Shown here one piece after another: positions 1 to 64,000 of a DNA stretch of 64,000 bases. The notes beneath the pieces are model-generated. The model saw nothing but the letters and a program-made list of their open reading frames with translations. It did not search any database and was not told the DNA's origin. This stretch comes from an uncultured Bacilli bacterium (GTDB lineage Bacteria; Bacillota_I; Bacilli_A; RF39; UBA660). How positions within the stretch are numbered: the stretch's first letter is position 1; every line of letters starts with the position of its first letter. The DNA lies in the NCBI GenBank assembly GCA_934086955.1, contig CAKOIN010000006.1, positions 2,159 to 66,158 of the forward strand. Direction: 5' to 3'. A program made the translations under genes and the position numbers.

Positions 1-5
1 GAAGC

Positions 6-638
6 TTATTTCAAATCACTAACAGACATAGTATATAAGTTTTCTGGATCTATTGCATTATCCTTATAATATACTTCAAAATGCAATAATGATTTTACAG
101 ATGTATCTGGTTTATAAGAAGTTGTTGTTCCAAATATTTCACCTTGATTAATTTTATATCCAACATTAACAATAACATCTTTAACATTAGAATAAACAGA
201 TTTCAAATTATCATTATGTTTAATAGTAACAATCTTACCATAAATTGCATTATCCTCAATGCTAATAACTTCACCATCTAGTATAGAAACAACTTCAAAA
301 TCTTCATCATAAGTATAATCAACACCATTGTTTTGCATATAAGTGTTCTCATAATATATTAATGAATTAACTTGTTTTTTGGAATCGCTTTCGAAATCAT
401 AGAAATATTTCCATACCTTAACTTTATCATTAGTATATGGCTTAACTATACTATTACTTTCTGTTTTAGAAACAGGCACAGTATCTTTTACAAATACTTT
501 ATCAAGAGTATAGTTATAATTATTTTTTTCATTTAAGAAATTTTTAACTCCAGAAACAACTAGTATAGAACTAACAATCATTACTGCAATTACACCAACA
601 TATATAGATGGCACTATTATTTTTGAATATTTATTCAT
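6..638 (-). CDS. Membrane-anchored M23/LytM-domain peptidase, SpoIIQ-like
   Basis: N-terminal TM segment. C-terminal LytM/M23 signature (GYKINQGEIFG...LHFEV). It lies directly downstream of spoIID, as SpoIIQ does in Clostridioides. Confidence 0.55.
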   Translation of the reverse strand: MNKYSKIIVPSIYVGVIAVMIVSSILVVSGVKNFLNEKNNYNYTLDKVFVKDTVPVSKTESNSIVKPYTNDKVKVWKYFYDFESDSKKQVNSLIYYENTYMQNNGVDYTYDEDFEVVSILDGEVISIEDNAIYGKIVTIKHNDNLKSVYSNVKDVIVNVGYKINQGEIFGTTTSYKPDTSVKSLLHFEVYYKDNAIDPENLYTMSVSDLK

Positions 639-672
639 ATTTCACTCTCCTAATAATAGAGTGAACATTTTT

Positions 673-1602
673 TTATAATTTATTCGTGATTTTTATTCCA
701 GTATAGTAATGTTTTAATATTTCATCATAACTATACCCATCATGTGCCATATAGTTTGCACCATATTGACTCATACCAACACCATGTCCATAACCAACAG
801 TATGAATATAAACAAAATCTTTATCATAAGTAATACTAAAATCAGTAGACCTAAGACCAAGTAAACCTCTAAATTTAGTACCCTTATAATTATTATTATT
901 TATTTTAATATTATTAACTCTATTCGTAGGACTCCTATCAATTTTAATATTACTTATTTTATCATCTTTAAGACTTAATTTTTTTAAAAAGTCAGACACT
1001 TTAATTTTAATATCTTTTTCATTATTATTAGATTTCTTATCCCAAGAAGAATCAACAGAAACTAAATAATCTAATTTTTGACTAAAAACATTTTCTACAT
1101 TTTCAGTTTTACCATTAGAAATAGAAAAATAAAATGCAATAATTACTTTATCATTATATGTCATATACTCACCTTTAGTATCATTTACTGCATTACTTAT
1201 CTTAGTATAATATTTATTATAATTACTTTTCCACTTTGATTTCATTTTATCATTATCAATATAACATTGATCACTAATAGTAGTTTTTACACTTTTACCT
1301 TTAGAAATTTTATATAATGCAAATGTTCTAGCTGCAACAGACATAGCTTTTAATGCTTCACTATTAAAAGAAGCTGGCATTTCACAAGCAACTACCCCTT
1401 TTACATACTCTTCCAAATCTAAATTAACAGTTTTATCATCAATTATTGCATTAACAGTAATAGTACTTTCTTTTTCATCTTCTTCTAAATAATTATTTAA
1501 AACTATATTACTATCTTCATCAACAATAAATTCTTTTTTATTACTATAACTCAACATTAAAAATAAAAACACAATAAAAAATACTATGAATTTTCTCTTC
1601 AT
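673..1602 (-). CDS. spoIID: Stage II sporulation protein D (SpoIID/LytB-domain lytic transglycosylase)
   Basis: Signal/TM N-terminus. Conserved SpoIID core EEYVKGVVACEMPASF..EALKAMSVAARTFAL. Confidence 0.7.
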   Translation of the reverse strand: MKRKFIVFFIVFLFLMLSYSNKKEFIVDEDSNIVLNNYLEEDEKESTITVNAIIDDKTVNLDLEEYVKGVVACEMPASFNSEALKAMSVAARTFALYKISKGKSVKTTISDQCYIDNDKMKSKWKSNYNKYYTKISNAVNDTKGEYMTYNDKVIIAFYFSISNGKTENVENVFSQKLDYLVSVDSSWDKKSNNNEKDIKIKVSDFLKKLSLKDDKISNIKIDRSPTNRVNNIKINNNNYKGTKFRGLLGLRSTDFSITYDKDFVYIHTVGYGHGVGMSQYGANYMAHDGYSYDEILKHYYTGIKITNKL

Positions 1603-1619
1603 AGTATATTATATGATTA

Positions 1620-2027
1620 CTATTTATTTAATATTCTATTTTTTTCATTTTCAAACTCTTCTTTAGTAAGAACTTTTTCATCATATAATCTCTTTAATTT
1701 TTCAAGTTCTTCATACTTATCATCAGTATTCACACTTTTAGTGGTATTAGTAGTACTTTTACCTCTATTCTTATCAAGAGTATCAATATAAAATATTAAT
1801 AATAAAATACCGCTTAATTGATTAAATAATAAGAATACAATAGTCCATACAAGAATAGAATCTTTAGCATCAATAACTTGTTCATCTGTACAATCTGCAT
1901 AAGATTTAATCTTATTACCACCTATAATAAGTGGTATACCTACTATAGCACCTACTATTGTAATACAATATAAAATACCAACAACAATAGCTATAATACC
2001 TGATATTTTTAATAAAGTCTTATCCAT
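1620..2027 (-). CDS. Small membrane protein with C-terminal SHOCT-like motif
   Basis: Two to three TM helices. C-terminal KYEELEKLKRLYDEKVLTKEEFENEK resembles a SHOCT domain. Confidence 0.4.
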   Translation of the reverse strand: MDKTLLKISGIIAIVVGILYCITIVGAIVGIPLIIGGNKIKSYADCTDEQVIDAKDSILVWTIVFLLFNQLSGILLLIFYIDTLDKNRGKSTTNTTKSVNTDDKYEELEKLKRLYDEKVLTKEEFENEKNRILNK

Positions 2028-2463
2028 TTTTACTCCTTTCTATATTCATTACTTTATTTACTCTTCTGATGTGTCTTTCATCAGTTGATTCTTTAGTATT
2101 AATAAAAGCATCAATAATTTCTTCAATATTTTCTGTATATTCAGCTAATGCTATAACATTAGCCATATTATGTTCTCTTGCTAGTTGAGTTTCTTTAGCA
2201 TTAACAACTCTAGCACATCTAATACCATCAATCTTATTAGCCGCAATACTCATACCAATACCTGTACCGCATACTAATATTCCAAGATCAACTTCTTTTC
2301 TTACAACTGCATTTCCAAGCTTAACTGCATAATCAACATAATCACAACTAACTTCTTCATCAGTTCCATAATCTACACACAAAACTCCTTTATCATGTAG
2401 ATAATTCATAATATTTTTTTTAAGATTTACACCTCTATGATCATTAGCTATTCCAATTTTCAT
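2020..2463 (-). CDS. rpiB: Ribose-5-phosphate isomerase B (RpiB/LacAB family)
   Basis: Conserved MKIGIANDHRG N-terminus and the VCGTGIGMSIAANK motif of the RpiB family. Confidence 0.8.
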   Translation of the reverse strand: MKIGIANDHRGVNLKKNIMNYLHDKGVLCVDYGTDEEVSCDYVDYAVKLGNAVVRKEVDLGILVCGTGIGMSIAANKIDGIRCARVVNAKETQLAREHNMANVIALAEYTENIEEIIDAFINTKESTDERHIRRVNKVMNIERSKNG

Positions 2464-2466
2464 AAA

Positions 2467-3198
2467 CTATTCATCCTTCTTTACAGTCTTTTTTACATTA
2501 GATTTCTTTGTTTTTTCACCACTAACTTTAGCTTCTTTAACATTAGCTTTTTTAGGTTCAACAGTTTCTTCTTTTTCTTCACTTACTTCTTTTTGATCAC
2601 TAACAACAACAGTATTCATAAGTAAATCATGAAGACCACAAGCATCAGGTCTAAACATTATAAATCCAAGAGATCCATAAACTATTAACATATCAATAAG
2701 TTCAACAATTCTATTAGCTTGTAAATACATTGATTGACTCATTGTACTTATAAATATTACAAGAATAATAGATGCGATAATTTCATTAATCAATAAACTT
2801 CTAACAAGTATTTGTACAAAACTTGCTCTTTTACCATTTTTAGATTTAACTCTAATTTTCATTAACCTTTTACCTATTGTTTGACCCTTATTAAGATATT
2901 GAAAAACAACAAAATATCCAAAAGTAATAACAATATTTAAAATAGAATTAGGAATTTGTAATTTAGCTAATCTATAACTAAAATTCTTATATTCATCCCC
3001 ACTCATTATATTTTTTAATCCATCACTTGTTGTACTATTCTTTTCAACATAAGTTGTAAATTCATCATAAACCTTATCATATTCTTCCGCATTAGGATTT
3101 AATAATTCTATTTTAGAAAATAACATGAATATAAATGCAACAACAGCTATATCAATAATATATGCACATACTCTTTTAAACACTGGCTTTTCCATCAT
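2467..3198 (-). CDS. RDD-family membrane protein with lysine-rich tail
   Basis: Three TM topology with an R..D..D-like central motif. Family assignment is tentative. Confidence 0.4.
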   Translation of the reverse strand: MMEKPVFKRVCAYIIDIAVVAFIFMLFSKIELLNPNAEEYDKVYDEFTTYVEKNSTTSDGLKNIMSGDEYKNFSYRLAKLQIPNSILNIVITFGYFVVFQYLNKGQTIGKRLMKIRVKSKNGKRASFVQILVRSLLINEIIASIILVIFISTMSQSMYLQANRIVELIDMLIVYGSLGFIMFRPDACGLHDLLMNTVVVSDQKEVSEEKEETVEPKKANVKEAKVSGEKTKKSNVKKTVKKDE

Positions 3199-4648
3199 CT
3201 GCCTCCTTTACTTTCTTAGGTTTCTTATATAAGAATGATAAAAGACCACTCTTCTTCTTAATCAACCCATCTATATTATATTTTGAATTAATATTTTTGT
3301 AAATAGTATTGGCAAGATCATAAACAGTTCCTTCATTTAAAGTATAAGCCGTTTTTATTAAATAGTAATCATCAATAACAAGAGGAACTCTAACAGAAAA
3401 ATTAACTTTTCCAACTTCATGTTTTGAATTATACATTTCCTTCTCGATACCATATAAAGATGATATAAATAATGTAATCTTATTTTCAGAAACTAATTTA
3501 TCAAGTTCACCTATAATAACATCTATCTTTTTAAGTCTTTCAGCAATATCATCAACTAGTTTACAAGTATCAATCTCATAATTAATAATTATTAAATTTT
3601 CATTTGATGAATTTACTATTTGTAATAACTGAGAAGGCTCATAAATAAAACCACTATCAGAAGCCATATATCTTATACTTTCATCCACATTATTTCTAAG
3701 TCCAGTTAAATAATAATTTATATATGGACATTTTTCTTTTAAATCAATTACCAAACATTTAGCTTCAATAGCTTTAAGTGCACCAGCTGCATATGTTGAT
3801 GAAATAGCATAATTATACATAAATGGTACTTGTACATTACATTTAACTGGGAATAATGAATAATAACTCAATTTAGTTGTATCAATAGTTCTATATTTTT
3901 GACTACCAAGTTCAGTCATAAATAAATTGATGTCTATATTATTATAATTAAAGAATAATATTTGATCACCCTCATTAATAGCAAAACCATTATTAACAGA
4001 AAAAGTTCTTGTATGATTAGGTATTGTCTTAGTTTGAGTAAGAACCTCAACCTTTTTAGTTAAATCCTTCCACTTTTCACCAGCTTCAGTAACAAATGTT
4101 TTAATCATATCTCTAAAGCAAAGAATATTAGTTATATAATTTTCTCCAGTAACCATACCAACTTTAATAGTATTACCAAGTTCATAATTAAGTAATGTAA
4201 GACTTCTCTCAACACTCTTATAAACAGATAATGACTTTTGACATAATATTAAATGTACATAAATCATATGATTAGTATTTAAAGCAATCTCTTTTAAAAA
4301 CATTGATAATTGTGAAATAGTTCTATCATTTTCCCAATAACAAAACACATGTAATCTATTTTCATTCTCATTAGTTTTAGTTTCAATATACTTTAATAAT
4401 TGATTATTTTTATAAACATTATTAGAAAAATTATTTTCAATTATACTATATGTTAATGCTTCATTAATACCTATACTAAATTTTCTATAACCATCTTTAT
4501 AATCTAAATCTTTACTAGCAAGAGAAACAAATAATTTTTCCTTAGTAAGTCTATCCATATTTGGCATTAATGCTTCAGAATATACATTAACTGAATCAGG
4601 TTGTTCAACACCAAATCCATTAATTAGTAATAATATGTTCTTCTTCAT
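3176..4648 (-). CDS. Cofactor-independent phosphoglycerate mutase-like protein, apparently catalytically degenerate
   Basis: Colinear with iPGM: LLLINGFG resembles LILDGWG, ALMPNMDRL resembles A.TPNLDRL, and the C-terminal region resembles the ADHGN region. The Ser/His/Asp metal and catalytic positions appear substituted. Confidence 0.35.
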   Translation of the reverse strand: MKKNILLLINGFGVEQPDSVNVYSEALMPNMDRLTKEKLFVSLASKDLDYKDGYRKFSIGINEALTYSIIENNFSNNVYKNNQLLKYIETKTNENENRLHVFCYWENDRTISQLSMFLKEIALNTNHMIYVHLILCQKSLSVYKSVERSLTLLNYELGNTIKVGMVTGENYITNILCFRDMIKTFVTEAGEKWKDLTKKVEVLTQTKTIPNHTRTFSVNNGFAINEGDQILFFNYNNIDINLFMTELGSQKYRTIDTTKLSYYSLFPVKCNVQVPFMYNYAISSTYAAGALKAIEAKCLVIDLKEKCPYINYYLTGLRNNVDESIRYMASDSGFIYEPSQLLQIVNSSNENLIIINYEIDTCKLVDDIAERLKKIDVIIGELDKLVSENKITLFISSLYGIEKEMYNSKHEVGKVNFSVRVPLVIDDYYLIKTAYTLNEGTVYDLANTIYKNINSKYNIDGLIKKKSGLLSFLYKKPKKVKEADDGKASV

Positions 4649-4689
4649 AAATTTCTCCTATCTAATAATATATTATAACACACTGTACA

Positions 4690-7332
4690 CTATTTCTTTT
4701 TTCTTTTTATATATTTATACACTTCCATTACAAAAAGTACAGGTAAAGCCATTATAAATAATGTTAACAAATGTAATGGTGGAACATCATATGTTTGTAA
4801 GAAATTAGAAAGTATAGGAACTTCCATAACTAACATTTGCAACAAAATAGTTCCAACAATAACAATTAATATGAGTGGATTAGTTTTAAAACTGTTATGA
4901 AATACACTCTTACTTTCACTTCTACAATTAAGAACATGTATATTTTGCATGAATACCATTAAAGCAAGAACATAACCACGAGCATGAGCAATCTCAAATC
5001 TTAAAACATCAACTAATAGCCACCATACACCAAATACAATTATTCCGATAAATAAACCAGACAATAATATTTGAATAAGCATTTCTTTTTCAAATAAACT
5101 TTCAGTAGTACTTCTTGGTTTTTCTTTCATAATAGTGTCAGTTTCTCTTTCAAAAGATAAAGCAATATCTTGAAGTCCATCTGTAACCAAATTTAACCAT
5201 AAAAGTTGTATCGCAACTAAAGGAATTGGTAAATTAAATGCAATAGATAATACAAAGAATAATACTTCCGCAAAACCACAAGATAAAAGCATTATAGATA
5301 CTTTTCTAATATTAGAATAAGCATTTCTTCCTTCTTCAATACCAGCTACTATTGATGAAAAATTATCATCAATAATAATCATCTTAGCAGTTTCTTTTGC
5401 AACATCAGTACCACTTCCCATTGCAACACCAATATTAGCAATCTTAATCGCAGGTGCATCATTTACACCATCACCGGTAACCGCAACAAATTCACCTTGT
5501 CTTTGTAAAGATTCAACTATTTTTAATTTTTGAATAGGTGTCACTCTTGCAAAAACAGTTTTATCTTTAACAAAATTATCAAATTTTTCATTATCATCAA
5601 TATAAAAATCTAAATCACTACCAGTACATACTTCATCTTTATTACTTGCAATTTTAAGTTCTTTAGCAATTGCATAAGCAGTAAGAGCATGATCCCCAGT
5701 AATCATAAGAACTTTAATACCTGCATTATGACACTCTGTAACAGAAGCAGCAGCTTCCTTTCTAACTGGATCTATAAATCCAACTAAACCAATAAAATTT
5801 AATTTATTTAAATCTCTTTCATCATACTTTTCTTTTTCTTTTATTTCTTTAGAACATAAAGCAATAACTCTATATCCTTGTGATGCTAATTCATCATTTT
5901 GTTTAAGAATTTTTTCTTTATCAATTTTTTTCTTAACTCCATCAATATAACTATATGAACAAAAATTCAGTATCACTTCAACTGATCCTTTTGCTGTACA
6001 ATACATCTTATCGTCCATTTTAAAGAATACAGCACTATATTTTTTTAAAGATTCATATGGAATAACATCTATTTTTTTAAATTCAGTTTCATTAGTTTTT
6101 AGTTTTCTTGATAAAGCTAAAAATGCAATATCAATAGAATCACCAAACTTTTCCCATTTACCTTTTGATTTTTCAAGCATTGCTTCATTATTAACAAGCC
6201 CTAATATTGATAAATATTTAGCATTTTTAAGTTCAGAACCAGGTTCAGGTATAACTTTACCTACATCATTATATCCATTACCATCTATATTAAATAATTC
6301 CCCATTTGGAAGCATTATTTTTTTAGCAGTTTGTTCATTTACAGTAAGTGTACCAGTTTTATCACTCGCTATAACAGTACAACTTCCTAAACTTTCAACT
6401 GAATTAAGTTTTTTAACAATAACATTCCTTTTACTCATTTTATTAGAAGCTATTGTAAGAGCAAGTGTTAATGATAAAGGTAAACCTTCTGGCATTGCAG
6501 AAACACCAAGAGCTACAACAGATAAAAATATTTCGATTGGTTCATATTGTTTATATATAAGTACAATTGCTATTATTATAGATATAACAACAATCATCAT
6601 AGTAATTTGTTTTGAAAACTTTTCCATTCTAATAGTTAATGGTGATTTACTTTCAGTAGTAGTCGTAACCTTTTCAGCTATCTTACCGACCTCAGTATCA
6701 AGAGCTGTACCACACACAATAGCGAGAGCTCTACCAGTTAAAACAGAAGTGCCAGCATATAACATATTCTTTTTAGAAATATCACCTAAACTTGCTTCAC
6801 CTTCTTCTTTAACTACAGCTATACTTTCACCAGTAAGTATTGATTCATCAACAGTTAAATTATTAGAACTTATTATTCTAGCATCAGCAGATATTTTAGT
6901 GCCAGATTCAAGAACAATAACATCTCCTGGAACAAGAAGCGAAGAATCTATTTCAACATATTCATTATCTCTTATAACTTTAGCTTTAACTTTAATTAAA
7001 TTTTTAAGAGCTTCAGCATTCTTAGTAGCTCTATATTCTTGAATTGTAGACATTACAGCATCAATTAAAATAATAAATATAATAGCCACTGCATCAAGAG
7101 GTTCACCTGCAATAAAAGATAGTATTACTGCTACAATCATAACATAAATAATCGGATCCATAAAAGATTCAATAAACACTTTAAAAATACTTTTCTTCTT
7201 TTCCTTTGGAAGTTCATTATAACCATATTCTTTTAATCTTTTGTTAGCTTCTTTATTAGATAAACCATTTAAAGAAGAATTAAGTTTCTTAATAACCTTC
7301 TTAATATCAATATATTCAAAATCCCTTTTCAC
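4690..7332 (-). CDS. P-type Ca2+-transporting ATPase (P2 type)
   Basis: DKTGTLT phosphorylation motif, TGDGVNDAPA hinge, ten TM segments and a cation-ATPase N-terminus. Confidence 0.8.
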   Translation of the reverse strand: MKRDFEYIDIKKVIKKLNSSLNGLSNKEANKRLKEYGYNELPKEKKKSIFKVFIESFMDPIIYVMIVAVILSFIAGEPLDAVAIIFIILIDAVMSTIQEYRATKNAEALKNLIKVKAKVIRDNEYVEIDSSLLVPGDVIVLESGTKISADARIISSNNLTVDESILTGESIAVVKEEGEASLGDISKKNMLYAGTSVLTGRALAIVCGTALDTEVGKIAEKVTTTTESKSPLTIRMEKFSKQITMMIVVISIIIAIVLIYKQYEPIEIFLSVVALGVSAMPEGLPLSLTLALTIASNKMSKRNVIVKKLNSVESLGSCTVIASDKTGTLTVNEQTAKKIMLPNGELFNIDGNGYNDVGKVIPEPGSELKNAKYLSILGLVNNEAMLEKSKGKWEKFGDSIDIAFLALSRKLKTNETEFKKIDVIPYESLKKYSAVFFKMDDKMYCTAKGSVEVILNFCSYSYIDGVKKKIDKEKILKQNDELASQGYRVIALCSKEIKEKEKYDERDLNKLNFIGLVGFIDPVRKEAAASVTECHNAGIKVLMITGDHALTAYAIAKELKIASNKDEVCTGSDLDFYIDDNEKFDNFVKDKTVFARVTPIQKLKIVESLQRQGEFVAVTGDGVNDAPAIKIANIGVAMGSGTDVAKETAKMIIIDDNFSSIVAGIEEGRNAYSNIRKVSIMLLSCGFAEVLFFVLSIAFNLPIPLVAIQLLWLNLVTDGLQDIALSFERETDTIMKEKPRSTTESLFEKEMLIQILLSGLFIGIIVFGVWWLLVDVLRFEIAHARGYVLALMVFMQNIHVLNCRSESKSVFHNSFKTNPLILIVIVGTILLQMLVMEVPILSNFLQTYDVPPLHLLTLFIMALPVLFVMEVYKYIKRKKK

Positions 7333-7391
7333 ACCTAATCACCTATTCTATATAATATTATAAAAGATTAAAAATTATTTTTCAATAAAAA

Positions 7392-7413
7392 GGAACTAGT
7401 TATTACTAGTTCC
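7392..7413 (-). terminator. Hairpin GGAACTAGT-TATT-ACTAGTTCC overlapping the htrA stop, T-rich tail on the minus strand
   Basis: Perfect 9-bp stem followed on the minus strand by a T-run. Confidence 0.5.
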
Positions 7414-8472
7414 AACTGTAATCTTAAAAGTTTCTTTTTTATCATTTCTATTAACAACTATATCTATTTTATTACCTGGATTATATTTATACAAATAATA
7501 TCTAAGTTCAGCCACTGTTTTAACATCATAATCACCTATTTTAACAATAACATCACCTTTTTTAAGTCCAGTATTATAACATGGTCCATCATCCATTATA
7601 TCAACTATTACAACTCCACTTGTAATATCAGATTTTAAAGTTATATTAGACTTACTAAAATCATATGCAGAAGAAACATTAACCATTTTAATACCCAAGT
7701 ATGATCTTTTTATCTCTTCTTTATTTACTATTTTATTAGCATATAAAACAGCATCTTCAATAGGTATTGCAAACCCCATTCCTTCAACCTGAGACTGTAC
7801 AAGTTTCATTGAATTAATCCCTATAACATCACCATTTGCATTACATAACGGTCCTCCACTATTTCCTGGATTTATAGCTGCATCTGTTTGCATAACATTC
7901 ATAATCCAATCATTAGAAGAATTAACAGAAACATTAACAAGTCTATTTTTACCACTAAGAATGCCTCTTGTAACAGTTCCATAATATTCACTACTAATTG
8001 GTGAACCAATTGTAAAAACTGTATCACCCACATTAATAGCATCTGAGCTACCAAGAGTCGCTACTTTACTTACATATTTCTTATCAATTTTAATTACAGC
8101 AATATCAGCATATTCATCATCACCAATAACACTTGCATCAACAATATCACCACTCATTAAAATAACTTTAATACTAGTAGCTCCCTCAATAACATGAGAA
8201 TTAGTCATGATATATCCTTCTTCATTATAAACAAATCCAGAACCTATACTGTCTACTTTATTTTTTTTATAATTTTGTACAACCACTACAGAATCATAAA
8301 CATTAGAAATACCAGTTGATAAACCAATTTCGCTAACAACAATCTTTTTATTAACAACATCAGTAGTAGTACTTCCAATATTTATTAAAGTTGGATAATA
8401 ATTAATTAAAATAAACATACATAAACATCCAACAAAAAATGTAGCAATAGATATTAGTATAGTCTTTTTCAT
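7396..8472 (-). CDS. htrA: HtrA/DegP-family serine protease with PDZ domain
   Basis: N-terminal TM, trypsin-like fold with GNSGGPL active-site motif, C-terminal PDZ. Confidence 0.8.
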   Translation of the reverse strand: MKKTILISIATFFVGCLCMFILINYYPTLINIGSTTTDVVNKKIVVSEIGLSTGISNVYDSVVVVQNYKKNKVDSIGSGFVYNEEGYIMTNSHVIEGATSIKVILMSGDIVDASVIGDDEYADIAVIKIDKKYVSKVATLGSSDAINVGDTVFTIGSPISSEYYGTVTRGILSGKNRLVNVSVNSSNDWIMNVMQTDAAINPGNSGGPLCNANGDVIGINSMKLVQSQVEGMGFAIPIEDAVLYANKIVNKEEIKRSYLGIKMVNVSSAYDFSKSNITLKSDITSGVVIVDIMDDGPCYNTGLKKGDVIVKIGDYDVKTVAELRYYLYKYNPGNKIDIVVNRNDKKETFKITVGTSNN

Positions 8473-8480
8473 ATACCCTC

Positions 8481-9410
8481 CTATTCTAAATAAGATATTT
8501 GTCTATAATTATCAGGAAATCCCATTCTATATAAAACTTTATTAATATCAATAACTTTAAGTTTAGATGATAACCAATCTATTTCATATTCAAGCTCATT
8601 CATCATCATCTTAAAATCAGTCGCAGTAAGCATTTCCTTTAATATTATTATTAAAGCAAAAATATCATGTTTACCATAAATATATTCATCTTCTACTCTT
8701 GGTATATCTAATGCACTATGAAATCTAGTATCATTTATACTCTTTTGAGTTTCATGATTATATAAAATATCTTCATGAGCACATAAATTTCTATAATTAG
8801 ATAATATAGATAAATAACTTTCAAAACTATCAGCATCAACATTATAATAAGAAGCTATTTCTTCTCTATCTTCTTCTTTAAGAATTGTAAATAACTCACT
8901 CATAAGTCCAAAACTAAGAACCTTTACTCCTACCCACATAGGAATATAACCATAATTATTAATATAGTGACTAGTAGCTTGATGTTGATATCCGTTTATT
9001 CTAATTTGTCTCTTTAATTTTCTAATCAAATCATTTATTTGTCTTGCCTTGTCTTTACTTCTATTAAAATTATTAACATTTAAATAATCTTTTTCTTTAT
9101 AACCATATTTCTTACTTAAAACATAACTATATATAGATTTATAGTTATTTTCTACTATCAAAATATTCTTAAAAACAATATTTCTAAAATATCTATCAAA
9201 AGTAAACAAAGCATATAATTCTTCAAAAGTAGTTCCATCAATAAATCTTTTAGTACCATTTATTAAAAATGGAGAACGATAACCATTAAGAAAAAAATAA
9301 TTTTCTCTTAAAAGTATTTCGCTAGCTTTATCATAATCATTTATTACCAAACCTTTACTTCTTAATATTTCTAACTGTTCATCAATAGTTTTAAATACCT
9401 TAGCAGCCAT
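8481..9410 (-). CDS. Abi_2 family abortive-infection protein (AbiD/AbiF-like)
   Basis: N-terminus KTIDEQLEILRSKGLVINDYDKASEILLRENYFFLNGYRSPF matches the Abi_2 hallmark (EQ..LL...GL.I.D...A...L....YY.L.GY). Length about 300 aa. Confidence 0.6.
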   Translation of the reverse strand: MAAKVFKTIDEQLEILRSKGLVINDYDKASEILLRENYFFLNGYRSPFLINGTKRFIDGTTFEELYALFTFDRYFRNIVFKNILIVENNYKSIYSYVLSKKYGYKEKDYLNVNNFNRSKDKARQINDLIRKLKRQIRINGYQHQATSHYINNYGYIPMWVGVKVLSFGLMSELFTILKEEDREEIASYYNVDADSFESYLSILSNYRNLCAHEDILYNHETQKSINDTRFHSALDIPRVEDEYIYGKHDIFALIIILKEMLTATDFKMMMNELEYEIDWLSSKLKVIDINKVLYRMGFPDNYRQISYLE

Positions 9411-9484
9411 ACAACACTCTCCTATAATAATTATATTATATCACTAATAAATGTTATTTCAATTAATTAAATAATCACTATACA

Positions 9485-9512
9485 AAAAAATACAATGAAC
9501 TAGTCATTGTAT
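9485..9512 (-). terminator. Hairpin ACAATGA-ACTAG-TCATTGT with poly-T on the minus strand
   Basis: Lies downstream of the GNAT acetyltransferase gene. Flanked by A/T runs on both strands, so it may be bidirectional. Confidence 0.5.
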
Positions 9513-9520
9513 TAAAAAAA

Positions 9521-10129
9521 TTATAACCAAGTATCTTGTTTAACAATTTCTTTATGTGGAAACTTTTTATCAAACATTTCTAATTCTTCATTATTTACAT
9601 TAAAACAATCTGGATCACTATAAACAGCATCACTATTTTTAAATTTATTTTTATCAAATATCTTTATCATAAAAAATGGCGACTCTTCACTTTTATCTAA
9701 ACCTTCATAATAAATATTATACTGAAATGCACTTTCAAAACCATACTTCTTATAATAATTTGGATCACCAGTTATAACTATTTCATTAAATCCAAGATTA
9801 TATGCTTTCTCCATTGTATAATTAATTAGTTTTTCTCCATATCCCATATGTTGATAAATGGGGAGAATACTAACCGGGCCAAATGTTAATATATTCTTTT
9901 CTAAACCATTATTATATTTTAATTTACCCAGTGAATAAACTATATGTCCTATAATTTTATTATCAACAATCAAAACATAATCGAGTTCTTTTATAAATGA
10001 TTTATCATTTCTTAAATTATGTACAACAAAATGTTCAAAACATCCTGATCTATATACATTATAAAAAGCTTCCCTTATTAAATTTTCCACTTCAAAATAA
10101 TCTTTTTTAGTTTCTAATCTTATTTCCAT
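9521..10129 (-). CDS. GNAT-family N-acetyltransferase
   Basis: Acetyl-CoA binding fold motif (HQHMGYGEKLINYTMEKAYNLGF). Confidence 0.6.
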   Translation of the reverse strand: MEIRLETKKDYFEVENLIREAFYNVYRSGCFEHFVVHNLRNDKSFIKELDYVLIVDNKIIGHIVYSLGKLKYNNGLEKNILTFGPVSILPIYQHMGYGEKLINYTMEKAYNLGFNEIVITGDPNYYKKYGFESAFQYNIYYEGLDKSEESPFFMIKIFDKNKFKNSDAVYSDPDCFNVNNEELEMFDKKFPHKEIVKQDTWL

Positions 10130-10302
10130 GTTACCTCCTACTTAATATCAATTAGATAATAAATACGAGTTCCATTTCACCTGTAAAAATTTTAATCAAA
10201 CAATTACCTCCATCATTTTTACAAATAAATTTTAACATATAATTAAAATATATCAAAGAAAAAACTCTATAAAATATATAGAGTTTAAACTTGTAGATTT
10301 TA

Positions 10303-10698
10303 CTATCTCTTAGAGAATTGTGGTGCTCTACGAGCTTTCTTAAGACCATATTTCTTTCTTTCTTTAATTCTAGCATCTCTTGTAATCATTCCGTTAGATT
10401 TTAAAGTTGGTCTAGTTTCAGCATTAGCAAGCATTAAAGCTCTTGCAATACCTAATCTGATAGCTCCAGTTTGACCAGAGAAACCTCCACCTTTAACAAC
10501 AACTTCAACATCATACTTTTCAACAGCATCTGCAAGTTGTAATGGTTGGATTAAATCCATAACAAGAGTTTCATAAGGCATATAATCTTTAACATCTTTA
10601 CCATTAACAGTAATATTACCTTTACCTGGCATTAATGTAACCTTAGCAACACTTCTTTTTCTTCTGCCTAATGCAGTAAATTTAGTTTTTTCTGCCAT
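10303..10698 (-). CDS. rpsI: 30S ribosomal protein S9
   Basis: C-terminal ...[11 protein letters not shown] and the full-length S9 pattern. Confidence 0.9.
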
Positions 10699-10699
10699 A

Positions 10700-11131
10700 T
10701 TACTTTACCTCTAATCTTTCTGGTTTTTGAGCTTCATGTTTATGTTCATTACCTGCATATACAAATAATTGTCTATACATATCTCTTCCAAGTCTATTTT
10801 TAGGAAGCATATTTTTAACAGCTCTTTCTACCATTTCTACTGGATATTTTTCTTTCATAGTTCTAGCAGTTCTTTCTCTTAAACCACCTGGATATCCACT
10901 ATGATTATAGTACATTTTTTTGTCTAACTTGTTACCAGTTAAAACAACTTTTTCTGCATTGATAATAATAACATTATCTCCGCAAGCAACATAAGGTGTA
11001 AATGTAGGTTTGTTTTTACCTCTTAATACAGAAGCAGCTAAAGCAGCAACTTTACCTAAAACTTGTCCTTCTGCATCAATTACATACCACTTATGTTCAA
11101 CATCTTCTTTTCTTAACATAAATGTTTTCAT
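10700..11131 (-). CDS. rplM: 50S ribosomal protein L13
   Basis: Canonical L13 sequence. Lies 1 nt upstream of rpsI. Confidence 0.9.
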
Positions 11132-11250
11132 ATTTTAAATTTTTCCCTTCTTTAATTTGAGTGCCATCACATTTGCAACTATGACATTTCTTTCCCACAG
11201 AAACTGCACCCTCTTTAAATGTACCGTGCCTATTATATACTAAAAATACT
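11132..11250 (-). ncRNA. Possible ribosomal-protein L13 leader (structured 5'UTR of rplM-rpsI)
   Basis: A GC-enriched, ORF-free segment of about 120 nt upstream of rplM. L13 leaders are known in Firmicutes. No covariance check was done. Confidence 0.25.
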
Positions 11251-11256
11251 TAATTT

Positions 11257-11305
11257 GTCAATATTTTTTTACCTTGACAATAATATGAATATTATTATAA
11301 AATAA
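11257..11305. promoter_or_regulatory. Divergent promoter region with palindromic -35 (TTGTCAA...TTGACAA)
   Basis: On the plus strand, TTGACA, a 17-nt spacer and TATAAA precede the 11332 CDS. The mirrored TTGACA faces rplM. Confidence 0.4.
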
Positions 11306-11331
11306 ATATGTATAATTAAGGAGAAATTAAA

Positions 11332-12387
11332 ATGAAGAATAAAGGGTTATTAGTCGTATTTATAATACTATTTATATTGTCTGCTTCAGCTGCAGGAATT
11401 GGTTATTATGAACATACCAAAAAAGAACCAGAAGCACCAAATAACAATGATTCAAAAGAAGGAACAATCACATATAAATATTATTTAGAAGATTTAGAAG
11501 TTGAAGAAATGCCTACTAATGAAAAATTATTAGATGACTTAGGAAACGAAACAGATAAATATAAGTATAAATTTTCTAAATTTCAATGTACAGATAGCAC
11601 AATAGCTGGTCAATTCGATGAAGAAACATGGAAATTTATACCAAATGAAGAAAAAGAAGCAACTTGTAACTTATTCTTCGTTAACAGTACATATGAAGTT
11701 ACACTGACTGTAACAAATGGAAAAGCAGATGATAACAATCCTAAATATATAGAAAGAGAAAAAGATGGAGAATTCATAATTATTCCATCAGAAGGATATC
11801 AATTTGAAAGCACACAATGTTCAGATGATAAAACCGCAACATGGAATGAACAAAATAATACATTAACAATTAATGCTATAATGAAAAGTGTAGCATGTAA
11901 AGTTATATTCTCAATTAAAGAATTAAAGATGGATGTAACTGTAGTGAATGGAAAAGGAACAACAACTGAAACAGCTAAATATGGAGAATCTGTTGAAGCA
12001 ATAGTTGAACCAAATGAAGGATATCAAACTCCAACTATAAATTGTACTAATAATCAAAATGCAGAATTCAAAGATAATAAATTAATAATTTCAAAAATAA
12101 CAAATAATACAAAATGTACTTTAACTTTTGAAGCTAAACCAGCAAAAAAATATAACATTAAAATCGATTCTTTACCTGATACAATAACAATTGTAAAAGG
12201 AAGTAAAGAAAACAGTGTTGAAGAAGGAAAAACTGGTTCATTTACTTTAAAAGGGCAAGATGGAATTAAACCAAAACTAGAATGTACTGTTCAACCATCT
12301 AATGAAGATAATGCAAATGGTGAATATACATACACATTCTTAAATGTAACAAAAGATATAACTTGTAAAGTTACAGCAACTGAGTAG
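11332..12387 (+). CDS. Membrane-anchored surface protein with three roughly 80-aa Cys-containing repeats
   Basis: Signal-anchor N-terminus. Three tandem repeats, each ending in C.V.F / C.L.F / C.V.A, with EGYQ motifs, resembling Listeria-Bacteroides-type repeat domains. Confidence 0.4.
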   Translation: MKNKGLLVVFIILFILSASAAGIGYYEHTKKEPEAPNNNDSKEGTITYKYYLEDLEVEEMPTNEKLLDDLGNETDKYKYKFSKFQCTDSTIAGQFDEETWKFIPNEEKEATCNLFFVNSTYEVTLTVTNGKADDNNPKYIEREKDGEFIIIPSEGYQFESTQCSDDKTATWNEQNNTLTINAIMKSVACKVIFSIKELKMDVTVVNGKGTTTETAKYGESVEAIVEPNEGYQTPTINCTNNQNAEFKDNKLIISKITNNTKCTLTFEAKPAKKYNIKIDSLPDTITIVKGSKENSVEEGKTGSFTLKGQDGIKPKLECTVQPSNEDNANGEYTYTFLNVTKDITCKVTATE

Positions 12388-12404
12388 CTATAAGCTACTT
12401 TTTT
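12384..12404 (+). terminator. Hairpin GTAGCT-ATA-AGCTAC followed by TTTTTT, overlapping the stop codon
   Basis: Seen directly in the sequence. Confidence 0.55.
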
Positions 12405-12452
12405 CTTGCAAAAATATTTATAAAATGTTAAATTATCACTGAGGAAAAAAAT

Positions 12453-13469
12453 ATGTGGAAAATAGGAAATGTAGAAATTAAAAATAGAATAGTATTCGCC
12501 CCAATGGCTGGTATATCTAATGAATCATTTAGAAAAATAATTAAATCTATGGATCCAGGACTTATTTATAGTGAAATGATAAGTAACATGGGAATTATAT
12601 ATAATAGTAAAAATACAATAGATATGTTAAAAATAAATAATGAAGAAAGGCCTATTAGCATACAAATATTCGGAAGTGATGAAGAAACATTTATCAAAGC
12701 AGCTAAATATATAGAAGAAAATATACATCCAGATATAATAGATATTAATATGGGATGTCCTGTACCAAAAGTAGCTCTAAAATCACAAGCAGGATCAAAT
12801 CTTTTAAAAAATCCAGATAAAATATATAAAATTGTATCTTCTATAGTAAATACAGTTAATATTCCAGTAACAGTTAAAATTAGAGCTGGTTGGGATAAAA
12901 ACTCAATTAATTGTGTAGAAGTTGCTAAAACAATTGAAAAAGCAGGAGCAAGTGCAATAGCTATACATCCAAGAACAAGAGAACAAGGATACACAGGAAA
13001 TGCTGACTGGACCTTAATTAAAAAAGTTAAAGATGCAGTTAATATTCCTGTTATTGGAAACGGTGATATTAAAACAATTGAAGATGCAAAAAGAATGTTA
13101 GAAGAAACCGGCTGCGATGCAGCTATGATCGGAAGAGCTACAATTGGAAATCCTTGGTTCATAAAAGAATGTGTAGAATATGTTGAAAATGGTAACATTA
13201 TAGATAAACCTACATATAAAGAAAGAATAGATATGTTAGTTAAGCATTATGAAATATTAAAAGAAGACACAAGTCCTAGAAAAGCATTACTTGATATTAA
13301 AACACATGCACTAGCATATCTAAAATATATTCCGAACTCAAAAGAATTAAAACAAGAAATAGCTTGTTCAAAAACAGAAGATGAATTTAATAATTGTATA
13401 AAAAAACTATATAATCACATAAAATGTATAAATTGTGAAAATAATAAAAATACTGACAATTCCTTGTAA
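12453..13469 (+). CDS. dus: tRNA-dihydrouridine synthase (DusB family)
   Basis: [14 protein letters not shown]-terminus and a TIM-barrel FMN-binding pattern. Confidence 0.8.
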
Positions 13470-13511
13470 AGCCAGTATTTTTTGTTATATAATTAAAACA
13501 AGGAGGATTAT

Positions 13512-14933
13512 ATGAAGAAAAGTGGATTATTTAAAATAATCATGTTTATTCTATTTGGAATTGTTATTTTAACTTGGTTCGTATCAGCTGGATATTATAA
13601 TTCAGGCAAATTAGTTGATTTAGGAATGAATCAACTAGGATTCTTTGATTTCTGGCAACTATTATTTGCTTCATTTGGTGGTTCAGATTTTGGATATTTC
13701 GTTCAAATTCTACTATTCTTAATATCAGTTGGAGCTTTATATGGTGTACTTGGCAAAACAGGTAAATATAGAGCAGCAATCGAAAAAATAGCAAACAAAT
13801 TCAAAGGCAATGAACTACATTTCATAGTTATTGTAGCATTCATAATAACAGTACTAACATCAGTATTCAGTTATGAATTATGGTTATTCATTTTCATACC
13901 AGCATTAATAAGTATTATCTTATTACTTGGTTATGATAAAGTAACTGCATGTGTTGCTACATTTGGTGCTATGTTAATTGGTAACATTGGTAGTACTATT
14001 GGTTATAATATAGTAGGTGCTATTCAAGAAAGCTTAGGAATTACTAAACTTTCAAATGGAATCTATTATAGACTTGGAATATTAGCATTTTCATTATTCG
14101 CTTTAATCTTCTATCTTTATAAAGCTAAAAGAACATCTGTTAAAAAAGATGATGTAAAAGCAATTGAAGCAGAAGATTTATTTGCTGGTGAAAGTAAAGC
14201 TAACAAATATTCAGTTGTACCAATAATCGTAATATTCTCAATATTATTTGTATTATTAATATTAGGATGTACTGCTTGGGAATCAACATTCAATGTAAAA
14301 ATATTTACTAAAATGAATGATGCTATTACTAGTTTTGCAATTGGAAAAGATAAATTTACTATATTTGGTAAATTACTTGGAAATGTTAGTGCATTTGGTT
14401 CATGGCATTATGCTGAAATGGCTGTTATGTGTACATTATCAGCATTATTACTTGGTAGATTCTATAGAATGAGTCACAAAGAAACAATAGATAACATGAT
14501 TGATGGAACTAAAAAAATATTAAATTCCGCTGTACTAGTTGTATTAGCTTATACTGTTGTATATTTTGCTTGTAATACAATGACTTATCCAACAATAGCT
14601 GATTTCATACTAAAAGCAACAAGTAAATTTAATATATTCTTTAGTACAATCTGTATGATACTTGGTTCAGTATTACATGTAGATATGTTATATGTAGTTA
14701 ACTATGTTATACCACAAATAGCAGGTCAAAATGTATCAACACTTGTAATGTCATTATTAGCACAAGGTATTTACGGAGTTACAATGTTCGTAGCACCTAC
14801 AAGTGTAGTATTAGTACTAGGACTTAGTTATTTAGGAATTCCTTATAAAGAATGGCTAAAAAGAACTTGGAAACTACTAGTAGCTTTATTAGCAATAGTT
14901 ATGGTAGCAATAATATTAGCTATGTTAATATAA
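13512..14933 (+). CDS. Polytopic membrane transporter, YfcC/DcuC-like family
   Basis: About 12 TM segments. N-terminal region resembles YfcC-family carriers. Confidence 0.35.
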   Translation: MKKSGLFKIIMFILFGIVILTWFVSAGYYNSGKLVDLGMNQLGFFDFWQLLFASFGGSDFGYFVQILLFLISVGALYGVLGKTGKYRAAIEKIANKFKGNELHFIVIVAFIITVLTSVFSYELWLFIFIPALISIILLLGYDKVTACVATFGAMLIGNIGSTIGYNIVGAIQESLGITKLSNGIYYRLGILAFSLFALIFYLYKAKRTSVKKDDVKAIEAEDLFAGESKANKYSVVPIIVIFSILFVLLILGCTAWESTFNVKIFTKMNDAITSFAIGKDKFTIFGKLLGNVSAFGSWHYAEMAVMCTLSALLLGRFYRMSHKETIDNMIDGTKKILNSAVLVVLAYTVVYFACNTMTYPTIADFILKATSKFNIFFSTICMILGSVLHVDMLYVVNYVIPQIAGQNVSTLVMSLLAQGIYGVTMFVAPTSVVLVLGLSYLGIPYKEWLKRTWKLLVALLAIVMVAIILAMLI

Positions 14934-14937
14934 TTAA

Positions 14938-14961
14938 AGAATGAATTTTCATTCTTTTTTT
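14938..14961 (+). terminator. Hairpin AAGAATGAA..TTCATTCTT followed by TTTTT
   Basis: Seen directly after the transporter gene. Confidence 0.55.
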
Positions 14962-14997
14962 ATGCATTAAAAACTAAATAAAACACATAATATTAAT

Positions 14998-16326
14998 ATG
15001 AATAAATATAATGAAACATTAATTAAAATATTAAAAAATAGTGAAAAAGAAGCAAAGAATTTAAATCATCAATATATCGGAACAGAACACTTTATATTAT
15101 CAATATTAAAGATAAATAGTTCTACAAAAGACATATTCAATAATTTAAATATAACATATGAAAAATATTTAAAAGAAATAAATAAAATAATAATAAATTC
15201 AAAACAAACAAATCTAATATCATATACACCTTTATTTAAAAGAATACTAATGTCATTAAACAATAAAAAAGAAATAACAGAAAAAGATGTATTTTTAGAA
15301 ATATTAGAATATGGTGAAGGTATTGGATTATCTATTTTAAGTAATCTAAATATTGACTTAAATAAACTATATAACGAACTATTAAATAATAAACAATATG
15401 AATATGGAATTAATCTTAATGAAATAGTAAACAATAAACAATATGAACCAATAATAGGTAGAAATAAAGAAATAAATGAAATAATTGAAATACTGTTAAG
15501 AAAAAATAAGAATAATCCTTTATTAATTGGTGAACCTGGTATAGGTAAAACAGCACTAGTAGAATCACTCGCATATAAAATAAATAAAAAAGAAGTACCA
15601 AAAGAATTACAAAATAAAAAAATAATATCAATAAATATATCAAAACTAATAAGTGGAACAAGATATAGAGGAGAATTTGAAGAAAAATTTCATAAAATGA
15701 TAGAACATTTCGAACAAAACTCAAATTTAATTATCTTCTTTGATGAAATACATACAATAGTAGGTGCAGGTGGAGCAGAGGGTGCAATAGATGCAGCTAA
15801 TATATTAAAGCCCTATATCGCAAGAAATAAATTAAAAATTATTGGTGCCACAACAACAAAAGAATATTATAAATCAATTTATAATGATGGAGCATTAAAT
15901 AGAAGATTTCAAACAATAATGATTAAAGAACCATCAGAAAAAGAAACTATAAATATATTATTAAATACAAAAAAATATTATGAAAAATTTCATAATGTAC
16001 ATATAACAAATAAACAATTAGAATTAATCGTATCACTATCAACAAAATATATTAAAGATAGATATAATCCAGATAAAAGTTTAGATATGCTAGACAAAAT
16101 ATGTTCAAAAATAAAACTTAAAAACATTATAGATAATGATCAGATTAAAATCAATAAACTTAATAGTCAAAAAATAAACTATATAAAAAATAATGAATTT
16201 AATAAAGCAAAACAAATATCAAATATAATAAATAATTATAAAAAAGATAAATTAAAAATAGATGAATCAACAATTTATGAAGCATTCAACATAACTAAAA
16301 AGAATACCTTTGGTTTTTGTTCATAA
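14998..16326 (+). CDS. ClpC-like ATPase carrying only the Clp_N domain and D1 AAA module (D2 absent)
   Basis: Clp_N repeats, Walker A GEPGIGKT, Walker B IIFFDEIH, ILKPYIARNKLKIIGATT, then a UVR-like tail. The ORF ends at 442 aa with no downstream D2. Confidence 0.55.
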   Translation: MNKYNETLIKILKNSEKEAKNLNHQYIGTEHFILSILKINSSTKDIFNNLNITYEKYLKEINKIIINSKQTNLISYTPLFKRILMSLNNKKEITEKDVFLEILEYGEGIGLSILSNLNIDLNKLYNELLNNKQYEYGINLNEIVNNKQYEPIIGRNKEINEIIEILLRKNKNNPLLIGEPGIGKTALVESLAYKINKKEVPKELQNKKIISINISKLISGTRYRGEFEEKFHKMIEHFEQNSNLIIFFDEIHTIVGAGGAEGAIDAANILKPYIARNKLKIIGATTTKEYYKSIYNDGALNRRFQTIMIKEPSEKETINILLNTKKYYEKFHNVHITNKQLELIVSLSTKYIKDRYNPDKSLDMLDKICSKIKLKNIIDNDQIKINKLNSQKINYIKNNEFNKAKQISNIINNYKKDKLKIDESTIYEAFNITKKNTFGFCS

Positions 16327-16368
16327 ATAATTCACAATTATATGTTATAATTTAATTGGTGATGAGGA

Positions 16369-17049
16369 ATGGATTATTATTATTTAGATGTCATATTAAT
16401 GTTAATAATTATATTATTGCCTTTATATGCTAATATAAAAATAAATATGACTTACAACAAATATTCAAAAAAACAAAATAGCAGAAAACTTACAGGTAAA
16501 GAAGTAGCAGAAAAAATACTAGAAATGAATGGTCTTAGCAATGTAAAAGTTGGTCAAATTGGAGGAAGCTTAACAGATCACTATGATCCTAGAAATAAAA
16601 CAATTAGCTTATCTAGTGATATTTATAGCAACACTTCAATATCAGCTTGTGCAGTAGCAGCACACGAAGTTGGACATGCAATACAAGATAAAGAAAAATA
16701 CAGTATGTTAGTATTTAGAACTAAAATTGTACCACTTGTTAACTTTACATCAAGATTATCAACAGTATTTGTATTCTTAGGTTTCTTCCTAGAATTTATG
16801 AATTTAATTACAATAGGAGCTTTATTATTATCAGTTGGTTTATTCTTTCAATTGATAACTTTACCTGTTGAATTTGATGCTTCAAGAAGAGCAAAAGAAG
16901 AATTACAAAAATGTGGATTAATTGAAAATCAAGATACAAAAGGAGCTAACAAAGTACTAAAAGCAGCAGCATTTACATATGTAGCTGGTTTCCTTGCTTC
17001 TGCACTACAAATAGTAAGGTTACTTCTAATAAGTAGAGATAGAGACTAA
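16369..17049 (+). CDS. Membrane zinc metallopeptidase (Zn_peptidase_2 / YpfJ-like)
   Basis: N-terminal TM, HEVGHAIQ zinc motif, two C-terminal TM segments. Confidence 0.5.
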   Translation: MDYYYLDVILMLIIILLPLYANIKINMTYNKYSKKQNSRKLTGKEVAEKILEMNGLSNVKVGQIGGSLTDHYDPRNKTISLSSDIYSNTSISACAVAAHEVGHAIQDKEKYSMLVFRTKIVPLVNFTSRLSTVFVFLGFFLEFMNLITIGALLLSVGLFFQLITLPVEFDASRRAKEELQKCGLIENQDTKGANKVLKAAAFTYVAGFLASALQIVRLLLISRDRD

Positions 17050-17064
17050 AAAAGTCTCTTTTTT
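17041..17064 (+). terminator. Hairpin AGAGAC-TAAAAAA-GTCTCT followed by TTTTT
   Basis: Overlaps the stop of the metallopeptidase gene. Confidence 0.55.
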
Positions 17065-17069
17065 AATGC

Positions 17070-17096
17070 CAAAAAAAATAGTTTCAAATGAAACTA
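17070..17096 (-). terminator. Hairpin TAGTTTCA..TGAAACTA with T-run on the minus strand (rpsF-ssb-rpsR operon terminator)
   Basis: Seen directly downstream of rpsR. Confidence 0.55.
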
Positions 17097-17306
17097 TTTT
17101 GTATATGGTAATAAAGCCATATATCTTGCAATCTTAATTTGATTAGCAATATGTCTTTGATGTTTAGCACAAGCACCAGTCATTCTTCTAGGTAAGATTT
17201 TTCCTTTTTCATTAATATATTTAGAAACAATCATTACATCTTTATAATCAACTGATTTTCCAGCACACATTTGACATATTTTCTTTCTTCTATAAAATTC
17301 TGCCAT
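17094..17306 (-). CDS. rpsR: 30S ribosomal protein S18
   Basis: [16 protein letters not shown]...ARYMALLPY pattern. Confidence 0.9.
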
Positions 17307-17335
17307 TTTTCCTCCTTAAATTAATAAGTTAATCA

Positions 17336-17815
17336 TTAAAGAAATGGTAAATCATCATCACTTAATGATACATCCTTATCATAATTTTCATATGGATCTG
17401 ACTTAGAAATGTCATACTCTGGCATTACATCAATTGGAGCTTCCGCTGGAGCATCCATATATGTAGTATCTGTATTAACAGTAGGATTAGAACCATCATT
17501 CTTTCCTCCAACAAATTCAGCATTTTCAACTACAACTTCTGTTACATATCTCTTACTTCCATCTTGTGCATCATAACTTCTAGTTTGTACTCTACCTTCT
17601 ACACATATTAAGCTTCCTTTTTTAAAAAACTTTGATACAAATGTAGCAGTATTTCTAAAAGCAACACAAGGTAAAAAGTCAGCATCATAATTTCCATCTT
17701 TATTTTTAAAATTACGATTAACAGCAACAGTAAAACTAGCAGTAGAAAATCCAGCAGTTGTACTTCTAAGTTCAGGATCTCTTGTTAATCTTCCAACTAA
17801 AACAATCTTATTCAT
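17336..17815 (-). CDS. ssb: Single-stranded DNA-binding protein
   Basis: OB-fold N-terminus MNKIVLVGRLTRDPELR and an acidic DDDLPF tail. Confidence 0.9.
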   Translation of the reverse strand: MNKIVLVGRLTRDPELRSTTAGFSTASFTVAVNRNFKNKDGNYDADFLPCVAFRNTATFVSKFFKKGSLICVEGRVQTRSYDAQDGSKRYVTEVVVENAEFVGGKNDGSNPTVNTDTTYMDAPAEAPIDVMPEYDISKSDPYENYDKDVSLSDDDLPFL

Positions 17816-17818
17816 TAA

Positions 17819-18106
17819 CTACTCCTCTTCTCTTATGACAATATGTCTTAAGATGTTTTCATCAATTTTAGCTTTTCTATCAAATTCTTTAACAGCAGCT
17901 ACACTAGCTTCAACATTAAATACATAATAGTTACCTCTTAATTGTTTCTTAATAGGATAAGCTAATTTTTTTTGACCCATATCTTTAGAATTAACAATCT
18001 TTGCTTTCATATCAGTTAATACTTTTTCAAAAGTTTTAACAACTTCTTTTTGAGTTTTTTCATCGATATCAGTCTTAACGATAAACATTATTTCATATTT
18101 ATTCAT
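17819..18106 (-). CDS. rpsF: 30S ribosomal protein S6
   Basis: S6 sequence begins at the internal MNKYEIMFIV, preceded by AAGGAGGTG. The 5' extension in the ORF track is probably not translated. Confidence 0.85.
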   Translation of the reverse strand: MNKYEIMFIVKTDIDEKTQKEVVKTFEKVLTDMKAKIVNSKDMGQKKLAYPIKKQLRGNYYVFNVEASVAAVKEFDRKAKIDENILRHIVIREEE

Positions 18107-18221
18107 TACTACACCTCCTTTTGGTCTCACGGCTTCACTTAAAAATGAAGCAAGGAACTTTCTTCGTTCGAGTGTATTATAGCATACAACTATCAAACTT
18201 ACAACAAAATTAATTAATTTT

Positions 18222-18247
18222 ACAAAAAAAGTATGCATAAAGCATAC
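18222..18247 (-). terminator. Hairpin GTATGC-ATAAA-GCATAC with T7 on the minus strand (argS terminator)
   Basis: Seen directly downstream of the argS stop. Confidence 0.6.
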
Positions 18248-18257
18248 TTATCAATTA

Positions 18258-19979
18258 TTACATCTTTTCAGGAACACCAATTGCTAAAATATTAAGTAAT
18301 TTATATCCAACATTATACATAATATTAAGAAGTCCAATATAACTTTCCTTTTTTAATTCATCAGTTTCATTAAGAACAGATGTTTCACCATAGAATTTAT
18401 TAAATAAACTACATAAATCAAATAAATATTCACATACATAACTAAGTGTTTTTTCATTATATGCTTTATTTAACATCTTAGAAATTTCTAATAACTTAAT
18501 ATAAATACTTTTTTCAGTTTCACTATATACAGAATGAATTGAATATTTATTCATATTAGCTTTATTTAATATAGATTTAATTCTAACCATAGTATATAAA
18601 ACATATGGACCAGTTTTACCTTCAAATGAAGTTATTTTATCAATATCAAATATAAAATCTGTTGTTCTATATGGTAATAAATCAGCAAACTTAATAGTTG
18701 CAACTGTAAGTATATCAGCAATTTTATCTTTTTCACTTTCTTCATACTTATCAAGTTTAGATATTAATTTAGTTTTAACATCATTAATTAATCCATTTAG
18801 TGATGCAACTCCACCATCTCTTGTTTTAAATGGTTTACCATCACTACCATTCATAGTTCCAAACCAATAATGAGCTAATTTAACATCATCTCTAACTAAA
18901 TGAGATTTATATGCTGCTCTAAAAACTTGTTCAAAATATAATGACTGTCTTGCATCAACAACATACCAAATTTCATCTGGATTATATAATTTAACCCTAG
19001 CATATATAGTTGCTAAATCACGAGTTGCATATATAGTAGCTCCATCATTCTTAATTACTATTAATGGTGGAATTTCAAGTTTATCATCATCTTTTTTAAC
19101 ATCGATAACTTTAGCCCCTTCACTTTCATACATATATGGTTCTAAAACCTTAAGAGTATCAGGAACATATTTTAATGAACTAAGTTCACCTTCCCATAAA
19201 TCAAAATTGCAATTTAAATAATCATATGATTTCTTAATTGACTTTTTAGATACTTCAACAATATCCTTCCACATTGAAAAATATGGTTCAACCTCTTTAT
19301 CAACAAGAGCAGTAATTTTTCTTACTTCTTCCATTCTTTCAGGGTTTTCTTTTGCATCATTACTAGCAGCCGGATAATATTCTCCAAGTTCTTCTTCTGT
19401 TATTTCAAGCTTAGGATATTCACCTTTATAATCAGGATCAAAATAACATAAATCTGGTTTTCTCTTTTTAATCTCAGTAATCAACATACCAGATTGTCTT
19501 CCAATATCTCCTAAATGAACATCACCTATTGTTTTCATTCCTAAAGTTTCAGCAAGTCTCTTTAAAGATTCACCAATATTAGCAGGTCTCATATGTCCAA
19601 CATGTAATGCCTTAGCAGCATTAGCTCCTCCATAATCAACCATAATAGTTTTTTCTTCTAACTTATCAATTAAATTATCAAAATTATCAATTGAACTATT
19701 TATTCTATCAAGTAAATACTTTTCATTAATAGTTATATTGATAAACCCAGGGCCAGCTATATTAACATTTAAAAATCTATCATCAAATTTACTAACTATT
19801 TGATCAGCAATTTCCCTTGGATTTTTTCCATATCTTTTAGCTAAAGACATACAAACATTAATTTGAAACTCACCAAGGTCGCGTCTTGAAGAGGACTCCA
19901 AACTAACATTTTCAATATCATATCCACATTCAGCAATAACATCATGTATATACTTCTCTGTTTCTTTTAAAAAACTCAT
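18258..19979 (-). CDS. argS: Arginine--tRNA ligase
   Basis: Class I HVGH (HVGHMR) motif. Full-length ArgRS architecture, including the DALR anticodon-binding region. Confidence 0.9.
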   Translation of the reverse strand: MSFLKETEKYIHDVIAECGYDIENVSLESSSRRDLGEFQINVCMSLAKRYGKNPREIADQIVSKFDDRFLNVNIAGPGFINITINEKYLLDRINSSIDNFDNLIDKLEEKTIMVDYGGANAAKALHVGHMRPANIGESLKRLAETLGMKTIGDVHLGDIGRQSGMLITEIKKRKPDLCYFDPDYKGEYPKLEITEEELGEYYPAASNDAKENPERMEEVRKITALVDKEVEPYFSMWKDIVEVSKKSIKKSYDYLNCNFDLWEGELSSLKYVPDTLKVLEPYMYESEGAKVIDVKKDDDKLEIPPLIVIKNDGATIYATRDLATIYARVKLYNPDEIWYVVDARQSLYFEQVFRAAYKSHLVRDDVKLAHYWFGTMNGSDGKPFKTRDGGVASLNGLINDVKTKLISKLDKYEESEKDKIADILTVATIKFADLLPYRTTDFIFDIDKITSFEGKTGPYVLYTMVRIKSILNKANMNKYSIHSVYSETEKSIYIKLLEISKMLNKAYNEKTLSYVCEYLFDLCSLFNKFYGETSVLNETDELKKESYIGLLNIMYNVGYKLLNILAIGVPEKM

Positions 19980-20084
19980 AACATCCTCTCCTTCTTAAAT
20001 ATGATTATAACATTATTAACATTTTTTTCAAAGCATTATATACTTTTAAATACAAAAATATTATAATATATAATAGGAGACAAT

Positions 20085-20627
20085 ATGAAAAATGTATTAT
20101 ATGCACAACTTATAGGCGCAGCAGCAATGCTTACAATAACTCTTTCTGTACAATGTAGAAAAAAGAAACACATGATGATGGTACAATCAGCTGCTCATAT
20201 GTTATATGCATTTCAATATGCATTATTAGGTGCATTCTCAGCAGCATTTATGGATGCAATCGCAGTACTAAGAAATATGCTCTTCTATAAATATGATAAA
20301 AGTAAAAAACAAGTTCCATTATATTTAACAATTATTGTTTTATTAATAACAGCACTAATAGGTTATTTAAATTATACAAATCCATTATCACTATTGCCAG
20401 TTATAATAGCAATGCTCTACACAATAGGAGCTTCATTTAAAGATCCTAAAGTATATAAATATGTTTTCGGATTTTGTGCAATAGCATGGTTATTCTACAA
20501 TTTAAAATTTAAAGCATATGTCTGTGTCATTGGAAACATAATGGAGATAACTTCAACAACAATAGCTTTAATTAGAGATACTAAAAATTCAAAAAAGAAA
20601 AAAAGAAAAAAGAGTTCATCAAAATAA
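20085..20627 (+). CDS. Small polytopic membrane protein (YgjV-like), poly-Lys C-terminus
   Basis: Five predicted TM helices. No catalytic motif. Confidence 0.3.
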   Translation: MKNVLYAQLIGAAAMLTITLSVQCRKKKHMMMVQSAAHMLYAFQYALLGAFSAAFMDAIAVLRNMLFYKYDKSKKQVPLYLTIIVLLITALIGYLNYTNPLSLLPVIIAMLYTIGASFKDPKVYKYVFGFCAIAWLFYNLKFKAYVCVIGNIMEITSTTIALIRDTKNSKKKKRKKSSSK

Positions 20628-20636
20628 TGAACCTTT

Positions 20637-21824
20637 TTATTTAGTTAATTTAGGACAAAAAGAACTATTTATATTATCCCTATAATTTAATAAAGCAATC
20701 TTAGATACTTCAATTACCCTATTAACATCAATATTTAAAAAATTAGCTATCACATTATCACTAAAATATTGATTATTTACAAATCCAAATTTTAAGATAA
20801 TGATAATTAGTTCTTCAAAAGAAAATCCATCAAACATATTTAGTATTTCTTCTGACTTAGATAATCTTACTGCTTCTTCATAAACCTTAGAAGTAATTAC
20901 ATTCTTTTTTAATAAACTTGAATTTTTCAATAATCTCTTTATTTTCCTAACAATACTATCATGATAATATTTTGTTTGTTCAGGTGTTAACTTACTTACA
21001 TAATTAGAAGAACCATCTCCATATTTAAGAAAGATTATTTCTTTATCATAATCACTTAATTTAAAAACAGCTTCGTCAACTTCTTCTTTTGAATAAGTTG
21101 AAAATGACTCATAAATAGAATTTTTCTCATTTTTCTTTTTCTTTTTCGATAAATTCACTTTTTTATTGCTAATATCAATATAACCCTTTTGACTCAATCT
21201 AACTCCCAAATCACTTACCAATTTAGATATTTTTCTAGATAAATAAGTATGTGTCATTGAAAAAATATTAGCAATTTCAAGTTGTGTATATCTTTCACTA
21301 TCAAAAAACCCAAAATACATTGTTAATATTTTTTTATCATCATCAGGTAACTTTTCAATCTCAGATAATATAGCATCTCTAAGTTCAAAATTAATAAAAC
21401 TTTCTTCCAAATCAAAACCATCAAAAATAATTTCACCTAGTTTAAAATCACTATCAGCACAAATAATTTTATCAAAGCTATCAACACAAAAATGATTTTC
21501 TTCTAATCTCAAAAAGCCTAATATTTCATTATCAATACATTTAGAAAGATATGTAGAAAACTTAATACCACGATTGATATCAAATGTTTCAATAGCATTT
21601 AATAAACCAATATTTCCAACTTGAACTAAATCATTCTTATCAAACTCTAAATTAAAATATTTTTTATTAACATAATAAATAACAAATTTAATATTATATC
21701 TCACAATAATATCTTTAGCCTCAATATCACCATTTTTATATCTTTTAAATAATTCAATAAACTCTTCATCAGATATATACTCAGGAAAATAATAATCATT
21801 CAAAAACAAATCTCTTTTTTTCAT
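20637..21824 (-). CDS. Sigma-70 family sigma factor with long C-terminal extension
   Basis: Region 2 (DLVQVGNIGLLNAIETFD...YLSKCIDNEILGFLR) and region 4 (YTQLEIANIFSMTHTYLSRKISK), plus about 165 extra residues containing a second region-4-like segment. Confidence 0.55.
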   Translation of the reverse strand: MKKRDLFLNDYYFPEYISDEEFIELFKRYKNGDIEAKDIIVRYNIKFVIYYVNKKYFNLEFDKNDLVQVGNIGLLNAIETFDINRGIKFSTYLSKCIDNEILGFLRLEENHFCVDSFDKIICADSDFKLGEIIFDGFDLEESFINFELRDAILSEIEKLPDDDKKILTMYFGFFDSERYTQLEIANIFSMTHTYLSRKISKLVSDLGVRLSQKGYIDISNKKVNLSKKKKKNEKNSIYESFSTYSKEEVDEAVFKLSDYDKEIIFLKYGDGSSNYVSKLTPEQTKYYHDSIVRKIKRLLKNSSLLKKNVITSKVYEEAVRLSKSEEILNMFDGFSFEELIIIILKFGFVNNQYFSDNVIANFLNIDVNRVIEVSKIALLNYRDNINSSFCPKLTK

Positions 21825-21939
21825 ATTTTCAACCCCTTATATGAATAAATTTATTTAAAGTCAAAATATAATACCACATTTTTTTAAAAAGTCAAATCAA
21901 TTAAAAAAGACACTCATTTTACAAAATTCAATGAATATG

Positions 21940-22400
21940 ATATAATGTAGATGTATGGAGCATTATGCTAGTCAAACATACCACTAGAAGATGGGGCTAA
22001 AAATCCATCAATTGTGTAAAAATGATACTTTATATATTTTGCTTCTTTCGCCCAGATTGGGGTGGATATATAATTTTAGATTTAAGGAAAAGATGTAATG
22101 GCATATATCCGAATCCTTATATCAAATCGAAGAACACGAACACACATGTCGTGAGTGAATTATTGGGATAGAAATTGAAAAATAATTTGCAAAAGCGAAT
22201 AAAAGTGATTTATGTTTGTTTGGGAAAACCTCTAGTATGCCTATATTATAAGGATTGAAGTGCGGACTAAGTGGTGATCGAGTGATCATTATGGCAACAA
22301 ATGGTTAATTCTTTTAAAGAGAAATCGCCCTAGGGTAACCGAAGGTAAGAATTAGAGAAATTCAACTCGACCAAAGCCGTAAAATTAATTTATAATATTC
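21940..22400 (+). ncRNA. Candidate large structured ncRNA (OLE-RNA-like)
   Basis: About 450 nt, ORF-free and clearly GC-enriched relative to the flanks. Many local helices (GGATATAT...ATATATCC, CCCTAGGG, GATCgagtGATC). Immediately followed by a roughly 20 kDa 4-TM protein, the arrangement known for ole-oapA. Boundaries are approximate. Confidence 0.3.
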
Positions 22401-22425
22401 CATACACAAAACCAAAGGGAGTTAA

Positions 22426-22950
22426 ATGAAAAAAGATAATTGGATAATAAAGGCATTTTTAATGACTTTTTTTATAGCACTAATTTTCAGTAGTGCTTCA
22501 AATTTTATAATTGCAAAATATAACAATACAATATTACTTATACTACTATGTATTTTATTTATTGGCATAGGAATATTATTTGATATAATTGGAACAGCAG
22601 TATTAACTGCAAATGAAGCATCATTTCATGCTAAAAGTTCTAAAAAAATAAAAGGTTCTAAAGAAGCTGTAAGATTAATAAAAAATTCAAGTACAATTGC
22701 AAGTATATGTAATGATGTTATTGGAGATATATGTGGAATAGTTAGTGGTTCAGTAGGAGCTATGCTTGCTATTAATATATCAGTAAAATTTGATTTATCA
22801 ACAATAATTGTAACATTATTAACAAGTTCAATAATATCTTCACTAACAGTTGGAGGTAAAGCAATTGGTAAAAAATATGCAATTAAAAAAAGCGATACAA
22901 TAATATTTGTAGTAGCAAAAATATTAAATAAATTAAAAATAGAGAAATAA
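22426..22950 (+). CDS. Four-TM small membrane protein, possible OapA (OLE-associated protein A)
   Basis: 174 aa with 4 predicted TM helices. Lies directly downstream of the structured non-coding segment. Confidence 0.3.
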   Translation: MKKDNWIIKAFLMTFFIALIFSSASNFIIAKYNNTILLILLCILFIGIGILFDIIGTAVLTANEASFHAKSSKKIKGSKEAVRLIKNSSTIASICNDVIGDICGIVSGSVGAMLAINISVKFDLSTIIVTLLTSSIISSLTVGGKAIGKKYAIKKSDTIIFVVAKILNKLKIEK

Positions 22951-22957
22951 CTTTTCT

Positions 22958-23209
22958 CTATTTTTTTTGATTTAATCTTTCAGTAAATAAATTACCAACA
23001 GTTTCTAATACTTGAACATTATCAATATCAACTAAGATAATATTACCATTTATATCTTTCTTACCTTCAACAATTATATAATTATTAGTTATGCCTTCTT
23101 TTTCATTATCTACTTGAAGCCCCATAAGATAATTTTTTCCTTCATATGACATTTCATCTAATACATAATATTCAAGGCCATTATCTAATGTTATTACTTT
23201 ATCTATCAC
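22958..23209 (-). CDS. DUF1292-like small acidic protein
   Basis: The pattern ITL.DNG.E..YVLDE...EGKNYL....D.E.EG...VEG..D.NGNIILVD resembles the YrzB/DUF1292 family. Confidence 0.4.
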   Translation of the reverse strand: MIDKVITLDNGLEYYVLDEMSYEGKNYLMGLQVDNEKEGITNNYIIVEGKKDINGNIILVDIDNVQVLETVGNLFTERLNQKK

Positions 23210-24828
23210 AATGTAGGTCCTCCCATTCCACTAACTAATTCACTAGCTGAAATCCAAGCTTGATCTTTTCCTGCTTTATCCATTACAGAAACTGCTACAC
23301 TACTTGGATCTATACCATTTGCAGCACAGAATTCTTCAATTGATAAACCGTTAGTATTTATAACTTGACCTATTGATCCATCTGGATTAACTGCGGCAAA
23401 TCTTCCAAAAATCGAATCACCATTTACATATTGAGATAATAATGGTTTAGTTTCAATTCCCATAACAGCTCTATCAGAACTAATATGACCAACACTTACA
23501 TTATAGTCTCCTACTTCACTACCTATTCTAATACCATCATACTGAGAAACTGGATCTACAGCTGAAGTTGGTTGAGGTGTAGTTACTGTTGGAGTTGGTT
23601 GAGGCGGAGTTACCGTTGGATTTGGATTAGTAATATTAGGTGCAGGTTCTGGATTTGGAGTTGGCTCTACTGCGGCTGGGGTTGCTGCATTATGAGCTTG
23701 AATCAAATTATGAACAGTACTTGCAACAGTAAGAGTTCCACCAGTAATAATCGCAGAATTAATCATCCAAGACATATCTCTTAGACCTTCTTCTGTCCTA
23801 AACTTATTCTTAACCCTATCAACTAAACCTTTTAATCCAGGTCTAGGTTCAACAACAGTATTTATTTTACTTTGCAATCCAAGTCGATTCAACTCAGCTA
23901 TTTCTTTTCTTCTTTTATTAATGAATTTGTTAGCTATACCACCTGCAAGTGACATAACACCTACACCAAGTGGACCAGCTGTAAAGAATACAGCAGCACC
24001 AAGTCCAATACCTGCTGCTACATGTAATATTGTTTTCCATGTAACTTTTGGCTTATTAGACTTAACTTTAGGTCGTTCTGGTTCATCCGGCTCTGGTTCT
24101 TCTGGACCTGGTCCATCTGGACCTTCAGGTGGGATTGGAGGAATTGGATCTCCTATATCTACAGGTCCATTACCGCCTGGACCTCCCGGGCCATCTGGAC
24201 CCTCAGGACCAGGTCCCTCTGGGCCAGGTCCATCAGGGACACCATTCCCAGGACCTTCAGGACCATCATGAGTTGGCTCAACAGGAGTTCTATCCACAGT
24301 CATATTCTTTGGTATACCACCATATTTAAGTTCTCTCATTCTTTGCATTATATGACTTTTTTCAACCATTAAATCATTAAGAGCTAATTCATTCTCTTCA
24401 ATTCTTTTTCTAGCATCTTCTTGTAATTTAGCTAATGATGCTGGCATCTCATGACCTTCAGCCATCTGTACACTAGCAATATTAGTATCCTTTTCAATAG
24501 CTTTTTCTAAATCTTTAATTTGTCTTGATACTTCTATTCTTCTTTTACCAAGTTCTAAATACTCAGCTTCCTTCTTTTCAATAATAACATTAAACTTATT
24601 AGCATTCTCATATGCTATATCAGTTATTCTATCAATTCTAGCTTTTTGTTCACTACTAAGTTCATTATCATTTTCAATTTGAAAAGCTTCATTTTTAACA
24701 TTATCAAAAATCTCAAATCTTTTTCTAAGTTCTTCAAGACCATAATATTCAATATCAAGTTCAGCCAAATCTTCTAATTCAATAGTTTCTTGCAAAACTT
24801 GTTCTAATCTATCCATTCTAACATTCAT
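23206..24828 (-). CDS. Membrane protein with coiled-coil N-domain, collagen-like Pro/Gly-rich linkers and a globular C-domain
   Basis: The GPEGPGNGVPDGPGPEGPGPEGPDGPGGPGG low-complexity tract is visible in the DNA as GGN/CCN repeats. There is one strong TM segment (ILHVAAGIGLGAAVFFTAGPLGVGV) and a second PT-rich linker. Confidence 0.4.
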   Translation of the reverse strand: MNVRMDRLEQVLQETIELEDLAELDIEYYGLEELRKRFEIFDNVKNEAFQIENDNELSSEQKARIDRITDIAYENANKFNVIIEKKEAEYLELGKRRIEVSRQIKDLEKAIEKDTNIASVQMAEGHEMPASLAKLQEDARKRIEENELALNDLMVEKSHIMQRMRELKYGGIPKNMTVDRTPVEPTHDGPEGPGNGVPDGPGPEGPGPEGPDGPGGPGGNGPVDIGDPIPPIPPEGPDGPGPEEPEPDEPERPKVKSNKPKVTWKTILHVAAGIGLGAAVFFTAGPLGVGVMSLAGGIANKFINKRRKEIAELNRLGLQSKINTVVEPRPGLKGLVDRVKNKFRTEEGLRDMSWMINSAIITGGTLTVASTVHNLIQAHNAATPAAVEPTPNPEPAPNITNPNPTVTPPQPTPTVTTPQPTSAVDPVSQYDGIRIGSEVGDYNVSVGHISSDRAVMGIETKPLLSQYVNGDSIFGRFAAVNPDGSIGQVINTNGLSIEEFCAANGIDPSSVAVSVMDKAGKDQAWISASELVSGMGGPTL

Positions 24829-24830
24829 TA

Positions 24831-25106
24831 TTAATCACCTTGCTTCTTTGAATTATTAATGGCTTCTATTTTCTTGTTCATGTTATCACTAAACACTTTT
24901 AAAACAATATCAAGTACCTCTTTATTTTTTTCTTCTACAAAACCAGTACCAACATCTTTAAAAACAACAAATTTATCAGTTGGCTCTTCTCCATCAAGCT
25001 TATTTGTAAAAAAGTAAGTAAGACCATTATACTCAGTTTTATCAATAGTAATATAGTCATTACCAGCTAATTCAAATATATCGTTTAATTTAACACTATA
25101 ATCCAT
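24831..25106 (-). CDS. Small DUF1292-like protein
   Basis: Same size and pattern class as 22958..23209. Lies at the head of the same minus-strand gene string. Confidence 0.3.
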   Translation of the reverse strand: MDYSVKLNDIFELAGNDYITIDKTEYNGLTYFFTNKLDGEEPTDKFVVFKDVGTGFVEEKNKEVLDIVLKVFSDNMNKKIEAINNSKKQGD

Positions 25107-25187
25107 ATCTACTGCTCCTTATTCTATAAAAATAATATCATATAATAAAAAATTAAGCAATTAAAAAAGTAAACATTTCTGTTTACT

Positions 25188-26999
25188 TTATCTATTGCTT
25201 CTATATCTTTCTTTTTCATCAAGAATTTTCTTTCTAAGTCTAATTGCATCAGGAGTAACTTCAACAAGTTCATCACTTTCTATAAATTCAAGAGCTTCTT
25301 CTAATGTAAATGTCTTAGATTTAGGTAATGTTATTGCTTCATCACTACCAGATGATCTTGTATTTGAAAATTCTTTATTTTTACATGGATTAACATTTAA
25401 ATCATTTTCTCTGTTATGAATACCAATAATCATACCAGCATAAACATCAGTAGATGGTTCTATTAACATAGTACCTCTATCAAGTAAGTTATAAAGAGCA
25501 TATCCAAATGACTTTCCACTTTCCATAGAAACAAGAACACCATTTTTTCTTCTAGCAATTTCACCAGCATAAGGTTTATAAGAATCAAAACTTCTAACCA
25601 TAATTCCTTCACCTTTTGTATTAGTTATAAAATTACTTCTATATCCAATTAAACCTCTTGTTGGAACTAAGAATTCAAGTCTAACATAATTATCTTCTGC
25701 AGGTTCCATTAATTCCATATTACCTTTTCTTTCACTTAAATCACTTATTATAGTTCCAGAATAATCATTAGGTACATTAATAACAACTCTTTCAAATGGT
25801 TCACACTTAACACCATCTATTTCATGGAAGATAACCTCTGGTTTAGAAACACTAAGTTCATATCCTTCTCTTCTCATATTTTCAATTAATATAGATAAAT
25901 GTAATTCACCACGACCAGATACTTTAAATCCATCATTTGAAGGTAATTCTTCAACTTCAAGACCAACATTTCTTTCAAGTTCTGCATGTAATCTATCTCT
26001 TAAATGTCTAGATGTTACATATTTACCAACTTTACCAGCAAATGGACTACTATTAACTAAAAAGTTCATTGATAGAGTTGGTTTTTCTATTTCTATTTTT
26101 GGTAATGGATTAACATTATTAACATCACAAATTGTATCTCCAATTGATATTTCAGGACAACCAGCAACAGTAACTATATCACCAAAATATGCCTCTGTTA
26201 CTTCTTTTCTCTTAATTCCTTCATTAACAAACATCTTACTAATTCTCTCTTTTGTTAATGTTCCATCATTCTTAGATATAGCAACAGTTTCTCCAACTTT
26301 AATTTTACCTTTATTAATTCTACCTATACCAAGTCTTCCGATATAATCATCATAATCAAGTGAAGAAATTTGGAATTGAAGCGGATCATCAACATTTCCT
26401 TCAAATGGTTGAGTAGTTTCAATAATAGTATCAAGTAATGGAGTTATATCATTATTACCATCATTTTCTTCATATCTGGCAACTCCTTCTTTTGCTATAC
26501 CATAAATAATTTTAAAATCTAATTGTTCATTAGTTGCACCAAGTTCACAGAATAAGTCAAAAGTCATATTAACAACTTCTTCTGCTCTAGCATCCTTTTT
26601 ATCAATCTTATTAATAAATAGAATTGGTCTAAGTCCATTTTGTAATGCTTCTTTTAATACAAATCTAGTTTGAGGCATAGGTCCTTCTGCAGAATCTACT
26701 AATAATACAACTGTATCAACTGTCTTTATAATTCTTTCTATTTCACTAGAAAAATCAGCATGACCAGGAGTATCAACAATATTCATCTTGTATCCTTTAT
26801 ATCTAATAGAACAGTTTTTAGCTGTAATAGTGATACCTCTTTCTCTTTCTAAATCTCCACTATCCATTACACAATCAACAACTTGTTCATTGTCCCTGAA
26901 TACACCGTTTTGTTTAAGTAATGCATCTACTAATGTACTCTTTCCTGCATCTACATGAGCAACAACAGCAAAATTAATAATTTTATCCATAAATAACAT
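25188..26999 (-). CDS. typA: Translational GTPase TypA/BipA
   Basis: G1 AHVDAGKST, G3 DTPGHADF, and overall colinearity with BipA. Confidence 0.9.
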   Translation of the reverse strand: MLFMDKIINFAVVAHVDAGKSTLVDALLKQNGVFRDNEQVVDCVMDSGDLERERGITITAKNCSIRYKGYKMNIVDTPGHADFSSEIERIIKTVDTVVLLVDSAEGPMPQTRFVLKEALQNGLRPILFINKIDKKDARAEEVVNMTFDLFCELGATNEQLDFKIIYGIAKEGVARYEENDGNNDITPLLDTIIETTQPFEGNVDDPLQFQISSLDYDDYIGRLGIGRINKGKIKVGETVAISKNDGTLTKERISKMFVNEGIKRKEVTEAYFGDIVTVAGCPEISIGDTICDVNNVNPLPKIEIEKPTLSMNFLVNSSPFAGKVGKYVTSRHLRDRLHAELERNVGLEVEELPSNDGFKVSGRGELHLSILIENMRREGYELSVSKPEVIFHEIDGVKCEPFERVVINVPNDYSGTIISDLSERKGNMELMEPAEDNYVRLEFLVPTRGLIGYRSNFITNTKGEGIMVRSFDSYKPYAGEIARRKNGVLVSMESGKSFGYALYNLLDRGTMLIEPSTDVYAGMIIGIHNRENDLNVNPCKNKEFSNTRSSGSDEAITLPKSKTFTLEEALEFIESDELVEVTPDAIRLRKKILDEKERYRSNR

Positions 27000-27152
27000 C
27001 CCCTTTTGGCACCTATAAATAATACACTATTTTTACGATATTTTCAAGAAAAATTTAAATTTTTTTAAATTATCACTGACAATAATAAATTATCATTTAA
27101 AGTAAATGGTTAAAAAAATTAAATAATGGCAAAATATTACTAGGAGATAAAT

Positions 27153-27413
27153 ATGGAAAATGCAAGCATATTTAAAGAAGAAAAAGATCTTTACACTATT
27201 ATTGGAAAAAATATTAGATACTATAGAAAATTATACAGTCTCAATAAAAAAGAGATGACACAAGAAGCACTCGCAGAACTGGCTAATGTTTCTACATCTC
27301 TTATAGGAAACCTTGAAAGCAAAAAAACTACACAAGGTATAAGTATATATAATTTATATAAAATAAGTAAAATATTAAATGTACCTATTGAATATTTTTT
27401 TATTGATCGATAG
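27153..27413 (+). CDS. XRE-family HTH transcriptional regulator (paralog 1)
   Basis: Cro/C1-type HTH: MTQEALAELANVSTSLIGNLE...ISIYNLYKISKILNV. Confidence 0.6.
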   Translation: MENASIFKEEKDLYTIIGKNIRYYRKLYSLNKKEMTQEALAELANVSTSLIGNLESKKTTQGISIYNLYKISKILNVPIEYFFIDR

Positions 27414-27678
27414 TAATCTTTTCAAAGAATTTATCAATTGAAACTCCAAGTACAATAGATATTTTATAAAGTGATAATAAAGACAATCCTTCACTTCCTT
27501 TTGTACTTTCAAATTTTCTAATAAACTCTGGAGATAGACCAATATCAACAGCCAATTGTTCTTGTGTTATACCATTAATTTTTCTATATTTAATTACATT
27601 ATAAGCAATTGTTTCAATAATATTATCATCAAAATCAAAATTTCTTTTAAATTTAGTCATAAAATCACCTAAATACAT
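27400..27678 (-). CDS. XRE-family HTH transcriptional regulator (paralog 2)
   Basis: ITQEQLAVDIGLSPEFIRKFE...LSLLSLYKISIVLGV. Its 3' end overlaps paralog 1 by 14 nt. Confidence 0.6.
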   Translation of the reverse strand: MYLGDFMTKFKRNFDFDDNIIETIAYNVIKYRKINGITQEQLAVDIGLSPEFIRKFESTKGSEGLSLLSLYKISIVLGVSIDKFFEKITIDQ

Positions 27679-27759
27679 TTTATATTATTTAATAAATAAA
27701 TTATGTAATGTTACACTATACAAAATATCTATATTATTCTATAATTAAATTAGGTGAAA

Positions 27760-28004
27760 TTATGAATCAAGATAAGTTAAATAATATAATTGGTAAAAAT
27801 ATAAAAAAATATAGATTAGCTTATAAATATGAAAAAATAACTCAAGAAAAACTAGCAGAATTAATAAATGTTTCAGTTTCACTAATAAGTAGTTTAGAAA
27901 GTAATAAAACAAAGAAAGGAATAAGTATAAATAATTTATATAAAATTTCAATAGTCTTAAATGTTCCAATCAGTAAGTTTTTTGAGGAAGATAATGAAAA
28001 ATAA
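27760..28004 (+). CDS. XRE-family HTH transcriptional regulator (paralog 3)
   Basis: ITQEKLAELINVSVSLISSLE...ISINNLYKISIVLNV. The likely start is MNQDKL, preceded by AGGTGA. The ORF-track 5' extension was discounted. Confidence 0.55.
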
Positions 28005-28527
28005 AAATGAGATATTATTAAATGAATATATAATTAATAGTTCTGATTTATATGAATTAGTAAATAATAAAGATTTTGATCTTAAAACAAAATATCTAGA
28101 TTTAACTAAAAAAATAAATCCAAAAAGTAAACTAATTCATAAGAATAATATAACATTACTTGAACTAATTATATTTAATATAGATAATTATATTTCATTT
28201 TTAAAACAAAATCTAATGATTAATCAACTTGAAATAAGATATATAGCATACTTAACTATATATGAAAATAATTACCTATTTGAAGAAAAATATTATTATG
28301 ACAATATAGAATATTTTAATAACTTGTTTAAAAAAATATTAATGAGTAAATATAATAAAAATGTTAATATCTTGTTAAAATATAAAAATATCAATATATA
28401 TGATTATGATACACTATTAGAAAAAATAAACAAAAATAAAAATAGAGCATATATATATTTTGAAGATATAAATCAAAATAATGCTCTATATTATTTAAAT
28501 ATTTATGAATATAATGATTCTATTTAA
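27994..28527 (+). CDS. Hypothetical Asn/Tyr-rich protein overlapping the XRE paralog 3 stop
   Basis: ATG at about 27994 after GAGGAAG. The overlap with the upstream XRE gene suggests an operon. No recognisable domain. Confidence 0.3.
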   Translation: MKNKNEILLNEYIINSSDLYELVNNKDFDLKTKYLDLTKKINPKSKLIHKNNITLLELIIFNIDNYISFLKQNLMINQLEIRYIAYLTIYENNYLFEEKYYYDNIEYFNNLFKKILMSKYNKNVNILLKYKNINIYDYDTLLEKINKNKNRAYIYFEDINQNNALYYLNIYEYNDSI

Positions 28528-29599
28528 CAAATATATCATTAGCACTCTTATAACAGAAAGTAACTCTATTAGTTCCTTTCTTTTTTTCTTTAATTAAATA
28601 ACCTTTCTCAACTAATTTATTTAATACTTTATTAACAGAATTAATATGTAGATTACAATCATTAACAATATCAGCAGTAGTAAAAACAATTCTTCTAAGA
28701 ATTTCTGGATATACCTTATAAATAGTACTACCACCTATTTCAGTTTTAAATTCTTCTAAATCTCTTTTATATAATTTATTTAACTTTTTAATCTTTTTAA
28801 TATTTAAATTACATTGTTCAATAATACATTGAAGCATAAATTTAACAAAATGCATAACATCATTATCTTCTGTACTAAGCATAGTAAAATATGTATTTCT
28901 TAAATTATCCATACTTTCACTAATAAATAATATTGGAGGTTCATTCTTATAAAATGAATATTGTATTGGAATAATTATTCTACCCATCTTACCATTATTA
29001 GACATATATGGATGTATCTTTTCAAACTGATAATGAGTTAAAATAGTACTAATAAATGATTCATCAGTTTTAGAATTAATATAATCACATAAATTCTTCA
29101 TAAGTGAATTAAGCTCAGTATGAACTGGTGGTATAAACGATACACTAGATCCAGCTATACCTGGTTTTAATAAATAAGTCTGAGTTTTTCTCAAATGCCC
29201 ACTACCCTTAGTAGAATTATCTTTTTTAAGACCAGTTAACAATGTTTTATTGATTTTATTAAATACATCTACTGAAAAACCATTTTTATTACTAGCTGTC
29301 AAACCAACTAATAAACTTTTTTTAATATTAGTATATAAAATAGAAGTATTACTTTTATTCATATATGTCATATAAAACATATCTTCTTTGTTAACTTTAG
29401 CATTATCAATCTTAAATGAATAAAATATATCATTAATAAATGCATTTTCTAAAAAACACTTATAATCATAAGACATATTCTTTAAATACCCTTTATATTC
29501 TCCATAAGCTTCTTTAGCTTCACATAATAAATTTAAAATATCATTTGGTATATTAATTTCATAAGGTAATTTCTTAGCTTTATATGGTTCCATAATCAT
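28520..29599 (-). CDS. Fic/Doc-family protein with divergent Fic motif and C-terminal winged-helix
   Basis: HPYMSNNGKMGR aligns to HPFx[DE]GNGRxxR with His retained. C-terminal segment (LVEKGYLIKEKKKGTNRVTF) resembles a wHTH. Confidence 0.5.
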   Translation of the reverse strand: MIMEPYKAKKLPYEINIPNDILNLLCEAKEAYGEYKGYLKNMSYDYKCFLENAFINDIFYSFKIDNAKVNKEDMFYMTYMNKSNTSILYTNIKKSLLVGLTASNKNGFSVDVFNKINKTLLTGLKKDNSTKGSGHLRKTQTYLLKPGIAGSSVSFIPPVHTELNSLMKNLCDYINSKTDESFISTILTHYQFEKIHPYMSNNGKMGRIIIPIQYSFYKNEPPILFISESMDNLRNTYFTMLSTEDNDVMHFVKFMLQCIIEQCNLNIKKIKKLNKLYKRDLEEFKTEIGGSTIYKVYPEILRRIVFTTADIVNDCNLHINSVNKVLNKLVEKGYLIKEKKKGTNRVTFCYKSANDIFVK

Positions 29600-29670
29600 A
29601 TCCTCCTAACAAAATATTAACACAATTTCAAATAAAAATATACATATTTAATTAAAAATATGTATATTAA

Positions 29671-30048
29671 TTAATAAACTTTAGGAAAATCCATTAAACC
29701 TTCCGTCTTTCCTTCTCTCCAATATATTTTGTTATCTTTAACTTCAAAACTATAAGTTACTTTATATTTATAATCATCATCACTTTTTTGATAATAAAAT
29801 ACTAGTTCAGACATACCATCATTATTACTCTCAAATACAAAAGATGTATCATCATGACTTACTTCTTTTAAACTATCGTTATTTATTTCATAAGTCCAAT
29901 CTTTACTTTCATCAAGTTCTTTATAATCAATAGTGACAGTATCTTCAAATACACTTAATAGTTTATCATCAAGTTTTGGTTCATAAAACATAATACCAAC
30001 AAGTCCTACAATAGTTAAAACAAATATAATTACAAATCTCATTAACAC
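29671..30048 (-). CDS. Small secreted or membrane-anchored hypothetical protein
   Basis: N-terminal signal-anchor. No domain recognised. Confidence 0.3.
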   Translation of the reverse strand: MLMRFVIIFVLTIVGLVGIMFYEPKLDDKLLSVFEDTVTIDYKELDESKDWTYEINNDSLKEVSHDDTSFVFESNNDGMSELVFYYQKSDDDYKYKVTYSFEVKDNKIYWREGKTEGLMDFPKVY

Positions 30049-30570
30049 TCCTTAATAAACAAAAAGCAACCAGTCCTGATAAAACTTGATTGCTTCGAGT
30101 TTCGAAAAAACTAATTATGAATCATTTATTTTATAATAATAATTATAAAATAAATACTTCTAAATATTATCAGTATTTAGCATAATTACTTATCATTTTG
30201 AGTTTTTCTTTCTCAACGATATATCATTTGTCCTTAGTAGATAAGTATTCTATTTCTTAAATTAATAAGACTATTTATTATTTATATATAATAAGTAATA
30301 TTAATTTATAAATAAGATAGATACATAAATTTATAATAAATTAATATTATAAATAAACATATAATTGAAATATAAATTTTAATATACCAAATATAAATAA
30401 TGAAATAAATATAGAATTTTTTCACTAAAATAATTTAGATTATATTTTATTATATAATATATAAATAATTAAATTTAAATACCACTAATAATTTATATAA
30501 CCAATTATCTATTGGACAATATTATTATATGAATATTATTATCAAATGTCAATACTTTTTTAAAAAAAAT

Positions 30571-30598
30571 TAAAAAAATTGCAAAAATGCAATTTTTA
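30571..30598. terminator. Hairpin ATTGCA-AAAA-TGCAAT flanked by A/T runs (hydA terminator, bidirectional)
   Basis: Seen directly downstream of the hydA stop. Confidence 0.5.
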
Positions 30599-32104
30599 TT
30601 ATTTATCATGTAATAAATTACTTTTGTCACTATAAGATGTATGCAATAATTTAAAGCTCTTTTCACTTAAAGGTTTATTTAAAAATTCCTTATATAAAAT
30701 CTTTAATTCTTTATTATCATGAGCACATCTAATAGCTCTATTTGAATCTATTGACTCGATTCCTTTAGATCTTTCTTCTCTTATTTTATCAAGTTTAGGT
30801 ATTGCACAAAGTGGTTGACCACCTCCGCCAATACATCCGCCTTTACAATTCATTACTTCTATAAAATGAAATTTTTTATAATAATCATTTTCAAGTAGTT
30901 TTTCCAAATTTTCCATTTGTTGAACAACTGCAACTCTAAGTCTATACTTGCCTATCATAACAGTAGCTTCTTTTATTCCTTCAAATCCACGAAGTTCGTC
31001 AAAAACAAGTTCATCTTTTTTCATATTATGTTTTGTCATAATTCTATATAGTGTTCTTATGACTGATTCACAAACACCACCAGAATTTCCAAATAAAACT
31101 CCGCCTCCACTACTTTCACCCATCATTTTATCAAATGGAGTATCTGATAAATTAGCTAGATTTATATCATCTTCTTTTAACATTATTCCAAGTTCACTTG
31201 TTGTGATTACATAATCTATATTCGGAGTATATTCTCTTGCTTCCATCTTTTTAGATGTACAAGGTGTTATAGCCACCGTAACTATCTTAGATGGATCAAT
31301 GCCTCTTTTCTCACAAAAATATGATTTTATAATTGCACACTGCATTCCAATTGGACTTTTACAAGTTGATAAGTTAGATAATATTTCAGGATGATACACT
31401 TCAGCATATTTTACCCAAGCAGGACAACAACTAGTAAATTGTGGTATTGGACCTTTATTTGTTAATCTTGCAGCAAACTCAGCAACTTCCTCTAAAATAG
31501 TTAAATCAGCTCCAAATGCTGTATCAAAAACATAATCAAATCCAGATTTCTTTAAAGCTGTAACTATCTTACCTTCTGCATTTACACCAGCTTCCATATT
31601 AAAACATTCACCAATAGCAACTCTAACAGCTGGAGCTATAATTGCTATAACAATTTTATCATTAGAATTAATAATATCTTTTACATCTCTAAATGAATAT
31701 TTTGGTATCATCGCACCAGTTGGACAATTCAAGATACATTGACCGCAACCAATACAAATAGGTTCCCTACACTTATTTAAATCATATCTTAAATTAACAA
31801 TATTTTCACAAGTCTTCTTACATTGACCACAATTAATACATTTTTCAGGTATTCTACCAATTGCATGATTATTAGAACTAACCCTTACTTTTTTATCTTC
31901 TTCTTTATCATTGATTATTTTATCCACTTTAACTTCTAATGCTGCATCAACCACTGAATCAATAATTGCATCTAATGCACTAGAACTAGCAGTTTCATCT
32001 CTTTCTTCAAACTCCCTGGCACCACACATAGGGCAAACATAGTCATCAGATATTTTATCTACCGATACTAAATATCCACATAACTTACAAATATATTTTC
32101 CCAT
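30599..32104 (-). CDS. hydA: [FeFe]-hydrogenase catalytic subunit with N-terminal rubredoxin-like zinc ribbon and 2x[4Fe-4S] ferredoxin domain
   Basis: H-cluster motifs TSCCPAW, ITPCTSKK and MNCKGGCIGGGGQP. Two CxxCxxCxxxCP ferredoxin motifs. N-terminal CKLCGY...CPMCG. Confidence 0.85.
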   Translation of the reverse strand: MGKYICKLCGYLVSVDKISDDYVCPMCGAREFEERDETASSSALDAIIDSVVDAALEVKVDKIINDKEEDKKVRVSSNNHAIGRIPEKCINCGQCKKTCENIVNLRYDLNKCREPICIGCGQCILNCPTGAMIPKYSFRDVKDIINSNDKIVIAIIAPAVRVAIGECFNMEAGVNAEGKIVTALKKSGFDYVFDTAFGADLTILEEVAEFAARLTNKGPIPQFTSCCPAWVKYAEVYHPEILSNLSTCKSPIGMQCAIIKSYFCEKRGIDPSKIVTVAITPCTSKKMEAREYTPNIDYVITTSELGIMLKEDDINLANLSDTPFDKMMGESSGGGVLFGNSGGVCESVIRTLYRIMTKHNMKKDELVFDELRGFEGIKEATVMIGKYRLRVAVVQQMENLEKLLENDYYKKFHFIEVMNCKGGCIGGGGQPLCAIPKLDKIREERSKGIESIDSNRAIRCAHDNKELKILYKEFLNKPLSEKSFKLLHTSYSDKSNLLHDK

Positions 32105-32128
32105 ACTGCCTCCTTTTTAATAAAATAA

Positions 32129-33538
32129 TTATATCATACTTTTAGTATTTTTATTTGTTTTATTAATTTCAAAGTAAAAAGTGGTTCCTTTATTAACTTT
32201 ACTATCAACACCATATTTAAAATTATGACTATCAAGTATAGTTTTTACAATAGATAATCCAAGTCCAGTACCAACAGCATTTCTTTTATGTTTTTTCTCA
32301 TTATGATAGTACTTATTCCAAATATATTTAATATCTTCCTTTTTTATACCTTTTCCAGTATCTCTTATCTTAACAATAACTTTTTTCTTCTCATTAACAA
32401 TATCAATATAAACAGTTTTATCATCACCAGTATAATTAATCGCATTATTAATTAAATTATATATAACTTGTTCAATTCTCTTCTTATCCCCCATTACCAT
32501 AATAGATTCTTCATTTTCATAAACAAATTGATATCCTTCTGAATCTATAAGTATATAATATCTTTTAATAACATCTCTAATTAATTTGTCTAAATCAAAT
32601 TCCTCTATTTTAAGTTCATAAGTATTAGATTGTAGCTTAGATAAATCCAATATATCACTAACAAGTATATTTAATCTATCAGTTTCTTCAATTATTATAT
32701 TTAAATTTTCATTTCTTTTTTGAACTGACATATTTTCAAAATCTTTTATCATTTCAGCATAAGCTTTAATCATTGTAAGCGGTGTTTTTAAATCATGACC
32801 TACATTAGCAAGTAAATCTCTTCTTAATTCATCTGTTTTAGATAATTCATTTTTAGCAAGGTCGAATGTAGAAGCAAGTTCTCTTATCTCTTCTATTTTA
32901 CTATCAGTAGAAAATTTAACATTAAAGTTACCCTCAGCAAGTTTTCTTGCTTGTGAACTTAAATCTACAATTGGTTTTGAAATAAGTCTTGATATAAAAT
33001 AACCTATTATTAATGAAATAGAAAATATAATTATAGATATATATAAGAATTGACTTTTTAAAAGTCTAATTGAAGCATCAAGAGGTTGTATAGATGAATT
33101 TAAAAATATATAAATATCATCATTATATTTTAATGCTTTAACTAATGTTTTATTATTAAATCTTTTATTATTAAATATTGTAGTAGATTCAGTTTTACCA
33201 CTTTCAACAAAAGATTTAACATATTCTGTACCAGTTTTCGAATCTCCAATTAAACAACCTTGATTATACATATTAGAAATTATATTAATATTACCATTAT
33301 GATAAACAGAAATACATATTCCATATTCATAAGCAATATCTTCAAGTTTATAAATATCAAGATCATTAGTCGTTTTTAAATTACTAACCACATCATTTAA
33401 TTGATTAGTTTTATAAATTTCATAAAAATAATTTAAAAGAAGTATCTGCATAAAAAAAAGAAATAGTAAAATAAAGCATGAAAATCCCATAAGAAATGCC
33501 CATACTATATGTCTAATTTTACTATTCTTTAATTTCAA
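32129..33538 (-). CDS. Sensor histidine kinase (HAMP-less; HisKA + HATPase_c)
   Basis: Two TM segments, H-box ANVGHDLKTPLT, N/G boxes (NLINNAINYT, DTGKGI, GTGLGLSIV). Confidence 0.8.
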   Translation of the reverse strand: MKLKNSKIRHIVWAFLMGFSCFILLFLFFMQILLLNYFYEIYKTNQLNDVVSNLKTTNDLDIYKLEDIAYEYGICISVYHNGNINIISNMYNQGCLIGDSKTGTEYVKSFVESGKTESTTIFNNKRFNNKTLVKALKYNDDIYIFLNSSIQPLDASIRLLKSQFLYISIIIFSISLIIGYFISRLISKPIVDLSSQARKLAEGNFNVKFSTDSKIEEIRELASTFDLAKNELSKTDELRRDLLANVGHDLKTPLTMIKAYAEMIKDFENMSVQKRNENLNIIIEETDRLNILVSDILDLSKLQSNTYELKIEEFDLDKLIRDVIKRYYILIDSEGYQFVYENEESIMVMGDKKRIEQVIYNLINNAINYTGDDKTVYIDIVNEKKKVIVKIRDTGKGIKKEDIKYIWNKYYHNEKKHKRNAVGTGLGLSIVKTILDSHNFKYGVDSKVNKGTTFYFEINKTNKNTKSMI

Positions 33539-34187
33539 ATTTATACCCCATTCCTCTAACAGTAGTTATTAAATCTCTATACTCCTTTAAATTATTCCTA
33601 AGCATTTTTATATGTGTATCTATTGTTCTATCATTACCTAGATAATCATAATTCCATACATTATTTAAAAGTTGTTCTCTTGATAAAGCAATACCTTTAT
33701 TACTTATAAAATATACAAGTAAATCATATTCTTTTGGTGTTAACATAAGTTCTTTATCTTTAATATACACAGCATGTCCTAAATAATCTACCTTTAAATC
33801 TTTATAAACAAAAGTATTTTCTTCACCTTTATATCTTTTTAATATTGCATTTATTCTAGCCATTAATTCTTTTGGACTAAATGGTTTAGTCATATAATCA
33901 TCTATTCCTAAATCAAATCCAGCTAATACATCATATTCCTCACTTCTTGCTGATAACATTATAGTTGGAGTATTATATCTTTTCTTAATTTCTTTATAAG
34001 CTGTAAAACCATCCATTTTAGGCATCATTATATCCATTATTATAAAATCAGCATCTCCGGCTTTTTCAAGTGCTTCCACACCATTTTCAGCTTCTATAAC
34101 ATCATATTTATTTTCAAAACAATACTCTTTAATAACATCTCTAATTAATTTTTCATCATCAACTATTAATACTTTCACTACTACCAC
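33522..34187 (-). CDS. OmpR-family response regulator
   Basis: Receiver domain (LIVDDE, DIMMPKMDG) plus winged-helix (TIDTHIKMLR...GMGYKF). Confidence 0.8.
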   Translation of the reverse strand: MVVVKVLIVDDEKLIRDVIKEYCFENKYDVIEAENGVEALEKAGDADFIIMDIMMPKMDGFTAYKEIKKRYNTPTIMLSARSEEYDVLAGFDLGIDDYMTKPFSPKELMARINAILKRYKGEENTFVYKDLKVDYLGHAVYIKDKELMLTPKEYDLLVYFISNKGIALSREQLLNNVWNYDYLGNDRTIDTHIKMLRNNLKEYRDLITTVRGMGYKFEIKE

Positions 34188-34253
34188 CTCATATAAAAAT
34201 ATAATATCATATTGTGAAAAAATAGTGAAAAAAATATGTATTATATATAAAAA

Positions 34254-35018
34254 TTAATAATACATATTACAATTAAACCCATTACATTTAATTTTATACT
34301 TATCTACAATTTTCTTGTTTTTAACAACATATACTATTGGATAGACATCATTAAAATCATTACCAAGTTTACTTAGATTATTATAATCTTTACTATTTAA
34401 TGATGAAGAATCTATATAATAAACATTACTATCAAAATTAATCCATTTTTCAATTATATCTAAACTAAGAGCACATTCAACAGTACTACAAGAGTTCCCC
34501 ATAAATATAATCTTAGAATATTCATCACTATTATATATTTCATTTATTTTATTAGTATTTATCTTTATTAAATTTAATACTGTATTTTTAGACTTTTTAT
34601 ATTCACCAATACTCATATTAAAATACTTATTAAATTCATGATTTATACTATCAAGATTAGATAAATAAAAATAATTATCATTTTTATCAATATTAAGAAT
34701 TATATAATCATCATTAATTTCTTTAACATAAATACTTTTATTACAATTTAATTTAATTTCTTTTTTCTTAGAATTATAATTATATCTAGTACATTTGTCA
34801 AATGAATCACTTTCATTATTATTAGTAGGCATTATATAAGAAAAACTATCACCACTTATATTTATCACATCATAATAACCAGTTCTATAATCATATTTAT
34901 ACCAATTTTTATTAAATATTTTTTCATCTAAAGACCTATCATTAAATATATATAATAATGATATTGATATTAAAACAATAAATAAACCAACAATTACTAT
35001 TATCCTATTATTTTTCAT
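34254..35018 (-). CDS. Membrane-anchored hypothetical Asn-rich protein with multiple Cys
   Basis: N-terminal TM. No recognised domain. Confidence 0.3.
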   Translation of the reverse strand: MKNNRIIVIVGLFIVLISISLLYIFNDRSLDEKIFNKNWYKYDYRTGYYDVINISGDSFSYIMPTNNNESDSFDKCTRYNYNSKKKEIKLNCNKSIYVKEINDDYIILNIDKNDNYFYLSNLDSINHEFNKYFNMSIGEYKKSKNTVLNLIKINTNKINEIYNSDEYSKIIFMGNSCSTVECALSLDIIEKWINFDSNVYYIDSSSLNSKDYNNLSKLGNDFNDVYPIVYVVKNKKIVDKYKIKCNGFNCNMYY

Positions 35019-35053
35019 ACTATAATGATAACAAAAAACAAGTAACTTTTCAA

Positions 35054-35344
35054 TTACTTGTTAGTATTAGCATAATAATTAAACTCACTAATTTCCTTTG
35101 ATACTGCATCTAAATCATCAGCATCACTTTCGTCCTCTAATACTTCATCAATCATAAATACTAATTCATCTATTGATGAACATTTATTAGGATCAATTGA
35201 ATATTTTAATAAAACACTATATTGATAGTCAGAAAGAAATATTCCTTTTTTGATCTCTTTATGCATATATTTTTCATCAAATAAATCATCTATATTTACT
35301 TCATCACCATTTATTTTCATAGTTTCTCCTAAGAAAAAAATCAC
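35054..35344 (-). CDS. Small acidic hypothetical protein
   Basis: ORF directly downstream of rpmE. The likely start is the internal MKINGDE. No domain recognised. Confidence 0.25.
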   Translation of the reverse strand: MIFFLGETMKINGDEVNIDDLFDEKYMHKEIKKGIFLSDYQYSVLLKYSIDPNKCSSIDELVFMIDEVLEDESDADDLDAVSKEISEFNYYANTNK

Positions 35345-35346
35345 TA

Positions 35347-35547
35347 TTAATCAGTGATTCCATATTTGTCTTTGAATTTTTGTACATTTCCAGTCTTAAC
35401 AGTTTTGAATTTTCCTGTATAGAATGAATGGCATTTGTTGCATGATTCTAATTGAATTTCATCTTTTGTTGATTTAACTTCGAATTCATTACCACATGCA
35501 CATTTAACTTTACATACCTTTTGTACTGGATGTATTCCCTTTTTCAT
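35347..35547 (-). CDS. rpmE: 50S ribosomal protein L31 (zinc-ribbon type)
   Basis: MKKGIHP start. CxxC...CxxC zinc ribbon and an SFYTGK motif. Confidence 0.85.
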   Translation of the reverse strand: MKKGIHPVQKVCKVKCACGNEFEVKSTKDEIQLESCNKCHSFYTGKFKTVKTGNVQKFKDKYGITD

Positions 35548-35636
35548 ATCTATCCTCCTCGCCATAACTTATAAACAGTTATAGAAATAACTTCACGATG
35601 TATTATACATAAGTTTAATAAGAAAATCAAGTATAA

Positions 35637-36287
35637 TTAATCATTTTGAAGTAATTTTACAGATTTATATAGATTATAATTACCATCATTTGATAGTTTA
35701 AATGTTTTAAAACTAGAAATATTTTCATTATTTTTTATTAAATCAAACATATTTATATAATTATAATTTTTATATAATTGATTCAAATTATCATTTTCTT
35801 TATTAATACAATAATTACCTATAATAATAATTTTAGCTGTTGATATCTTGTTAATAACATTAATTAAATTATTCAAATCATCATATATTTTTCTATCATA
35901 TTCCTTTAAAATACTATCAGATTTATTACATTTATTAAAATATTCTTCGTTATTAGCATTTAAAATAATAATATTAGACTTTGATATCAATTGATTTAAA
36001 TACAATTTTTTATTTTTAGTAACTATATATTTATTATTTTTTATATCATTGAGAATATCTTTATAATTGTTTTTATCAAAAGTAAATAATTCATTAAAAA
36101 ACACAACATTATCTTTTAAATCATCATATAAATATTTATCATATGTTTTATATTCATTAGTAGTCAAATGATTATCTCCCAGTATTAAAACAGATTTTCT
36201 ATTTGTAAGTGTTACATCATAAATAATAAATGAGAAAATTAAAGCCAAGAAAAAAATAACGAGTATTTTTATTTTCATAAGATTCAC
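35637..36287 (-). CDS. Membrane-anchored hypothetical protein
   Basis: N-terminal TM. Weak GDS-like LILGDN near the N-terminus. Not assignable. Confidence 0.3.
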   Translation of the reverse strand: MNLMKIKILVIFFLALIFSFIIYDVTLTNRKSVLILGDNHLTTNEYKTYDKYLYDDLKDNVVFFNELFTFDKNNYKDILNDIKNNKYIVTKNKKLYLNQLISKSNIIILNANNEEYFNKCNKSDSILKEYDRKIYDDLNNLINVINKISTAKIIIIGNYCINKENDNLNQLYKNYNYINMFDLIKNNENISSFKTFKLSNDGNYNLYKSVKLLQND

Positions 36288-36297
36288 CTATTAAATA

Positions 36298-37560
36298 TTA
36301 CTCAGTTATTTCTATTTTAGCACCAACATTTTTTAATTTGTTAATTAAATCTCCATATCCTCTTAAAATATATTCTGAATTATCTATATTACTTATGCCA
36401 TCTGCAATTAAAGCAGCTATTAATAGTGATGCTCCACCTCTTAAATCTGTAGCTACCACATCAGTCCCTTTTAATTTAACTGGTCCATTTATTTCTAATT
36501 TATGATCAGATAATATTTTAGTATCAGCACCCATTTTATTTAATTCAATTGTATTTTTAAATCTATTTTCATATATTGTTTCTTCTATCATAGATTTACC
36601 ATTTGCTTGTGTTAATAAAGCAGTTATTGGTTGTTGCAAATCAGTTGGAAAACCAGGAAAAGCAAGAGTTTTTATTTTAGCTGGTTTTAACTTATTACAT
36701 TTAGATATTATAAGAGTATCACCTTCGATTTCATAATGAACTCCAATCTCTTTTAATTTTATTAATAAGGCTTCAATATGTTCTTTTATAATACCTTTTA
36801 TTTTAAGATTTTCACCCAAAGCAGCTCCTATTATTATATAAGTTCCACTTTCTATTCTATCTGGAAATACTTCAATTACACCTTCACCAAGAGGACATTT
36901 TCCTTCAATTTCTATTCGCTTAGTACCTGCTCCTCTTATTTTAGCTCCCATATTAATCAAAAATGAAGCTACATTAACTATTTCAGGTTCCATTGCTGCA
37001 TTTTCAATAACAGTTGTACCCTCAGCACCAATAGCAGCAAACATTATATTAATAGTTGCACCAACACTCGGAAAATCAAAATATATTTTTTTACCAACTA
37101 ATTTATCAGCAGTAATAATATATCTATTTTTTATTATTTCTACATTAGCACCTAACTCTTCAAATCCTTTTATATGAATATCAATAGGTCTAGCTCCAAT
37201 ATTACATCCACCAGGGAAAGATATCTCAACTCTACCAAATCTAGCAAGTAAAATACCCATAAAATAATATGAAGCTCTCATTTGTACACTCAAATCTTCT
37301 GGTATTGGTTTGTTCATAACATTAGTAGAATCTATATATAGTGCATCATTTTTATGTTCAACTTTACAGTTTAATAATTCCATTATTTTAATTAAATATT
37401 CTATATCACTAATCTCAGGAACATTATAGATAACAGTTTTACCCTTAGATAATATTGCCATTGGAACAAGTGCAACTGCACTGTTTTTAGCACCACTAAT
37501 TTTAACTTCTCCACTAAGAGGTTTATTACCACTTATAGTTATTCTTGTCATAAAAATCAA
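36298..37560 (-). CDS. murA: UDP-N-acetylglucosamine 1-carboxyvinyltransferase
   Basis: KISGAKNSAVALVPMAILSKG and full-length MurA colinearity. The start is probably the internal MTRITISG. Confidence 0.85.
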   Translation of the reverse strand: MIFMTRITISGNKPLSGEVKISGAKNSAVALVPMAILSKGKTVIYNVPEISDIEYLIKIMELLNCKVEHKNDALYIDSTNVMNKPIPEDLSVQMRASYYFMGILLARFGRVEISFPGGCNIGARPIDIHIKGFEELGANVEIIKNRYIITADKLVGKKIYFDFPSVGATINIMFAAIGAEGTTVIENAAMEPEIVNVASFLINMGAKIRGAGTKRIEIEGKCPLGEGVIEVFPDRIESGTYIIIGAALGENLKIKGIIKEHIEALLIKLKEIGVHYEIEGDTLIISKCNKLKPAKIKTLAFPGFPTDLQQPITALLTQANGKSMIEETIYENRFKNTIELNKMGADTKILSDHKLEINGPVKLKGTDVVATDLRGGASLLIAALIADGISNIDNSEYILRGYGDLINKLKNVGAKIEITE

Positions 37561-37638
37561 TAACCTTTCTAATTAATAATATACTATTAATCAAGGTTTT
37601 AATCAATGAATTGTACATTTTATAAAAAAATATTTACA

Positions 37639-38139
37639 TTAAAATATTTTTTTAAAGAATTCTAATATCTTAAAATCATATTTTATCTCTTCATCAAAAT
37701 TATCATCTATCATACACAAAGGAGGATATAAAATACACCAATAATTATTTCCTTTTGCCTCTCCAATAGTTACTACTAATGATTCATATTCACCATCTTT
37801 ATAAGTAATTCCATTGTATTTTTTAACTGGAAAATAATTCATTCCATAATTAACCTCAAAATTCATATTATAGTTATTATTATTAAAAAGTCTCTCTATT
37901 TCTTCTTCAATATTACTTATATTATTAATAATATTATTTCTAGTAATTTCCTTATCATTATAATCATTAAAAACATATTTAGATATTTTATTAACAACCA
38001 TTTCTTTCATAAGAATATCTTTACTAGAATTACTATTAGAAATAACTCTAAATCTAATCGCATCATCATTACTATAATTTTCAATATTAAAAAGTATTAC
38101 ACCTATAATAAACAATATTATAATTAACAATTTTTTCAT
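37639..38139 (-). CDS. spoIIR: Stage II sporulation protein R-like
   Basis: IRFRVISNSNSSKDILMKEMVVNKI matches the SpoIIR hallmark (RFHVIANSDS..D..LKL.VRD). Syntenic with prmC-prfA, as in Bacillus. Confidence 0.5.
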   Translation of the reverse strand: MKKLLIIILFIIGVILFNIENYSNDDAIRFRVISNSNSSKDILMKEMVVNKISKYVFNDYNDKEITRNNIINNISNIEEEIERLFNNNNYNMNFEVNYGMNYFPVKKYNGITYKDGEYESLVVTIGEAKGNNYWCILYPPLCMIDDNFDEEIKYDFKILEFFKKIF

Positions 38140-38185
38140 TTAAAAACCAACCTTTCAAATACATATTGGTTGGTTTTATTATTTT

Positions 38186-38926
38186 TTATTCATTAATTAT
38201 AAATAAATATCTATCTCTTCCTGTTAAATCTTTTTCAATTTTAATAACTGAATCATTAAAATAGCTCTTAGCTATATCATAAATAAGATTTCCTTGCCAC
38301 CACCCTATTTCAAATGCTATAAGAAATTTATCATTTAAAAACTTTTTAGCATTCTTTATTATTTCTTCATAAAAATATAAACCTTCGTTATCAGCATATA
38401 AAGCAATATTTGGTTCATATTTTTTAACAGAATCCATTATTACTTCATCTCTACTTATATATGGTGGATTACTTACAATAACATCAAATTTATCATTAAT
38501 ATTACTAAAAATATCACTTTTAACATAATTTATATCTAAATTATTCATTTTAGCATTATTTAAAGCCATTTTTAGAGCTTTATCAGATATATCACACCCA
38601 GTAACCATAGAATTAAGTTTATCCTTTAAAACAATTGAAATTGCTCCACTACCAGTACCTATATCTAATATATTAATTTTATTACTAAACATTATATTAC
38701 AAATATTAATTACCTTTTCAACTAAATACTCAGTTTCATATCTAGGAATTAAAGTATCTTTATTAACACTAATTCTATATCCATAAAAATCAACATATCC
38801 AATTAAATATTGTATAGGATAACCATTTTTTAGTAATTCATAATCATGTTCAATATCTTTACTAACAGCTACTAATTCCTCAGCTTCTCTTTTTGATATT
38901 CCAAGAGAAATAATCTTATTTATCAT
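38186..38926 (-). CDS. prmC: Release-factor glutamine N5-methyltransferase PrmC (HemK)
   Basis: SAM-binding DIGTGSG and catalytic NPPY. Confidence 0.85.
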   Translation of the reverse strand: MINKIISLGISKREAEELVAVSKDIEHDYELLKNGYPIQYLIGYVDFYGYRISVNKDTLIPRYETEYLVEKVINICNIMFSNKINILDIGTGSGAISIVLKDKLNSMVTGCDISDKALKMALNNAKMNNLDINYVKSDIFSNINDKFDVIVSNPPYISRDEVIMDSVKKYEPNIALYADNEGLYFYEEIIKNAKKFLNDKFLIAFEIGWWQGNLIYDIAKSYFNDSVIKIEKDLTGRDRYLFIINE

Positions 38927-39980
38927 TACTCTCTTCCATTCTCATTCTTTCATCTTCTGCAATTAAAGCTTCAATTAAATCTTCAAGATCACCTTCCATA
39001 ATCTTATCTAAATGCATAACTGTATAGTTGATTCTATGATCAGTAAGTCTATTTTGAGGATAATTATAAGTTCTTATTTTTTCAGCTCTATCCCCTGTTC
39101 CAATCTTACTTCTTCTTTCATTACCAAGTTTTTCATCTTGTTCTCTTTGTTTTAAATCATAAAGTCTTGTTTTAAGTATTTGTAATGCTTTCTCTTTATT
39201 TTTAATTTGACTTCTTTCAACTTGACAATAAACAACTATATTTGTTGGAATATGAGTAATTCTAACAGCAGAATCAGTTGTGTTAACACATTGTCCTCCT
39301 GCACCACTACTTCTTGTAATATCTACTCTAATATCACTATCTTTTATTTCAACATCAATTTCTTCTACTTCTGGCATAACAAGAACAGTAGCAGTTGATG
39401 TATGAACTCTACCAGCACTTTCAGTCTCAGGAACTCTTTGTACTCTATGAGCACCACTTTCATATTTTAGTTTAGAATAAACACTCTCTCCACTAAGCAT
39501 AAATTCTATTTGAGAGTATCCACCACTTTCACCAGGCACTTCATGAGTTACATCTAATTTCCATCCTTGCTTTTCAGCATATTTAGAATACATTCTAAAT
39601 AAATCACCAGCAAATATATTAGCTTCATCACCACCAGCAGCTCCTCTAATTTCCATAACAACATTCTTTTCATCATTAGGATCCTTTGGTAAAAGTAATA
39701 CTTTCAATTTCTTCTCATATTCTTCTTTTTCACTATGTAAATTTTCTAATTCTTCATTAGCAAAATCTTTCATATCTGGATCATGAGCCATTTCCTTAGC
39801 TGCTTCTATATCATCTAATATAGTATTATATTTTTTATATGCATTAACTATTGGTTCAATTGAATTCTTTTCTTTTGAAACAACTTGCATCTTTTTATAA
39901 TCTTCATATATTTCTGGTTTTAATAATTCATTACATAAATAATCATATCTTTCTTGTATAATTTCTAATCTTTCTCTCAT
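38916..39980 (-). CDS. prfA: Peptide chain release factor 1
   Basis: GGQ motif (SGAGGQCVNTTDSAVRITHIPT), RF-1 domain order. Confidence 0.9.
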   Translation of the reverse strand: MRERLEIIQERYDYLCNELLKPEIYEDYKKMQVVSKEKNSIEPIVNAYKKYNTILDDIEAAKEMAHDPDMKDFANEELENLHSEKEEYEKKLKVLLLPKDPNDEKNVVMEIRGAAGGDEANIFAGDLFRMYSKYAEKQGWKLDVTHEVPGESGGYSQIEFMLSGESVYSKLKYESGAHRVQRVPETESAGRVHTSTATVLVMPEVEEIDVEIKDSDIRVDITRSSGAGGQCVNTTDSAVRITHIPTNIVVYCQVERSQIKNKEKALQILKTRLYDLKQREQDEKLGNERRSKIGTGDRAEKIRTYNYPQNRLTDHRINYTVMHLDKIMEGDLEDLIEALIAEDERMRMEESNDK

Positions 39981-40019
39981 ATTTCCATCCTTTCAAATAT
40001 TAATATTTAAGAAAACCAG

Positions 40020-40463
40020 CTACAAGTCAGATTCGTCTTCATATCCTTCATCAACAATAACTAAATCTTTAAGATCATCATCACTATCATCATCTTCCAT
40101 ATCATCGATAGTATCATAATAATCTCCTTCTTCTGTATTATTATCTTCTTCTGGACTTTCTACTTCAATATCATCATCCATATCATCTTCTAAATCTTGA
40201 ATATTTATTTCAGATGTATGATTTTCTCTTAAATCCCAATATCCTTTTTCTAATTGTATAAATCTTTTTTCAGTAGCAAGTAAAGTAAAAAAGTCACCAA
40301 TTTGATTTTCATATTCTTTATCTGTCATACCTAATGCATCACATATAGTTCTGAAAATATCAGTGATTTTCATTTTCTTACCTTTCTCTTTTAATATTAT
40401 ATAAGCAATATCATCAAATTGCATTGTTTCTAATGTATCTTTATCTATTGATTTTAATTTCAT
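40020..40463 (-). CDS. rpoE: RNA polymerase delta subunit (HARE-HTH N-domain plus poly-acidic tail)
   Basis: The N-terminal 90 aa align to the Bacillus delta subunit (IA..IL.E..K.....I.....LG....E....IG.FFT.L....RF..L..G.WDLR), followed by a D/E-rich tail. Confidence 0.6.
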   Translation of the reverse strand: MKLKSIDKDTLETMQFDDIAYIILKEKGKKMKITDIFRTICDALGMTDKEYENQIGDFFTLLATEKRFIQLEKGYWDLRENHTSEINIQDLEDDMDDDIEVESPEEDNNTEEGDYYDTIDDMEDDDSDDDLKDLVIVDEGYEDESDL

Positions 40464-40581
40464 TATAATTAAGCCTCCTTTAAGCCTTTCTTTCTTTCCA
40501 TTAAAATTATACTTATTTTTTATAATAAATCAAGTATTTTTTTATTCATTTTATTACATAATAAATATTAAGGAAATATAT

Positions 40582-42498
40582 ATGAAAAAAATAACATTAA
40601 TTATCAAAATATTTATATTTTTATTCTTCACTTGTATTATAGTAAATATGAGCTTTTATGCTTATGCTTTTATCACACCAAAATTTCAAATTAATACTAG
40701 TAAAAACATAACTTATTATGACTCTAAAAACAATGATATACTTAAAGATAGTGTAGAAAACGACTTTGTAGAACTCAAAAAAATAAATAAATATGTCACA
40801 ACTGCTATAGTATCAATTGAAGATAAAAATTTTTATTCCCATAAGGGATTTGATTATTTAAGAATTCTTAAAGCAATGTTAGTTAATATTAAAAGTGGAA
40901 AAATAAAACAAGGTGCATCTACTATATCTCAACAATATGTTAAAAATCTTTACCTAACATTTGATAAAACTTGGAATAGAAAAATAGAAGAAGCACTTTT
41001 AACCCTTGAATTAGAAACTCATTATAACAAAGATGAAATATTAGAAGGATATCTTAACACAATAGATTTTGGAGCTGGAAATTATGGTATAAAAGAAGCA
41101 AGTAAATATTATTTTAATAAAGAACCAAAAGATTTAACACTCGAAGAAGCAACAATATTAGTCGGAATACCTAGAAATCCAAGCTACTATAATCCAATTA
41201 ACAATTATGATGCGGCTAAAAAAAGACAAAAAGAAGTTTTAAATAGTATGGTAAGAAATAAATATATAACTAAAAAAGAAATGAAAGAAGCTTATAATAA
41301 AAAATTAAATTTCTATGGAAAAAATGATAAAGTTGAATTATCTAGTATTTATTATTATAAAGATGCTATTTTAAGTGAATTAAAAAATATAAAAGGACTT
41401 CCAAGTTCACTTTTAGATATGGATGGTTTAAAAATATATACTAATTTAGATGTAGATATACAAAAAGAATTAGAACACAATATAGATAATGAAATGAAAG
41501 ATACAACATTACAAGTAGCATCAATTGTAATAGAACCAAATACAGGTAAAATAGTTGCTCTTATTGGTGGTAAAGATTATTCTAAATCACAATTTAATAG
41601 AGTAACATCATCAAAAAGACAAGTTGGATCAACAATTAAACCATTACTATATTACTCTGCTCTTGAAAATGGGTTTACACCGTCCAGTACATTTCTAAGT
41701 GAAAGAACAACATTTAATTTGGGAAATACAACATATTCTCCTAAAAATGCTAACAATATTTATGCTAATAAAAATATATCAATGTTAACAGCACTATCAT
41801 ACTCAGATAATATTTATGCTATGAAAACTCACTTATTTCTAGGCATGGATAATCTTAGTAAAATGGGTAAAAGATTAAAAATCAGTACACCAATTAAAGA
41901 AAATGCATCATCAGCTCTTGGAACAACAGAAATAAATATGATTGATTATAGTAATGCATTTATAACATTAGCAAATGAAGGTGAACACACAACACCTCAC
42001 ATAATAGAAAAAATAACTGATAATAATGATAGAGTTTTATATGAATTTAAATATCAAAATGAAAAAGTATTAAATAAAAAATATGTTTATATATTAAACA
42101 ACCTATTAACAGAAACATACGATTATAGAATGATTGGATACACATCTCCAACATTACTTAGCATTTCAAATGAACTTGATAGTAAATATGCAGTTAAAAG
42201 TGGAAGTACCGAAACAGACTATTGGACTATAGGATACAATAAAAACTATTTAATAATGGTTTGGACAGGTAATGACAACAATGATAAAGTTATTGGAAAA
42301 GATTCAAAAATAACCAAAAAAATATGGTCAAAAACAATTACAAATATTAAAACTAATAAAAAAGAATGGTATGAAATTCCAAAAGGAATAACAGCTAGTA
42401 CTATAAATCCACTTACTGGTGAATACAAAGATAATGGAATAGTTTGTTTTTATGAAAAAGGTACAGAACCAAATTATATAGAAAAAATTGCAAATTAA
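40582..42498 (+). CDS. Class A penicillin-binding protein (glycosyltransferase plus transpeptidase)
   Basis: GT51 motifs (EDKNFYSHKGFD, STISQQ). TPase STIKP (SxxK), SDN, KSGS. Confidence 0.8.
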   Translation: MKKITLIIKIFIFLFFTCIIVNMSFYAYAFITPKFQINTSKNITYYDSKNNDILKDSVENDFVELKKINKYVTTAIVSIEDKNFYSHKGFDYLRILKAMLVNIKSGKIKQGASTISQQYVKNLYLTFDKTWNRKIEEALLTLELETHYNKDEILEGYLNTIDFGAGNYGIKEASKYYFNKEPKDLTLEEATILVGIPRNPSYYNPINNYDAAKKRQKEVLNSMVRNKYITKKEMKEAYNKKLNFYGKNDKVELSSIYYYKDAILSELKNIKGLPSSLLDMDGLKIYTNLDVDIQKELEHNIDNEMKDTTLQVASIVIEPNTGKIVALIGGKDYSKSQFNRVTSSKRQVGSTIKPLLYYSALENGFTPSSTFLSERTTFNLGNTTYSPKNANNIYANKNISMLTALSYSDNIYAMKTHLFLGMDNLSKMGKRLKISTPIKENASSALGTTEINMIDYSNAFITLANEGEHTTPHIIEKITDNNDRVLYEFKYQNEKVLNKKYVYILNNLLTETYDYRMIGYTSPTLLSISNELDSKYAVKSGSTETDYWTIGYNKNYLIMVWTGNDNNDKVIGKDSKITKKIWSKTITNIKTNKKEWYEIPKGITASTINPLTGEYKDNGIVCFYEKGTEPNYIEKIAN

Positions 42499-42500
42499 AA

Positions 42501-42530
42501 ATAGTAGAAATTAATCTACTATTTTTTTGT
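42501..42530. terminator. Hairpin ATAGTAGA-aattaa-TCTACTAT followed by T7 (bidirectional, between PBP and SPFH genes)
   Basis: Seen directly in the sequence. Confidence 0.55.
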
Positions 42531-42532
42531 TA

Positions 42533-43678
42533 TTATTCTTCTATTTTTTCTCCACAATTACTGCAGAATTTTCCAGTTACAGGAGTTCCGCATTTAGGAC
42601 AAACTTTTTCTTCTTTCTTTTCTTCTTTTTTAGCAAAGATTGTGCCCATCTCTGGTTGATTAGTTTCTGGTTTATAACCTTCAACATCAGAACCTTGATT
42701 TGCAGCATTCATCATAGAACCAGCTGCTCCACTTGCCATATTCATTCCCATGAATCCCATCATAGATCCATTTTCATTACTAGCAGCACTTCTAAGAGCA
42801 TCAGCTGAAGCAGAAGCCATTAATCCAGATTGTAAATTCTTATTAGAGAATATTGTAGCCTCATCTATCTTATTTACTTTAACCATTGATTCATCAGTTA
42901 AGTTAATATCACTTAAAGCAACATCAGTAACTTCTAAACCATAATTTTTTCTCCAAGATTCATCTAAACATACATTCATTTCATCTGAAATATCAGAATT
43001 ATATAATCCCATATCACCAAATGAAACTTTATTTTTTCTCATAACAACAGAAATTGCTTGAGTTAATTTTTCTACAAACTTACTTTGTAATTGACTACCA
43101 ACTACTTCTTCATAAGTAACAGTATCAGATGGATTAGCACCAATAACACTATTTACTAAAAGAATTGGATCAACTACTTTAAAAGCATATTCACCAAAGA
43201 ATGTTACTTCTAACATACCATATTTTTCATCAGTAATTTTCTTTGGTTGTGGTGAACCAAACTTATTACCAGGAATATTTAATAAATTTACATAGTAAAC
43301 TCTTTGATCCTTAGCTGTTTGACCTCCATAAGTAAATCTCTTACCAATAGTCTTAAATGTATCAATAATGCCTTTTCCAAGACCACCAGTAAATATACTT
43401 GGTTCACTACTAGTATCAAAATAGAAAGTACCAGCATCTGCAGTAAATTCCTTTATTTCTCCATTTTCAATAATCATCATTGCCATTCCTTGTGGAACTA
43501 CAATTGTACTACCATTAGTAATAATTCCTTCAGAAGGATTTTTATTACCTTTTCCATGATTAACAATTCCTCTTTGTATTAAAACATTTTTAGAAATTGT
43601 AGGACATGTCACAAACTCCTTAAATTGATCACCTAAGGCAGTAGTTGTTGCCTCAGATAAAGCTTTAATAAGACCCAT
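42533..43678 (-). CDS. SPFH/band-7-like protein with C-terminal CxxC...CxxC zinc ribbon (YdjI-like)
   Basis: N-terminal SPFH-like domain. C-terminal CPKCGTPVTGKFCSNCGE. Confidence 0.5.
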   Translation of the reverse strand: MGLIKALSEATTTALGDQFKEFVTCPTISKNVLIQRGIVNHGKGNKNPSEGIITNGSTIVVPQGMAMMIIENGEIKEFTADAGTFYFDTSSEPSIFTGGLGKGIIDTFKTIGKRFTYGGQTAKDQRVYYVNLLNIPGNKFGSPQPKKITDEKYGMLEVTFFGEYAFKVVDPILLVNSVIGANPSDTVTYEEVVGSQLQSKFVEKLTQAISVVMRKNKVSFGDMGLYNSDISDEMNVCLDESWRKNYGLEVTDVALSDINLTDESMVKVNKIDEATIFSNKNLQSGLMASASADALRSAASNENGSMMGFMGMNMASGAAGSMMNAANQGSDVEGYKPETNQPEMGTIFAKKEEKKEEKVCPKCGTPVTGKFCSNCGEKIEE

Positions 43679-43766
43679 AATTATTACCTCTCTTCTCTTA
43701 ATCTAATTCAATTATAACATCTTTATAAATAAATAAAATATTTTTTTCATTTTAGTGTAAAGTAAA

Positions 43767-43788
43767 AAGAACTCTAATTAGAGTTCTT
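43767..43788 (-). terminator. Perfect 22-nt palindrome AAGAACTCTAA|TTAGAGTTCTT overlapping the stop of the ParB/Noc gene
   Basis: Followed on the minus strand by a T-run. Confidence 0.5.
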
Positions 43789-44973
43789 ATCAATTTCAAT
43801 TATTATTTGATATGAATCAGTTAAATCCAATTCAGTTGTAGTAATTAAATTACTAACTTCATCTAAACTAGAAATAAAATCTCTTACTTTATTAATTACA
43901 TTAGGCAAGTTAACTGAACCATCTTCTTCAAGTAATGAATCTTTATCTAGATATTCTTCTTCACTAGGAACTACTGGTTCTTCATAACTAACAGGTACCG
44001 TTTCAGTAACTGTACTTGATGGTACAACCGGATTTTCAGGTAAAACTTCAGTAGTTTTTGCAACTATAGGAGTTAATTCTTGTGAATTATCTATTGCATT
44101 AGCATAAGATTCCTTATCAAAACTTGTTTGTGTAATATTAGGGGTAGAAGCTGTTTGAAATGGATTTATAATTTCAGATTCATCAACATACTCAGTCATT
44201 GCTGCTTTTGCTTCAGGTTCAATTTTAACAACTTCTGGCACTCTTATATCTAAATATTCTTCAACTTGTTTATTTCCTAACATTTGTTCTTTTGATTCAA
44301 CTTTTGGTTCAATTTTTAAAAATCTTTTAATATCATCAGGTAATTCTTCTTGTTCTTTATTTCTATTTAATATTGCACTTATTTCTTCTTCTGTTTGCTT
44401 TACAGTAAGTTTTTCAGTAATAATTTTATTTAATAAATTCTTTTGCATATCAGCATCTGGAAGTGATAATAAACTTCTAGCATGTCTTTCTGATATTCTA
44501 TTATACAAAAGAGCATTTTGTACTTCTTTTGGTAAATTTAATAGTCTCATCTTATTAGCAATAGACGATTGACTTACACCTAATTTAGAAGCAATATCTT
44601 CTTGTGTGAATCCTCTATCCATTAACTTTTTATATGATTGTGCTTCCTCAATAACAGATAAATTCTTTCTTTGTAAATTTTCTAATAATGCTATCTCAGC
44701 ACTTGTATTATCATCTGTATTATTAATAATCGCAGGAATCTTTTTAAGACCAGCTAAACAAGAAGCCTTATATCTTCTTTCACCAGCAATAATCTCATAC
44801 TTATCCCCGATATTTCTAAGTACAATAGGTTGAATAACACCATATTTTATAATAGAATTAGCAAGCTCATTTAACTCTCTTTCATCAAAAGCTAACCTTG
44901 GTTGAAATCTATTCGGAATAATATCCTCAATAGGTATATAATAAATTTTTTCTTTTTCTTTGTTTTCTTCCAT
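43774..44973 (-). CDS. noc: ParB/Noc-family protein, more Noc-like than Spo0J-like, with a roughly 150-aa low-complexity C-terminal extension
   Basis: Noc-type motifs are IPNRFQPR, GVIQPIVLR, GERRYKAS, an HTH helix ending QSSIANKMRLL (Noc QSTIANKLRLL, Spo0J RPHIANHLRLL) and ISERHARSL. Sits immediately downstream of rsmG, the noc position in Bacillus. No soj/spo0J follows. Confidence 0.5.
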   Translation of the reverse strand: MEENKEKEKIYYIPIEDIIPNRFQPRLAFDERELNELANSIIKYGVIQPIVLRNIGDKYEIIAGERRYKASCLAGLKKIPAIINNTDDNTSAEIALLENLQRKNLSVIEEAQSYKKLMDRGFTQEDIASKLGVSQSSIANKMRLLNLPKEVQNALLYNRISERHARSLLSLPDADMQKNLLNKIITEKLTVKQTEEEISAILNRNKEQEELPDDIKRFLKIEPKVESKEQMLGNKQVEEYLDIRVPEVVKIEPEAKAAMTEYVDESEIINPFQTASTPNITQTSFDKESYANAIDNSQELTPIVAKTTEVLPENPVVPSSTVTETVPVSYEEPVVPSEEEYLDKDSLLEEDGSVNLPNVINKVRDFISSLDEVSNLITTTELDLTDSYQIIIEIDKNSN

Positions 44974-45051
44974 AATATTATCCTTTTTCCCTACTATATA
45001 TTTATTTTAAAGCATTTTAAAGTTTTTATCAAGTTAATAACAAGATATTTA

Positions 45052-45762
45052 CTATTTATTTTTATATGTTTTTAAAATAGCACTATAACTTCTAGGATAC
45101 TTTTTATCAGTTATCTTATTTTTTTTGTATATTGGTATGCATCTATATGCATTTGTAATAGGTAATTCATATTCTATTCTATTTTCATGGGATAAGTTAA
45201 ATTTATTAATTATTTGATTAGCAACCTTTATTTCCTCATCAATATTTGATTTTAAAGGCATTAATAAACCATCAACTTTTAATAATGAAGTAGATAATTC
45301 AATAATAATTGGTAAAGCTGTAACAGCTCTACAAGTAACTATATCAAAGATTTCTCTATTTTTAACTGCATATTCTTCAACTCTACCATTTACTATACTA
45401 ACATTATCTAAATTTAATTCTTGTTTAATTAAATTAAGAAACAAACATTTTTTAGCATTTGACTCAATTAATGTAACATCAATATTATTAAAAACTATCG
45501 CTATTACCATACCTGGGAAACCAGCACCAGTTCCAAAATCTAATAATGTCTTTTTATCGTTTAAATAACCAGTTTTATTTAAACACAATGAATCATAAAA
45601 ATGTAATAGAAATACATCTTCATAAGAAGTGATAGTTGTCATATTAAATTTTTTATTATATTCAACTAATAACTCATAATATTTGTATAGTTTATCATAT
45701 AATTCATCAGTTATTTCAATATTAATATTTTTACAATATTCTTTAAATTTTTCTTTATTCAT
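45052..45762 (-). CDS. rsmG: 16S rRNA (guanine527-N7)-methyltransferase
   Basis: GidB family, SAM motif LDFGTGAGFPG. Confidence 0.85.
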   Translation of the reverse strand: MNKEKFKEYCKNINIEITDELYDKLYKYYELLVEYNKKFNMTTITSYEDVFLLHFYDSLCLNKTGYLNDKKTLLDFGTGAGFPGMVIAIVFNNIDVTLIESNAKKCLFLNLIKQELNLDNVSIVNGRVEEYAVKNREIFDIVTCRAVTALPIIIELSTSLLKVDGLLMPLKSNIDEEIKVANQIINKFNLSHENRIEYELPITNAYRCIPIYKKNKITDKKYPRSYSAILKTYKNK

Positions 45763-47617
45763 TGTTATATTCCTTTTTTAAATATACAAGTAACATCGTT
45801 ATATCAGATGGATTAACACCACTTATTCTTGATGCTTGACCTATTGTAATTGGTCTTACTTTATCAAATTTTTGTCTTGCTTCTGTAGCTATATTAGGTA
45901 CTTTATTATAATCAATATCAGTAGGTATTTGCTTATCTTCAAGTTTTAACATCTTATTAACCTCAGCTCTTGTTTTATCAATGTATCCTTTATATTTAAT
46001 TTCGGTTTCAACCATCAATGCAACATTTTCATCATACTCTTTATTCATATAATTTAATAAATCATATATTGATATTTCAGGTCTTTTAACTAAATCTTTT
46101 AATGATATTCTTCCATAAATATTAGAAGAATTTAATGAACTTAAAAATTCATTCACCTCTTTTTTAGGAGTTAAATATGTTACCTCTAAATATTTTTCTA
46201 AATCCTTCATGTCATTTAAAGTTTTCTTATATATATCATATTTTTCATCATTTATTAAACCTAAATTTCTTCCATATTCAGTTAATCTTATCATAGAATT
46301 ATCATGTCTTAATAATAATCTAAACTCAGCTCTTGAAGTTAATAATCTATATGGTTCTGTAATTCCTTTATTAATTAAATCATCTATTAACACACCAATA
46401 TATGCTTCATTTCTTTTTAAAATAAATGGTTCTTTCCCTTGAATTTTAAGTACTGCATTTATACCAGCTATTAAACCTTGTGCTGCTGCTTCTTCATATC
46501 CACTAGTTCCATTAATTTGTCCAGCAGTATATAAATTTTCTAATACTTTATTTTCTAATGTTAATTTTAATTGCAATGGATCAATTGCATCATATTCAAT
46601 AGCATAACCATATTTAGTTATAACAACATTATGAAGACCATCCATAGTTTTTAATAATTTTTCTTGTATATCATGAGGCATAGTAGTAGAAAATCCACCT
46701 ACATAATATTCAATATCATCACTTCTTTCAGGTTCTAAAAATATTTGATGTCTATCTTTATCATTAAATTTAACAACTTTATCCTCAATTGAAGGACAAT
46801 ATCTAGGACCAATCCCCTTTATCATTCCACTATATAAAGCACATTTATCAAGGCTATCCATAATTATTTTATGAGTTTCTTTATTTGTATAAGTCAAATA
46901 ACAAGGTCTTTGATTATTGATATCATAACTTGCTTTATAAAAATTACTAAATGTAAGTGGTATTTTATCTCCTTCTTCAACTTGTACTTCATCAAAATTA
47001 ATACTACTTTTTAGTATTCTAGGAGGTGTTCCAGTTTTAAGTCTGATAAGTTTAATTCCATTTCTAGCTAATGAATCACTTAAAAACATAGAATTTTTCT
47101 CACCGTGTGGGCCACCTTTATGTTTTTCATGACCACACATTATATCAGAATTTAAATATGTACCAGTTGTTAATATAACAGCTTTACTTATAATTTTTTC
47201 ATTATCCTCTGTTAATACTCCATACACTTTATTATCTTTAACTAATAATTCTTTAACAATAGCTTCTTTTAATTCTAAATTTTTAGTTTCTTTTAATGTT
47301 TTTAACATCTCTTTTGGATAGTTAACTTTGCATCCTTGACATCTAAGAGATCTAACCCCTGGTCCTTTTTTAACATTTAACATTTTTATTTGTAAATGTG
47401 TTTTATCAGCACAATAACCCATTTCACCACCAAGTGCATCTATCTCTCTTACAACTATTCCTTTTGCACTACCACCTATTGATGGATTACAAGGCATATC
47501 AGCTATATTTTTAAAATTTATTGTAATAAGAAGAGTTTTTTCACCCATACGAGCAGAAGCAAGTGCAGCCTCACATCCAGCATGACCCCCTCCAACAACA
47601 ATTACATCATATTCCAT
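45755..47617 (-). CDS. mnmG: tRNA uridine-5-carboxymethylaminomethyl modification enzyme MnmG (GidA)
   Basis: FAD-binding VIVVGGGHAGCEAA, full-length GidA. Confidence 0.9.
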   Translation of the reverse strand: MEYDVIVVGGGHAGCEAALASARMGEKTLLITINFKNIADMPCNPSIGGSAKGIVVREIDALGGEMGYCADKTHLQIKMLNVKKGPGVRSLRCQGCKVNYPKEMLKTLKETKNLELKEAIVKELLVKDNKVYGVLTEDNEKIISKAVILTTGTYLNSDIMCGHEKHKGGPHGEKNSMFLSDSLARNGIKLIRLKTGTPPRILKSSINFDEVQVEEGDKIPLTFSNFYKASYDINNQRPCYLTYTNKETHKIIMDSLDKCALYSGMIKGIGPRYCPSIEDKVVKFNDKDRHQIFLEPERSDDIEYYVGGFSTTMPHDIQEKLLKTMDGLHNVVITKYGYAIEYDAIDPLQLKLTLENKVLENLYTAGQINGTSGYEEAAAQGLIAGINAVLKIQGKEPFILKRNEAYIGVLIDDLINKGITEPYRLLTSRAEFRLLLRHDNSMIRLTEYGRNLGLINDEKYDIYKKTLNDMKDLEKYLEVTYLTPKKEVNEFLSSLNSSNIYGRISLKDLVKRPEISIYDLLNYMNKEYDENVALMVETEIKYKGYIDKTRAEVNKMLKLEDKQIPTDIDYNKVPNIATEARQKFDKVRPITIGQASRISGVNPSDITMLLVYLKKEYNNE

Positions 47618-47626
47618 TTATATCAT

Positions 47627-49000
47627 CTACTTTCCAAGACAAAATTTACTAAAAATTTCATCTAATAAATCATCACTACTTACTTCACCAGTGATTTCAC
47701 TTAATGTTTCCCACAATTTTTTAACATCTATTTCAATCATATCTACAAGTTCATTATTTTTAACTGAATTATCTATATCACTAATAATATCAATACAATT
47801 ATTCAAAAGTGCTATTTGCCTTGCATTTGAAATATACATATAATTTGATTCGGCAATACTTTTTAAATCAAATATCTTTGCTATTTCATCTTTTAACTTA
47901 GAAATCATATCACTATCAAATGTAGATATATTTATACTTTCATAATCTTTTAATTTATCATTTTTATAGTTTTTAACTACATCATTTTTATTATATACAA
48001 CAAGTACTTCTTTATCTTTTATATGCTCTAATACTTCTGCATCTTCATCAGTAAATCCATCAACACTATCTACAACAAATAATACTAAATCTGCTTCATC
48101 TATTGCATCTACACTTCTTTTAACACCGATAGATTCAACAACATCATCAGTCTCTCGTATACCAGCAGTATCTAATATATCTATTTTAACACCTTCAATA
48201 ACTAAAACACCTGTAACTATATCTCTTGTAGTACCTTTAATGTTTGTTACAATTGCTTTATTTTCATCCAAAAGTGCATTTAAAATACTACTTTTACCTA
48301 CATTTGGTTTACCAACAATAACAATTTTAAGTCCGTTTTTTATCAATAATCCCTTTTTACTATTTTTAAGTAATTTATTTATTTCTTCTTTTACTTCATT
48401 AATTGTTTTAATTATTAAATCATTAGTAACAACAACAGCATCTTCATATTCAGGATAATCAATATTAACTTCTATATTAGCAATTAAAGCAAGAACTTTT
48501 TCTTTTAATTCATTAATTGTTTTAAATATGGTTTTATCAACACCCTTTAAAGCCATTTTTCTAGAACTTTCAGTTTGAGAACTTATTAAATCACCAACTG
48601 CTTCTGCTTGTGTTAAATCTATTCTTCCATTTAAGAAAGCTCGTTTCAAAAATTCTCCGGGTTCAGCCAATCTAGCACCATTAGATAAAATAAGTTCCAT
48701 AACTTTATTAACAGAAGAATTACCGCCATGAACACTTATTTCAACAATATCTTCTGTTGTAAATGTTTTAGGAGATTTAAAAACAGACAATAAAACTTCA
48801 TCAACTTTCTCACCATTTTCCATAATAAAACCATAATGTACAGTATGACTTAAGACATTACTTATATCTTTTGAAAATATTTTATTTGCAACAGATATTG
48901 AATCCTTACCACTAATTCTTATAACATTGATAGAACTTTCTCCAACAGTAGTTGCAACAGCTGCAATTGTATCTTCCATAATAATCTCCTTTTTCTTCAC
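47627..49000 (-). CDS. mnmE: tRNA modification GTPase MnmE (TrmE)
   Basis: G-domain GKPNVGKSS and C-terminal C(L)GK. Confidence 0.9.
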   Translation of the reverse strand: MKKKEIIMEDTIAAVATTVGESSINVIRISGKDSISVANKIFSKDISNVLSHTVHYGFIMENGEKVDEVLLSVFKSPKTFTTEDIVEISVHGGNSSVNKVMELILSNGARLAEPGEFLKRAFLNGRIDLTQAEAVGDLISSQTESSRKMALKGVDKTIFKTINELKEKVLALIANIEVNIDYPEYEDAVVVTNDLIIKTINEVKEEINKLLKNSKKGLLIKNGLKIVIVGKPNVGKSSILNALLDENKAIVTNIKGTTRDIVTGVLVIEGVKIDILDTAGIRETDDVVESIGVKRSVDAIDEADLVLFVVDSVDGFTDEDAEVLEHIKDKEVLVVYNKNDVVKNYKNDKLKDYESINISTFDSDMISKLKDEIAKIFDLKSIAESNYMYISNARQIALLNNCIDIISDIDNSVKNNELVDMIEIDVKKLWETLSEITGEVSSDDLLDEIFSKFCLGK

Positions 49001-49050
49001 GCTAGATTATAGCACAAACAAATAAATAAGTCCATTAAAAAAGAGTATTT

Positions 49051-49668
49051 CTACTCTTCAGTTTCACTATATTTTATTACAACACATCTATTAGGATCCT
49101 CTCCTTCACTTTCAGTTATAATAAATTTAAAATTTTGTAATGCTTCATGAACAATTTTTCTTTCATAAGAATTCATTGGATCAAGTTTAACATCAACTTT
49201 TGTTTTTAATACATCTTTTGCTATTTTCTTAACTTTTTTCTCTAAGAAATAGTTTTGTTTTTCTTTATATCCTTCAACATCAACTGATACATTAATATAT
49301 ATATCTACTGCTGTAAAAATAGCTTGTCTTACATAAGTTTGGATTGAGTCTAATATGTGACCATTTTTTCCTATTAATAATGAATTATTTTTAGAATGTA
49401 ATTGATATTTAATCTTACCATCTCTAATCATAGTTTCAATATTAGCATTAATATCAAGTGATGATAACAATTCCTTCAAAACATCCTTTCCAACTTCAGC
49501 AATATCACTAAGTTTAACAACTTCTAATGTATATTTTTTACCACTGAAAAGTCCACCTTTTTCTTCATATGTTTTTGTTATAACATCTTCTTCTTTAACA
49601 TTTAATTCATTTAATGCTTTTTCTAATAACCCATCTTCACTCTTTGCTTGAAACTTATACTTTTCCAT
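49051..49668 (-). CDS. jag: Jag/KhpB RNA-binding protein (KH + R3H)
   Basis: Jag_N, KH and R3H arrangement. Downstream of yidC, as in the spoIIIJ-jag operon. Confidence 0.75.
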   Translation of the reverse strand: MEKYKFQAKSEDGLLEKALNELNVKEEDVITKTYEEKGGLFSGKKYTLEVVKLSDIAEVGKDVLKELLSSLDINANIETMIRDGKIKYQLHSKNNSLLIGKNGHILDSIQTYVRQAIFTAVDIYINVSVDVEGYKEKQNYFLEKKVKKIAKDVLKTKVDVKLDPMNSYERKIVHEALQNFKFIITESEGEDPNRCVVIKYSETEE

Positions 49669-49671
49669 TTT

Positions 49672-50589
49672 TTACTTACCTCTCTTTAATATAATATTTT
49701 GAACGATTGTAAATGCATTTGATACAATCCAATATAATGCAATTGATGTTGGTAAACTAAATGAAATTATAGATATAAATACAACCATAAAAGTACTCAT
49801 CATTTTCATTTGTTTTGCTTGCATGTCATCGCCAGTATTCATATTCATATTTTTAAATGAAATATATGTTGTTCCAATTATTAATACTATCAATATAATA
49901 TACCAATAATTTTGTGCCATTAAACCTTCTAACGGTGTTGTTCCTAAATTATATACTAAGAACTTTTTCTCAAAAAATACTGGAACTCTATAAATAGCTT
50001 CTAATAATGCAAAAAATATTGGTAATTGAATAAATGCAAATAAACAGCTAGACATAGGGTTTATATCATATTTTCTATAAATCATTAACATTTCTTGACT
50101 TTTAGCCATTAATGCATCTTTATCATCGCCTTTATTAGCATACTTCTTTTCAAGAGCATTTAACTCTTTTTGAGCTTTTTGCATTGATGCATTCATATTA
50201 TTTGATTTCTTAGTTATTGGCATCATTAATGCTCTAACTATAACACCAATAATCATTATAGATAAACCATAACTCTTAACTAATAATCCTAATTTAACAA
50301 TTATCCAAGCTAATGGTTTAACAAAAAATGATGTCCATAATCCCTCATAACCACCTGAAGTTATTTTCAATTCTTCACAAGCAGGTAATTTATCATAATC
50401 AACTAGTAAATCATCTTTATGTTCTTTATAAATATTTATATTGCTTTCCTCTTCTGGCTTACAAATAATATTTGATACATAAGATTTTGTAGTTTTTTTA
50501 TCCCCATCTGTTGCTTCGACATTAAATCTTTTAGTACAACCACATAAAGTTAAAAGTAATAAAAGAATTAAAGCTATCTTCTTTTTCAT
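49672..50589 (-). CDS. yidC: Membrane protein insertase YidC/SpoIIIJ (lipoprotein type)
   Basis: Lipobox LTLCGC. Five TM 60-kDa inner membrane protein core. Confidence 0.8.
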   Translation of the reverse strand: MKKKIALILLLLLTLCGCTKRFNVEATDGDKKTTKSYVSNIICKPEEESNINIYKEHKDDLLVDYDKLPACEELKITSGGYEGLWTSFFVKPLAWIIVKLGLLVKSYGLSIMIIGVIVRALMMPITKKSNNMNASMQKAQKELNALEKKYANKGDDKDALMAKSQEMLMIYRKYDINPMSSCLFAFIQLPIFFALLEAIYRVPVFFEKKFLVYNLGTTPLEGLMAQNYWYIILIVLIIGTTYISFKNMNMNTGDDMQAKQMKMMSTFMVVFISIISFSLPTSIALYWIVSNAFTIVQNIILKRGK

Positions 50590-50909
50590 TATTTTTCTCC
50601 CTTCAATACCTTAATAAGTTCAATATTTAACTTATCATAAGGAACGCCTATAATAGCAGTCCTTAATATTATAACATAATCATATGAAGAATTAATATTA
50701 TTTTTCATAAGAATATCCTTAATTCTTCTCTTATATAAATTTCTTGTATGTGCTTTACCTATTTTTTTCCCAACACTTATACAAAATCTATTATAATTTA
50801 AGTTGTTTTCTACATAATATATTACAAAATACTTACTAATAATCTTTTTATTACTCTTTATAATTTCTTGTATTTCTTCATTTTTTCTTACAATAAATTT
50901 CTTATTCAT
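50589..50909 (-). CDS. rnpA: Ribonuclease P protein component
   Basis: Basic 106-aa protein with an RNR-like motif (KAHTRNLYKRR). Downstream of rpmH. Confidence 0.8.
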   Translation of the reverse strand: MNKKFIVRKNEEIQEIIKSNKKIISKYFVIYYVENNLNYNRFCISVGKKIGKAHTRNLYKRRIKDILMKNNINSSYDYVIILRTAIIGVPYDKLNIELIKVLKGEK

Positions 50910-50965
50910 ATAACTCCTCTAAGAAATATTATAATAAAAAAATTACTTATTTAAAAGTAATTTAG

Positions 50966-51088
50966 TTATTTTGCTAATTCTTTTCTTCCTTTTGCTCTTC
51001 TAGATTTTAATACATTAGTTCCTTTTCTTGCTAAAAATCCAGATGTTTTACTTTTCTTTCTATTATTAGGTTGAAACGTTCTTTTCAT
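50966..51088 (-). CDS. rpmH: 50S ribosomal protein L34
   Basis: Hand-translated minus-strand [43 protein letters not shown]. It is not in the ORF track because it is below 60 aa. Coordinates are accurate to about 1 nt. Confidence 0.85.
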
Positions 51089-51150
51089 AATTTAATCCTC
51101 CATTCCTTCTTTGCTTAATAGATTATAAACTATTGATAATAAAAAGTCAA

Positions 51151-52623
51151 TCATTTGTATTCTATTAAATTTACCAATGAATTTCTAAGTTCTACAAAAT
51201 TTTGATATTTATTTATATATTTATATATATCTTTTAAAAATTCTTCTCCACTTACAATTCTTCCATCTTTTAAATAAACTATAGAATCAATAGAAATTGA
51301 ATCTAATACATTATTTTCTTTAAAATATTCTTTAACAGTAGTTTTTTTGCCATCAAAAGTATCAACAACTTTATTTCCATATTCAATATTTAAAGGAAAC
51401 ATAAATACTTCTTTTTTTGAAAAATCTTCTTCCTCTTTGATATTTAATTCTACTTTATAGTTATTTTTAATAGCAAATTTTAATATTTTATTTACTTCAT
51501 CTAATGGAAATCCCATTTTTTTATAAGCGAAGAATCCACTTGAAAATAATAACATTAATTGATATATATGATCATTATTCATATTTAAAAAATTTAAGTT
51601 TTGAGCAACATTTTTATAGTTATCAGATAAAATCTTACTATATATACTATAAAAATAACTATAATACTTACTACTTTCTTCTTTTTTTATGACATTTTCA
51701 TAAAATTTTGAATATATAGCATTTAAATAATCTTCACTACCAAATGAAATAATCCTTTTATCATCTTTATGTTCAAAATATATCATCTTATCTTCATCTA
51801 ATTTAAGATTAAACTCACTCATTTCAAAACTTCCTATATCTAAAGATGAGTTATAATCAAAAAGCTCAAATACATCTTTATTATTAATAATAATATCTAA
51901 TGTTTTATATATTATTAAAAGCATCCTTTTTTTATTTAATTTTCTTTCTATTTTATACTTATTTAATATATATTCATAATAATCTTTTAATATAGAAAAA
52001 TTTTCAATTTCAAAATTTTCTTTCTTAAAATCACTAAAATATTCGTATAAAAGCAACATATAAAAATTTTTAAAATTATAAGGTCTATATTCAGAAGAAA
52101 TTCCTAACAAATTAGTTTGTGGTATGAAAGGAATTATTCTTGATTTAACTTCATTTTCGATATCATTATCACTTTTAAAGAAATTAATTATCTTTCTTGC
52201 ATTATTTACATTATCCACTCTTATTTGTAAAAGAGGATTTTTAACTACCTTCATTAACTTAATTTTAGAATTTATTTTATTTTCTATTAAAAAATTCAAA
52301 ATTTTTATTGTTATTTTTTCATAATTATTTTCAAAAACTGGTACATCAATTATGATATCAGGTATTGAAACATTCTGTAAATTATATTCTAGGTTTATTT
52401 TATAAGAATATTTAAATTCTTTATATGAGAATTTTGCCTTACTTTCGGGCAAAATTGACAATATCTGTTCAAATATTTTTTTGGTTATTTGAATTATATT
52501 TTTATTTAAATCACCTATTTTTACATTAAAACTTAAACATGTATTTATAAATTCTTCAAAATTTTTTTGTTCATAAATTGTATATAACTTTTTAAAATAA
52601 TCTTCTATCTGCATTCTATCCAT
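51151..52623 (-). CDS. Hypothetical 490-aa protein inserted between rpmH and dnaA
   Basis: Long uninterrupted ORF with no motif recognisable by eye. Its position interrupts the normally adjacent rpmH-oriC-dnaA arrangement. Confidence 0.35.
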   Translation of the reverse strand: MDRMQIEDYFKKLYTIYEQKNFEEFINTCLSFNVKIGDLNKNIIQITKKIFEQILSILPESKAKFSYKEFKYSYKINLEYNLQNVSIPDIIIDVPVFENNYEKITIKILNFLIENKINSKIKLMKVVKNPLLQIRVDNVNNARKIINFFKSDNDIENEVKSRIIPFIPQTNLLGISSEYRPYNFKNFYMLLLYEYFSDFKKENFEIENFSILKDYYEYILNKYKIERKLNKKRMLLIIYKTLDIIINNKDVFELFDYNSSLDIGSFEMSEFNLKLDEDKMIYFEHKDDKRIISFGSEDYLNAIYSKFYENVIKKEESSKYYSYFYSIYSKILSDNYKNVAQNLNFLNMNNDHIYQLMLLFSSGFFAYKKMGFPLDEVNKILKFAIKNNYKVELNIKEEEDFSKKEVFMFPLNIEYGNKVVDTFDGKKTTVKEYFKENNVLDSISIDSIVYLKDGRIVSGEEFLKDIYKYINKYQNFVELRNSLVNLIEYK

Positions 52624-52659
52624 ATTTATCTTCTCTCCTACACCATTTTATCATAAAAA

Positions 52660-52850
52660 AAATATTATGTTAACTTATTTTTGAATTTATTATGTTAACT
52701 TTATCAACAATGTATCAACATTTTATGTTAACTTATCAACAAGTTATTAACAATTCAAGTTTACATAATAATTTTAAATTGTTGATATTGTTGATAACTA
52801 TAAAAAATAATCTAAATTAAAGGAAAAAAATGTTTACAAAATGTGGATAT
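52660..52850. promoter_or_regulatory. oriC DnaA-box cluster upstream of dnaA
   Basis: TTATCAACA at about 52701 and 52733, GTATCAACA at about 52712, the complement TGTTGATAA at about 52789, TGTGGATAT at about 52841, and TATGTTAAC repeated three times. Confidence 0.6.
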
Positions 52851-52950
52851 CTTGTTAATATAAGTGTTAATAAATTTTTTTGTTTTGACATTAAAAAAAG
52901 TTGATTTATAATTTATCTTAGAAAGACAAAAAGAAAGGAAGTAAATATAT

Positions 52951-54342
52951 ATGGATATTGAAGATATATGGGTAAAATTCTTATCAAAAATAAAGTCAAA
53001 AGTATCTTTGATGTCATATAATTACATATTCAAAGATCTTAGAATTCATTCTTATGACGATAGTAAAATAGTTATAATAGTACCAAACAATGAATTATTA
53101 CTACAAAATATAACTAAAAACTATGTAACATTAATTGAAGATACATTGAATGATATAACAAATGATACATGTACTATTGAATATATCTTTCAAAAAGATG
53201 TTGATAAATTGTCAAAAAAGAAAGAAAAACCAAGAATTATTGAAGAAAATATAGAGGAAGACTTTAATGATTTAAAAAATTATAAATATTCAAGTAATTT
53301 TAATCCAAAACATACTTTTGATACTTTTATAGTTGGAGACTCAAATAAATTAGCATATGGCACAGCAATGGCAGTAGCACAAAATCCAGGAAAACTATAT
53401 AATCCATACTTTATTTATGCTAAAAGTGGACTTGGTAAGACACATTTAATGCATGCAATAGGTAATTACATTGTTCTTCATTCAGATAAGAGAGTCCTAT
53501 ATATTAAAGCAGAAGAATTCGCAAATGATTACAGAGCTATAATAAATACTAAAAATAAATATGGTAACAATATAACTTATTTAGAAGCATTTAGAGAAAA
53601 ATATAGAGATGTAGATGTATTAATGATAGATGATATTCAATTTTTAGATAATAAAGTAAAATCACAAATGGAATTCACTAATACATTTAATAGTTTATAT
53701 GAAAATGAAAAACAAATAGTAATAGCTTCAGATAGATCAATAAATGATTACGAATTATTAGAAGAAAGGCTTAAAACAAGATTTAGATGGGGCTTAACTT
53801 CATCCATTAATCCACCAGATATAGACTTAAAGAAAAATATTATAAAAAATAAAATAATGGTATATAACTTTGATTTAGATATTAAAGATGAGGTGGTTGA
53901 ATATATAGCAAGTAATTGTGGAAGTAGTGTAAGAGATTTAGAAGGAGCCATAACAAGAGTGGTTGCCTATAAAGCAACATTCAATATATCAGAAGTAACA
54001 TTAGATATAGCAAGAGAAGCTCTACAAGAATTTGTTTCAAAAACAGTATACAGAACAAATTCAGTAAGTAAAATAATAGATATAGTTGCTAAATATTTTG
54101 GCTTAGAACCTGCGATGTTAAAAGGTAAAATGAAGAAAAAGAATGTAACTGATGCAAGAGCAATTGCAATGTATTTAAGTCGAATAATGACTGATGAAAG
54201 CCTGCAAAGAATAGGATTAGAATTTGGAGGAAGAGATCATTCAACTGTTATATATTCACATGAAAAAATTTCTAACGAATTAAAAACAAATACAACACTT
54301 CAAGAAGAAATTAAAACATTAAAAGAAAAAATTTGTGAATAA
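52951..54342 (+). CDS. dnaA: Chromosomal replication initiator DnaA
   Basis: AAA+ Walker A GLGKTHL. C-terminal DnaA-box-binding domain (RAIAMYLSR...GGRDHSTV). Confidence 0.95.
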   Translation: MDIEDIWVKFLSKIKSKVSLMSYNYIFKDLRIHSYDDSKIVIIVPNNELLLQNITKNYVTLIEDTLNDITNDTCTIEYIFQKDVDKLSKKKEKPRIIEENIEEDFNDLKNYKYSSNFNPKHTFDTFIVGDSNKLAYGTAMAVAQNPGKLYNPYFIYAKSGLGKTHLMHAIGNYIVLHSDKRVLYIKAEEFANDYRAIINTKNKYGNNITYLEAFREKYRDVDVLMIDDIQFLDNKVKSQMEFTNTFNSLYENEKQIVIASDRSINDYELLEERLKTRFRWGLTSSINPPDIDLKKNIIKNKIMVYNFDLDIKDEVVEYIASNCGSSVRDLEGAITRVVAYKATFNISEVTLDIAREALQEFVSKTVYRTNSVSKIIDIVAKYFGLEPAMLKGKMKKKNVTDARAIAMYLSRIMTDESLQRIGLEFGGRDHSTVIYSHEKISNELKTNTTLQEEIKTLKEKICE

Positions 54343-54480
54343 ATTAACAAGTTACTAACATCTTAACAACGATAAGTTTACATAAAAATGTAGTATTTAT
54401 CGTATTATAAATGAGTTATCAACAATATTAACACTCTATAATAATAATAAATATATATAATAATAAGGAGGAAGAAAATT
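54343..54480. promoter_or_regulatory. dnaA-dnaN intergenic DnaA box(es) plus AT-rich unwinding element
   Basis: GAGTTATCAACAATATT box followed by ATAATAATAAATATATATAATAATAA. Confidence 0.45.
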
Positions 54481-55599
54481 ATGAAAATGTTAATAGAAAA
54501 AAATATTTTAATGGAAGGACTAAATTGTGTAAGTAAAGCTTTATCAACAAGAAATATAATTCCAGTATTAAATGGTATTAAATTTGAACTTACAAAAGAA
54601 GGATTATACTTAACTGCAACAGATAATGATATTACTATACAAACATTTATTGATAAAAAAGATATTAAAAGTATAGATGAAGTTGGATGTACAATCATTT
54701 ATGGAAAAACTTTATTAAATACTATTAGTAAATTACAAAATACAAATATACTAGTAGAAAATTTTGAAAATAATGAAGTATCATTTAAAACAGAAAGTGG
54801 TGGAATTTACGACTTCCCTTGTTTTAATCAAGAAGACTTTCCTAATATTAAATTAGAAGAAGTTAAACATCCTATCAAATTAGATAGTCAAAAATTTAAA
54901 GAAATAATTAGTAAAACATCATTTGCTTGTTCACTTCAAGAAAGTAGACCATTATTAACTGGTGTTAATATAAAGTTAATAGGTGATATATTTGAATGTG
55001 TTGCTACTGATTCTTATAGATTATCAAAAGTAACTATTAAATTAGATTCAATGTATAGTGAAAATATTAATATGGTAATACCTGCTAGAAATATAAATGA
55101 ACTTGTTAAAACAATCGGTAGTGAATCTGAATTAGAAATACATGTATTTCCAAATAAAGCACTATTTAAATTTGATAATATAATATTTCAAACATCATTA
55201 TTAAATGGAACTTATCCTAATACAGATAATTCAATACCAAAAGAATTTAAATATAAAATAAAAGCTAATTTAAAAGATTTATATAGCTTATTAGATACAG
55301 CTTCTTCATTAACTCAATCAAAAGATAAGAATATAGTTGATATGGAAATTAATGGTAGTGATCTAATAATAAGAGCTGCAAGTACAGAAGGAAAAGGAAA
55401 AGATAAAATTAACATCACTAATGAAACAGAAAATAATATTAAAATATCTTTCAGTGTTAAATATATGATGGAAGCATTAAAAGTATTTACACAAGAAGAA
55501 ATATATATATTATTAAATGGAGAAATTAATCCAATAATATTAAAAGAAACAGAAAATGAAGAATTAATTGAATTAATTTTACCAATGAAGACATACTAA
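54481..55599 (+). CDS. dnaN: DNA polymerase III beta sliding clamp
   Basis: Three-domain beta-clamp colinearity. Confidence 0.9.
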   Translation: MKMLIEKNILMEGLNCVSKALSTRNIIPVLNGIKFELTKEGLYLTATDNDITIQTFIDKKDIKSIDEVGCTIIYGKTLLNTISKLQNTNILVENFENNEVSFKTESGGIYDFPCFNQEDFPNIKLEEVKHPIKLDSQKFKEIISKTSFACSLQESRPLLTGVNIKLIGDIFECVATDSYRLSKVTIKLDSMYSENINMVIPARNINELVKTIGSESELEIHVFPNKALFKFDNIIFQTSLLNGTYPNTDNSIPKEFKYKIKANLKDLYSLLDTASSLTQSKDKNIVDMEINGSDLIIRAASTEGKGKDKINITNETENNIKISFSVKYMMEALKVFTQEEIYILLNGEINPIILKETENEELIELILPMKTY

Positions 55600-55622
55600 A
55601 AACGAAGAAATTCGTTTTTTTT
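55600..55622 (+). terminator. Hairpin AACGAA-GAAA-TTCGTT followed by TTTTTT after dnaN
   Basis: Seen directly in the sequence. Confidence 0.6.
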
Positions 55623-55650
55623 ATTTCAAAAAAATAATTTTTTTACTTTT

Positions 55651-55677
55651 TTCGACATATTTCGACAAAATTCGACA
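55651..55677. promoter_or_regulatory. Three direct TTCGACA heptamers at exact 10-bp phasing (reverse complement of the Spo0A 0A-box TGTCGAA)
   Basis: ttcgacatatttcgacaaaattcgaca, just upstream of the comK-like ORF and downstream of dnaN. Confidence 0.45.
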
Positions 55678-55726
55678 AATAGTGTGTGCTATTATAGTGG
55701 CCATTAAAAAGAAAGGGGGAAAAATA

Positions 55727-56182
55727 ATGAATTATGAAATTACTTATGATACACAAGTAATAGCACCTATTGATAAGAACACAGCAAAAGTAATAGAAAC
55801 TGATGCAGAATATATAATAGAAACTCCCGTGTTAAATATTCTTGAACATAGTTGTGAATATTTTGGAAGTTCTTATGAAGGAAGAAAAGAAGGTACTAAG
55901 AAGTTGTTAGGCATAACACATAAATCTCCAATAATAGTTGAAGAAAGCAGAAAAATAATATTTTTTCCAACTTCATCAGCCGAAAATGAAGATTGTATAT
56001 GGATTAATTTAGAAAAGATAGATAAATATTTCAAATTAGGTCCAAAAAAATCAGCAATAAGATTTCAAAATGGTGATTTTATAGAATTTGATGTATCATA
56101 TGGATCACTTTCTAATCAAATTTTAAGAGCTACTAGATTAAAATTTATACTTGAAGAAAGAATATTAAAAAAAGATAATTAA
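55727..56182 (+). CDS. comK: ComK-family competence transcription factor homolog
   Basis: LEHSCEYFGSSYEGRKEGTKKLLGITHKSPIIVEESRKIIFFPTSS, DCIWINL and VSYGSLSNQILRATRLK align to B. subtilis ComK (VDRSCRFFGSSYAGRKAGT...HKPPIMVDPSNQIFLFPTLS...CGWI...ISYNSFENQVYRTAWLR). Start taken at ATG 55727 after AAAGGGGGA. The track ORF begins at an upstream GTG. Confidence 0.6.
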   Translation: MNYEITYDTQVIAPIDKNTAKVIETDAEYIIETPVLNILEHSCEYFGSSYEGRKEGTKKLLGITHKSPIIVEESRKIIFFPTSSAENEDCIWINLEKIDKYFKLGPKKSAIRFQNGDFIEFDVSYGSLSNQILRATRLKFILEERILKKDN

Positions 56183-56292
56183 ATATAAAATTATCTTTTT
56201 TTATATATCATTTTATGTTATAATTATATTGTCGTGTAGGTGTATCTATAATACATAAAAATTAAAAAAGGGGGGTTAAATGAAGTTTAAAA

Positions 56293-57375
56293 ATGAATAT
56301 AACAAAAATTGAACTAATGAATTTTAGAAATTATACTAAAAAGACCTTTGATAATTTTTCAAACTTAAACATCATTATTGGTAAAAATGGAATAGGTAAA
56401 ACAAGTATTATAGAATCCATTTATTTAGGAAGTTTAGCAAAATCTTTTAAAACAAATAATGAACTATCTATAATTAAAGAAGGAAAGGACTTTTTTAGAA
56501 TAAAAGTTTATTATTTTGATTATGGTCCAAAGAAGAATTTAGAATTATTTTTAGATAAAAATGGTAAGAAAACAAAAATTAATTCTAAACTACAACGAAA
56601 ATTAAGCGATTTTATATCACAATATAGAATAATTATGTTATCACCAGATGAACTAAAACTTATAAAATCTTCGCCAAATACTAGGAGAAACTATTTAAAT
56701 ATTCAATTATCACAATTACACAAAGAATATATTCATTATTTAAATAATTATACAATTTTAATAAAAAATAAAAATGATTATTTAAAAAAATTAATGCTAA
56801 ATAGCAATCTCGACACTAGATACTTAGATATATTAGATGAAAAGATTGTAGAAAATGGCATGAAAATATATGAATATAGAAAAAAATATATAGATTTGAT
56901 TAATAGTAATATTAATAATATATTTAAAAATTATACTAAAAATCAAAAAATTGAAATTAAATATGAATCTGACTATTCATTAGAAGATAAAGAAAAATTA
57001 ATAAACTTTTTAAAGAAAAATAGAACAAAAGAAATAAACTTAGGCATGACAAATCATGGTGTACACCGAGATGATTTTACTTTTTATCAAAATGGTAATA
57101 ATTCAAAAGAATATAGTTCACAAGGAATACAAAAATTAATCGTTTTAGCAATGAAATTATCCGAGGTAAAAATATTCATAGAAAACTATGATATAAAGCC
57201 AATATTATTGTTAGATGACTTATTTAGTGAACTAGACGAAGCTAACAGAAATAACATATTTAAATCATTAGATAAAAGTATACAGATATTTATAACAACT
57301 ACTGACTTAAAGAATATTAATAAGAAAATAGTTGATAGAGCAAAAATATATAATTTAGACAAGAAGGAGAATTAG
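56293..57375 (+). CDS. recF: DNA replication and repair protein RecF
   Basis: Walker A GKNGIGKTS. SMC-like signature and Walker B (LLLDDLFSELD). Confidence 0.9.
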   Translation: MNITKIELMNFRNYTKKTFDNFSNLNIIIGKNGIGKTSIIESIYLGSLAKSFKTNNELSIIKEGKDFFRIKVYYFDYGPKKNLELFLDKNGKKTKINSKLQRKLSDFISQYRIIMLSPDELKLIKSSPNTRRNYLNIQLSQLHKEYIHYLNNYTILIKNKNDYLKKLMLNSNLDTRYLDILDEKIVENGMKIYEYRKKYIDLINSNINNIFKNYTKNQKIEIKYESDYSLEDKEKLINFLKKNRTKEINLGMTNHGVHRDDFTFYQNGNNSKEYSSQGIQKLIVLAMKLSEVKIFIENYDIKPILLLDDLFSELDEANRNNIFKSLDKSIQIFITTTDLKNINKKIVDRAKIYNLDKKEN

Positions 57376-59286
57376 ATGAAAGAAGAGTACGGAGTTAATG
57401 ATATTCAAGTATTAGAAGGCTTAGAAGCCGTTCGTAAAAGACCTGGTATGTACATTGGAACAACAGGAGAAAGAGGTCTTCATCACTTAGTATGGGAAAT
57501 AGTTGATAACTCAGTTGATGAAGCATTAGCTGGATACTGTGATGATATTGAAATAATTATTCATGAAGATAACAGTGTTAGTGTAAGAGATGACGGAAGA
57601 GGAATGCCAACAGGTGTTCACCCAAAAACAGGAGTATCAACGGTAGAAACAATATTTACAGTATTACATGCAGGTGGTAAATTTGGTGGCGGAGGCTACA
57701 AAGTATCTGGTGGATTACATGGAGTTGGTGCCTCAGTTGTTAATGCACTATCAGAATGGTTAGAAGTAAAAGTGTATAGAGATGGAAAAATTTATCATCA
57801 AAGATTTGAAAAAGGTGGACACCCAGTAATGTCACTAGAAGTAATAGGTGATTGTGACCCTAATAGAACAGGTACAACTGTTACTTTTAAACCAGATCCA
57901 CAAATATTCGAAGAAACAACAGTATTTAATTATGAAATACTAAAGAGTAGAACAAGAGAACTTGCTTTCTTAAATAAAGGATTAAGAATAATACTTAGTG
58001 ATTTAAGAACTGGTGCAAAAGATGAATTCTTATATAATGGTGGTTTAATTGAGTATGTTAAATTATTAAATACAAATAAGAAAACTGTTCATGATGATAT
58101 AGTTTATGTAGAAGGTGCAGAAGATAATATTAGTATAGAAGTTGCTATGCAATATAATGATGGTTATTCAAGTAATATTTATTCTTTTACAAACAATATC
58201 CATACAGTAGAAGGTGGAACTCATGAAGATGGAGTTAGATTAGCATTATCAAGAGTAATCAACAATTATGCTAGAAATAATGGAATACTAAAAGAAAAAG
58301 ACGATTCACTTACTCAAGATGATGTAAAAGAGGGAATAACATTAGTTATTTCTTGTAAACATCCAAATCCACAATTTGAAGGACAAACAAAAACAAAATT
58401 AGGAAATGTAGAAGTAAGAAAAATAGCAAGTAATGTATTTGGGGCTGGATTAGAAAAATTCTTATTAGAAAACCCAGATCAAGCAAAAGCTATAATAGAA
58501 AAAGTAATGTTAGCTTCAAGAGCAAGAGTTGCTGCTAAAAAGGCAAGAGAATTAACAAGAAGAAAAGGAGACCTAGAAATAACAAATTTCTATGGAAAAT
58601 TAACAGATTGTAAAAGCAAAGATCCTAGTGAATCAGAAATATTCCTAGTCGAGGGAGATTCTGCCGGTGGTTCTGCTAAAAAAGGTAGAGATTATATGAC
58701 TCAGGCAATTTTACCTTTAAGAGGAAAAATACTAAATGTAGAAAAGGCTAGATTAGATAGAGCTCTAAGTAACGAAGAAATAAGAACAATAGTTACTGCA
58801 TTTGGAACAGGAATAGGTGAAGAATTTGATTTATCTAAACTAAGATATCACAAAATTATAATAATGACCGATGCCGATGTTGATGGTTCTCATATTAGAA
58901 TATTACTATTAACATTATTTTATAGATTCTTTAAACCAGTTGTTGAGCATGGATATGTATATGCAGCTAATCCACCTCTTTATAAGATTGTTTATGGAAA
59001 AAATATTAAATATGTATTATCAGATGAGGAAAAAGATGAATATGTTAAAACTTTACCTGAAAATGCTAAATATATAATTACTCGTATGAAAGGTCTTGGT
59101 GAAATGGATGCAGATGAGTTAAGAGATACAACAATGTCAAAAGCAGATAGAATCCTAAGACAAATAACAGTAGATGATGTAATGGCAGCTGATGAAATAT
59201 TTACAACATTAATGGGAGAAGAAGTAGAACCAAGAAAGAAATTTATAGAAGAAAATGCACTAGATGTAGGAAATCTAGATATATAA
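57376..59286 (+). CDS. gyrB: DNA gyrase subunit B
   Basis: GHKL ATPase, TOPRIM EGDSAGG, C-terminal GyrB tail. Confidence 0.95.
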
Positions 59287-59298
59287 TAGGAGGAAATA

Positions 59299-61731
59299 AT
59301 GGATAGAATAGTACAAAATAATATAGTTAAAGAAGTCAAAGATTCATTTCTAGATTATTCCATGAGTGTTATAGTTGCAAGAGCTATACCTGATCTAAGA
59401 GACGGTTTAAAGCCTGTTCACAGAAGAATTTTATACTCAATGTATGAATCAGGTTATACCCCAGATAAACAACACAGAAAATGTGCTAGAATCGTCGGAG
59501 ATGTAATGGGAAAATACCATCCACATGGAGACTCATCAATATATGAAGCAATGGTTAGAATGGCACAAGATTTTAGTTATAGATATATGCTTGTGGATGG
59601 ACACGGAAACTTTGGTAACATGGATGGTGATGGCGCAGCAGCAATGCGTTACACAGAAGCAAGATTATCAAAAGTAAGTTTAGAATTGTTAAGAGATATA
59701 AATAAAAATACAGTAGATTTTATACCAAACTTTGATGAAACAGAAAAAGAACCAGTAGTAATTCCAAGTAGATTTCCAAACATTTTAGTAAATGGAACTA
59801 TGGGAATTGCAGTAGGTATGGCAACAAATATTCCACCACATAACTTAGGAGAAGTAATTGATGGTTGTATTGCATATATAGATAATCCACAAATAACTAC
59901 TGATGAAATGATGCAATATATAAAAGGTCCTGATTTTCCAACAGGAGCAATAATACTTGGAAATAGTGGAATAAAAAAAGCCTATGAAACAGGAAGAGGA
60001 ACAATTACTATTAGATGTAAAGCTGAAATAGAAGAATCTAATAATAGAAATAGAATAATAATTACAGAAATTCCTTACGGAGTTAATACATTAGAATTAA
60101 AAAATAGAATAGCTGAACTAGTTAGAGATAAAGTTTTAGAAGGAATTGCTGATTACCATGAAGAAACAAATATTGAAAATGGTGTTAAAATAGTAATTAC
60201 ATTAAAAAAAGAAGCAAATGCAAATGTTGTATTAAATAATTTATATAAACACACTCAATTACAATCAACATTCGGAATAATATTCTTAATGTTAGATCAA
60301 GGTCAACCAAGAACATTGGGAATTGTTGATATTATTTCTAAATATATAGATTATCAAAGAGAAATAATAGTTAGAAGAACAAGATTTGATTTAGCAAAAG
60401 CAGAAGCAAGGGCACATATTTTAGAAGGATATAAAATCGCATTAGACCATATAGATGATATTATTAAAATAATCAAAGAAAGTCAAAGCGATGTACTTGC
60501 AAAACAAAGATTAATAGAAAAATATAGATTTAGCGAGATTCAAGCTGATGCAATACTAGAGTTAAAATTAAGAAGATTAACTGGATTAGAAAGAGAAAAA
60601 ATAGAAGAAGAATTAGCTAATTTATTAAAATTAATTGAAGAATATAAATCAATACTAGCAAACGAACAAAAAGTATTAGATATAATTAAGAAAGAAATGC
60701 TTGAGATTAAAGAAAAATTCGGAGATGAAAGAAGAACAAAAATTGATAATACAGCAATAGAATATATTGAAGATGAATCTTTAATACCACAAGAAGATAT
60801 AATAATAACTTTAACAAATAAAAATTATATAAAAAGAATTCCAAAAGATACATACAAAGTACAAAATAGAGGCGGAGTTGGTATAAAAGGAATGACTACA
60901 ACTGAAGAAGACTTCGTAGAACAGTTAATTTCACTAAATACACATGACTACTTATTATTCTTCACAAATAAAGGAAAAGTATATAGACTAAAAGGATACA
61001 AAATTCCAGAATTTTCAAGAACAGCAAAAGGTTTACCTATCGTTAATATATTATCACTAGAAAAAGATGAAAAAATCAACACAATGATAACAATAAGTGA
61101 AAAAGATACATACAAATGTTTGCTTTTTAGTACTAAAAACGGATTAATTAAGAGAACTTTAATAAGCGAATTTGATAATATTAGACAAAGCGGAAAAATT
61201 GCAATTACTTTAAAAGATAATGACGAGTTAATATCAGTAAAGAAAACAACAGGTAATGATCAAATATTTATGTGTTCATCAAACGGAAGAATGGCAAGAT
61301 TCAATGAAGAAGAAATAAGAATAATGGGAAGAACAGCTTCAGGAGTTAGAGGAATTAATTTATCAAATGACATATGTGTTGGTACTGAAGTGTCTGAACC
61401 AGGAAAAATGTTATTAGTAGTTACTGAAAATGGTTACGGTAAGAAAACTTCTATGGACGAATATAGAGAAACAAAAAGAGGAAGTAAAGGTGTAAAGACA
61501 TTAAATATTACTGATAAAAACGGCAAAATAGTAGGATTTAAATCAACTGATAATGAAAAAGATCTAATGATTATAACTGAAAATGGAGTAATAATTAGAA
61601 TGGATGTTAATTCAATATCACAAATGGGCAGAGTAACAAAAGGTGTAAGACTAATAAATCTTAAAGAGGATAATAAGGTTGCTTCAATATCAATTTTAGA
61701 AAAAGAAAATGAAATTGAAGAATCAGAATAA
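59299..61731 (+). CDS. gyrA: DNA gyrase subunit A
   Basis: Active-site Tyr region [14 protein letters not shown]-like HPHGDSS, C-terminal beta-pinwheel. Confidence 0.95.
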
Positions 61732-61743
61732 ACAAAAATAAAA

Positions 61744-62605
61744 AATGTTCCATGTGGAACATTTTTTATTATTAAAAAAATTATTTCCCGGGAAATAATT
61801 TTAAATTAATATAGAATATCAAAAAAAAGTTATTAACAATGTTCCACGTGAAACATAGTATATCTATTAGCATAAAATTTTGATTTTGATTTTTAAATAT
61901 ATTATTTTGGATGTTAACCAATCAAAACAATTAATAATGTTCCACGTGGAACATTATTAACAATTAAACTATTTAAAAAATATTTATTTTTTGTTTTAAT
62001 AATTTAAATAATAGGATTATTTATGATAGAGTAAAAAAATATTTTTTTATAATGTTTCACGTGAAACATTATTAACACTATAATATAAAATATTTATATT
62101 GCTTAATTATCTATTTCTAAAATTGATTTATAAAGTTTTATAATAAAAATATAAGATATAAATATATATGCATTAAAAGAATAGTTTTCACTCAAAATTA
62201 TATAATGTTCCATGTGGAACATTATTAACAGAAAAAAAATAATTATAGAGAATACTTAACTAAAAAACAATTTAATATTAACTAACGATTAACATATAAT
62301 ATAAATTAATTAAAAAAGAATAAAATTTATAATACACATTTAAACTAAAATTAAATAATGTTCCACATGGAACATTATAAATGAAATATTTTAAATTAGG
62401 ACTAAAGCAACTAAAAAATTATAATAACTTTGCTAGAAATGGGTAAACCTATTATTTTTAACAATACAACATTAATATTACATATGGAATACTAATATGA
62501 ATATAAAAATAATAAAAAATATTAACAAGATATTTAATATAACATAATAAGATTTATAATTGATAACATTTAAAAAGTTATTAACAATGTTCCACGTGGA
62601 ACATA
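61744..62605. repeat. parS: Array of seven parS-type 16-bp palindromes (TGTTNCACGTGNAACA) in non-coding DNA
   Basis: Cores at about 61746-61761 (TGTTCCATGTGGAACA), 61840-61855 (TGTTCCACGTGAAACA), 61938-61953 (TGTTCCACGTGGAACA), 62053-62068 (TGTTTCACGTGAAACA), 62206-62221 (TGTTCCATGTGGAACA), 62359-62374 (TGTTCCACATGGAACA) and 62588-62603 (TGTTCCACGTGGAACA). Most are embedded in a longer unit TTATTAACAATG...CATTATTAACA. Confidence 0.7.
61781..61798. promoter_or_regulatory. Perfect Noc-binding-site-type palindrome TTATTTCCCGGGAAATAA (NBS consensus ATTTCCCGGGAAAT)
   Basis: Exact 14-bp NBS core within an 18-bp perfect palindrome, 20 bp after the first parS. Confidence 0.5.
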
Positions 62606-62695
62606 CAATAAATAACAAAAATAACACAGATAAAAATTCTTAACAAAAAAATAAAATTATTATTGTAAAAGAATATAACTTATGATAATATATAC

Positions 62696-62776
62696 ATGTG
62701 CAACAAGGTTTAGTGAACCAGGTCAGAGTTGGAAGACAGCAGCCTTAAGCTTTTAATCTTGTGTGCACATTTTATT
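62696..62776 (+). ncRNA. ffs: Small-type SRP RNA (4.5S/scRNA)
   Basis: ACCAGGUCAGAGUUGGAAGACAGCAGCC matches the domain IV consensus ACCAGGUCAGGUCCGGAAGGAAGCAGCC, including the GGAA tetraloop. Closed by an ATGTGCA..CAAGG / CTTG..TGCACAT stem and followed by a T-run. Located next to tadA/dnaX as in Bacillus. Confidence 0.55.
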
Positions 62777-62799
62777 TATATTAAAATACGAAAAGGTGT

Positions 62800-63213
62800 T
62801 TGTATATGAAAACGGAAATAATAGAAAAATTAGTTAAGTTAAATAAAAAAGCACTTAAAAATGAAGAGGTGCCTGTTTCATGTATAATAACAAAAAATAA
62901 TAAAATAATATCAAAAGCATATAATAGTAAAATAAAAAAACATGATCCAACAGCACATGCAGAAATATTAGCTATTAAAAAGGCGGCAAAAAGACTTAAA
63001 ACCTGGAATTTAAACGATTGTGAACTATATGTTACATTATATCCTTGCCAAATGTGTATTGATGTTATAAATGAAGCAAGAATAAAAAAAGTTTATTATA
63101 TATTGAATGCAAACAAGGAATCAAAAGTAACAATAAAATTCAATAAAATTGTATGTAAAGAATATAACGAATTTTATAATGAACTAACGGAATTCTTTAA
63201 ATACAAAAGATAG
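62800..63213 (+). CDS. tadA: tRNA-specific adenosine deaminase
   Basis: CDA fold HAEILAI...PCQMCIDVI. Confidence 0.8.
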   Translation: MYMKTEIIEKLVKLNKKALKNEEVPVSCIITKNNKIISKAYNSKIKKHDPTAHAEILAIKKAAKRLKTWNLNDCELYVTLYPCQMCIDVINEARIKKVYYILNANKESKVTIKFNKIVCKEYNEFYNELTEFFKYKR

Positions 63214-63255
63214 TATAATATATAAAAATTTGATATAATTAAAGGGGAGGAAAAT

Positions 63256-64000
63256 ATGGAATATATATCTTTGTATCGTAAATATAGACCAAAAACATTT
63301 AGCGATGTTGTAGGCCAAGAAGTAGTAGTAAAAATACTAAAAAACAGCATTATAAATGAAAAAGTTAGTCATGCATATATATTTAGTGGTCCAAGAGGCA
63401 CAGGAAAAACAAGTATTGCAAAAATATTTTCAAAAGCTGTAAACTGCCTTGAAACTAAGGACGGAGATTTATGCAATCATTGTAATAATTGTTTAACAAA
63501 TATTGATGAGGAAATAGATATAATAGAAATAGATGCAGCTAGCAATAACGGTGTAGATGAAATTAGAGAAATAAGAAATAATGTTAAATTAATGCCTGTG
63601 CATTTAAAATATAAAGTATATATTATAGATGAAGTACATATGCTTTCGACAAGTGCATTCAATGCACTCTTAAAAACATTAGAGGAACCTCCAAAACATG
63701 TTATTTTTATTTTGGCAACAACAGAATTTAATAAAATTCCTTCAACAGTTATATCAAGATGTCAAAAATTTGATTTCAAGAAGATTACAAACACTCAAAT
63801 AGAAAACAGATTAAAATATATTCTTCAACAGGAAAATAAAAATTTAAGTGAGGATGTAATAAAACTAATTGCAAAACTAAGTGATGGAGGACTAAGAGAT
63901 GCAATAAATATGTTAGATCAGGCAATCTCACTTGAAAAAGATAATATATCAATTGATGATATTTATAACCTAATTGGAGATATTAGTGAGGAAAAAGAAT
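63256..64000 (+). CDS. dnaX: DNA polymerase III subunit gamma/tau (5' partial, runs off the window end)
   Basis: MEYISLYRKYRPKTFSDVVGQE, Walker A GPRGTGKTS, DEVHML, and an RBS GGGGAGG. Not in the ORF track because no stop codon falls inside the window. Confidence 0.8.
   Translation, partial: MEYISLYRKYRPKTFSDVVGQEVVVKILKNSIINEKVSHAYIFSGPRGTGKTSIAKIFSKAVNCLETKDGDLCNHCNNCLTNIDEEIDIIEIDAASNNGVDEIREIRNNVKLMPVHLKYKVYIIDEVHMLSTSAFNALLKTLEEPPKHVIFILATTEFNKIPSTVISRCQKFDFKKITNTQIENRLKYILQQENKNLSEDVIKLIAKLSDGGLRDAINMLDQAISLEKDNISIDDIYNLIGDISEEKE

Follow-up and report, generated by a model that had tools for sequence, protein, structure and literature searches.

What is a gene for a ComK-family regulator doing between dnaN and recF, beside the replication origin, and what controls its transcription? 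The usual resident of this slot in Firmicutes is yaaA (rlbA), which encodes an S4-like protein. In the window analysed here, a 64-kb stretch of DNA from an uncultured bacterium of the Bacilli, the initial annotation had noted a ComK homologue in this position, preceded by three phased heptamers that resemble the binding site of Spo0A. We put the probability at roughly 65% that transcription of this comK homologue would be set directly by Spo0A~P, with activation the favoured sign. This reading of the locus is drawn from comparative genomics, and any function of the ComK homologue is putative. The gene and its surroundings are arranged as follows, with dnaA upstream and gyrB and gyrA downstream.

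54481 to 55599, plus strand: dnaN, DNA polymerase III beta clamp (Pfam DNA_pol3_beta, _2 and _3; syntenic in 71 loci).
55598 to 55627, plus strand: intrinsic terminator of dnaN, an AT-rich hairpin (55598-55619) followed by a T-run.
55712 to 55719, plus strand: ribosome-binding site AAAGGGGG (from sequence inspection; the form aaaGGGGg is kept in relatives).
55727 to 56182, plus strand: comK-family gene, 151 aa, monocistronic (PF06338 profile match, E 2.4e-45).
56166 to 56203, plus strand: terminator hairpin and T-run of comK, overlapping its stop codon (from RNA folding).
56293 to 57375, plus strand: recF, the downstream neighbour (Pfam SMC_N; synteny).

The open reading frame at 55727-56182 is a genuine ComK-family member, which bears out the initial annotation. 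Its residues 2-146 match the Pfam ComK profile (PF06338) end to end, at profile positions 3-151 of 152, with a score of 154.4 bits against a curated cutoff of 22.3, and more than 1000 close homologues of the 151-aa protein were found. Translation starts at the ATG at 55727, which has the ribosome-binding site 8 nt upstream and agrees with the N-termini of homologues and with public gene calls (151 aa); the same three criteria ruled out a GTG at 55682. Against an approximate B. subtilis ComK sequence, the protein showed 36% identity over 148 residues (E 8e-32), and by this approximate reference it ends at about B. subtilis residue 158, so that the C-terminal ~35 residues are missing. The tail with the MecA/ClpCP targeting motif (FMLYPK in B. 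subtilis) was absent in 37 of 37 aligned homologues; it is a regulatory feature of the B. subtilis type and does not define the family. Because this C-terminal extension is missing, control of ComK is probably mainly transcriptional. An AlphaFold model of the protein (pLDDT 70) bore a weak likeness to LytTR domains that fell below significance (Foldseek E 0.02-0.15), and the most conserved segment, residues 44-65, was poorly modelled.

Because terminators follow both dnaN and comK, the latter constitutes its own transcription unit. The terminator that had been proposed between dnaN and the heptamers was confirmed as a hairpin and T-run with a predicted RNA fold of -7.1 kcal/mol (z -2.4), and an equivalent structure was seen after dnaN in most relatives. 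The fold after comK reached -11.8 kcal/mol (z -5.0), a value equalled by 0 of 200 shuffled sequences. A consensus terminator scan missed both structures, which are too AT-rich for it.

The arrangement is not peculiar to this genome. Of 80 species-level genomes surveyed from uncultured Bacilli of low GC content, 71 had the gene order dnaA-dnaN-comK-recF-gyrB, and across 65 syntenic loci the median identity of ComK (68%) equalled that of DnaA, DnaN and RecF. No S4/yaaA-like gene occupied the dnaN-recF slot in the 71 syntenic loci inspected; extra DNA in two of the loci (L050 and L007), considered as a possible hiding place for yaaA, proved to consist of unrelated open reading frames. The best explanation is that comK took the place of yaaA as a fixed resident of the slot in a wide group of uncultured Bacilli of low GC content, which probably comprises GTDB RF39 and adjacent orders. 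Limited literature searches found no description of a dnaN-comK-recF arrangement, or of competence in RF39 or related orders, and on this basis the conserved origin location of comK appears to be undescribed.

Upstream of the gene, the features that bear most directly on its control are three identical heptamers, followed by a core promoter.

55638 to 55650, plus strand: T-rich tract just 5' of box 1 (consensus tTTTTTa.attt in 39 loci, 0.5-1.0 bit per column), a possible UP-like element or bend.
55651 to 55657, plus strand: 0A-type box 1, TTCGACA (exact match), centred about -48 from the inferred start site.
55661 to 55667, plus strand: 0A-type box 2, TTCGACA (exact match), centred about -38, with its TCGACA 22 bp upstream of the -10.
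55671 to 55677, plus strand: 0A-type box 3, TTCGACA (exact match), centred about -28 and ending 12 nt before the -10 hexamer.
55685 to 55695, plus strand: core promoter, comprising TGTG (-16 element), one base and the -10 TATTAT (55690-55695), from the alignment of 39 loci.

With starts at 55651, 55661 and 55671, the boxes stand in direct orientation at the exact 10-bp period that had been reported for them, separated by 3-bp gaps, and Tandem Repeats Finder returned a period of 10 and 3.1 copies. Their likeness to 0A boxes has also held: the reverse complement of TTCGACA is TGTCGAA, the 0A core (PMC3485338; PMC2731898), which is thus matched in 7 of 7 positions three times on the minus strand. 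This specificity is common to the Spo0A proteins of B. subtilis and C. difficile (PMC3485338), and the geometry of 7 bp plus 3 bp is known as well, since Spo0A has been footprinted on a pair of 0A boxes with a 3-bp gap at the A2c promoter of phages Nf and phi29 (PMC2731898). The 64-kb window contains five copies of TTCGACA, against 1.35 expected, and by our own arithmetic for a 25% GC genome about 7e-9 occurrences of three phased copies would be expected per window. Because no further tandem boxes occur in the window outside the comK promoter, there is no local regulon to support the assignment. Tandem boxes outside the comK promoter were likewise absent from the 80 related loci, save for oriC-side pairs in two of them (L057 and L060). 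The triple pattern was also seen in unrelated non-Firmicute contigs, as plain 10-bp tandem repeats, and for this reason it is not diagnostic by its presence alone.

Conservation of the boxes was assessed in an anchored, ungapped alignment of 39 loci. The heptamers made up the most informative intergenic columns, with values of up to 3.0 bits (2.6-3.0 bits at C, G and C of box 1); the 3-bp spacers varied, while the three copies were fixed and the 12-nt gap to the -10 was invariant. Where ComK exceeded 66% identity, the perfect triple was present in 27 of 38 loci, and 33 of 38 had three boxes, none of them with more than one mismatch; at least one box was kept in 22 of 27 loci in the class with 46-56% identity. 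None of nine non-syntenic comK loci (eight from named genomes of the Bacillus group, one from the MAG of an uncultured member of the Erysipelotrichia) had any of the boxes. The heptamer was invariant across lineages in which DnaA is only 41-50% identical. Such conservation in relatives is therefore more than chance would produce. The initial annotation had listed among its refuting outcomes that comK might be a common conserved resident of the slot in this lineage; it proved to be one (71 of 80 loci), which leaves the regulatory reading standing, because the boxes are co-conserved with the gene. An Rfam search of the long comK leaders of the distant clade returned no family.

The core promoter is conserved and systematically incomplete. 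TRTG precedes the -10 in 34 of 39 loci, and the -10 itself shares 4-5 of its 6 bases with TATAAT in 33 of 39 and all 6 in none; transcription is inferred to start near 55702. No -35 was found at 16-18 bp spacing in the 39 loci, where the match to TTGACA was 0-2 of 6 positions (3 of 6 in one locus), and a sigma-70 consensus scan called no promoter upstream of comK, which is without a -35. A single AT-box-like string occurs in the window; it is unconserved in the 39-species alignment, and chance matches of this kind are frequent in AT-rich DNA.

A connection of the array to Spo0A comes from other Firmicutes rather than from the genome under study. In two unrelated high-GC Firmicutes (L091 and L200), an exact copy of the triple array stands ~125-140 bp before spo0A itself, and the Spo0A protein of the first carries TASRVERAIRHAIEVAW. 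The array is also found upstream of spoVS in L124, where 12 nt again separate it from a -10, of genes for small orphan HisKA/HATPase kinases in four contigs (L114, L133, L189 and L196) and of soj in one (L094). That the array precedes spo0A, spoVS, kinases and soj elsewhere points to a regulator shared by Bacilli and Clostridia.

As for the genome under study, a tblastn search of the 64-kb window with a B. subtilis Spo0A query found no spo0A, only an OmpR-type receiver domain; across all the sequences collected for the comparison, the query hit spo0A nowhere but in high-GC contigs of unrelated origin. Late competence genes (comG, comE, comF, dprA and ssbB) were absent from the window. The window does encode SpoIIR (E 3.7e-33), SpoIID and an M23 peptidase, and BofA-like and SpoVT genes lie just past it. 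Because these sporulation-specific genes are present, Spo0A is probably encoded in the source genome, in agreement with the prediction that RF39 is spore-forming and with the description of spo0A as absolutely required for sporulation (PMC10868615); in one study based on machine learning, RF39 MAGs came out as non-sporulating (PMC12536801). The bacteria that carry dnaN-comK-recF are apparently spore-forming. The proposal that phosphorelay output is coupled to a ComK-like regulator thus stands in part: the identity of ComK, the conserved phased boxes, the array at spo0A, the sporulation genes and the precedent from B. subtilis all speak for it, and the coupling itself is a probable reading of them.

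According to the favoured explanation, the gene for this ComK-family transcription factor would be transcribed on its own, and Spo0A~P would bind head-to-tail to three consensus 0A boxes on one face of the helix, near -48, -38 and -28, and so set comK transcription. Given activation, bound Spo0A~P would make up for the absent -35 contact, in the manner of PhoB at pho boxes or of Spo0A at spoIIG and spoIIE, and ComK would come on at the transition to stationary phase or in early sporulation. Because no species has a -35, because none of the 39 species has TATAAT as its -10 although the genome is AT-rich, and because the array at spoVS in L124 shares the same geometry, activation is somewhat favoured over repression.

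Repression is the alternative that survives best, and we regard it as possible but distinctly less probable. It keeps the operator and Spo0A~P and reverses the sign: the extended -10 would be active in growth, and low Spo0A~P would occlude RNA polymerase by way of three high-affinity boxes covering -51 to -25, making ComK a growth-phase factor that is turned off at entry into sporulation. A promoter that is sub-optimal in 39 species, as described above, is typical of activator dependence rather than of repression and argues against this view, as does the identical geometry at spoVS, which is induced at the onset of sporulation. On the other side, the TRTG element at -16 can give activator-independent activity, ComK is conserved like DnaA, DnaN and RecF, and its gene sits among growth-phase replication genes. 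The sign could also be negative because box 3 falls inside the core promoter, in the stretch that separates the usual sites of a -35 and a -10, and because such boxes repress elsewhere: the R1 site of B. subtilis comK overlaps the -35 and closes the competence window (PMC3297582), and the A2c core promoter of the phage is repressed by overlapping tandem 0A boxes 3 bp apart (PMC2731898).

That the ComK-like protein itself binds the heptamers, in an autoregulatory loop with a lineage-specific preference for direct repeats, is improbable. The boxes and the gene are co-conserved, B. subtilis ComK activates its own promoter, and the weakly LytTR-like model recalls a domain that binds direct repeats; however, the structural match was not significant and left the conserved residues 44-65 poorly modelled. 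Moreover, the known ComK site is AAAA-N5-TTTT and not TTCGACA, and no AT-box is conserved upstream of comK. The triple array also accompanies spo0A, kinases and spoVS in high-GC, Clostridia-like contigs, where ComK-family proteins would be unexpected.

Recognition by some other direct-repeat binder, such as a response regulator of the OmpR/PhoB family or a repressor like CtsR, is more improbable still. Direct repeats of 10-11 bp that end ~10 bp before the -10 are classic PhoB/OmpR architecture, and the window encodes an OmpR-type two-component pair (32129-34187). The CtsR operator, GGTCAAA-NAN-GGTCAAA, is also a heptad repeat with a 3-bp spacer; it was considered in the form A/GGTCAAA and rejected, as TGTCGAA matches GGTCAAA at 5 of 7 positions and three boxes are present against two for CtsR. 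The 0A core is matched at 7 of 7 positions three times over, and we know of no other regulator with a TGTCGAA core. A heptamer that is unchanged where DnaA is 41-50% identical, in an array that flanks spo0A in Clostridia, fits the uniquely conserved specificity of Spo0A.

The initial annotation had further suggested a tie between the boxes and origin activity. Two clusters of DnaA-type boxes (TTATCAACA and TGTGGATAT) are present, one at 52701-52850 and the other at 54334-54424, and no DnaA box of the TTATCCACA-type 9-mer lies between dnaN and comK, where only the 7-mer is conserved. TTCGACA was also considered as a degenerate DnaA box and rejected, the DnaA boxes here being of the TTATCAACA type and clustered elsewhere. 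The least probable of the readings, in which Spo0A beside dnaN would serve in sporulation to inhibit initiation or to organise the region of the origin, can point to the binding of B. subtilis oriC 0A boxes by Spo0A~P and the resulting block of initiation (as cited in PMC2731898), to a distance of ~1.2 kb from the dnaA-dnaN DnaA-box cluster and to tandem perfect boxes in the rpmH-dnaA spacer of the distant relatives L057 and L060, but it is countered by the fixed 12-nt register with the -10, by boxes that travel with comK, lie outside both DnaA-box clusters and overlap no DnaA box, by oriC spacers in the window without an exact 0A box and by triple boxes elsewhere at ordinary promoters far from origins, so that this part of the annotation was not upheld.

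Direct control by Spo0A~P would make the comK gene at dnaN-recF a hard-wired version of the Spo0A-to-ComK link of B. subtilis. To our knowledge, the textbook cell-fate circuit from Spo0A to ComK is known only from that organism, where the link is weak, partly indirect and subject to many inputs. Here it appears minimal, comprising a single promoter with three perfect sites and a ComK that lacks the MecA tail, and uncultured gut bacteria have kept this minimal form over an order-level radiation, at an unusual chromosomal position. The locus could help to show whether and how abundant uncultured gut bacteria sporulate or become competent, and it offers a clean natural promoter for the study of Spo0A at a site array that replaces the -35, as well as a precise cis-motif with which Spo0A regulons could be predicted in MAGs. 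A bolder extension, which we consider doubtful, is that ComK may be a core, origin-embedded regulator and not (or not only) a competence switch. One promoter might then integrate the level of Spo0A~P with oriC gene dosage and thereby coordinate the choice to sporulate with replication, with recombination (recF, recA) or with the uptake of DNA, as a streamlined replacement of the ComA/ComS/MecA/Rok/AbrB network in a reduced-genome lineage, and 'three 0A boxes, 11-12 nt, -10' might represent a distinct class of -35-less, Spo0A-dependent promoter.

Comparison with known systems places the locus among several partial parallels. With yaaA (rlbA) it shares the slot and a similar small size, while the protein families are unrelated. 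In S. pneumoniae, comCDE reportedly exemplifies origin-proximal competence regulators that act as gene-dosage sensors (Slager et al. 2014); there, too, a gene for a competence master regulator lies next to oriC, and the family differs (ComE/ComX versus ComK). At the pho boxes of E. coli, direct repeats that end ~10 bp before the -10 replace the -35, and the activator PhoB recruits sigma region 4; PhoB belongs to another regulator family and its CTGTCAT repeats have an 11-bp period, so that the likeness to the comK promoter is one of architecture only. Closer are spoIIG and spoIIE, Spo0A-activated sigma-A promoters with 0A boxes over the -35 region and a -35-like hexamer 21-22 bp from the -10, a distance at which the TCGACA of box 2 stands here (exactly 22 bp). 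Their boxes are weak and imperfect and none lies in the spacer, whereas the comK promoter has a third consensus box at -31 to -25.

The abrB site and the crystal structure of Spo0A-C with DNA contain tandem 0A boxes with a 3-bp gap, and together with A2c of phi29/Nf they display the same head-to-tail geometry of 7 bp plus 3 bp. The abrB and A2c sites have two boxes and act negatively, the protected region at A2c overlapping the core promoter (PMC2731898); at comK there are three consensus boxes and a promoter without a -35. The nearest relative is PcomK of B. subtilis, which Spo0A~P binds directly (Mirouze et al. 2012, PMC3297582): regulator and target are the same pair, the sites are 0A boxes, and the logic again runs from phosphorelay to competence regulator. 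PcomK has five dispersed, imperfect boxes with 1-2 mismatches each and works through antagonism of Rok and autoregulation by ComK, whereas the promoter at dnaN-recF has three perfect, contiguous, phased boxes and no conserved ComK AT-box. Finally, B. subtilis comK lies away from the origin and its product ends in a MecA-targeting C-terminus, while the gene described here is fixed at the dnaN-recF site and encodes a protein without that tail.

At the sequence level, the region 55600-56182, directly past the end of dnaN at 55599, bears out two observations of the initial annotation: a ComK-like gene lies between dnaN and recF, and three exact TTCGACA heptamers precede it at 10-bp spacing. The comK transcription unit is composed of the following elements:

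55598-55619: dnaN terminator, an AT-rich hairpin followed by a T-run (RNA fold)
Between this terminator and box 1: T-rich tract (sequence)
55651, 55661 and 55671: starts of boxes 1, 2 and 3, each TTCGACA (motif search, Tandem Repeats Finder)
55690-55695: -10 element TATTAT, 12 nt past box 3, with TGTG-c just before it
Between the -10 element and the ATG: ribosome-binding site, AAAGGGGG
55727-56182 (+): comK, ATG at 55727, 151 aa, whole-length match to Pfam ComK (PF06338; E 2.4e-45)
56166-56203: comK terminator, hairpin and T-run (RNA fold z -5.0), ending the unit ahead of recF

Because the neighbors of comK are dnaA, dnaN, recF, gyrB, and gyrA, the GC skew switches near 52 kb, and DnaA-type boxes cluster 5' of dnaA and in the dnaA-dnaN spacer, this locus is the replication-origin region of a ~25% GC genome. 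TTCGACA occurs five times in the 64 kb, three of them at the comK promoter. Wedged between rpmH and dnaA, and adjoining a DnaA-box cluster, is a 490-aa ORF without family assignment (51151-52623, - strand), which is kept in much of the clade and evolves fast (35-94% identity versus 57-100% for DnaA at the same loci).

Public assemblies contain >1000 close homologs of the window ComK, mostly unnamed. When the dnaN-recF interval was compared among relatives by scanning one genome per species, comK proved to be resident in this slot, in the order dnaA-dnaN-comK-recF-gyrB, at 71 of 80 loci, reaching genomes with DnaA only 41-50% identical to that of the window. No yaaA-like gene was found in the slot at these loci, and the occasional extra DNA there consists of unrelated ORFs. 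The syntenic records are labeled uncultured 'Bacilli', 'Mycoplasmatota', 'Tenericutes', 'Erysipelotrichaceae', or 'Clostridium sp. CAG:524 / CAG:1000', which we take to be GTDB RF39 and neighboring orders. The nine non-syntenic matches are one uncultured Erysipelotrichia MAG (L063) and eight named Bacillus-group genomes (Bacillus, Siminovitchia, Peribacillus, one Bacillaceae MAG), in which comK is located elsewhere. Judged from 65 complete loci, the ComK homolog is under housekeeping-grade constraint, because its median identity to the window (68%) matches those of DnaA (65%), DnaN (68%), RecF (69%), and GyrB (71%). Two loci, L050 and L056, carry an extra 195-aa ORF between dnaN and comK (L050 3288-3875), a perfect DnaA-type box, TGTGGATAA, at the expected comK -10 region (L050 ~3960-3990), and degenerate 0A boxes at comK.

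The window ComK is approximately 36% identical to B. subtilis ComK and lacks its C-terminal ~35 residues. In B. subtilis, these residues bear the MecA/ClpCP targeting motif; because they are absent here, B. subtilis-type post-translational gating is unlikely, and transcription would therefore be the main control point. An AlphaFold model of the homolog (m3f7695cfe764) has a mean pLDDT of 70, falling below 50 at residues 44-65, the most conserved, and Foldseek returned weak, non-significant matches (E 0.02-0.16) to the LytTR DNA-binding domains of B. cereus 3d6w, ComE 4cbv, and AgrA 3bs1. No solved structure was found for any ComK relative, nor any competence gene within the 64-kb window.

Read on the opposite strand, TTCGACA is the 0A core, TGTCGAA, and conservation of the repeats in relatives was confirmed (table below). 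In an ungapped alignment of 39 loci with box 1 as its anchor, no columns of the dnaN-comK spacer carry more information than those of the three heptamers, which reach 2.5-3.0 bits at C, G, and C. The 3 bp between boxes differ without constraint from locus to locus (AAA, AAT, TAT, TAA, TTT, CAA, and others). Box number is constant at three and the distance from box 3 to the -10 element at 12 nt; together with the variable spacers, these are not the behavior of a slipping microsatellite. The boxes are, on this comparative evidence, a conserved operator that behaves as an array of protein-binding sites.

Conservation of TTCGACA boxes upstream of comK
Syntenic, ComK >66% identity (n = 38): perfect triple, 27; three boxes each with ≤1 mismatch, 33; ≥1 box, 38
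Syntenic, ComK 46-56% identity (n = 27): perfect triple, 1; three boxes each with ≤1 mismatch, 4; ≥1 box, 22
Non-syntenic comK (n = 9): perfect triple, 0; three boxes each with ≤1 mismatch, 0; ≥1 box, 0

One distant clade (L043, L045, L046, L051, L054, L070; ~3880-4000) has a ~90-nt leader between the 0A-like boxes and comK, consisting of AAATAGGGG and then a hairpin with arms that covary across species (e.g., ATTATTTTCT/AGAAAATAAT and AATTATTTTTTT/AAAAAATAATT); it matched no Rfam family.

The core promoter is unusual, and consistently so, in the 39 loci. TRTG precedes the -10 element in 34; the element agrees with TATAAT at 4 or 5 of its 6 bases in 33 and perfectly in none; and the canonical -35 position shares 0-2 bases with TTGACA in every species, except for one with 3 of 6. 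In keeping with this absence of a -35 element and the non-consensus -10, a consensus sigma-70 scan detected no promoter at comK. Transcription would start near 55702, placing the box centers at approximately -48, -38, and -28, on a single face of the helix and across the region where a -35 element would sit. PhoB boxes likewise end at a similar distance from the -10 element, here 12 nt. Because the promoter is sub-optimal in every species, dependence on an activator is favored over repression, at about 60:40, with Spo0A~P as the predicted activator. Between the TCGACA of box 2 and the -10 element there are 22 bp, a spacing shared by the Spo0A-activated spoIIG promoter. Also counted for activation is spoVS, an early sporulation gene, which in contig L124 follows a triple array with the same geometry, including a 12-nt gap to the -10. 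Repression, in which the boxes would shut the comK promoter, draws on the position of box 3 within the core promoter and on two precedents, the repressing R1 site of B. subtilis comK and the repressing tandem boxes of the phage A2c promoter. Because the sites are consensus-grade, even a low level of Spo0A~P should suffice for a response, whichever the sign.

The identity of the binding protein was approached through other occurrences of the array. The TGTCGAA core is recognized by both B. subtilis and C. difficile Spo0A (PMC3485338), and at the A2c promoter of phages Nf and phi29 a pair of boxes with a 3-bp gap has been footprinted as a Spo0A site (PMC2731898). A search for the exact triple array across a metagenome collection showed that the pattern by itself is undiagnostic, because many matches fall in unrelated tandem repeats of 10-bp period on non-Firmicute contigs. 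Such 10-mer arrays (TTCGACATGG or TTCGACACCC, then GAGCTCACCAACC-type repeats) in environmental contigs of 35-49% GC (L097, L098, L101, L108, L113, L136, L163, L169, L178) look like repetitive extragenic elements containing the heptamer by chance. In Firmicute-type promoter contexts, the array lies 5' of nine further ComK-like genes, some far more divergent; of small cytoplasmic orphan HisKA/HATPase kinases in high-GC contigs (L114, L133, L189, L196); of soj in L094; and of spo0A in two unrelated contig families (L091 1031-1057, L200 773-799), the L091 Spo0A carrying the canonical TASRVERAIRHAIEVAW helix. The Firmicutes with the array at spo0A, spoVS, kinases, and soj range from 26 to 64% GC. 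Because spo0A is classically autoregulated through 0A boxes, the array at spo0A is good independent evidence, and it argues against a binder confined to one lineage, for example the ComK homolog itself. The distribution indicates that Bacilli and Clostridia both use the phased triple as a type of Spo0A operator, and suggests a reusable high-affinity module. DnaA boxes were rejected, those of this genome being TTATCAACA-like and sited elsewhere, as was a CtsR operator, whose heptad GGTCAAA agrees at 5/7 positions only.

Promoters with three boxes, 11-12 nt, and a -10 element also precede function-unknown genes in low-GC contigs (L104 7335-7629, L140 6614-7594, L154 1121-1617). One encodes a 303-aa protein that matches no Pfam family; another, a 145-aa membrane protein whose gene is flanked by mutL and radC and has an M50 (SpoIVFB-like) protease gene nearby; the L104 promoter stands before a separate truncated ORF, which likewise matches nothing in Pfam.

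Spo0A is probably present in this organism, although spo0A was not found within the 64-kb window. Sporulation-specific genes occur in this lineage, often treated as non-sporulating: SpoIIR (37639-38139, E 3.7e-33), SpoIID with an M23 peptidase (6-1602), and, just past the right edge of the window, where contigs with an identical overlap continue the sequence, a BofA-like gene 3' of recR and a SpoVT gene 3' of mfd (L085 13029-13205 and 20113-20408). A survey of these orders predicted RF39 to be spore-forming and treated spo0A as an absolute requirement, while reporting some RFN20 families without it (PMC10868615); an opposing view comes from a machine-learning classifier that scores RF39 MAGs as non-sporulating (PMC12536801).

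Two structured RNAs were seen elsewhere in the window. An OLE RNA (21939-22419, + strand, 219 bits) directly precedes a 174-aa membrane ORF (22426-22950) with a weak CNNM-type match, possibly the usual pair of ole and OLE-associated protein gene, in this case in a gut lineage of 25% GC. A PGK RNA motif (30160-30252, - strand, 82 bits) lies upstream of a 125-aa ORF without a Pfam hit (29671-30048) rather than a phosphoglycerate kinase gene, with an [FeFe]-hydrogenase gene on its other side.

The link proposed in the initial annotation, from Spo0A output to a ComK-like regulator, is well supported by comparative evidence but unproven. The alternative raised there, an effect of the boxes on the origin, is not supported: the boxes fall outside the DnaA-box clusters, keep a fixed register with the promoter, and travel with comK. 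Two distant syntenic relatives have, in addition to their boxes at comK, two perfect TTCGACA heptamers 3 bp apart upstream of dnaA, on the oriC side (L057 1007-1023, L060 286-302), a placement that brings to mind the Spo0A sites of B. subtilis oriC.

The circuit would be a known one in new form in an uncultured lineage, its main interest being extreme conservation, clean operator architecture, and an unusual chromosomal slot; in the literature searched, a dnaN-comK-recF arrangement is nowhere described. Among known systems, the nearest is the direct control of B. subtilis PcomK by Spo0A~P, which shares both regulator and target (PMC3297582). The window differs in having three perfect contiguous boxes versus five dispersed imperfect ones, a promoter without a conserved ComK box, no evident Rok or MecA layer, and a fixed origin location for comK. 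In S. pneumoniae, competence is coupled to replication stress through gene dosage, an arrangement that the origin-proximal position of comK may recall.

Follow-up and report, generated by a model that had tools for sequence, protein, structure and literature searches.

The stretch of DNA analysed here (the window, 64 kb in total) comes from an uncultured, 25%-GC gut lineage of Bacilli. It carries dnaA, dnaN, recF, gyrB and gyrA, all confirmed by Pfam, and the following features, in which NBS stands for Noc-binding site:

43774..44973, minus strand: sole ParB-family gene of the window, 399 aa, adjoining rsmG, Noc-type with residues Q-K-N-R
52624..52950, no strand: predicted oriC in the spacer upstream of dnaA, coinciding with the GC-skew minimum; TTATCAACA and TTATTAACA boxes cluster there
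59299..61731, plus strand: gyrA (Pfam); in 76 of 80 relatives, the cluster is positioned relative to its stop codon
61746..61761, no strand: parS copy 1, TGTTCCATGTGGAACA, one mismatch; hairpin core, 15 nt past the gyrA stop
61782..61797, no strand: NBS, a perfect 16-bp TATTTCCCGGGAAATA between parS copies 1 and 2
61840..61855, no strand: parS copy 2, TGTTCCACGTGAAACA, the B. subtilis spo0J site; TTATTAACA-A upstream
61938..61953, no strand: parS copy 3, TGTTCCACGTGGAACA, a perfect palindrome; TTATTAACA downstream
62053..62068, no strand: parS copy 4, TGTTTCACGTGAAACA, the consensus; TTATTAACA downstream
62206..62221, no strand: parS copy 5, TGTTCCATGTGGAACA, one mismatch; TTATTAACA downstream
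62359..62374, no strand: parS copy 6, TGTTCCACATGGAACA, one mismatch
62588..62603, no strand: parS copy 7, TGTTCCACGTGGAACA; TTATTAACA-A upstream; SRP RNA gene 84 bp further downstream
62687..62783, plus strand: small SRP RNA gene (Rfam), downstream border of the parS cluster of the window

The GC-skew minimum lies at 52-54 kb of the window, and a distance of 8.8 kb separates the predicted oriC from the start of the parS cluster on its right. Neither rRNA nor tRNA genes were found in the 64 kb, in agreement with the first-pass annotation, which had pointed to the lack of an rRNA operon. The spacer between gyrA and the SRP RNA gene is 955 bp long, has a GC content of 12.6% outside the parS sites and contains no known RNA family according to Rfam. 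Its longest ORF encodes 49 aa of low complexity, which indicates that it is non-coding; a coding function was therefore rejected.

A pattern scan of the whole window allowing up to two mismatches detected seven parS palindromes, all located within 61746-62603 (starts at 61746, 61840, 61938, 62053, 62206, 62359 and 62588), and none elsewhere, compared to 0.07 expected for the window from shuffled sequences. Four of the seven copies are exact matches to TGTTNCACGTGNAACA and the three others differ by one mismatch, each time in the central CACGTG, where CG is replaced by TG or CA. These central mismatches in three of seven sites were counted against a centromere. The scan bears out what the first-pass annotation had described, i.e., seven palindromes in about 0.9 kb of non-coding DNA after gyrA, irregularly spaced by 94-229 bp (94, 98, 115, 153, 153 and 229 bp), two of them perfect matches, copy 2 to the B. 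subtilis spo0J site and copy 4 to the consensus. Its expression "tandem array" proved loose: the sites are clustered, but Tandem Repeats Finder did not detect any repeat unit in the spacer, and the copies have only a 20-bp core, AATGTTCCACGTGGAACATT, in common. Likewise, the longer conserved unit that it had proposed stands in part, as a TTATTAACA flank found in five of the seven copies and on one side only (upstream of copies 2 and 7, downstream of copies 3-5), while none of the copies has the 35-bp unit in full.

The locus was compared with that of 80 related species-level genomes of uncultured gut bacteria, whose GyrA proteins are 70-97% identical. All 314 exact parS 16-mers found in these relatives are located at most 2.5 kb downstream of gyrA, compared to none in the other 1.31 Mb examined, in keeping with the dedicated origin-side centromere block proposed by the first-pass annotation. 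At least two parS sites are present in 56 of the 64 loci with enough downstream sequence, and the number of copies per relative ranges from 0 to 14. Across the clade, conservation is restricted to the 16-mer and one flanking base (a T after 98% of the sites), the pattern of a protein-binding site and not of a repeated element. Even the closest relatives, which carry four to eight copies, have diverged spacers. In some relatives, the parS array lies after or around the SRP RNA gene.

True tandem arrays are present in three relatives: 13.5 units of 40 bp (L060), 8 units of 82 bp (L025) and 13 units of 83 bp (L026). Copy numbers from 0 to 14, together with a range of structures that extends from fresh arrays of 40-bp tandem units to irregular, decayed clusters such as that of the window, suggest local duplication followed by decay, and the comparison of these sequences points to growth and shrinkage of the cluster by this process. 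An origin from a mobile repeat, considered possible by the first-pass annotation, was not upheld: the dispersed copies typical of a palindromic repeat of the REP or MITE type were not found, since the unit is absent outside the spacer from the 64 kb, from the 1.31 Mb of flanks of the relatives and from two further loci of the clade (L081 and L084), and the repeats that are visible are local tandem duplications.

Copy 1 lies at the core of a hairpin with a 15-bp stem (about 61737-61770) that is preceded by an A-run and followed by a T-run (TTATTATT). Its folding energy is -16.2 kcal/mol (z = -5) with just three G-C pairs. Copy 1 is thus a plausible candidate for a bidirectional intrinsic terminator of gyrA, as predicted from the fold. 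This role, already put forward by the first-pass annotation, gains from the relatives, 53 of 76 of which have their first parS at most 60 nt past the gyrA stop. A terminator scan of the cluster region revealed four hairpin-plus-T sites compared to 0.2 expected. An alternative reading is that the palindromes act primarily as hairpins in RNA or DNA, as terminators or insulators, or form a generic palindromic repeat family, their match to parS being incidental. However, the exact 16-18 bp parS sequence is conserved and not an ability to form hairpins of any sequence, a T-rich tail is seen in only 20 of the 53 first sites close to gyrA, the copies share a single spacer with nothing between them to terminate, and dispersed copies are absent. 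We therefore consider such a reading very improbable. A promoter role of the TTAACA-17-TAnnAT motifs around copies 2 and 7 was also tried and rejected, promoter-like sites being as frequent as in shuffled sequences (18 versus 16.9).

The flanks of the sites raise another question, since the five TTATTAACA motifs that abut parS are all on the plus strand and each differ by one mismatch from the canonical DnaA box TTATNCACA. This canonical box occurs just once in the 64 kb. In the window and its closest relatives (L001-L007), TTAT[TC]AACA abuts 22 of 43 parS sites at fixed offsets of -10 or +16, for a background of 0.00055 per position, and the same 9-mers cluster in the spacers upstream of dnaA and between dnaA and dnaN. 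In the subclade of the window, the cluster could thus double as a set of DnaA boxes titrating or positioning DnaA near the origin. However, genes also contain TTATTAACA frequently, with 22 such copies in the window, and none of the other 72 relatives has the flank, which could therefore be a remnant of unit duplication. Overall, a role in DnaA binding appears unlikely.

The spacer also contains an element that the first-pass annotation had overlooked, the perfect NBS located 36 bp (centre to centre) from parS copy 1. No other NBS is present in the window, even when two mismatches to its 14-bp core are allowed. The order parS-NBS-parS is also found in L001-L007. Among the 127 exact NBS 16-mers detected in the relatives, 92 lie in the 167 kb of array zones and 35 in the other 1.31 Mb, an enrichment of about 20-fold in the array zones; those of the origin-side flanks are scattered (about one per 37 kb). 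In L025 and L026, each 82-83 bp tandem unit carries one parS and one NBS (8 and 13 copies, respectively). However, the array zone is devoid of NBS in 28 of 64 relatives, which shows that the coupling of the two sites is not obligatory.

The product of the only ParB-family gene of the window keeps the GERR and ENLQR motifs. Its best matches among solved structures are Noc (7NFU, 7OL9) and not Spo0J, and the NCBIfam Noc model outscores the generic ParB model. Four residues have been reported to specify Noc (Q173, K179, K184 and R201), one K at 179 or 184 being sufficient; of these, Q173 and R201 determine the recognition of NBS bases and rule out that of parS, R173 and G201 being reported as invariant in ParB orthologues (PMC7383237). 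The protein has N instead of K at position 184, and its Q-K-N-R combination agrees with the Noc specificity since a single K suffices. It is therefore predicted from its residues to read NBS and not parS. Among the orthologues listed by the database search, all at least 79% identical, 119 of 120 have Q-K-N-R; among the best 150 representatives of the 50%-identity set, all 150 have Q at 173 and R at 201, Q173 having been read directly from the sequences where the motif search missed it. No listing of the Q-K-N-R variant was found in the supplements searched for PMC7383237.

This protein family lacks the N-terminal amphipathic membrane-targeting helix: the alignment to 7NFU (Noc of G. thermoleovorans) begins at residue 19, the ORF is already maximal with a 78 bp gap to rsmG, and a median of 16 aa precedes box I in 147 family representatives. 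In B. subtilis, the helix of Noc is required for both membrane binding and occlusion (PMC8429893). Furthermore, the C-terminal domain is preceded in this family by an inserted tail of low complexity, 20-600 aa long.

These observations raise the possibility of a composite origin platform, on which a helix-less, long-tailed Noc paralogue would be loaded jointly with ParB and would have an origin-organising or origin-anchoring role rather than one in classical occlusion. The centromere of the clade would then be an interleaved parS/NBS array partly read by this paralogue, Noc, originally acting in occlusion, having been recruited to organise the origin or to act in segregation; taken to its extreme, the proposal would leave the lineage without any canonical ParB. 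This proposal extends the centromere reading and does not exclude it. In its favour are the position of the single NBS of the window inside the cluster and the conserved order in L001-L007, the enrichment of NBS in array zones, the joint tandem units of L025 and L026, and the lack of a helix that occlusion needs in B. subtilis (PMC8429893). However, the window has one NBS for seven parS, 28 of 64 relatives have none in their array zone, the 35 NBS scattered in the flanks of the relatives resemble those of ordinary Noc systems, and parS and NBS may merely accumulate in the same permissive non-coding spacer. We therefore put forward both the platform and the recruitment of Noc only tentatively, as possible but doubtful. 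Taken together, the co-clustering of parS and NBS and the helix-less Noc family suggest, from sequence comparison, a link between two paralogous CTP-clamp systems. No description of such a link was found in the literature searched.

The first-pass annotation had made its centromere conditional on a ParB with parS specificity, which was not found inside the window, where the only ParB-family gene is of the Noc type. More broadly, neither a parS-type ParB (R173, G201) nor a ParA was found in the window or in the 10 kb flanking gyrA to each side in the 80 relatives, when the Noc-like protein was used as tblastn query and ParA was sought by its Walker-A motif. A sensitive HMM search of all ORFs of the window and of 84 loci found only the Noc-like gene in each genome, true ParBs being detected in two control loci at E = 1e-67 and 1e-50. 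The matches listed by the protein-database search (n = 120) are all orthologues of the Noc-like protein, and the best 150 of the 50%-identity representatives all belong to the same family, split into many clusters by their variable tails. A metagenome scan for the Bacilli-type ParB recognition helix encoded in AT-rich codons, a very strict pattern, retrieved nothing from the clade; its two matching contigs are Pelagibacter-like and from a 36%-GC Firmicute. The stretch from rsmG to rpsF-ssb, where soj-spo0J is located in B. subtilis, is contained entirely in the window, and neither gene is present there. In each of three divergent family members, the order is rsmG-noc with no soj or spo0J near noc, and a penicillin-binding-protein gene comes next in the two contigs that reach past noc. 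The lack of a nearby R173/G201 ParB and of ParA was counted against a centromere.

One explanation would be that no separate ParB exists and that the Noc-like protein, or an unrelated one, reads parS, the centromere being run by a re-purposed paralogue. The HMM search, which detected its controls, the absence of soj-spo0J from its ancestral place and the empty metagenome scan are all consistent with this. However, Q173 and R201 exclude parS and R173 and G201 are invariant in ParB orthologues (PMC7383237), whereas all 270 family members examined are of the Q...R type. Furthermore, the search covered about 5% of one genome and origin-side pieces of others, the metagenome pattern was so strict that only two contigs matched in the whole collection, and S. 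aureus provides a precedent for a parB gene without a parA partner (PMC5540599). We therefore regard this explanation as quite unlikely.

We favour the centromere reading, in which the spacer between gyrA and the SRP RNA gene is probably the chromosomal centromere of this lineage and a predicted ParB loading cluster. The sites match the parS palindrome, exceed chance expectation on the origin side and are conserved while their flanks diverge, as expected for parS. Since a similar cluster occupies the same place in the 80 relatives, it is very probably the chromosome centromere of the lineage. The mechanism that we propose is taken from the established ParB cycle, and we infer that a parS-specific ParB is encoded elsewhere in the genome. 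Dimers of this ParB would bind each 18-bp palindrome A-TGTTNCACGTGNAACA-T and, upon CTP binding, would close as clamps and slide to the flanking DNA. Seven sites in 0.9 kb would multiply the rate of loading and buffer the locus against the loss of any one of them, and the resulting complex would mark the origin region for SMC loading and segregation. By acting as gyrA terminator, the hairpin of copy 1 would prevent transcription of gyrA from entering the loading zone. The NBS located 36 bp from copy 1 is the predicted loading point of the Noc-type protein (43774-44973), whose clamps, when spreading, would share the origin-side DNA with those of ParB.

Among the questions left open by reviews of ParABS systems are the reason for parS clustering, the way in which a centromere region expands and the cause of variation in copy number where a single site suffices (PMC7333895, PMC5815017). 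With the gyrA stop as landmark and 0 to 14 sites in 80 species, this lineage provides a natural series for the study of parS clustering. Furthermore, the gyrA-side cluster is a simple origin marker for the metagenome-assembled genomes (MAGs) of abundant gut bacteria with small genomes.

Several parS sites near the origin are known from other chromosomes: five strong sites in 5 kb in Caulobacter crescentus, 10 in 35 kb in Corynebacterium glutamicum, and clusters in Streptomyces coelicolor and in Listeria innocua, with about 22 near ori in the latter (PMC5815017, PMC7083940, PMC7333895). The view of the first-pass annotation that Firmicute parS sites are only scattered singly has to be abandoned, given L. 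innocua and the several sites per 5 kb of gut Firmicutes (PMC7333895, PMC5815017, PMC10197239). The locus shares with these ParABS clusters a 16-bp palindrome, an origin-side position and closely spaced, mostly intergenic sites; ParB-CTP loading and SMC recruitment are presumed here. It differs from them by (i) its much higher density (a site every 130 bp or so here and every 40 bp in L060, compared to one per 1-3.5 kb in those species), (ii) the location of all sites, lineage-wide, in a single spacer at the gyrA stop codon, and (iii) the lack of a nearby parAB operon and the interleaved Noc sites. With the Spo0J-parS system of B. subtilis, which belongs to the same class, it has in common an identical site (copy 2) and a location in the origin region. 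However, B. subtilis has 10 dispersed parS sites, the four strongest being 5-39 kb apart and one lying inside spo0J, and its soj-spo0J follows noc, whereas all sites seen here are stacked in 0.9 kb and soj-spo0J is missing from after noc.

Tandem-repeat centromeres are known from plasmids, such as sopC of the F plasmid (12 units of 43 bp). The head-to-tail 40-83 bp units of L060, L025 and L026, with one binding site each, resemble them, but they are chromosomal and made of the universal chromosomal parS, and the cluster of the window is not a regular repeat. A modelling paper also considers single tight parS clusters as more typical of plasmids (PMC10387095). Finally, the exact NBS, the rsmG-adjoining protein with Q173, K179, R201 and CTP-binding motifs and the scattered NBS of the flanks recall the Noc-NBS systems of B. 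subtilis and S. aureus. The protein of the lineage differs from known Noc by the lack of the 10-aa membrane-targeting helix (PMC8429893), N at position 184 and a tail of 20-600 aa. Moreover, whereas known Noc systems have 41 to about 70 scattered NBS and no arrays (PMC5540599, PMC7383237), the NBS of this lineage pile up beside parS, with up to 13 in tandem.

The analysis confirmed the seven parS copies that the first-pass annotation had called downstream of gyrA. A pattern search found four exact TGTTNCACGTGNAACA sites (starting at 61840, 61938, 62053 and 62588) and, when up to two mismatches were allowed, seven matches, the additional three (61746, 62206 and 62359) carrying one central change apiece (CG>TG or CG>CA). 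No other match at this threshold is present in the 64 kb window, for which dinucleotide-preserving shuffles give a chance expectation of 0.07. Successive copies are spaced by 94, 98, 115, 153, 153 and 229 bp (about one per 130 bp), and all of them lie in a 955-bp spacer with the following borders:

59299-61731, plus strand: gyrA (DNA_topoisoIV and six GyrA C-terminal repeats), upstream border
62687-62783, plus strand: small SRP RNA gene (61 bits), downstream border

Genes encoding a TadA-like deaminase and then dnaX lie 3′ of the SRP RNA gene. The spacer is indeed non-coding (longest ORF 49 aa), with a GC content of 12.6% excluding the sites, and the window carries no rRNA or tRNA genes, in agreement with the reported lack of an rRNA operon here. 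The description as a "tandem array" is only approximately correct: Tandem Repeats Finder detected no tandem unit, and the copies share only AATGTTCCACGTGGAACATT. The 35-bp "extended unit" proposed earlier is a composite, since TTATTAACA precedes copies 2 and 7 and follows copies 3-5.

The replication origin is inside the window. Genes dnaA (52951-54342), dnaN, recF, gyrB and gyrA run rightward and rnpA, yidC, jag, mnmE, mnmG and rsmG leftward (Pfam), the cumulative GC skew reaches its minimum at 52-54 kb, and the spacer upstream of dnaA contains clustered TTATCAACA and TTATTAACA boxes. Since these features place the origin at dnaA, the start of the parS cluster falls in the right replichore, about 8.8 kb from the origin. 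A 490-aa ORF (51151-52623, minus strand) in the rnpA-dnaA interval borders the predicted oriC immediately on its left side; it has only a weak TPR/ARM-like match and belongs to no NCBIfam family. Genes dnaN and recF are separated by a ComK-family ORF (55682-56182, plus strand; Pfam E = 2.6e-45), a position held in many Firmicutes by a small S4-like yaaA/remB gene.

A GyrA-based scan retaining one genome per species provided 80 related loci (GyrA 70-97% identical), all from uncultured gut MAGs of 22-33% GC labelled Bacilli, Tenericutes, Mycoplasmatota or Erysipelotrichaceae. All their exact parS 16-mers (314/314) are located within 2.5 kb downstream of gyrA, and none was found in the remaining 1.31 Mb. 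Downstream sequence extends for 1.5 kb or more in 64 loci, of which 56 carry at least two parS (range 0-14). In 53 of 76 loci, no more than 60 nt separate the gyrA stop from the first site. Over 310 sites, nothing is conserved beyond the 16-mer and one following base (T in 98%), the flanks otherwise being merely A/T-rich. The seven closest relatives (L001-L007) have 4-8 sites in spacers unrelated to one another. True tandem arrays occur in three relatives: L060 (13.5 x 40 bp, one parS per unit), L025 (8 x 82 bp) and L026 (13 x 83 bp). The array does not keep a constant place with respect to the SRP RNA gene (after it in L026, around it in L014). On these comparisons, the pattern reads as that of a selected protein-binding site multiplying by local duplication, and the mobile or dispersed repeat origin suggested at first is rejected. 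The proposal of a dedicated centromere block fared better: comparative evidence makes a centromere function of the gyrA-SRP RNA cluster well supported. As a natural series, these clusters bear on the question of how a centromere cluster grows.

The 9-mer TTAT[TC]AACA, which resembles a DnaA box, abuts 22 of the 43 parS of the window and L001-L007 at a fixed offset (-10 or +16) and none in the other relatives. In the window, it occurs at parS (61830-62586) and at 52701-52873 and 54416-54424, being clustered in the predicted oriC also; the canonical box, TTATNCACA, is present a single time in the 64 kb, versus 6.1 expected. It is possibly a variant DnaA box, which would make this a DnaA-box cluster fused to a centromere.

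It is plausible that copy 1 also acts as the gyrA terminator, as previously suggested. The region around this copy (61737-61770) forms a 15-bp hairpin (-16.2 kcal/mol, z = -5.05, 0/200 shuffles as good), 15 nt past the gyrA stop, with a preceding A-run and a trailing T-rich tail, and a terminator consensus scan marks it on the minus strand. Only three pairs of the hairpin are G-C, and among the 53 first sites close to gyrA in relatives, only 20 precede a T-rich tail. This dual role would not account for the other six copies.

The cluster includes a feature absent from the first-pass annotation: copies 1 and 2 are separated by an exact 16-bp Noc-binding site (NBS) of Bacillus Noc, TATTTCCCGGGAAATA (61782-61797). 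No second NBS was found in the window, even with two mismatches to the 14-bp core, and CCCGGG occurs only twice in 64 kb. The order parS-NBS-parS downstream of gyrA is found in L001-L007 too. The array zones of relatives (167 kb) contain 92 exact NBS 16-mers versus 35 in the other 1.31 Mb, an approximately 20-fold enrichment; in 28 of 64 relatives, this zone lacks an NBS. Every 82-83 bp unit of L025 and L026 comprises one parS (or one-mismatch parS) and one NBS. The units of these two arrays (13088-13753 and 13044-14136, respectively) have a third conserved block in common, AAAACAGTGGAAAAA, located between NBS and parS; this block could be a further binding site.

The window encodes a single ParB-family protein:

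43774-44973, minus strand: ParB-family gene (399 aa), directly after rsmG

This protein scores 279 bits on the NCBIfam Noc model (below its cut-off of 315) versus 172 on the generic ParB model, and its closest solved structures are those of Noc (7NFU, 208 bits; 7OL9, 186 bits), Spo0J/ParB structures scoring 134-160 bits. According to Jalal et al., four residues set specificity (R173-T179-A184-G201 in ParB, Q-K-K-R in Noc): Q173 reads adenine 1 and R201 cytosine 6 of NBS, a single lysine at 179 or 184 is sufficient, and ParB orthologues invariably have R173 and G201 (PMC7383237). The window protein (...VSQSSIANKMRLLNL...ISERHAR...) has Q-K-N-R at these positions, as do 119 of 120 close orthologues among the matches listed and the copies of relatives L018, L020 and L021. 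In the best 150 representatives of the wider family (P0121-P0270), R201 is found in 150/150 and K179 in nearly all; Q173 is motif-confirmed in 104 and was read from printed sequences in the other 46. Noc-type residues and Noc-like matches together predict a reader of NBS rather than parS. The CTP-clamp motifs PNRFQPR, GERR and ENLQR are kept. The protein lacks the 10-aa amphipathic helix, since its start corresponds to residue 19 in the Noc of G. thermoleovorans (family median of 16 aa before box I); in B. subtilis Noc this helix is required for membrane binding and occlusion (PMC8429893). Family lengths range from 227 to 821 aa, with a variable low-complexity tail after the DNA-binding domain, so hypervariable that at 50% identity the family falls into over 150 clusters. 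FF[NDSG]F motifs, found in 30 of 150 tails (e.g., NKFFNFLEDE in L020), resemble the membrane helix of B. subtilis Noc (FSRFFGLGE) and may represent a membrane or partner motif that has changed position.

The centromere reading is incomplete because its reader protein was not found in the window or in the loci of relatives. The 64 kb window contains neither a second ParB-family ORF nor a ParA-type Walker A motif, and the family HMM detected no additional member among 5,889 ORFs (window and 84 loci); it caught true ParBs in two unrelated control loci (E = 1e-67 and 1e-50). The stretch bearing soj-spo0J in B. subtilis (noc to rpsF-ssb) lies wholly within the window, and both genes are absent. The rsmG-noc order is kept in each of the three distant family members inspected, and in the two whose contig extends past noc, a penicillin-binding-protein gene comes next, with no soj or spo0J. 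In the window, the gene immediately after the Noc-like one, where soj-spo0J would be, encodes an SPFH/band-7 protein that has a zinc ribbon at its C-terminus (42533-43678, minus strand); more distant relatives have the penicillin-binding-protein gene there. A ParB is very probably encoded elsewhere in the genome, because (i) 80 species preserve several hundred exact copies of the universal parS, (ii) a protein of the Q...R type is not expected to recognise parS and (iii) S. aureus provides a precedent for a parB gene without a parA partner (PMC5540599). A functional link between ParB and the helix-less Noc paralogue is possible.

The window also carries an OLE (ornate, large, extremophilic) RNA (21939-22419, plus strand; 219 bits versus a gathering score of 50), here in a small-genome gut MAG, followed by a 174-aa ORF (22426-22950), and a PGK RNA motif (30160-30252, minus strand; 82 bits) with a downstream 125-aa ORF (29671-30048) that has no Pfam match. 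Homologues of SpoIIR (37639-38139, minus strand) and SpoIID (673-1602, minus strand) point to a sporulation programme, here in a lineage that public records often label Tenericutes or Mycoplasmatota.

The clustering of parS near the origin is already well documented, and the initial statement that Firmicute parS are only scattered singly was overstated. Caulobacter has five strong parS within 5 kb, B. subtilis spacing being 5-39 kb (PMC5815017), C. glutamicum has ten in 35 kb (PMC7083940), S. coelicolor and Listeria innocua about 20-23 (PMC7333895), and gut Firmicutes several per 5-kb window (PMC10197239); according to a modelling paper, having just one tight cluster is more usual for plasmids (PMC10387095). 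The NBS known so far occur singly and dispersed (S. aureus, 41 loci; PMC5540599), and our literature search, which was not exhaustive, retrieved no report of NBS arrays or parS-NBS composites. Compared to documented parS clusters, those described here (i) are denser, reaching one parS per 40 bp in L060, (ii) occupy one fixed landmark throughout the whole lineage, (iii) have no parAB operon nearby and (iv) interleave NBS with parS, L025 and L026 carrying NBS in tandem arrays with parS instead of as scattered single sites.

What the first reader, a model, noticed from the sequence alone, without database searches (positions are those of the whole stretch)
61781..61798. Perfect Noc-binding-site (NBS) palindrome embedded in the parS array
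TTATTTCCCGGGAAATAA contains the exact 14-bp NBS consensus ATTTCCCGGGAAAT described for B. subtilis Noc. It lies 20 bp from the first parS. NBS and parS are the diverged recognition sites of the paralogous Noc and Spo0J proteins, so having both side by side at one locus is an unusual juxtaposition. It could also double as a stem-loop terminator for gyrA.
Basis: partly seen in the sequence, partly recalled or inferred. Interest (0 to 1): 0.6.

Follow-up and report, generated by a model that had tools for sequence, protein, structure and literature searches.

The report
Noc-binding site within origin parS cluster
A perfect docking site for a Noc-type DNA-clamp protein sits among the chromosome's centromere (parS) sites just after gyrA, and related uncultured gut bacteria keep the same pairing, which suggests that a "nucleoid occlusion" protein without its membrane anchor works here at the replication origin beside ParB.

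Summary
TTATTTCCCGGGAAATAA lies at 61781-61798, inside a 26-bp perfect palindrome (61777-61802). It is 19 bp after the first of seven parS-like sites that fill the gyrA-SRP RNA spacer. Chance expectation for the 14-mer is about 5e-5 per window.

The site is conserved. In 80 related species (uncultured gut Bacilli, about 25% GC) the exact 14-mer occurs 131 times in 1.48 Mb (0.002 expected). It accounts for 131 of 138 CCCGGG hexamers. Eighty-eight copies lie within 2 kb after gyrA, interleaved with parS. The closest relatives keep a parS-NBS-parS module while the flanks diverge.

The only ParB-family gene in the window (43774-44973, after rsmG) scores best against Noc. It carries Q-K-N-R at the four specificity positions, which predicts NBS binding. 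It lacks Noc's N-terminal membrane-targeting helix and has a long low-complexity linker, as do all 150 family representatives.

A metagenome sample of NBS-bearing contigs put 51 of 56 low-GC contigs in the dnaA-gyrA-mfd zone. In this lineage NBS sites are therefore origin-proximal rather than scattered.

The gyrA-terminator idea is not favoured. A canonical ParB for the parS sites was not found in the reachable sequence.

Verdict: a real Noc-type site and a new variant of the Noc/NBS system.

The parts
61777..61802 (.). 26-bp perfect palindrome AAAATTATTTCCCGGGAAATAATTTT. It contains the 16-bp NBS TATTTCCCGGGAAATA (61782-61797) and the 14-bp core (61783-61796).
   Evidence: Searches give the sequence and chance expectation. 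The 16-mer is invariant in relatives while the flanks diverge. It is identical in four strains.
61746..61761 (.). parS-like site 1, TGTTCCATGTGGAACA. Together with its A6/T6 flanks (61740-61767) it is the better candidate for the gyrA terminator hairpin.
   Evidence: The RNA fold gives -16.2 kcal/mol, z = -5.6. The terminator scan flags it on the minus strand.
61840..61855 (.). parS site 2, TGTTCCACGTGAAACA
61938..61953 (.). parS site 3, TGTTCCACGTGGAACA, inside a 30-bp palindrome
62053..62068 (.). parS site 4, TGTTTCACGTGAAACA (perfect canonical parS)
62206..62221 (.). parS-like site 5, TGTTCCATGTGGAACA
62359..62374 (.). parS-like site 6, TGTTCCACATGGAACA
62588..62603 (.). parS site 7, TGTTCCACGTGGAACA
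43774..44973 (-). Noc-type ParB-family gene (399 aa), directly after rsmG. It has ParB_N and HTH_ParB domains, specificity residues Q-K-N-R, no N-terminal membrane-targeting helix, a low-complexity linker of about 140 aa, and a conserved C-terminal module of about 45 aa. It is the predicted binder of the NBS.
59299..61731 (+). gyrA. Its stop codon lies 50 bp upstream of the NBS 18-mer.
61830..61838 (+). TTATTAACA, a DnaA-box-like 9-mer abutting parS site 2. Further copies lie at 61954-61962, 62069-62077, 62222-62230 and 62578-62586. All are on the + strand and each touches a parS.
   Evidence: The same 9-mer family (TTATCAACA/TTATTAACA) makes up the box cluster upstream of dnaA.
62687..62783 (+). 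SRP RNA gene, the right-hand boundary of the 955-bp non-coding spacer that holds the parS/NBS cluster
52660..52880 (.). Context: presumed oriC DnaA-box cluster upstream of dnaA, about 9 kb from the NBS. The GC-skew minimum is nearby.

Best explanation
The palindrome is a genuine Noc-binding site. It is the specific nucleation (loading) site for the Noc-type ParB-family CTPase encoded at 43774-44973. Selection maintains it as a fixed component of a composite origin-proximal region made of parS sites plus NBS, lying between gyrA and the SRP RNA gene.

Proposed mechanism:
- A dimer of the Noc-type protein recognises the 16-bp NBS through its HTH. Q173 reads the A:T at position 1 and R201 reads the C:G at position 6.
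- The protein binds CTP, closes into a clamp and slides onto neighbouring DNA.
- This builds a nucleoprotein domain over the origin-proximal DNA, side by side with ParB loaded at the flanking parS sites.

The protein has no membrane-targeting helix, and NBS sites in this lineage cluster around the origin instead of being scattered. Its role is therefore more likely origin-region organisation, origin positioning, or coupling to replication or division than classical genome-wide nucleoid occlusion.

Shown: the site, its conservation and clustering, and the protein's domains, motifs and specificity residues. Inferred: binding, clamp formation, spreading and the cellular role.
For: **Exact site.** The 16-bp NBS is present with a chance expectation of about 5e-5 per window.

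**Conservation.**
- 131 exact 14-mers occur in 1.48 Mb from 80 related species, against 0.002 expected. They account for 131 of 138 CCCGGG hexamers.
- All 16 positions are invariant while the flanks diverge. That pattern fits a protein site, not an RNA stem.

**Clustering with parS.**
- 88 of 131 copies lie within 2 kb after gyrA, which is 9% of the DNA.
- 50 lie within 50 bp of a parS centre, and 29 of 80 species have an NBS within 100 bp of a parS.
- L032 carries 13 tandem 83-bp units, each with one parS and one NBS.

**Cognate protein.**
- It has ParB_N and HTH_ParB domains.
- Its best PDB hits are Noc at 3e-60, against Spo0J/ParB at about 1e-45.
- It sits at the ancestral noc position after rsmG.
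- The GERRYKA, ENLQR and PNRFQPR motifs are present.
- It carries Q, K, N, R at positions 173/179/184/201. This satisfies the published rule for NBS specificity: Q173 plus R201 plus K at 179 or 184. R173 and G201 are invariant in ParB (PMC7383237).
- 149 of 150 family representatives keep Q173 and R201.

**Origin focus.**
- 51 of 56 low-GC metagenome contigs picked solely by the NBS 16-mer come from the dnaA-gyrA-mfd zone. Among 64 higher-GC contigs, none carries gyrA, tadA or dnaX and one carries dnaA.
- NBS density is 6.5 per 10 kb in the first 2 kb after gyrA, about 1 per 10 kb at 2-8 kb, and 0 at 8-10 kb and inside the dnaA-gyrA operon.
Against: - **No binding data.** Nothing here is experimental.
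- **Only one NBS in this species.** About 78 kb of reachable sequence holds a single site, so a multi-site system is shown only for relatives.
- **Curated cut-off missed.** The protein scores 278.7 against the 315-bit cut-off of TIGR04285. It also lacks the defining membrane helix, so the known Noc mechanism cannot simply be transferred.
- **Position 184 is N, not K.** The published rule tolerates this, but it was derived in a Caulobacter ParB scaffold.
- **Sampling limits.** It does not rest on a complete genome.
- **Many species lack the site there.** 42 of 80 have no exact NBS within 2 kb of gyrA.
- **No ParB found.** The parS-binding ParB that the model assumes was not found within -56 to +21 kb of oriC or in any related locus.
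Confidence: 0.75

Rival explanations
1. Ordinary nucleoid-occlusion NBS. On this view the site is one of many NBS scattered over the chromosome, as in B. subtilis and S. aureus, and its position beside parS is incidental. The protein would act as a classical Noc, using some other means of reaching the membrane.
For: The site is identical to the canonical NBS, and one site per 64 kb matches the B. subtilis density of roughly 70 sites in 4.2 Mb (my knowledge of Wu et al. 2009; 41 sites in S. aureus, PMC5540599). Relatives also have NBS inside genes several kb away. Five of 56 low-GC NBS contigs are not from the origin zone, for example L112 next to polA and L185 in a glycosyltransferase gene. 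Two of 150 family members end in a TM-like segment.
Against: The parS-NBS adjacency recurs in 29 of 80 species and in tandem units. Of the low-GC NBS contigs, 51 of 56 map to one zone of about 22 kb in genomes of about 1.3 Mb, where about 2% would be expected if sites were scattered. The same test on other Firmicutes does show scattering. No membrane-targeting helix is present in 147 of 150 family representatives. [quoted passage not shown]
Confidence: 0.15
2. The site is an RNA element. On this view the palindrome is kept because it forms the stem-loop of the gyrA intrinsic terminator, or a second back-up terminator, and its NBS-like sequence is a coincidence.
For: It lies 50 bp after the gyrA stop, is flanked by an A-run and a T-run, and folds at -8.8 kcal/mol, z = -4.8.
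Against: The terminator scan did not flag it, because the stem has only 1-2 G-C pairs. A stronger hairpin, parS#1 at -16.2 kcal/mol, lies between it and gyrA. In L009-L016 and L018 a separate canonical terminator hairpin precedes the NBS. The 16-mer is invariant, with no compensatory changes, across species whose GyrA identity runs from 70% to 97%. The same 16-mer also occurs inside coding regions, far from any gene end and in tandem arrays.
Confidence: 0.04
3. The site is chance, or a decayed parS copy with no function of its own.
For: NBS and parS half-sites differ at only 2-3 positions, and the region is full of parS copies.
Against: Expectation is about 5e-5 per window. There are 131 exact copies in relatives against 0.002 expected, and NBS variants with 1-2 mismatches are rare compared with exact copies. 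No intermediate parS/NBS hybrids were seen in the arrays.
Confidence: 0.01
4. The site is bound by something other than the Noc-type protein. Candidates are a CCCGGG-specific restriction-modification enzyme, an unrelated transcription factor, or the (unfound) ParB itself.
For: Binding has not been tested. CCCGGG is a SmaI/XmaI-type target, and the hexamer is almost absent outside NBS (131 of 138 copies lie inside an NBS), as would be seen under restriction avoidance.
Against: Conservation extends over all 16 bp, not 6. The 16-mer equals the experimentally defined NBS. A protein with matching specificity residues is encoded about 17 kb away and is conserved throughout the lineage. ParB proteins with R173/G201 do not bind NBS (PMC7383237).
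Confidence: 0.05

Closest known systems
Noc-NBS nucleoid occlusion system of Bacillus subtilis and Staphylococcus aureus (Wu et al. 2009; Adams et al. 2015; Pang et al. 2017, PMC5540599; Jalal et al. 2020/2021, PMC7383237, PMC8429893)
   Same: The 16-bp site TATTTCCCGGGAAATA is identical. The protein is a ParB-family member with N-terminal CTPase-domain motifs and an HTH. It keeps Q173, K179 and R201. The gene sits directly after rsmG. Its best structural-sequence matches are Noc (7nfu, 7ng0, 7ol9).
   Different: There is no N-terminal amphipathic membrane-targeting helix (alpha1) and no alpha2. A variable low-complexity linker of about 140 aa (up to about 500 aa in relatives) separates the DNA-binding domain from the C-terminal module. 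Position 184 is N rather than K. The protein scores below the TIGR04285 cut-off. NBS sites cluster with parS next to the origin instead of being scattered over the origin-proximal two thirds of the chromosome. No soj-spo0J follows the gene.
ParB(Spo0J)-parS chromosomal centromere
   Same: The site is a 16-bp palindrome related to parS and lies within about 10 kb of oriC. It occurs in multiple copies per origin region in relatives. The presumed mechanism is CTP-dependent clamp loading and spreading.
   Different: The sequence differs from parS at the two specificity-determining positions per half-site. The predicted reader has Q/R instead of R/G at positions 173/201. No ParA partner lies adjacent.
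Origin-proximal site clusters for accessory DNA-binding proteins in B. subtilis (RacA-ram sites, RefZ-RBM sites; recalled from general knowledge plus bioRxiv 10.1101/459685, listed)
   Same: These are specific binding motifs concentrated around oriC that position or organise the origin region, in a spore-forming Firmicute. The window and its extensions encode SpoIIR, SpoIID, BofA and SpoVT.
   Different: The protein families are unrelated (RacA, and the TetR-like RefZ), the motifs are different, and none is interleaved base-to-base with parS.
Iterated centromere arrays of plasmid partition systems (for example parC of R1, or sopC/parS iterons; recalled from general knowledge)
   Same: The relatives L031 and L032 carry head-to-tail repeats of 82-83 bp (7 and 13 copies), each holding the binding sites.
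   Different: Each unit here carries sites for two different paralogous readers (parS and NBS), and the array is chromosomal.

Membership tests
NBS (Noc-binding site) | Match to the 14-bp core ATTTCCCGGGAAAT / 16-bp TATTTCCCGGGAAATA palindrome | tested here: met
   Exact match at 61782-61797.
NBS (Noc-binding site) | Evolutionary maintenance as a sequence-specific site, with all positions constrained | tested here: met
   131 exact copies occur in 80 species against 0.002 expected. The flanks diverge while the 16-mer stays invariant.
NBS (Noc-binding site) | Occupied by Noc in vivo or bound in vitro | not testable with these tools
   Needs EMSA, BLI or ChIP.
NBS (Noc-binding site) | Many sites scattered round the chromosome, depleted near the terminus | tested here: not met
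   Only one site was found in about 78 kb of this species. In the lineage, 51 of 56 NBS-bearing low-GC contigs come from the origin zone of about 22 kb. Density falls to 0 by 8-10 kb from gyrA. A whole-genome scan was not possible, so the result is strong but indirect.
Noc (nucleoid occlusion protein, TIGR04285) | ParB N-terminal (CTPase) domain plus ParB HTH domain, with GERRxRA and ENLQR motifs | tested here: met
   PF02195 at 5.6e-33 and PF17762 at 1.5e-33. The motifs are read directly.
Noc (nucleoid occlusion protein, TIGR04285) | Reaches the curated family score | tested here: not met
   Score is 278.7 bits against a cut-off of 315. The match covers model positions 2-209 of 255 only.
Noc (nucleoid occlusion protein, TIGR04285) | Closer to Noc than to ParB/Spo0J | tested here: met
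   PDB Noc hits score 185-208 bits against 134-160 bits for ParB/Spo0J. Against a Halanaerobiales pair, Noc scores 189 bits and ParB 159 bits. No phylogeny was built.
Noc (nucleoid occlusion protein, TIGR04285) | NBS-specificity residues Q173, K179 and/or K184, R201 (Caulobacter ParB numbering) | tested here: met
   The window protein has Q, K, N, R by alignment to Noc and ParB structures. The rule comes from PMC7383237. 149 of 150 family representatives keep Q and R.
Noc (nucleoid occlusion protein, TIGR04285) | Gene directly downstream of rsmG (gidB) near oriC | tested here: met
   rsmG lies at 45052-45762 and the gene at 43774-44973. The order is the same in L026 and in the Halanaerobiales contig L143.
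Noc (nucleoid occlusion protein, TIGR04285) | N-terminal amphipathic membrane-targeting helix (about 10 aa) required for nucleoid occlusion | tested here: not met
   Residue 1 of the query aligns to residue 19 of 7nfu, and residue 2 to residue 22 of 7ol9. An in-frame stop lies 11 codons upstream with no alternative start. The N-terminus has a hydrophobic moment of 0.1-0.3 and negative hydrophobicity. The same is true in 147 of 150 family representatives.
Noc (nucleoid occlusion protein, TIGR04285) | CTP-dependent clamp that recruits DNA to the membrane and blocks Z-ring assembly | not testable with these tools
   Biochemistry and cell biology are needed.
ParB-parS partition system (for the neighbouring sites) | parS consensus TGTTNCACGTGAAACA clustered near oriC | tested here: met
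   Seven sites lie at 61746-62603 against 0.17 expected. 358 sites with at most 1 mismatch occur in the 80 related loci.
ParB-parS partition system (for the neighbouring sites) | A ParB with R173/G201 (and usually ParA) encoded in the genome | tested here: inconclusive
   None was found in the window, in its -4/+10 kb extensions, or in any of 80 related 22-kb loci. A search seeded with a Halanaerobiales ParB returned only that order.
Intrinsic (rho-independent) terminator | G+C-rich stem-loop followed by a U-tract immediately after the gene | tested here: not met
   The scan did not flag it, because the stem has only 1-2 G-C pairs. The fold gives -8.8 kcal/mol against -16.2 for the upstream parS#1 hairpin. 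Relatives have separate terminators.

The most novel reading that the evidence does not exclude
In this large uncultured gut Bacilli lineage, Noc may have lost its membrane anchor and been repurposed as a second origin-proximal ParB-like clamp. Its loading sites (NBS) are interleaved with parS, in some species as tandem parS+NBS units. The chromosome's centromere region would then be built by two paralogous CTPase clamps with orthogonal DNA specificities. A stronger version is also not excluded by the reachable sequence: the Noc-type protein could be the only ParB-family protein in these genomes of about 1.3 Mb, because soj-spo0J is missing from its ancestral place after noc.
Probability: 0.4. 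Interest if true: 0.8.

Novelty: new variant of a known kind. Interest (0 to 1): 0.7.

Why it matters
Noc is the textbook example of a ParB paralogue that changed both its DNA specificity and its job, from centromere binding to membrane-tethered nucleoid occlusion.

Here the DNA specificity (NBS, with Q/K/R residues) is retained. The membrane helix is absent, and the sites sit among the centromere sites at the origin. At least 150 protein clusters at 50% identity share this architecture.

This gives a natural system in which two things can be tested. One is what a Noc clamp does without membrane binding. The other is whether two orthogonal ParB-family clamps cooperate, insulate or compete on the same few hundred base pairs. 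It also bears on how specificity and function diverged after the parB/noc duplication.

It additionally provides ready-made natural tandem parS+NBS arrays, which are relevant to the ParB/Noc-based dual-colour DNA-labelling tools (PMC11109969).

On the practical side, these proteins are annotated only as "ParB/RepB/Spo0J family partition protein". They would be misread as the chromosome's ParB.

Tried and rejected
**Hunting the canonical ParB of the lineage.** No ParB was found, so this stays unresolved.
- tblastn with the ParB N-terminal and HTH region against the window and all fetched loci found only the Noc-type gene.
- Walking beyond the window by 4 kb to the left (ending in a transposase) and 10 kb to the right (dnaX to spoVT) found nothing.
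- Using the Halanaerobiales ParB from contig L143 as a seed returned only Halanaerobiales proteins.

**gyrA terminator reading.** Rejected as the main function.

**DnaA-box-like TTATTAACA abutting parS.** This is real in the window and its nearest clade. It is not general in the lineage (33 of 296 parS sites), so it is not part of the core explanation.

**C-terminal module as a Noc CTD.** The resemblance seen by eye was not supported by BLASTP against a bona fide Noc (E = 3.6). It is kept only as a lead.

**A relocated amphipathic helix.** The segment "DDIKRFLKI" (residues 213-221) has the highest hydrophobic moment, but it is conserved only in the closest relatives.

**Link to the SPFH/zinc-ribbon gene downstream of the Noc-type gene.** Synteny is not conserved. 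L026 has an SDR gene there.

**Names for the protein family.** No source names it beyond "ParB/RepB/Spo0J family partition protein".

**Literature.** Searches for composite parS/NBS arrays or helix-less Noc found nothing in the held library. This is absence in that library only.

**First look-up of tadA.** It failed because of a frame error and was repeated.
Full report
**Observation.** The sequence TTATTTCCCGGGAAATAA is at window 61781-61798, as reported.
- The exact 14-bp NBS core ATTTCCCGGGAAAT lies at 61783-61796. It is the only site in the window within three mismatches of that core.
- Read directly, the symmetry extends to a 26-bp perfect palindrome, AAAATTATTTCCC|GGGAAATAATTTT, at 61777-61802.
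- The window is 25% G+C, and CCCGGG occurs only twice in 64 kb. The expected number of exact 14-mers is 3e-5 to 9e-5 per window under iid or Markov order 1-3 models.
- The site lies 50 bp after the gyrA stop (61731).
- It lies 19 bp after the first of seven parS-like palindromes (61746-62603; 7 found against 0.17 expected).
- These palindromes fill the 955-bp non-coding spacer between gyrA and the SRP RNA gene (62687-62783).

**Genomic setting.** The window spans a chromosomal origin.
- The gene order is rpmH-rnpA-yidC-jag-mnmE-mnmG-rsmG on the minus strand and dnaA-dnaN-comK-recF-gyrB-gyrA on the plus strand. The GC-skew minimum falls between them.
- The DNA matches human-gut metagenome scaffolds.
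- GyrA-based retrieval shows it belongs to a large uncultured lineage labelled Bacilli, Tenericutes or Mycoplasmatota in the records. G+C is 22-33%, and one member is a circular 1.31-Mb genome.

**Is the site maintained by selection?** Yes, strikingly so.
- In the 80 related species loci (gyrA +/-10 kb, 1.48 Mb in total) the exact 14-mer occurs 131 times against 0.002 expected. It accounts for 131 of all 138 CCCGGG hexamers.
- The seven closest relatives (GyrA 89-97% identical) keep the order parS, about 27 bp, NBS, about 37 bp, parS directly after gyrA. The surrounding spacer sequence has diverged.
- All 16 positions are invariant, without compensatory changes. This is the signature of a protein-binding site rather than an RNA stem.
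- 88 of the 131 copies lie within 2 kb downstream of gyrA, which is 9% of the DNA.
- 50 lie within 50 bp of a parS centre, and 29 of 80 species have an NBS within 100 bp of a parS.
- In L032 an 83-bp unit containing one parS and one NBS is repeated 13.2 times. L031 has seven such units.
- Four other assemblies of the window's own species carry the identical site.

**The predicted reader.** The only ParB-family gene in the window is 43774-44973 (minus strand, 399 aa), directly after rsmG. That is the ancestral position of noc.
- It has ParB_N and HTH_ParB domains and the PNRFQPR, GERRYKA and ENLQR motifs.
- Its best matches among solved structures are Noc proteins (7nfu 3e-60, 7ng0, 7ol9), ahead of Spo0J/ParB at about 1e-45.
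- Jalal et al. 2020 (PMC7383237) showed that parS versus NBS specificity is set by four residues, RTAG in ParB and QKKR in Noc. Q173 reads the A:T at NBS position 1. R201 reads the C:G at position 6. A lysine at 179 or 184 is required as a permissive residue. R173 and G201 are invariant in ParB orthologues.
- By the alignments the window protein reads GVS**Q**SSIAN**K**MRLL**N**LP...SE**R**HAR, that is Q-K-N-R. It fulfils the published rule for NBS specificity and lacks both ParB-invariant residues.
- A search of 1.84 billion representative proteins returned 150 clusters of the same architecture. Of these, 149 keep Q173 and R201, 146 keep K179, and position 184 is mostly N.

**How it differs from textbook Noc.**
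- *No membrane helix.* The N-terminal amphipathic membrane-targeting helix (alpha1) and helix alpha2 are absent. Nucleoid occlusion is impaired without the amphipathic helix (alpha1) (PMC8429893). Query residue 1 aligns to residue 19 of G. thermoleovorans Noc. An in-frame TAA lies 11 codons upstream with no alternative start and a good RBS. The N-terminus is highly charged with no amphipathic character. The PNRFQPR motif sits at residue 14-21 in 147 of 150 family representatives, so this is a family trait and not an annotation artefact.
- *Long linker.* A low-complexity E/V/P/K/T-rich linker of about 140 aa separates the DNA-binding domain from a conserved C-terminal module of about 45 aa (...YQIIIEIDK). 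Total length in relatives runs from 227 to 744 aa.
- *Below the curated cut-off.* The protein scores 278.7 bits against TIGR04285, below the cut-off of 315. Only model positions 2-209 of 255 are matched.
- *No soj-spo0J.* These genes do not follow it, unlike the ancestral mnmG-rsmG-noc-soj-spo0J order still seen in a Halanaerobiales contig (L143).

**Where are NBS sites in this lineage?** A whole genome could not be read, so two indirect tests were used.
- *Density profile in the 80 loci.* Density is 6.5 NBS per 10 kb in the first 2 kb after gyrA. It is about 1 per 10 kb at 2-8 kb, partly at conserved positions inside dnaX and a gene of about 237 aa. It is zero at 8-10 kb and zero across the whole dnaA-gyrA operon. 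It is 0.5 per 10 kb just left of dnaA.
Of the 56 with G+C below 33%, 51 carry ORFs matching the lineage's dnaA-gyrA-tadA-dnaX-mfd neighbourhood. About 2% would be expected for sites scattered over 1.3 Mb.
- *Internal control.* The 64 higher-G+C contigs (other Firmicutes) never carry gyrA, tadA or dnaX, and only one carries dnaA. [quoted passage not shown]
- *This species.* Only one NBS exists in about 78 kb around the origin.
- In this lineage the NBS is therefore an origin-proximal element co-located with parS.

**Terminator idea.** As RNA, the NBS region folds at -8.8 kcal/mol. The stem has only one or two G-C pairs, and the terminator scan does not flag it. The parS#1 palindrome with its A6/T6 flanks, which lies between gyrA and the NBS, folds at -16.2 kcal/mol and is terminator-like. 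In L009-L016 and L018 a separate canonical hairpin plus T-run follows gyrA and the NBS comes after it. A terminator role is therefore at most incidental.

**What remains open.** The parS sites are as well conserved as the NBS: 358 sites with at most one mismatch in the 80 loci. They require a reader with R173/G201.
- No such gene lies within -56 to +21 kb of oriC in this species or in any related 22-kb locus.
- A protein search seeded with the only low-GC ParB available (Halanaerobiales) did not reach the lineage.
- I consider a ParB encoded elsewhere the most likely situation, but this is not shown.

**Most likely mechanism.**
- *Shown.* An invariant NBS is embedded among parS sites at the origin. 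A conserved Noc-derived ParB-family protein carries NBS-type specificity residues and intact CTPase-domain motifs. The membrane helix is absent. NBS sites are concentrated at the origin.
- *Inferred.* The protein nucleates on the NBS, closes as a CTP-dependent clamp and spreads over adjacent origin-proximal DNA, next to ParB loaded at parS. It acts in origin organisation or positioning, or in coupling to replication or division, rather than in genome-wide nucleoid occlusion. S. aureus Noc restrains replication initiation (PMC5540599).
- *Not excluded.* A classical nucleoid-occlusion role using another route to the membrane remains possible (about 15%).

**Novelty.** The site and the protein family are known kinds. 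Three features were not found described in the searchable literature: the helix-less, long-linker Noc subfamily, the origin-focused NBS distribution, and the interleaved or tandem parS+NBS arrangement. I classify the finding as a new variant of a known kind, of clear interest to specialists in ParB/Noc biology.

Noticed in passing
window 61830-61838, 61954-61962, 62069-62077, 62222-62230, 62578-62586; window 52690-52880: Five of the seven parS sites are directly abutted, always on the + strand, by TTATTAACA. The presumed oriC upstream of dnaA is built from the same 9-mer family (TTATCAACA x4, TTATTAACA x2) and contains no canonical TTATNCACA box. This suggests a shifted DnaA-box consensus (TTATNAACA) and composite DnaA-box+parS units. 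The pairing is restricted to the window's nearest clade (33 of 296 parS sites in the 80 loci).
   Followed up: partly
window 61740-61767: The first parS-like palindrome is flanked by A6 and T6 and folds at -16.2 kcal/mol. It looks like a bidirectional intrinsic terminator for gyrA, so a centromere site may double as a terminator.
   Followed up: partly
L032 13044-14136; L031 about 13100-13750: These are tandem arrays of an 82-83-bp unit (13.2 and about 7 copies, 95% identical). Each unit holds one parS and one NBS about 36 bp apart, downstream of gyrA in two related species.
   Followed up: partly
L121 (NBS 1502, noc 1352-1972), L194 (1728, noc 1590-2189), L137 (2833, noc 2854-3435), L098, L158: In higher-G+C Firmicute metagenome contigs an exact NBS lies inside or immediately beside the noc gene itself. 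This resembles the parS that sits within spo0J in B. subtilis. The window species has no NBS near its noc-type gene.
   Followed up: no
L024-L027, L060 (+2.1 to +2.5 kb from gyrA, inside dnaX); about 20 loci at +5.4 to +7.1 kb inside a gene of about 237-280 aa: Exact NBS 14-mers sit at recurrent positions inside coding sequences in many related species. The site is therefore maintained within ORFs as well as in spacers.
   Followed up: partly
window 55682-56182 (+): A ComK-family gene (PF06338, 2.6e-45) is inserted between dnaN and recF in the origin operon. This is an unusual position for the competence regulator.
   Followed up: no
window 21939-22419 (+): An OLE (ornate large extremophilic) RNA (219 bits) is present in a 25% G+C human-gut bacterium with a genome of about 1.3 Mb. 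A 174-aa ORF follows at 22426-22950.
   Followed up: no
window 30160-30252 (-): A PGK RNA motif (RF03040, 82 bits) is present.
   Followed up: no
window 51151-52623 (-): A 490-aa ORF with no confident Pfam or NCBIfam match occupies the slot between rpmH and dnaA, directly bordering the DnaA-box cluster. It is conserved in the same place in other assemblies of the species.
   Followed up: no
window 42533-43678 (-): An SPFH/Band-7 protein with a C-terminal zinc ribbon is encoded immediately downstream of the Noc-type gene in this species. The neighbourhood is not conserved, since L026 has an SDR gene there.
   Followed up: partly
window 37639-38139 (spoIIR), 673-1602 (spoIID); L088 13029-13205 (bofA), 20113-20408 (spoVT): Sporulation genes are present in a lineage with genomes of only about 1.3 Mb that records label Tenericutes or Mycoplasmatota.
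   Followed up: no
P0127 (residues 365-383), P0167 (residues 224-242): Two of 150 Noc-type family representatives end in a strongly hydrophobic TM-like segment instead of the conserved C-terminal module. These could be real membrane anchors or frameshift artefacts.
   Followed up: no
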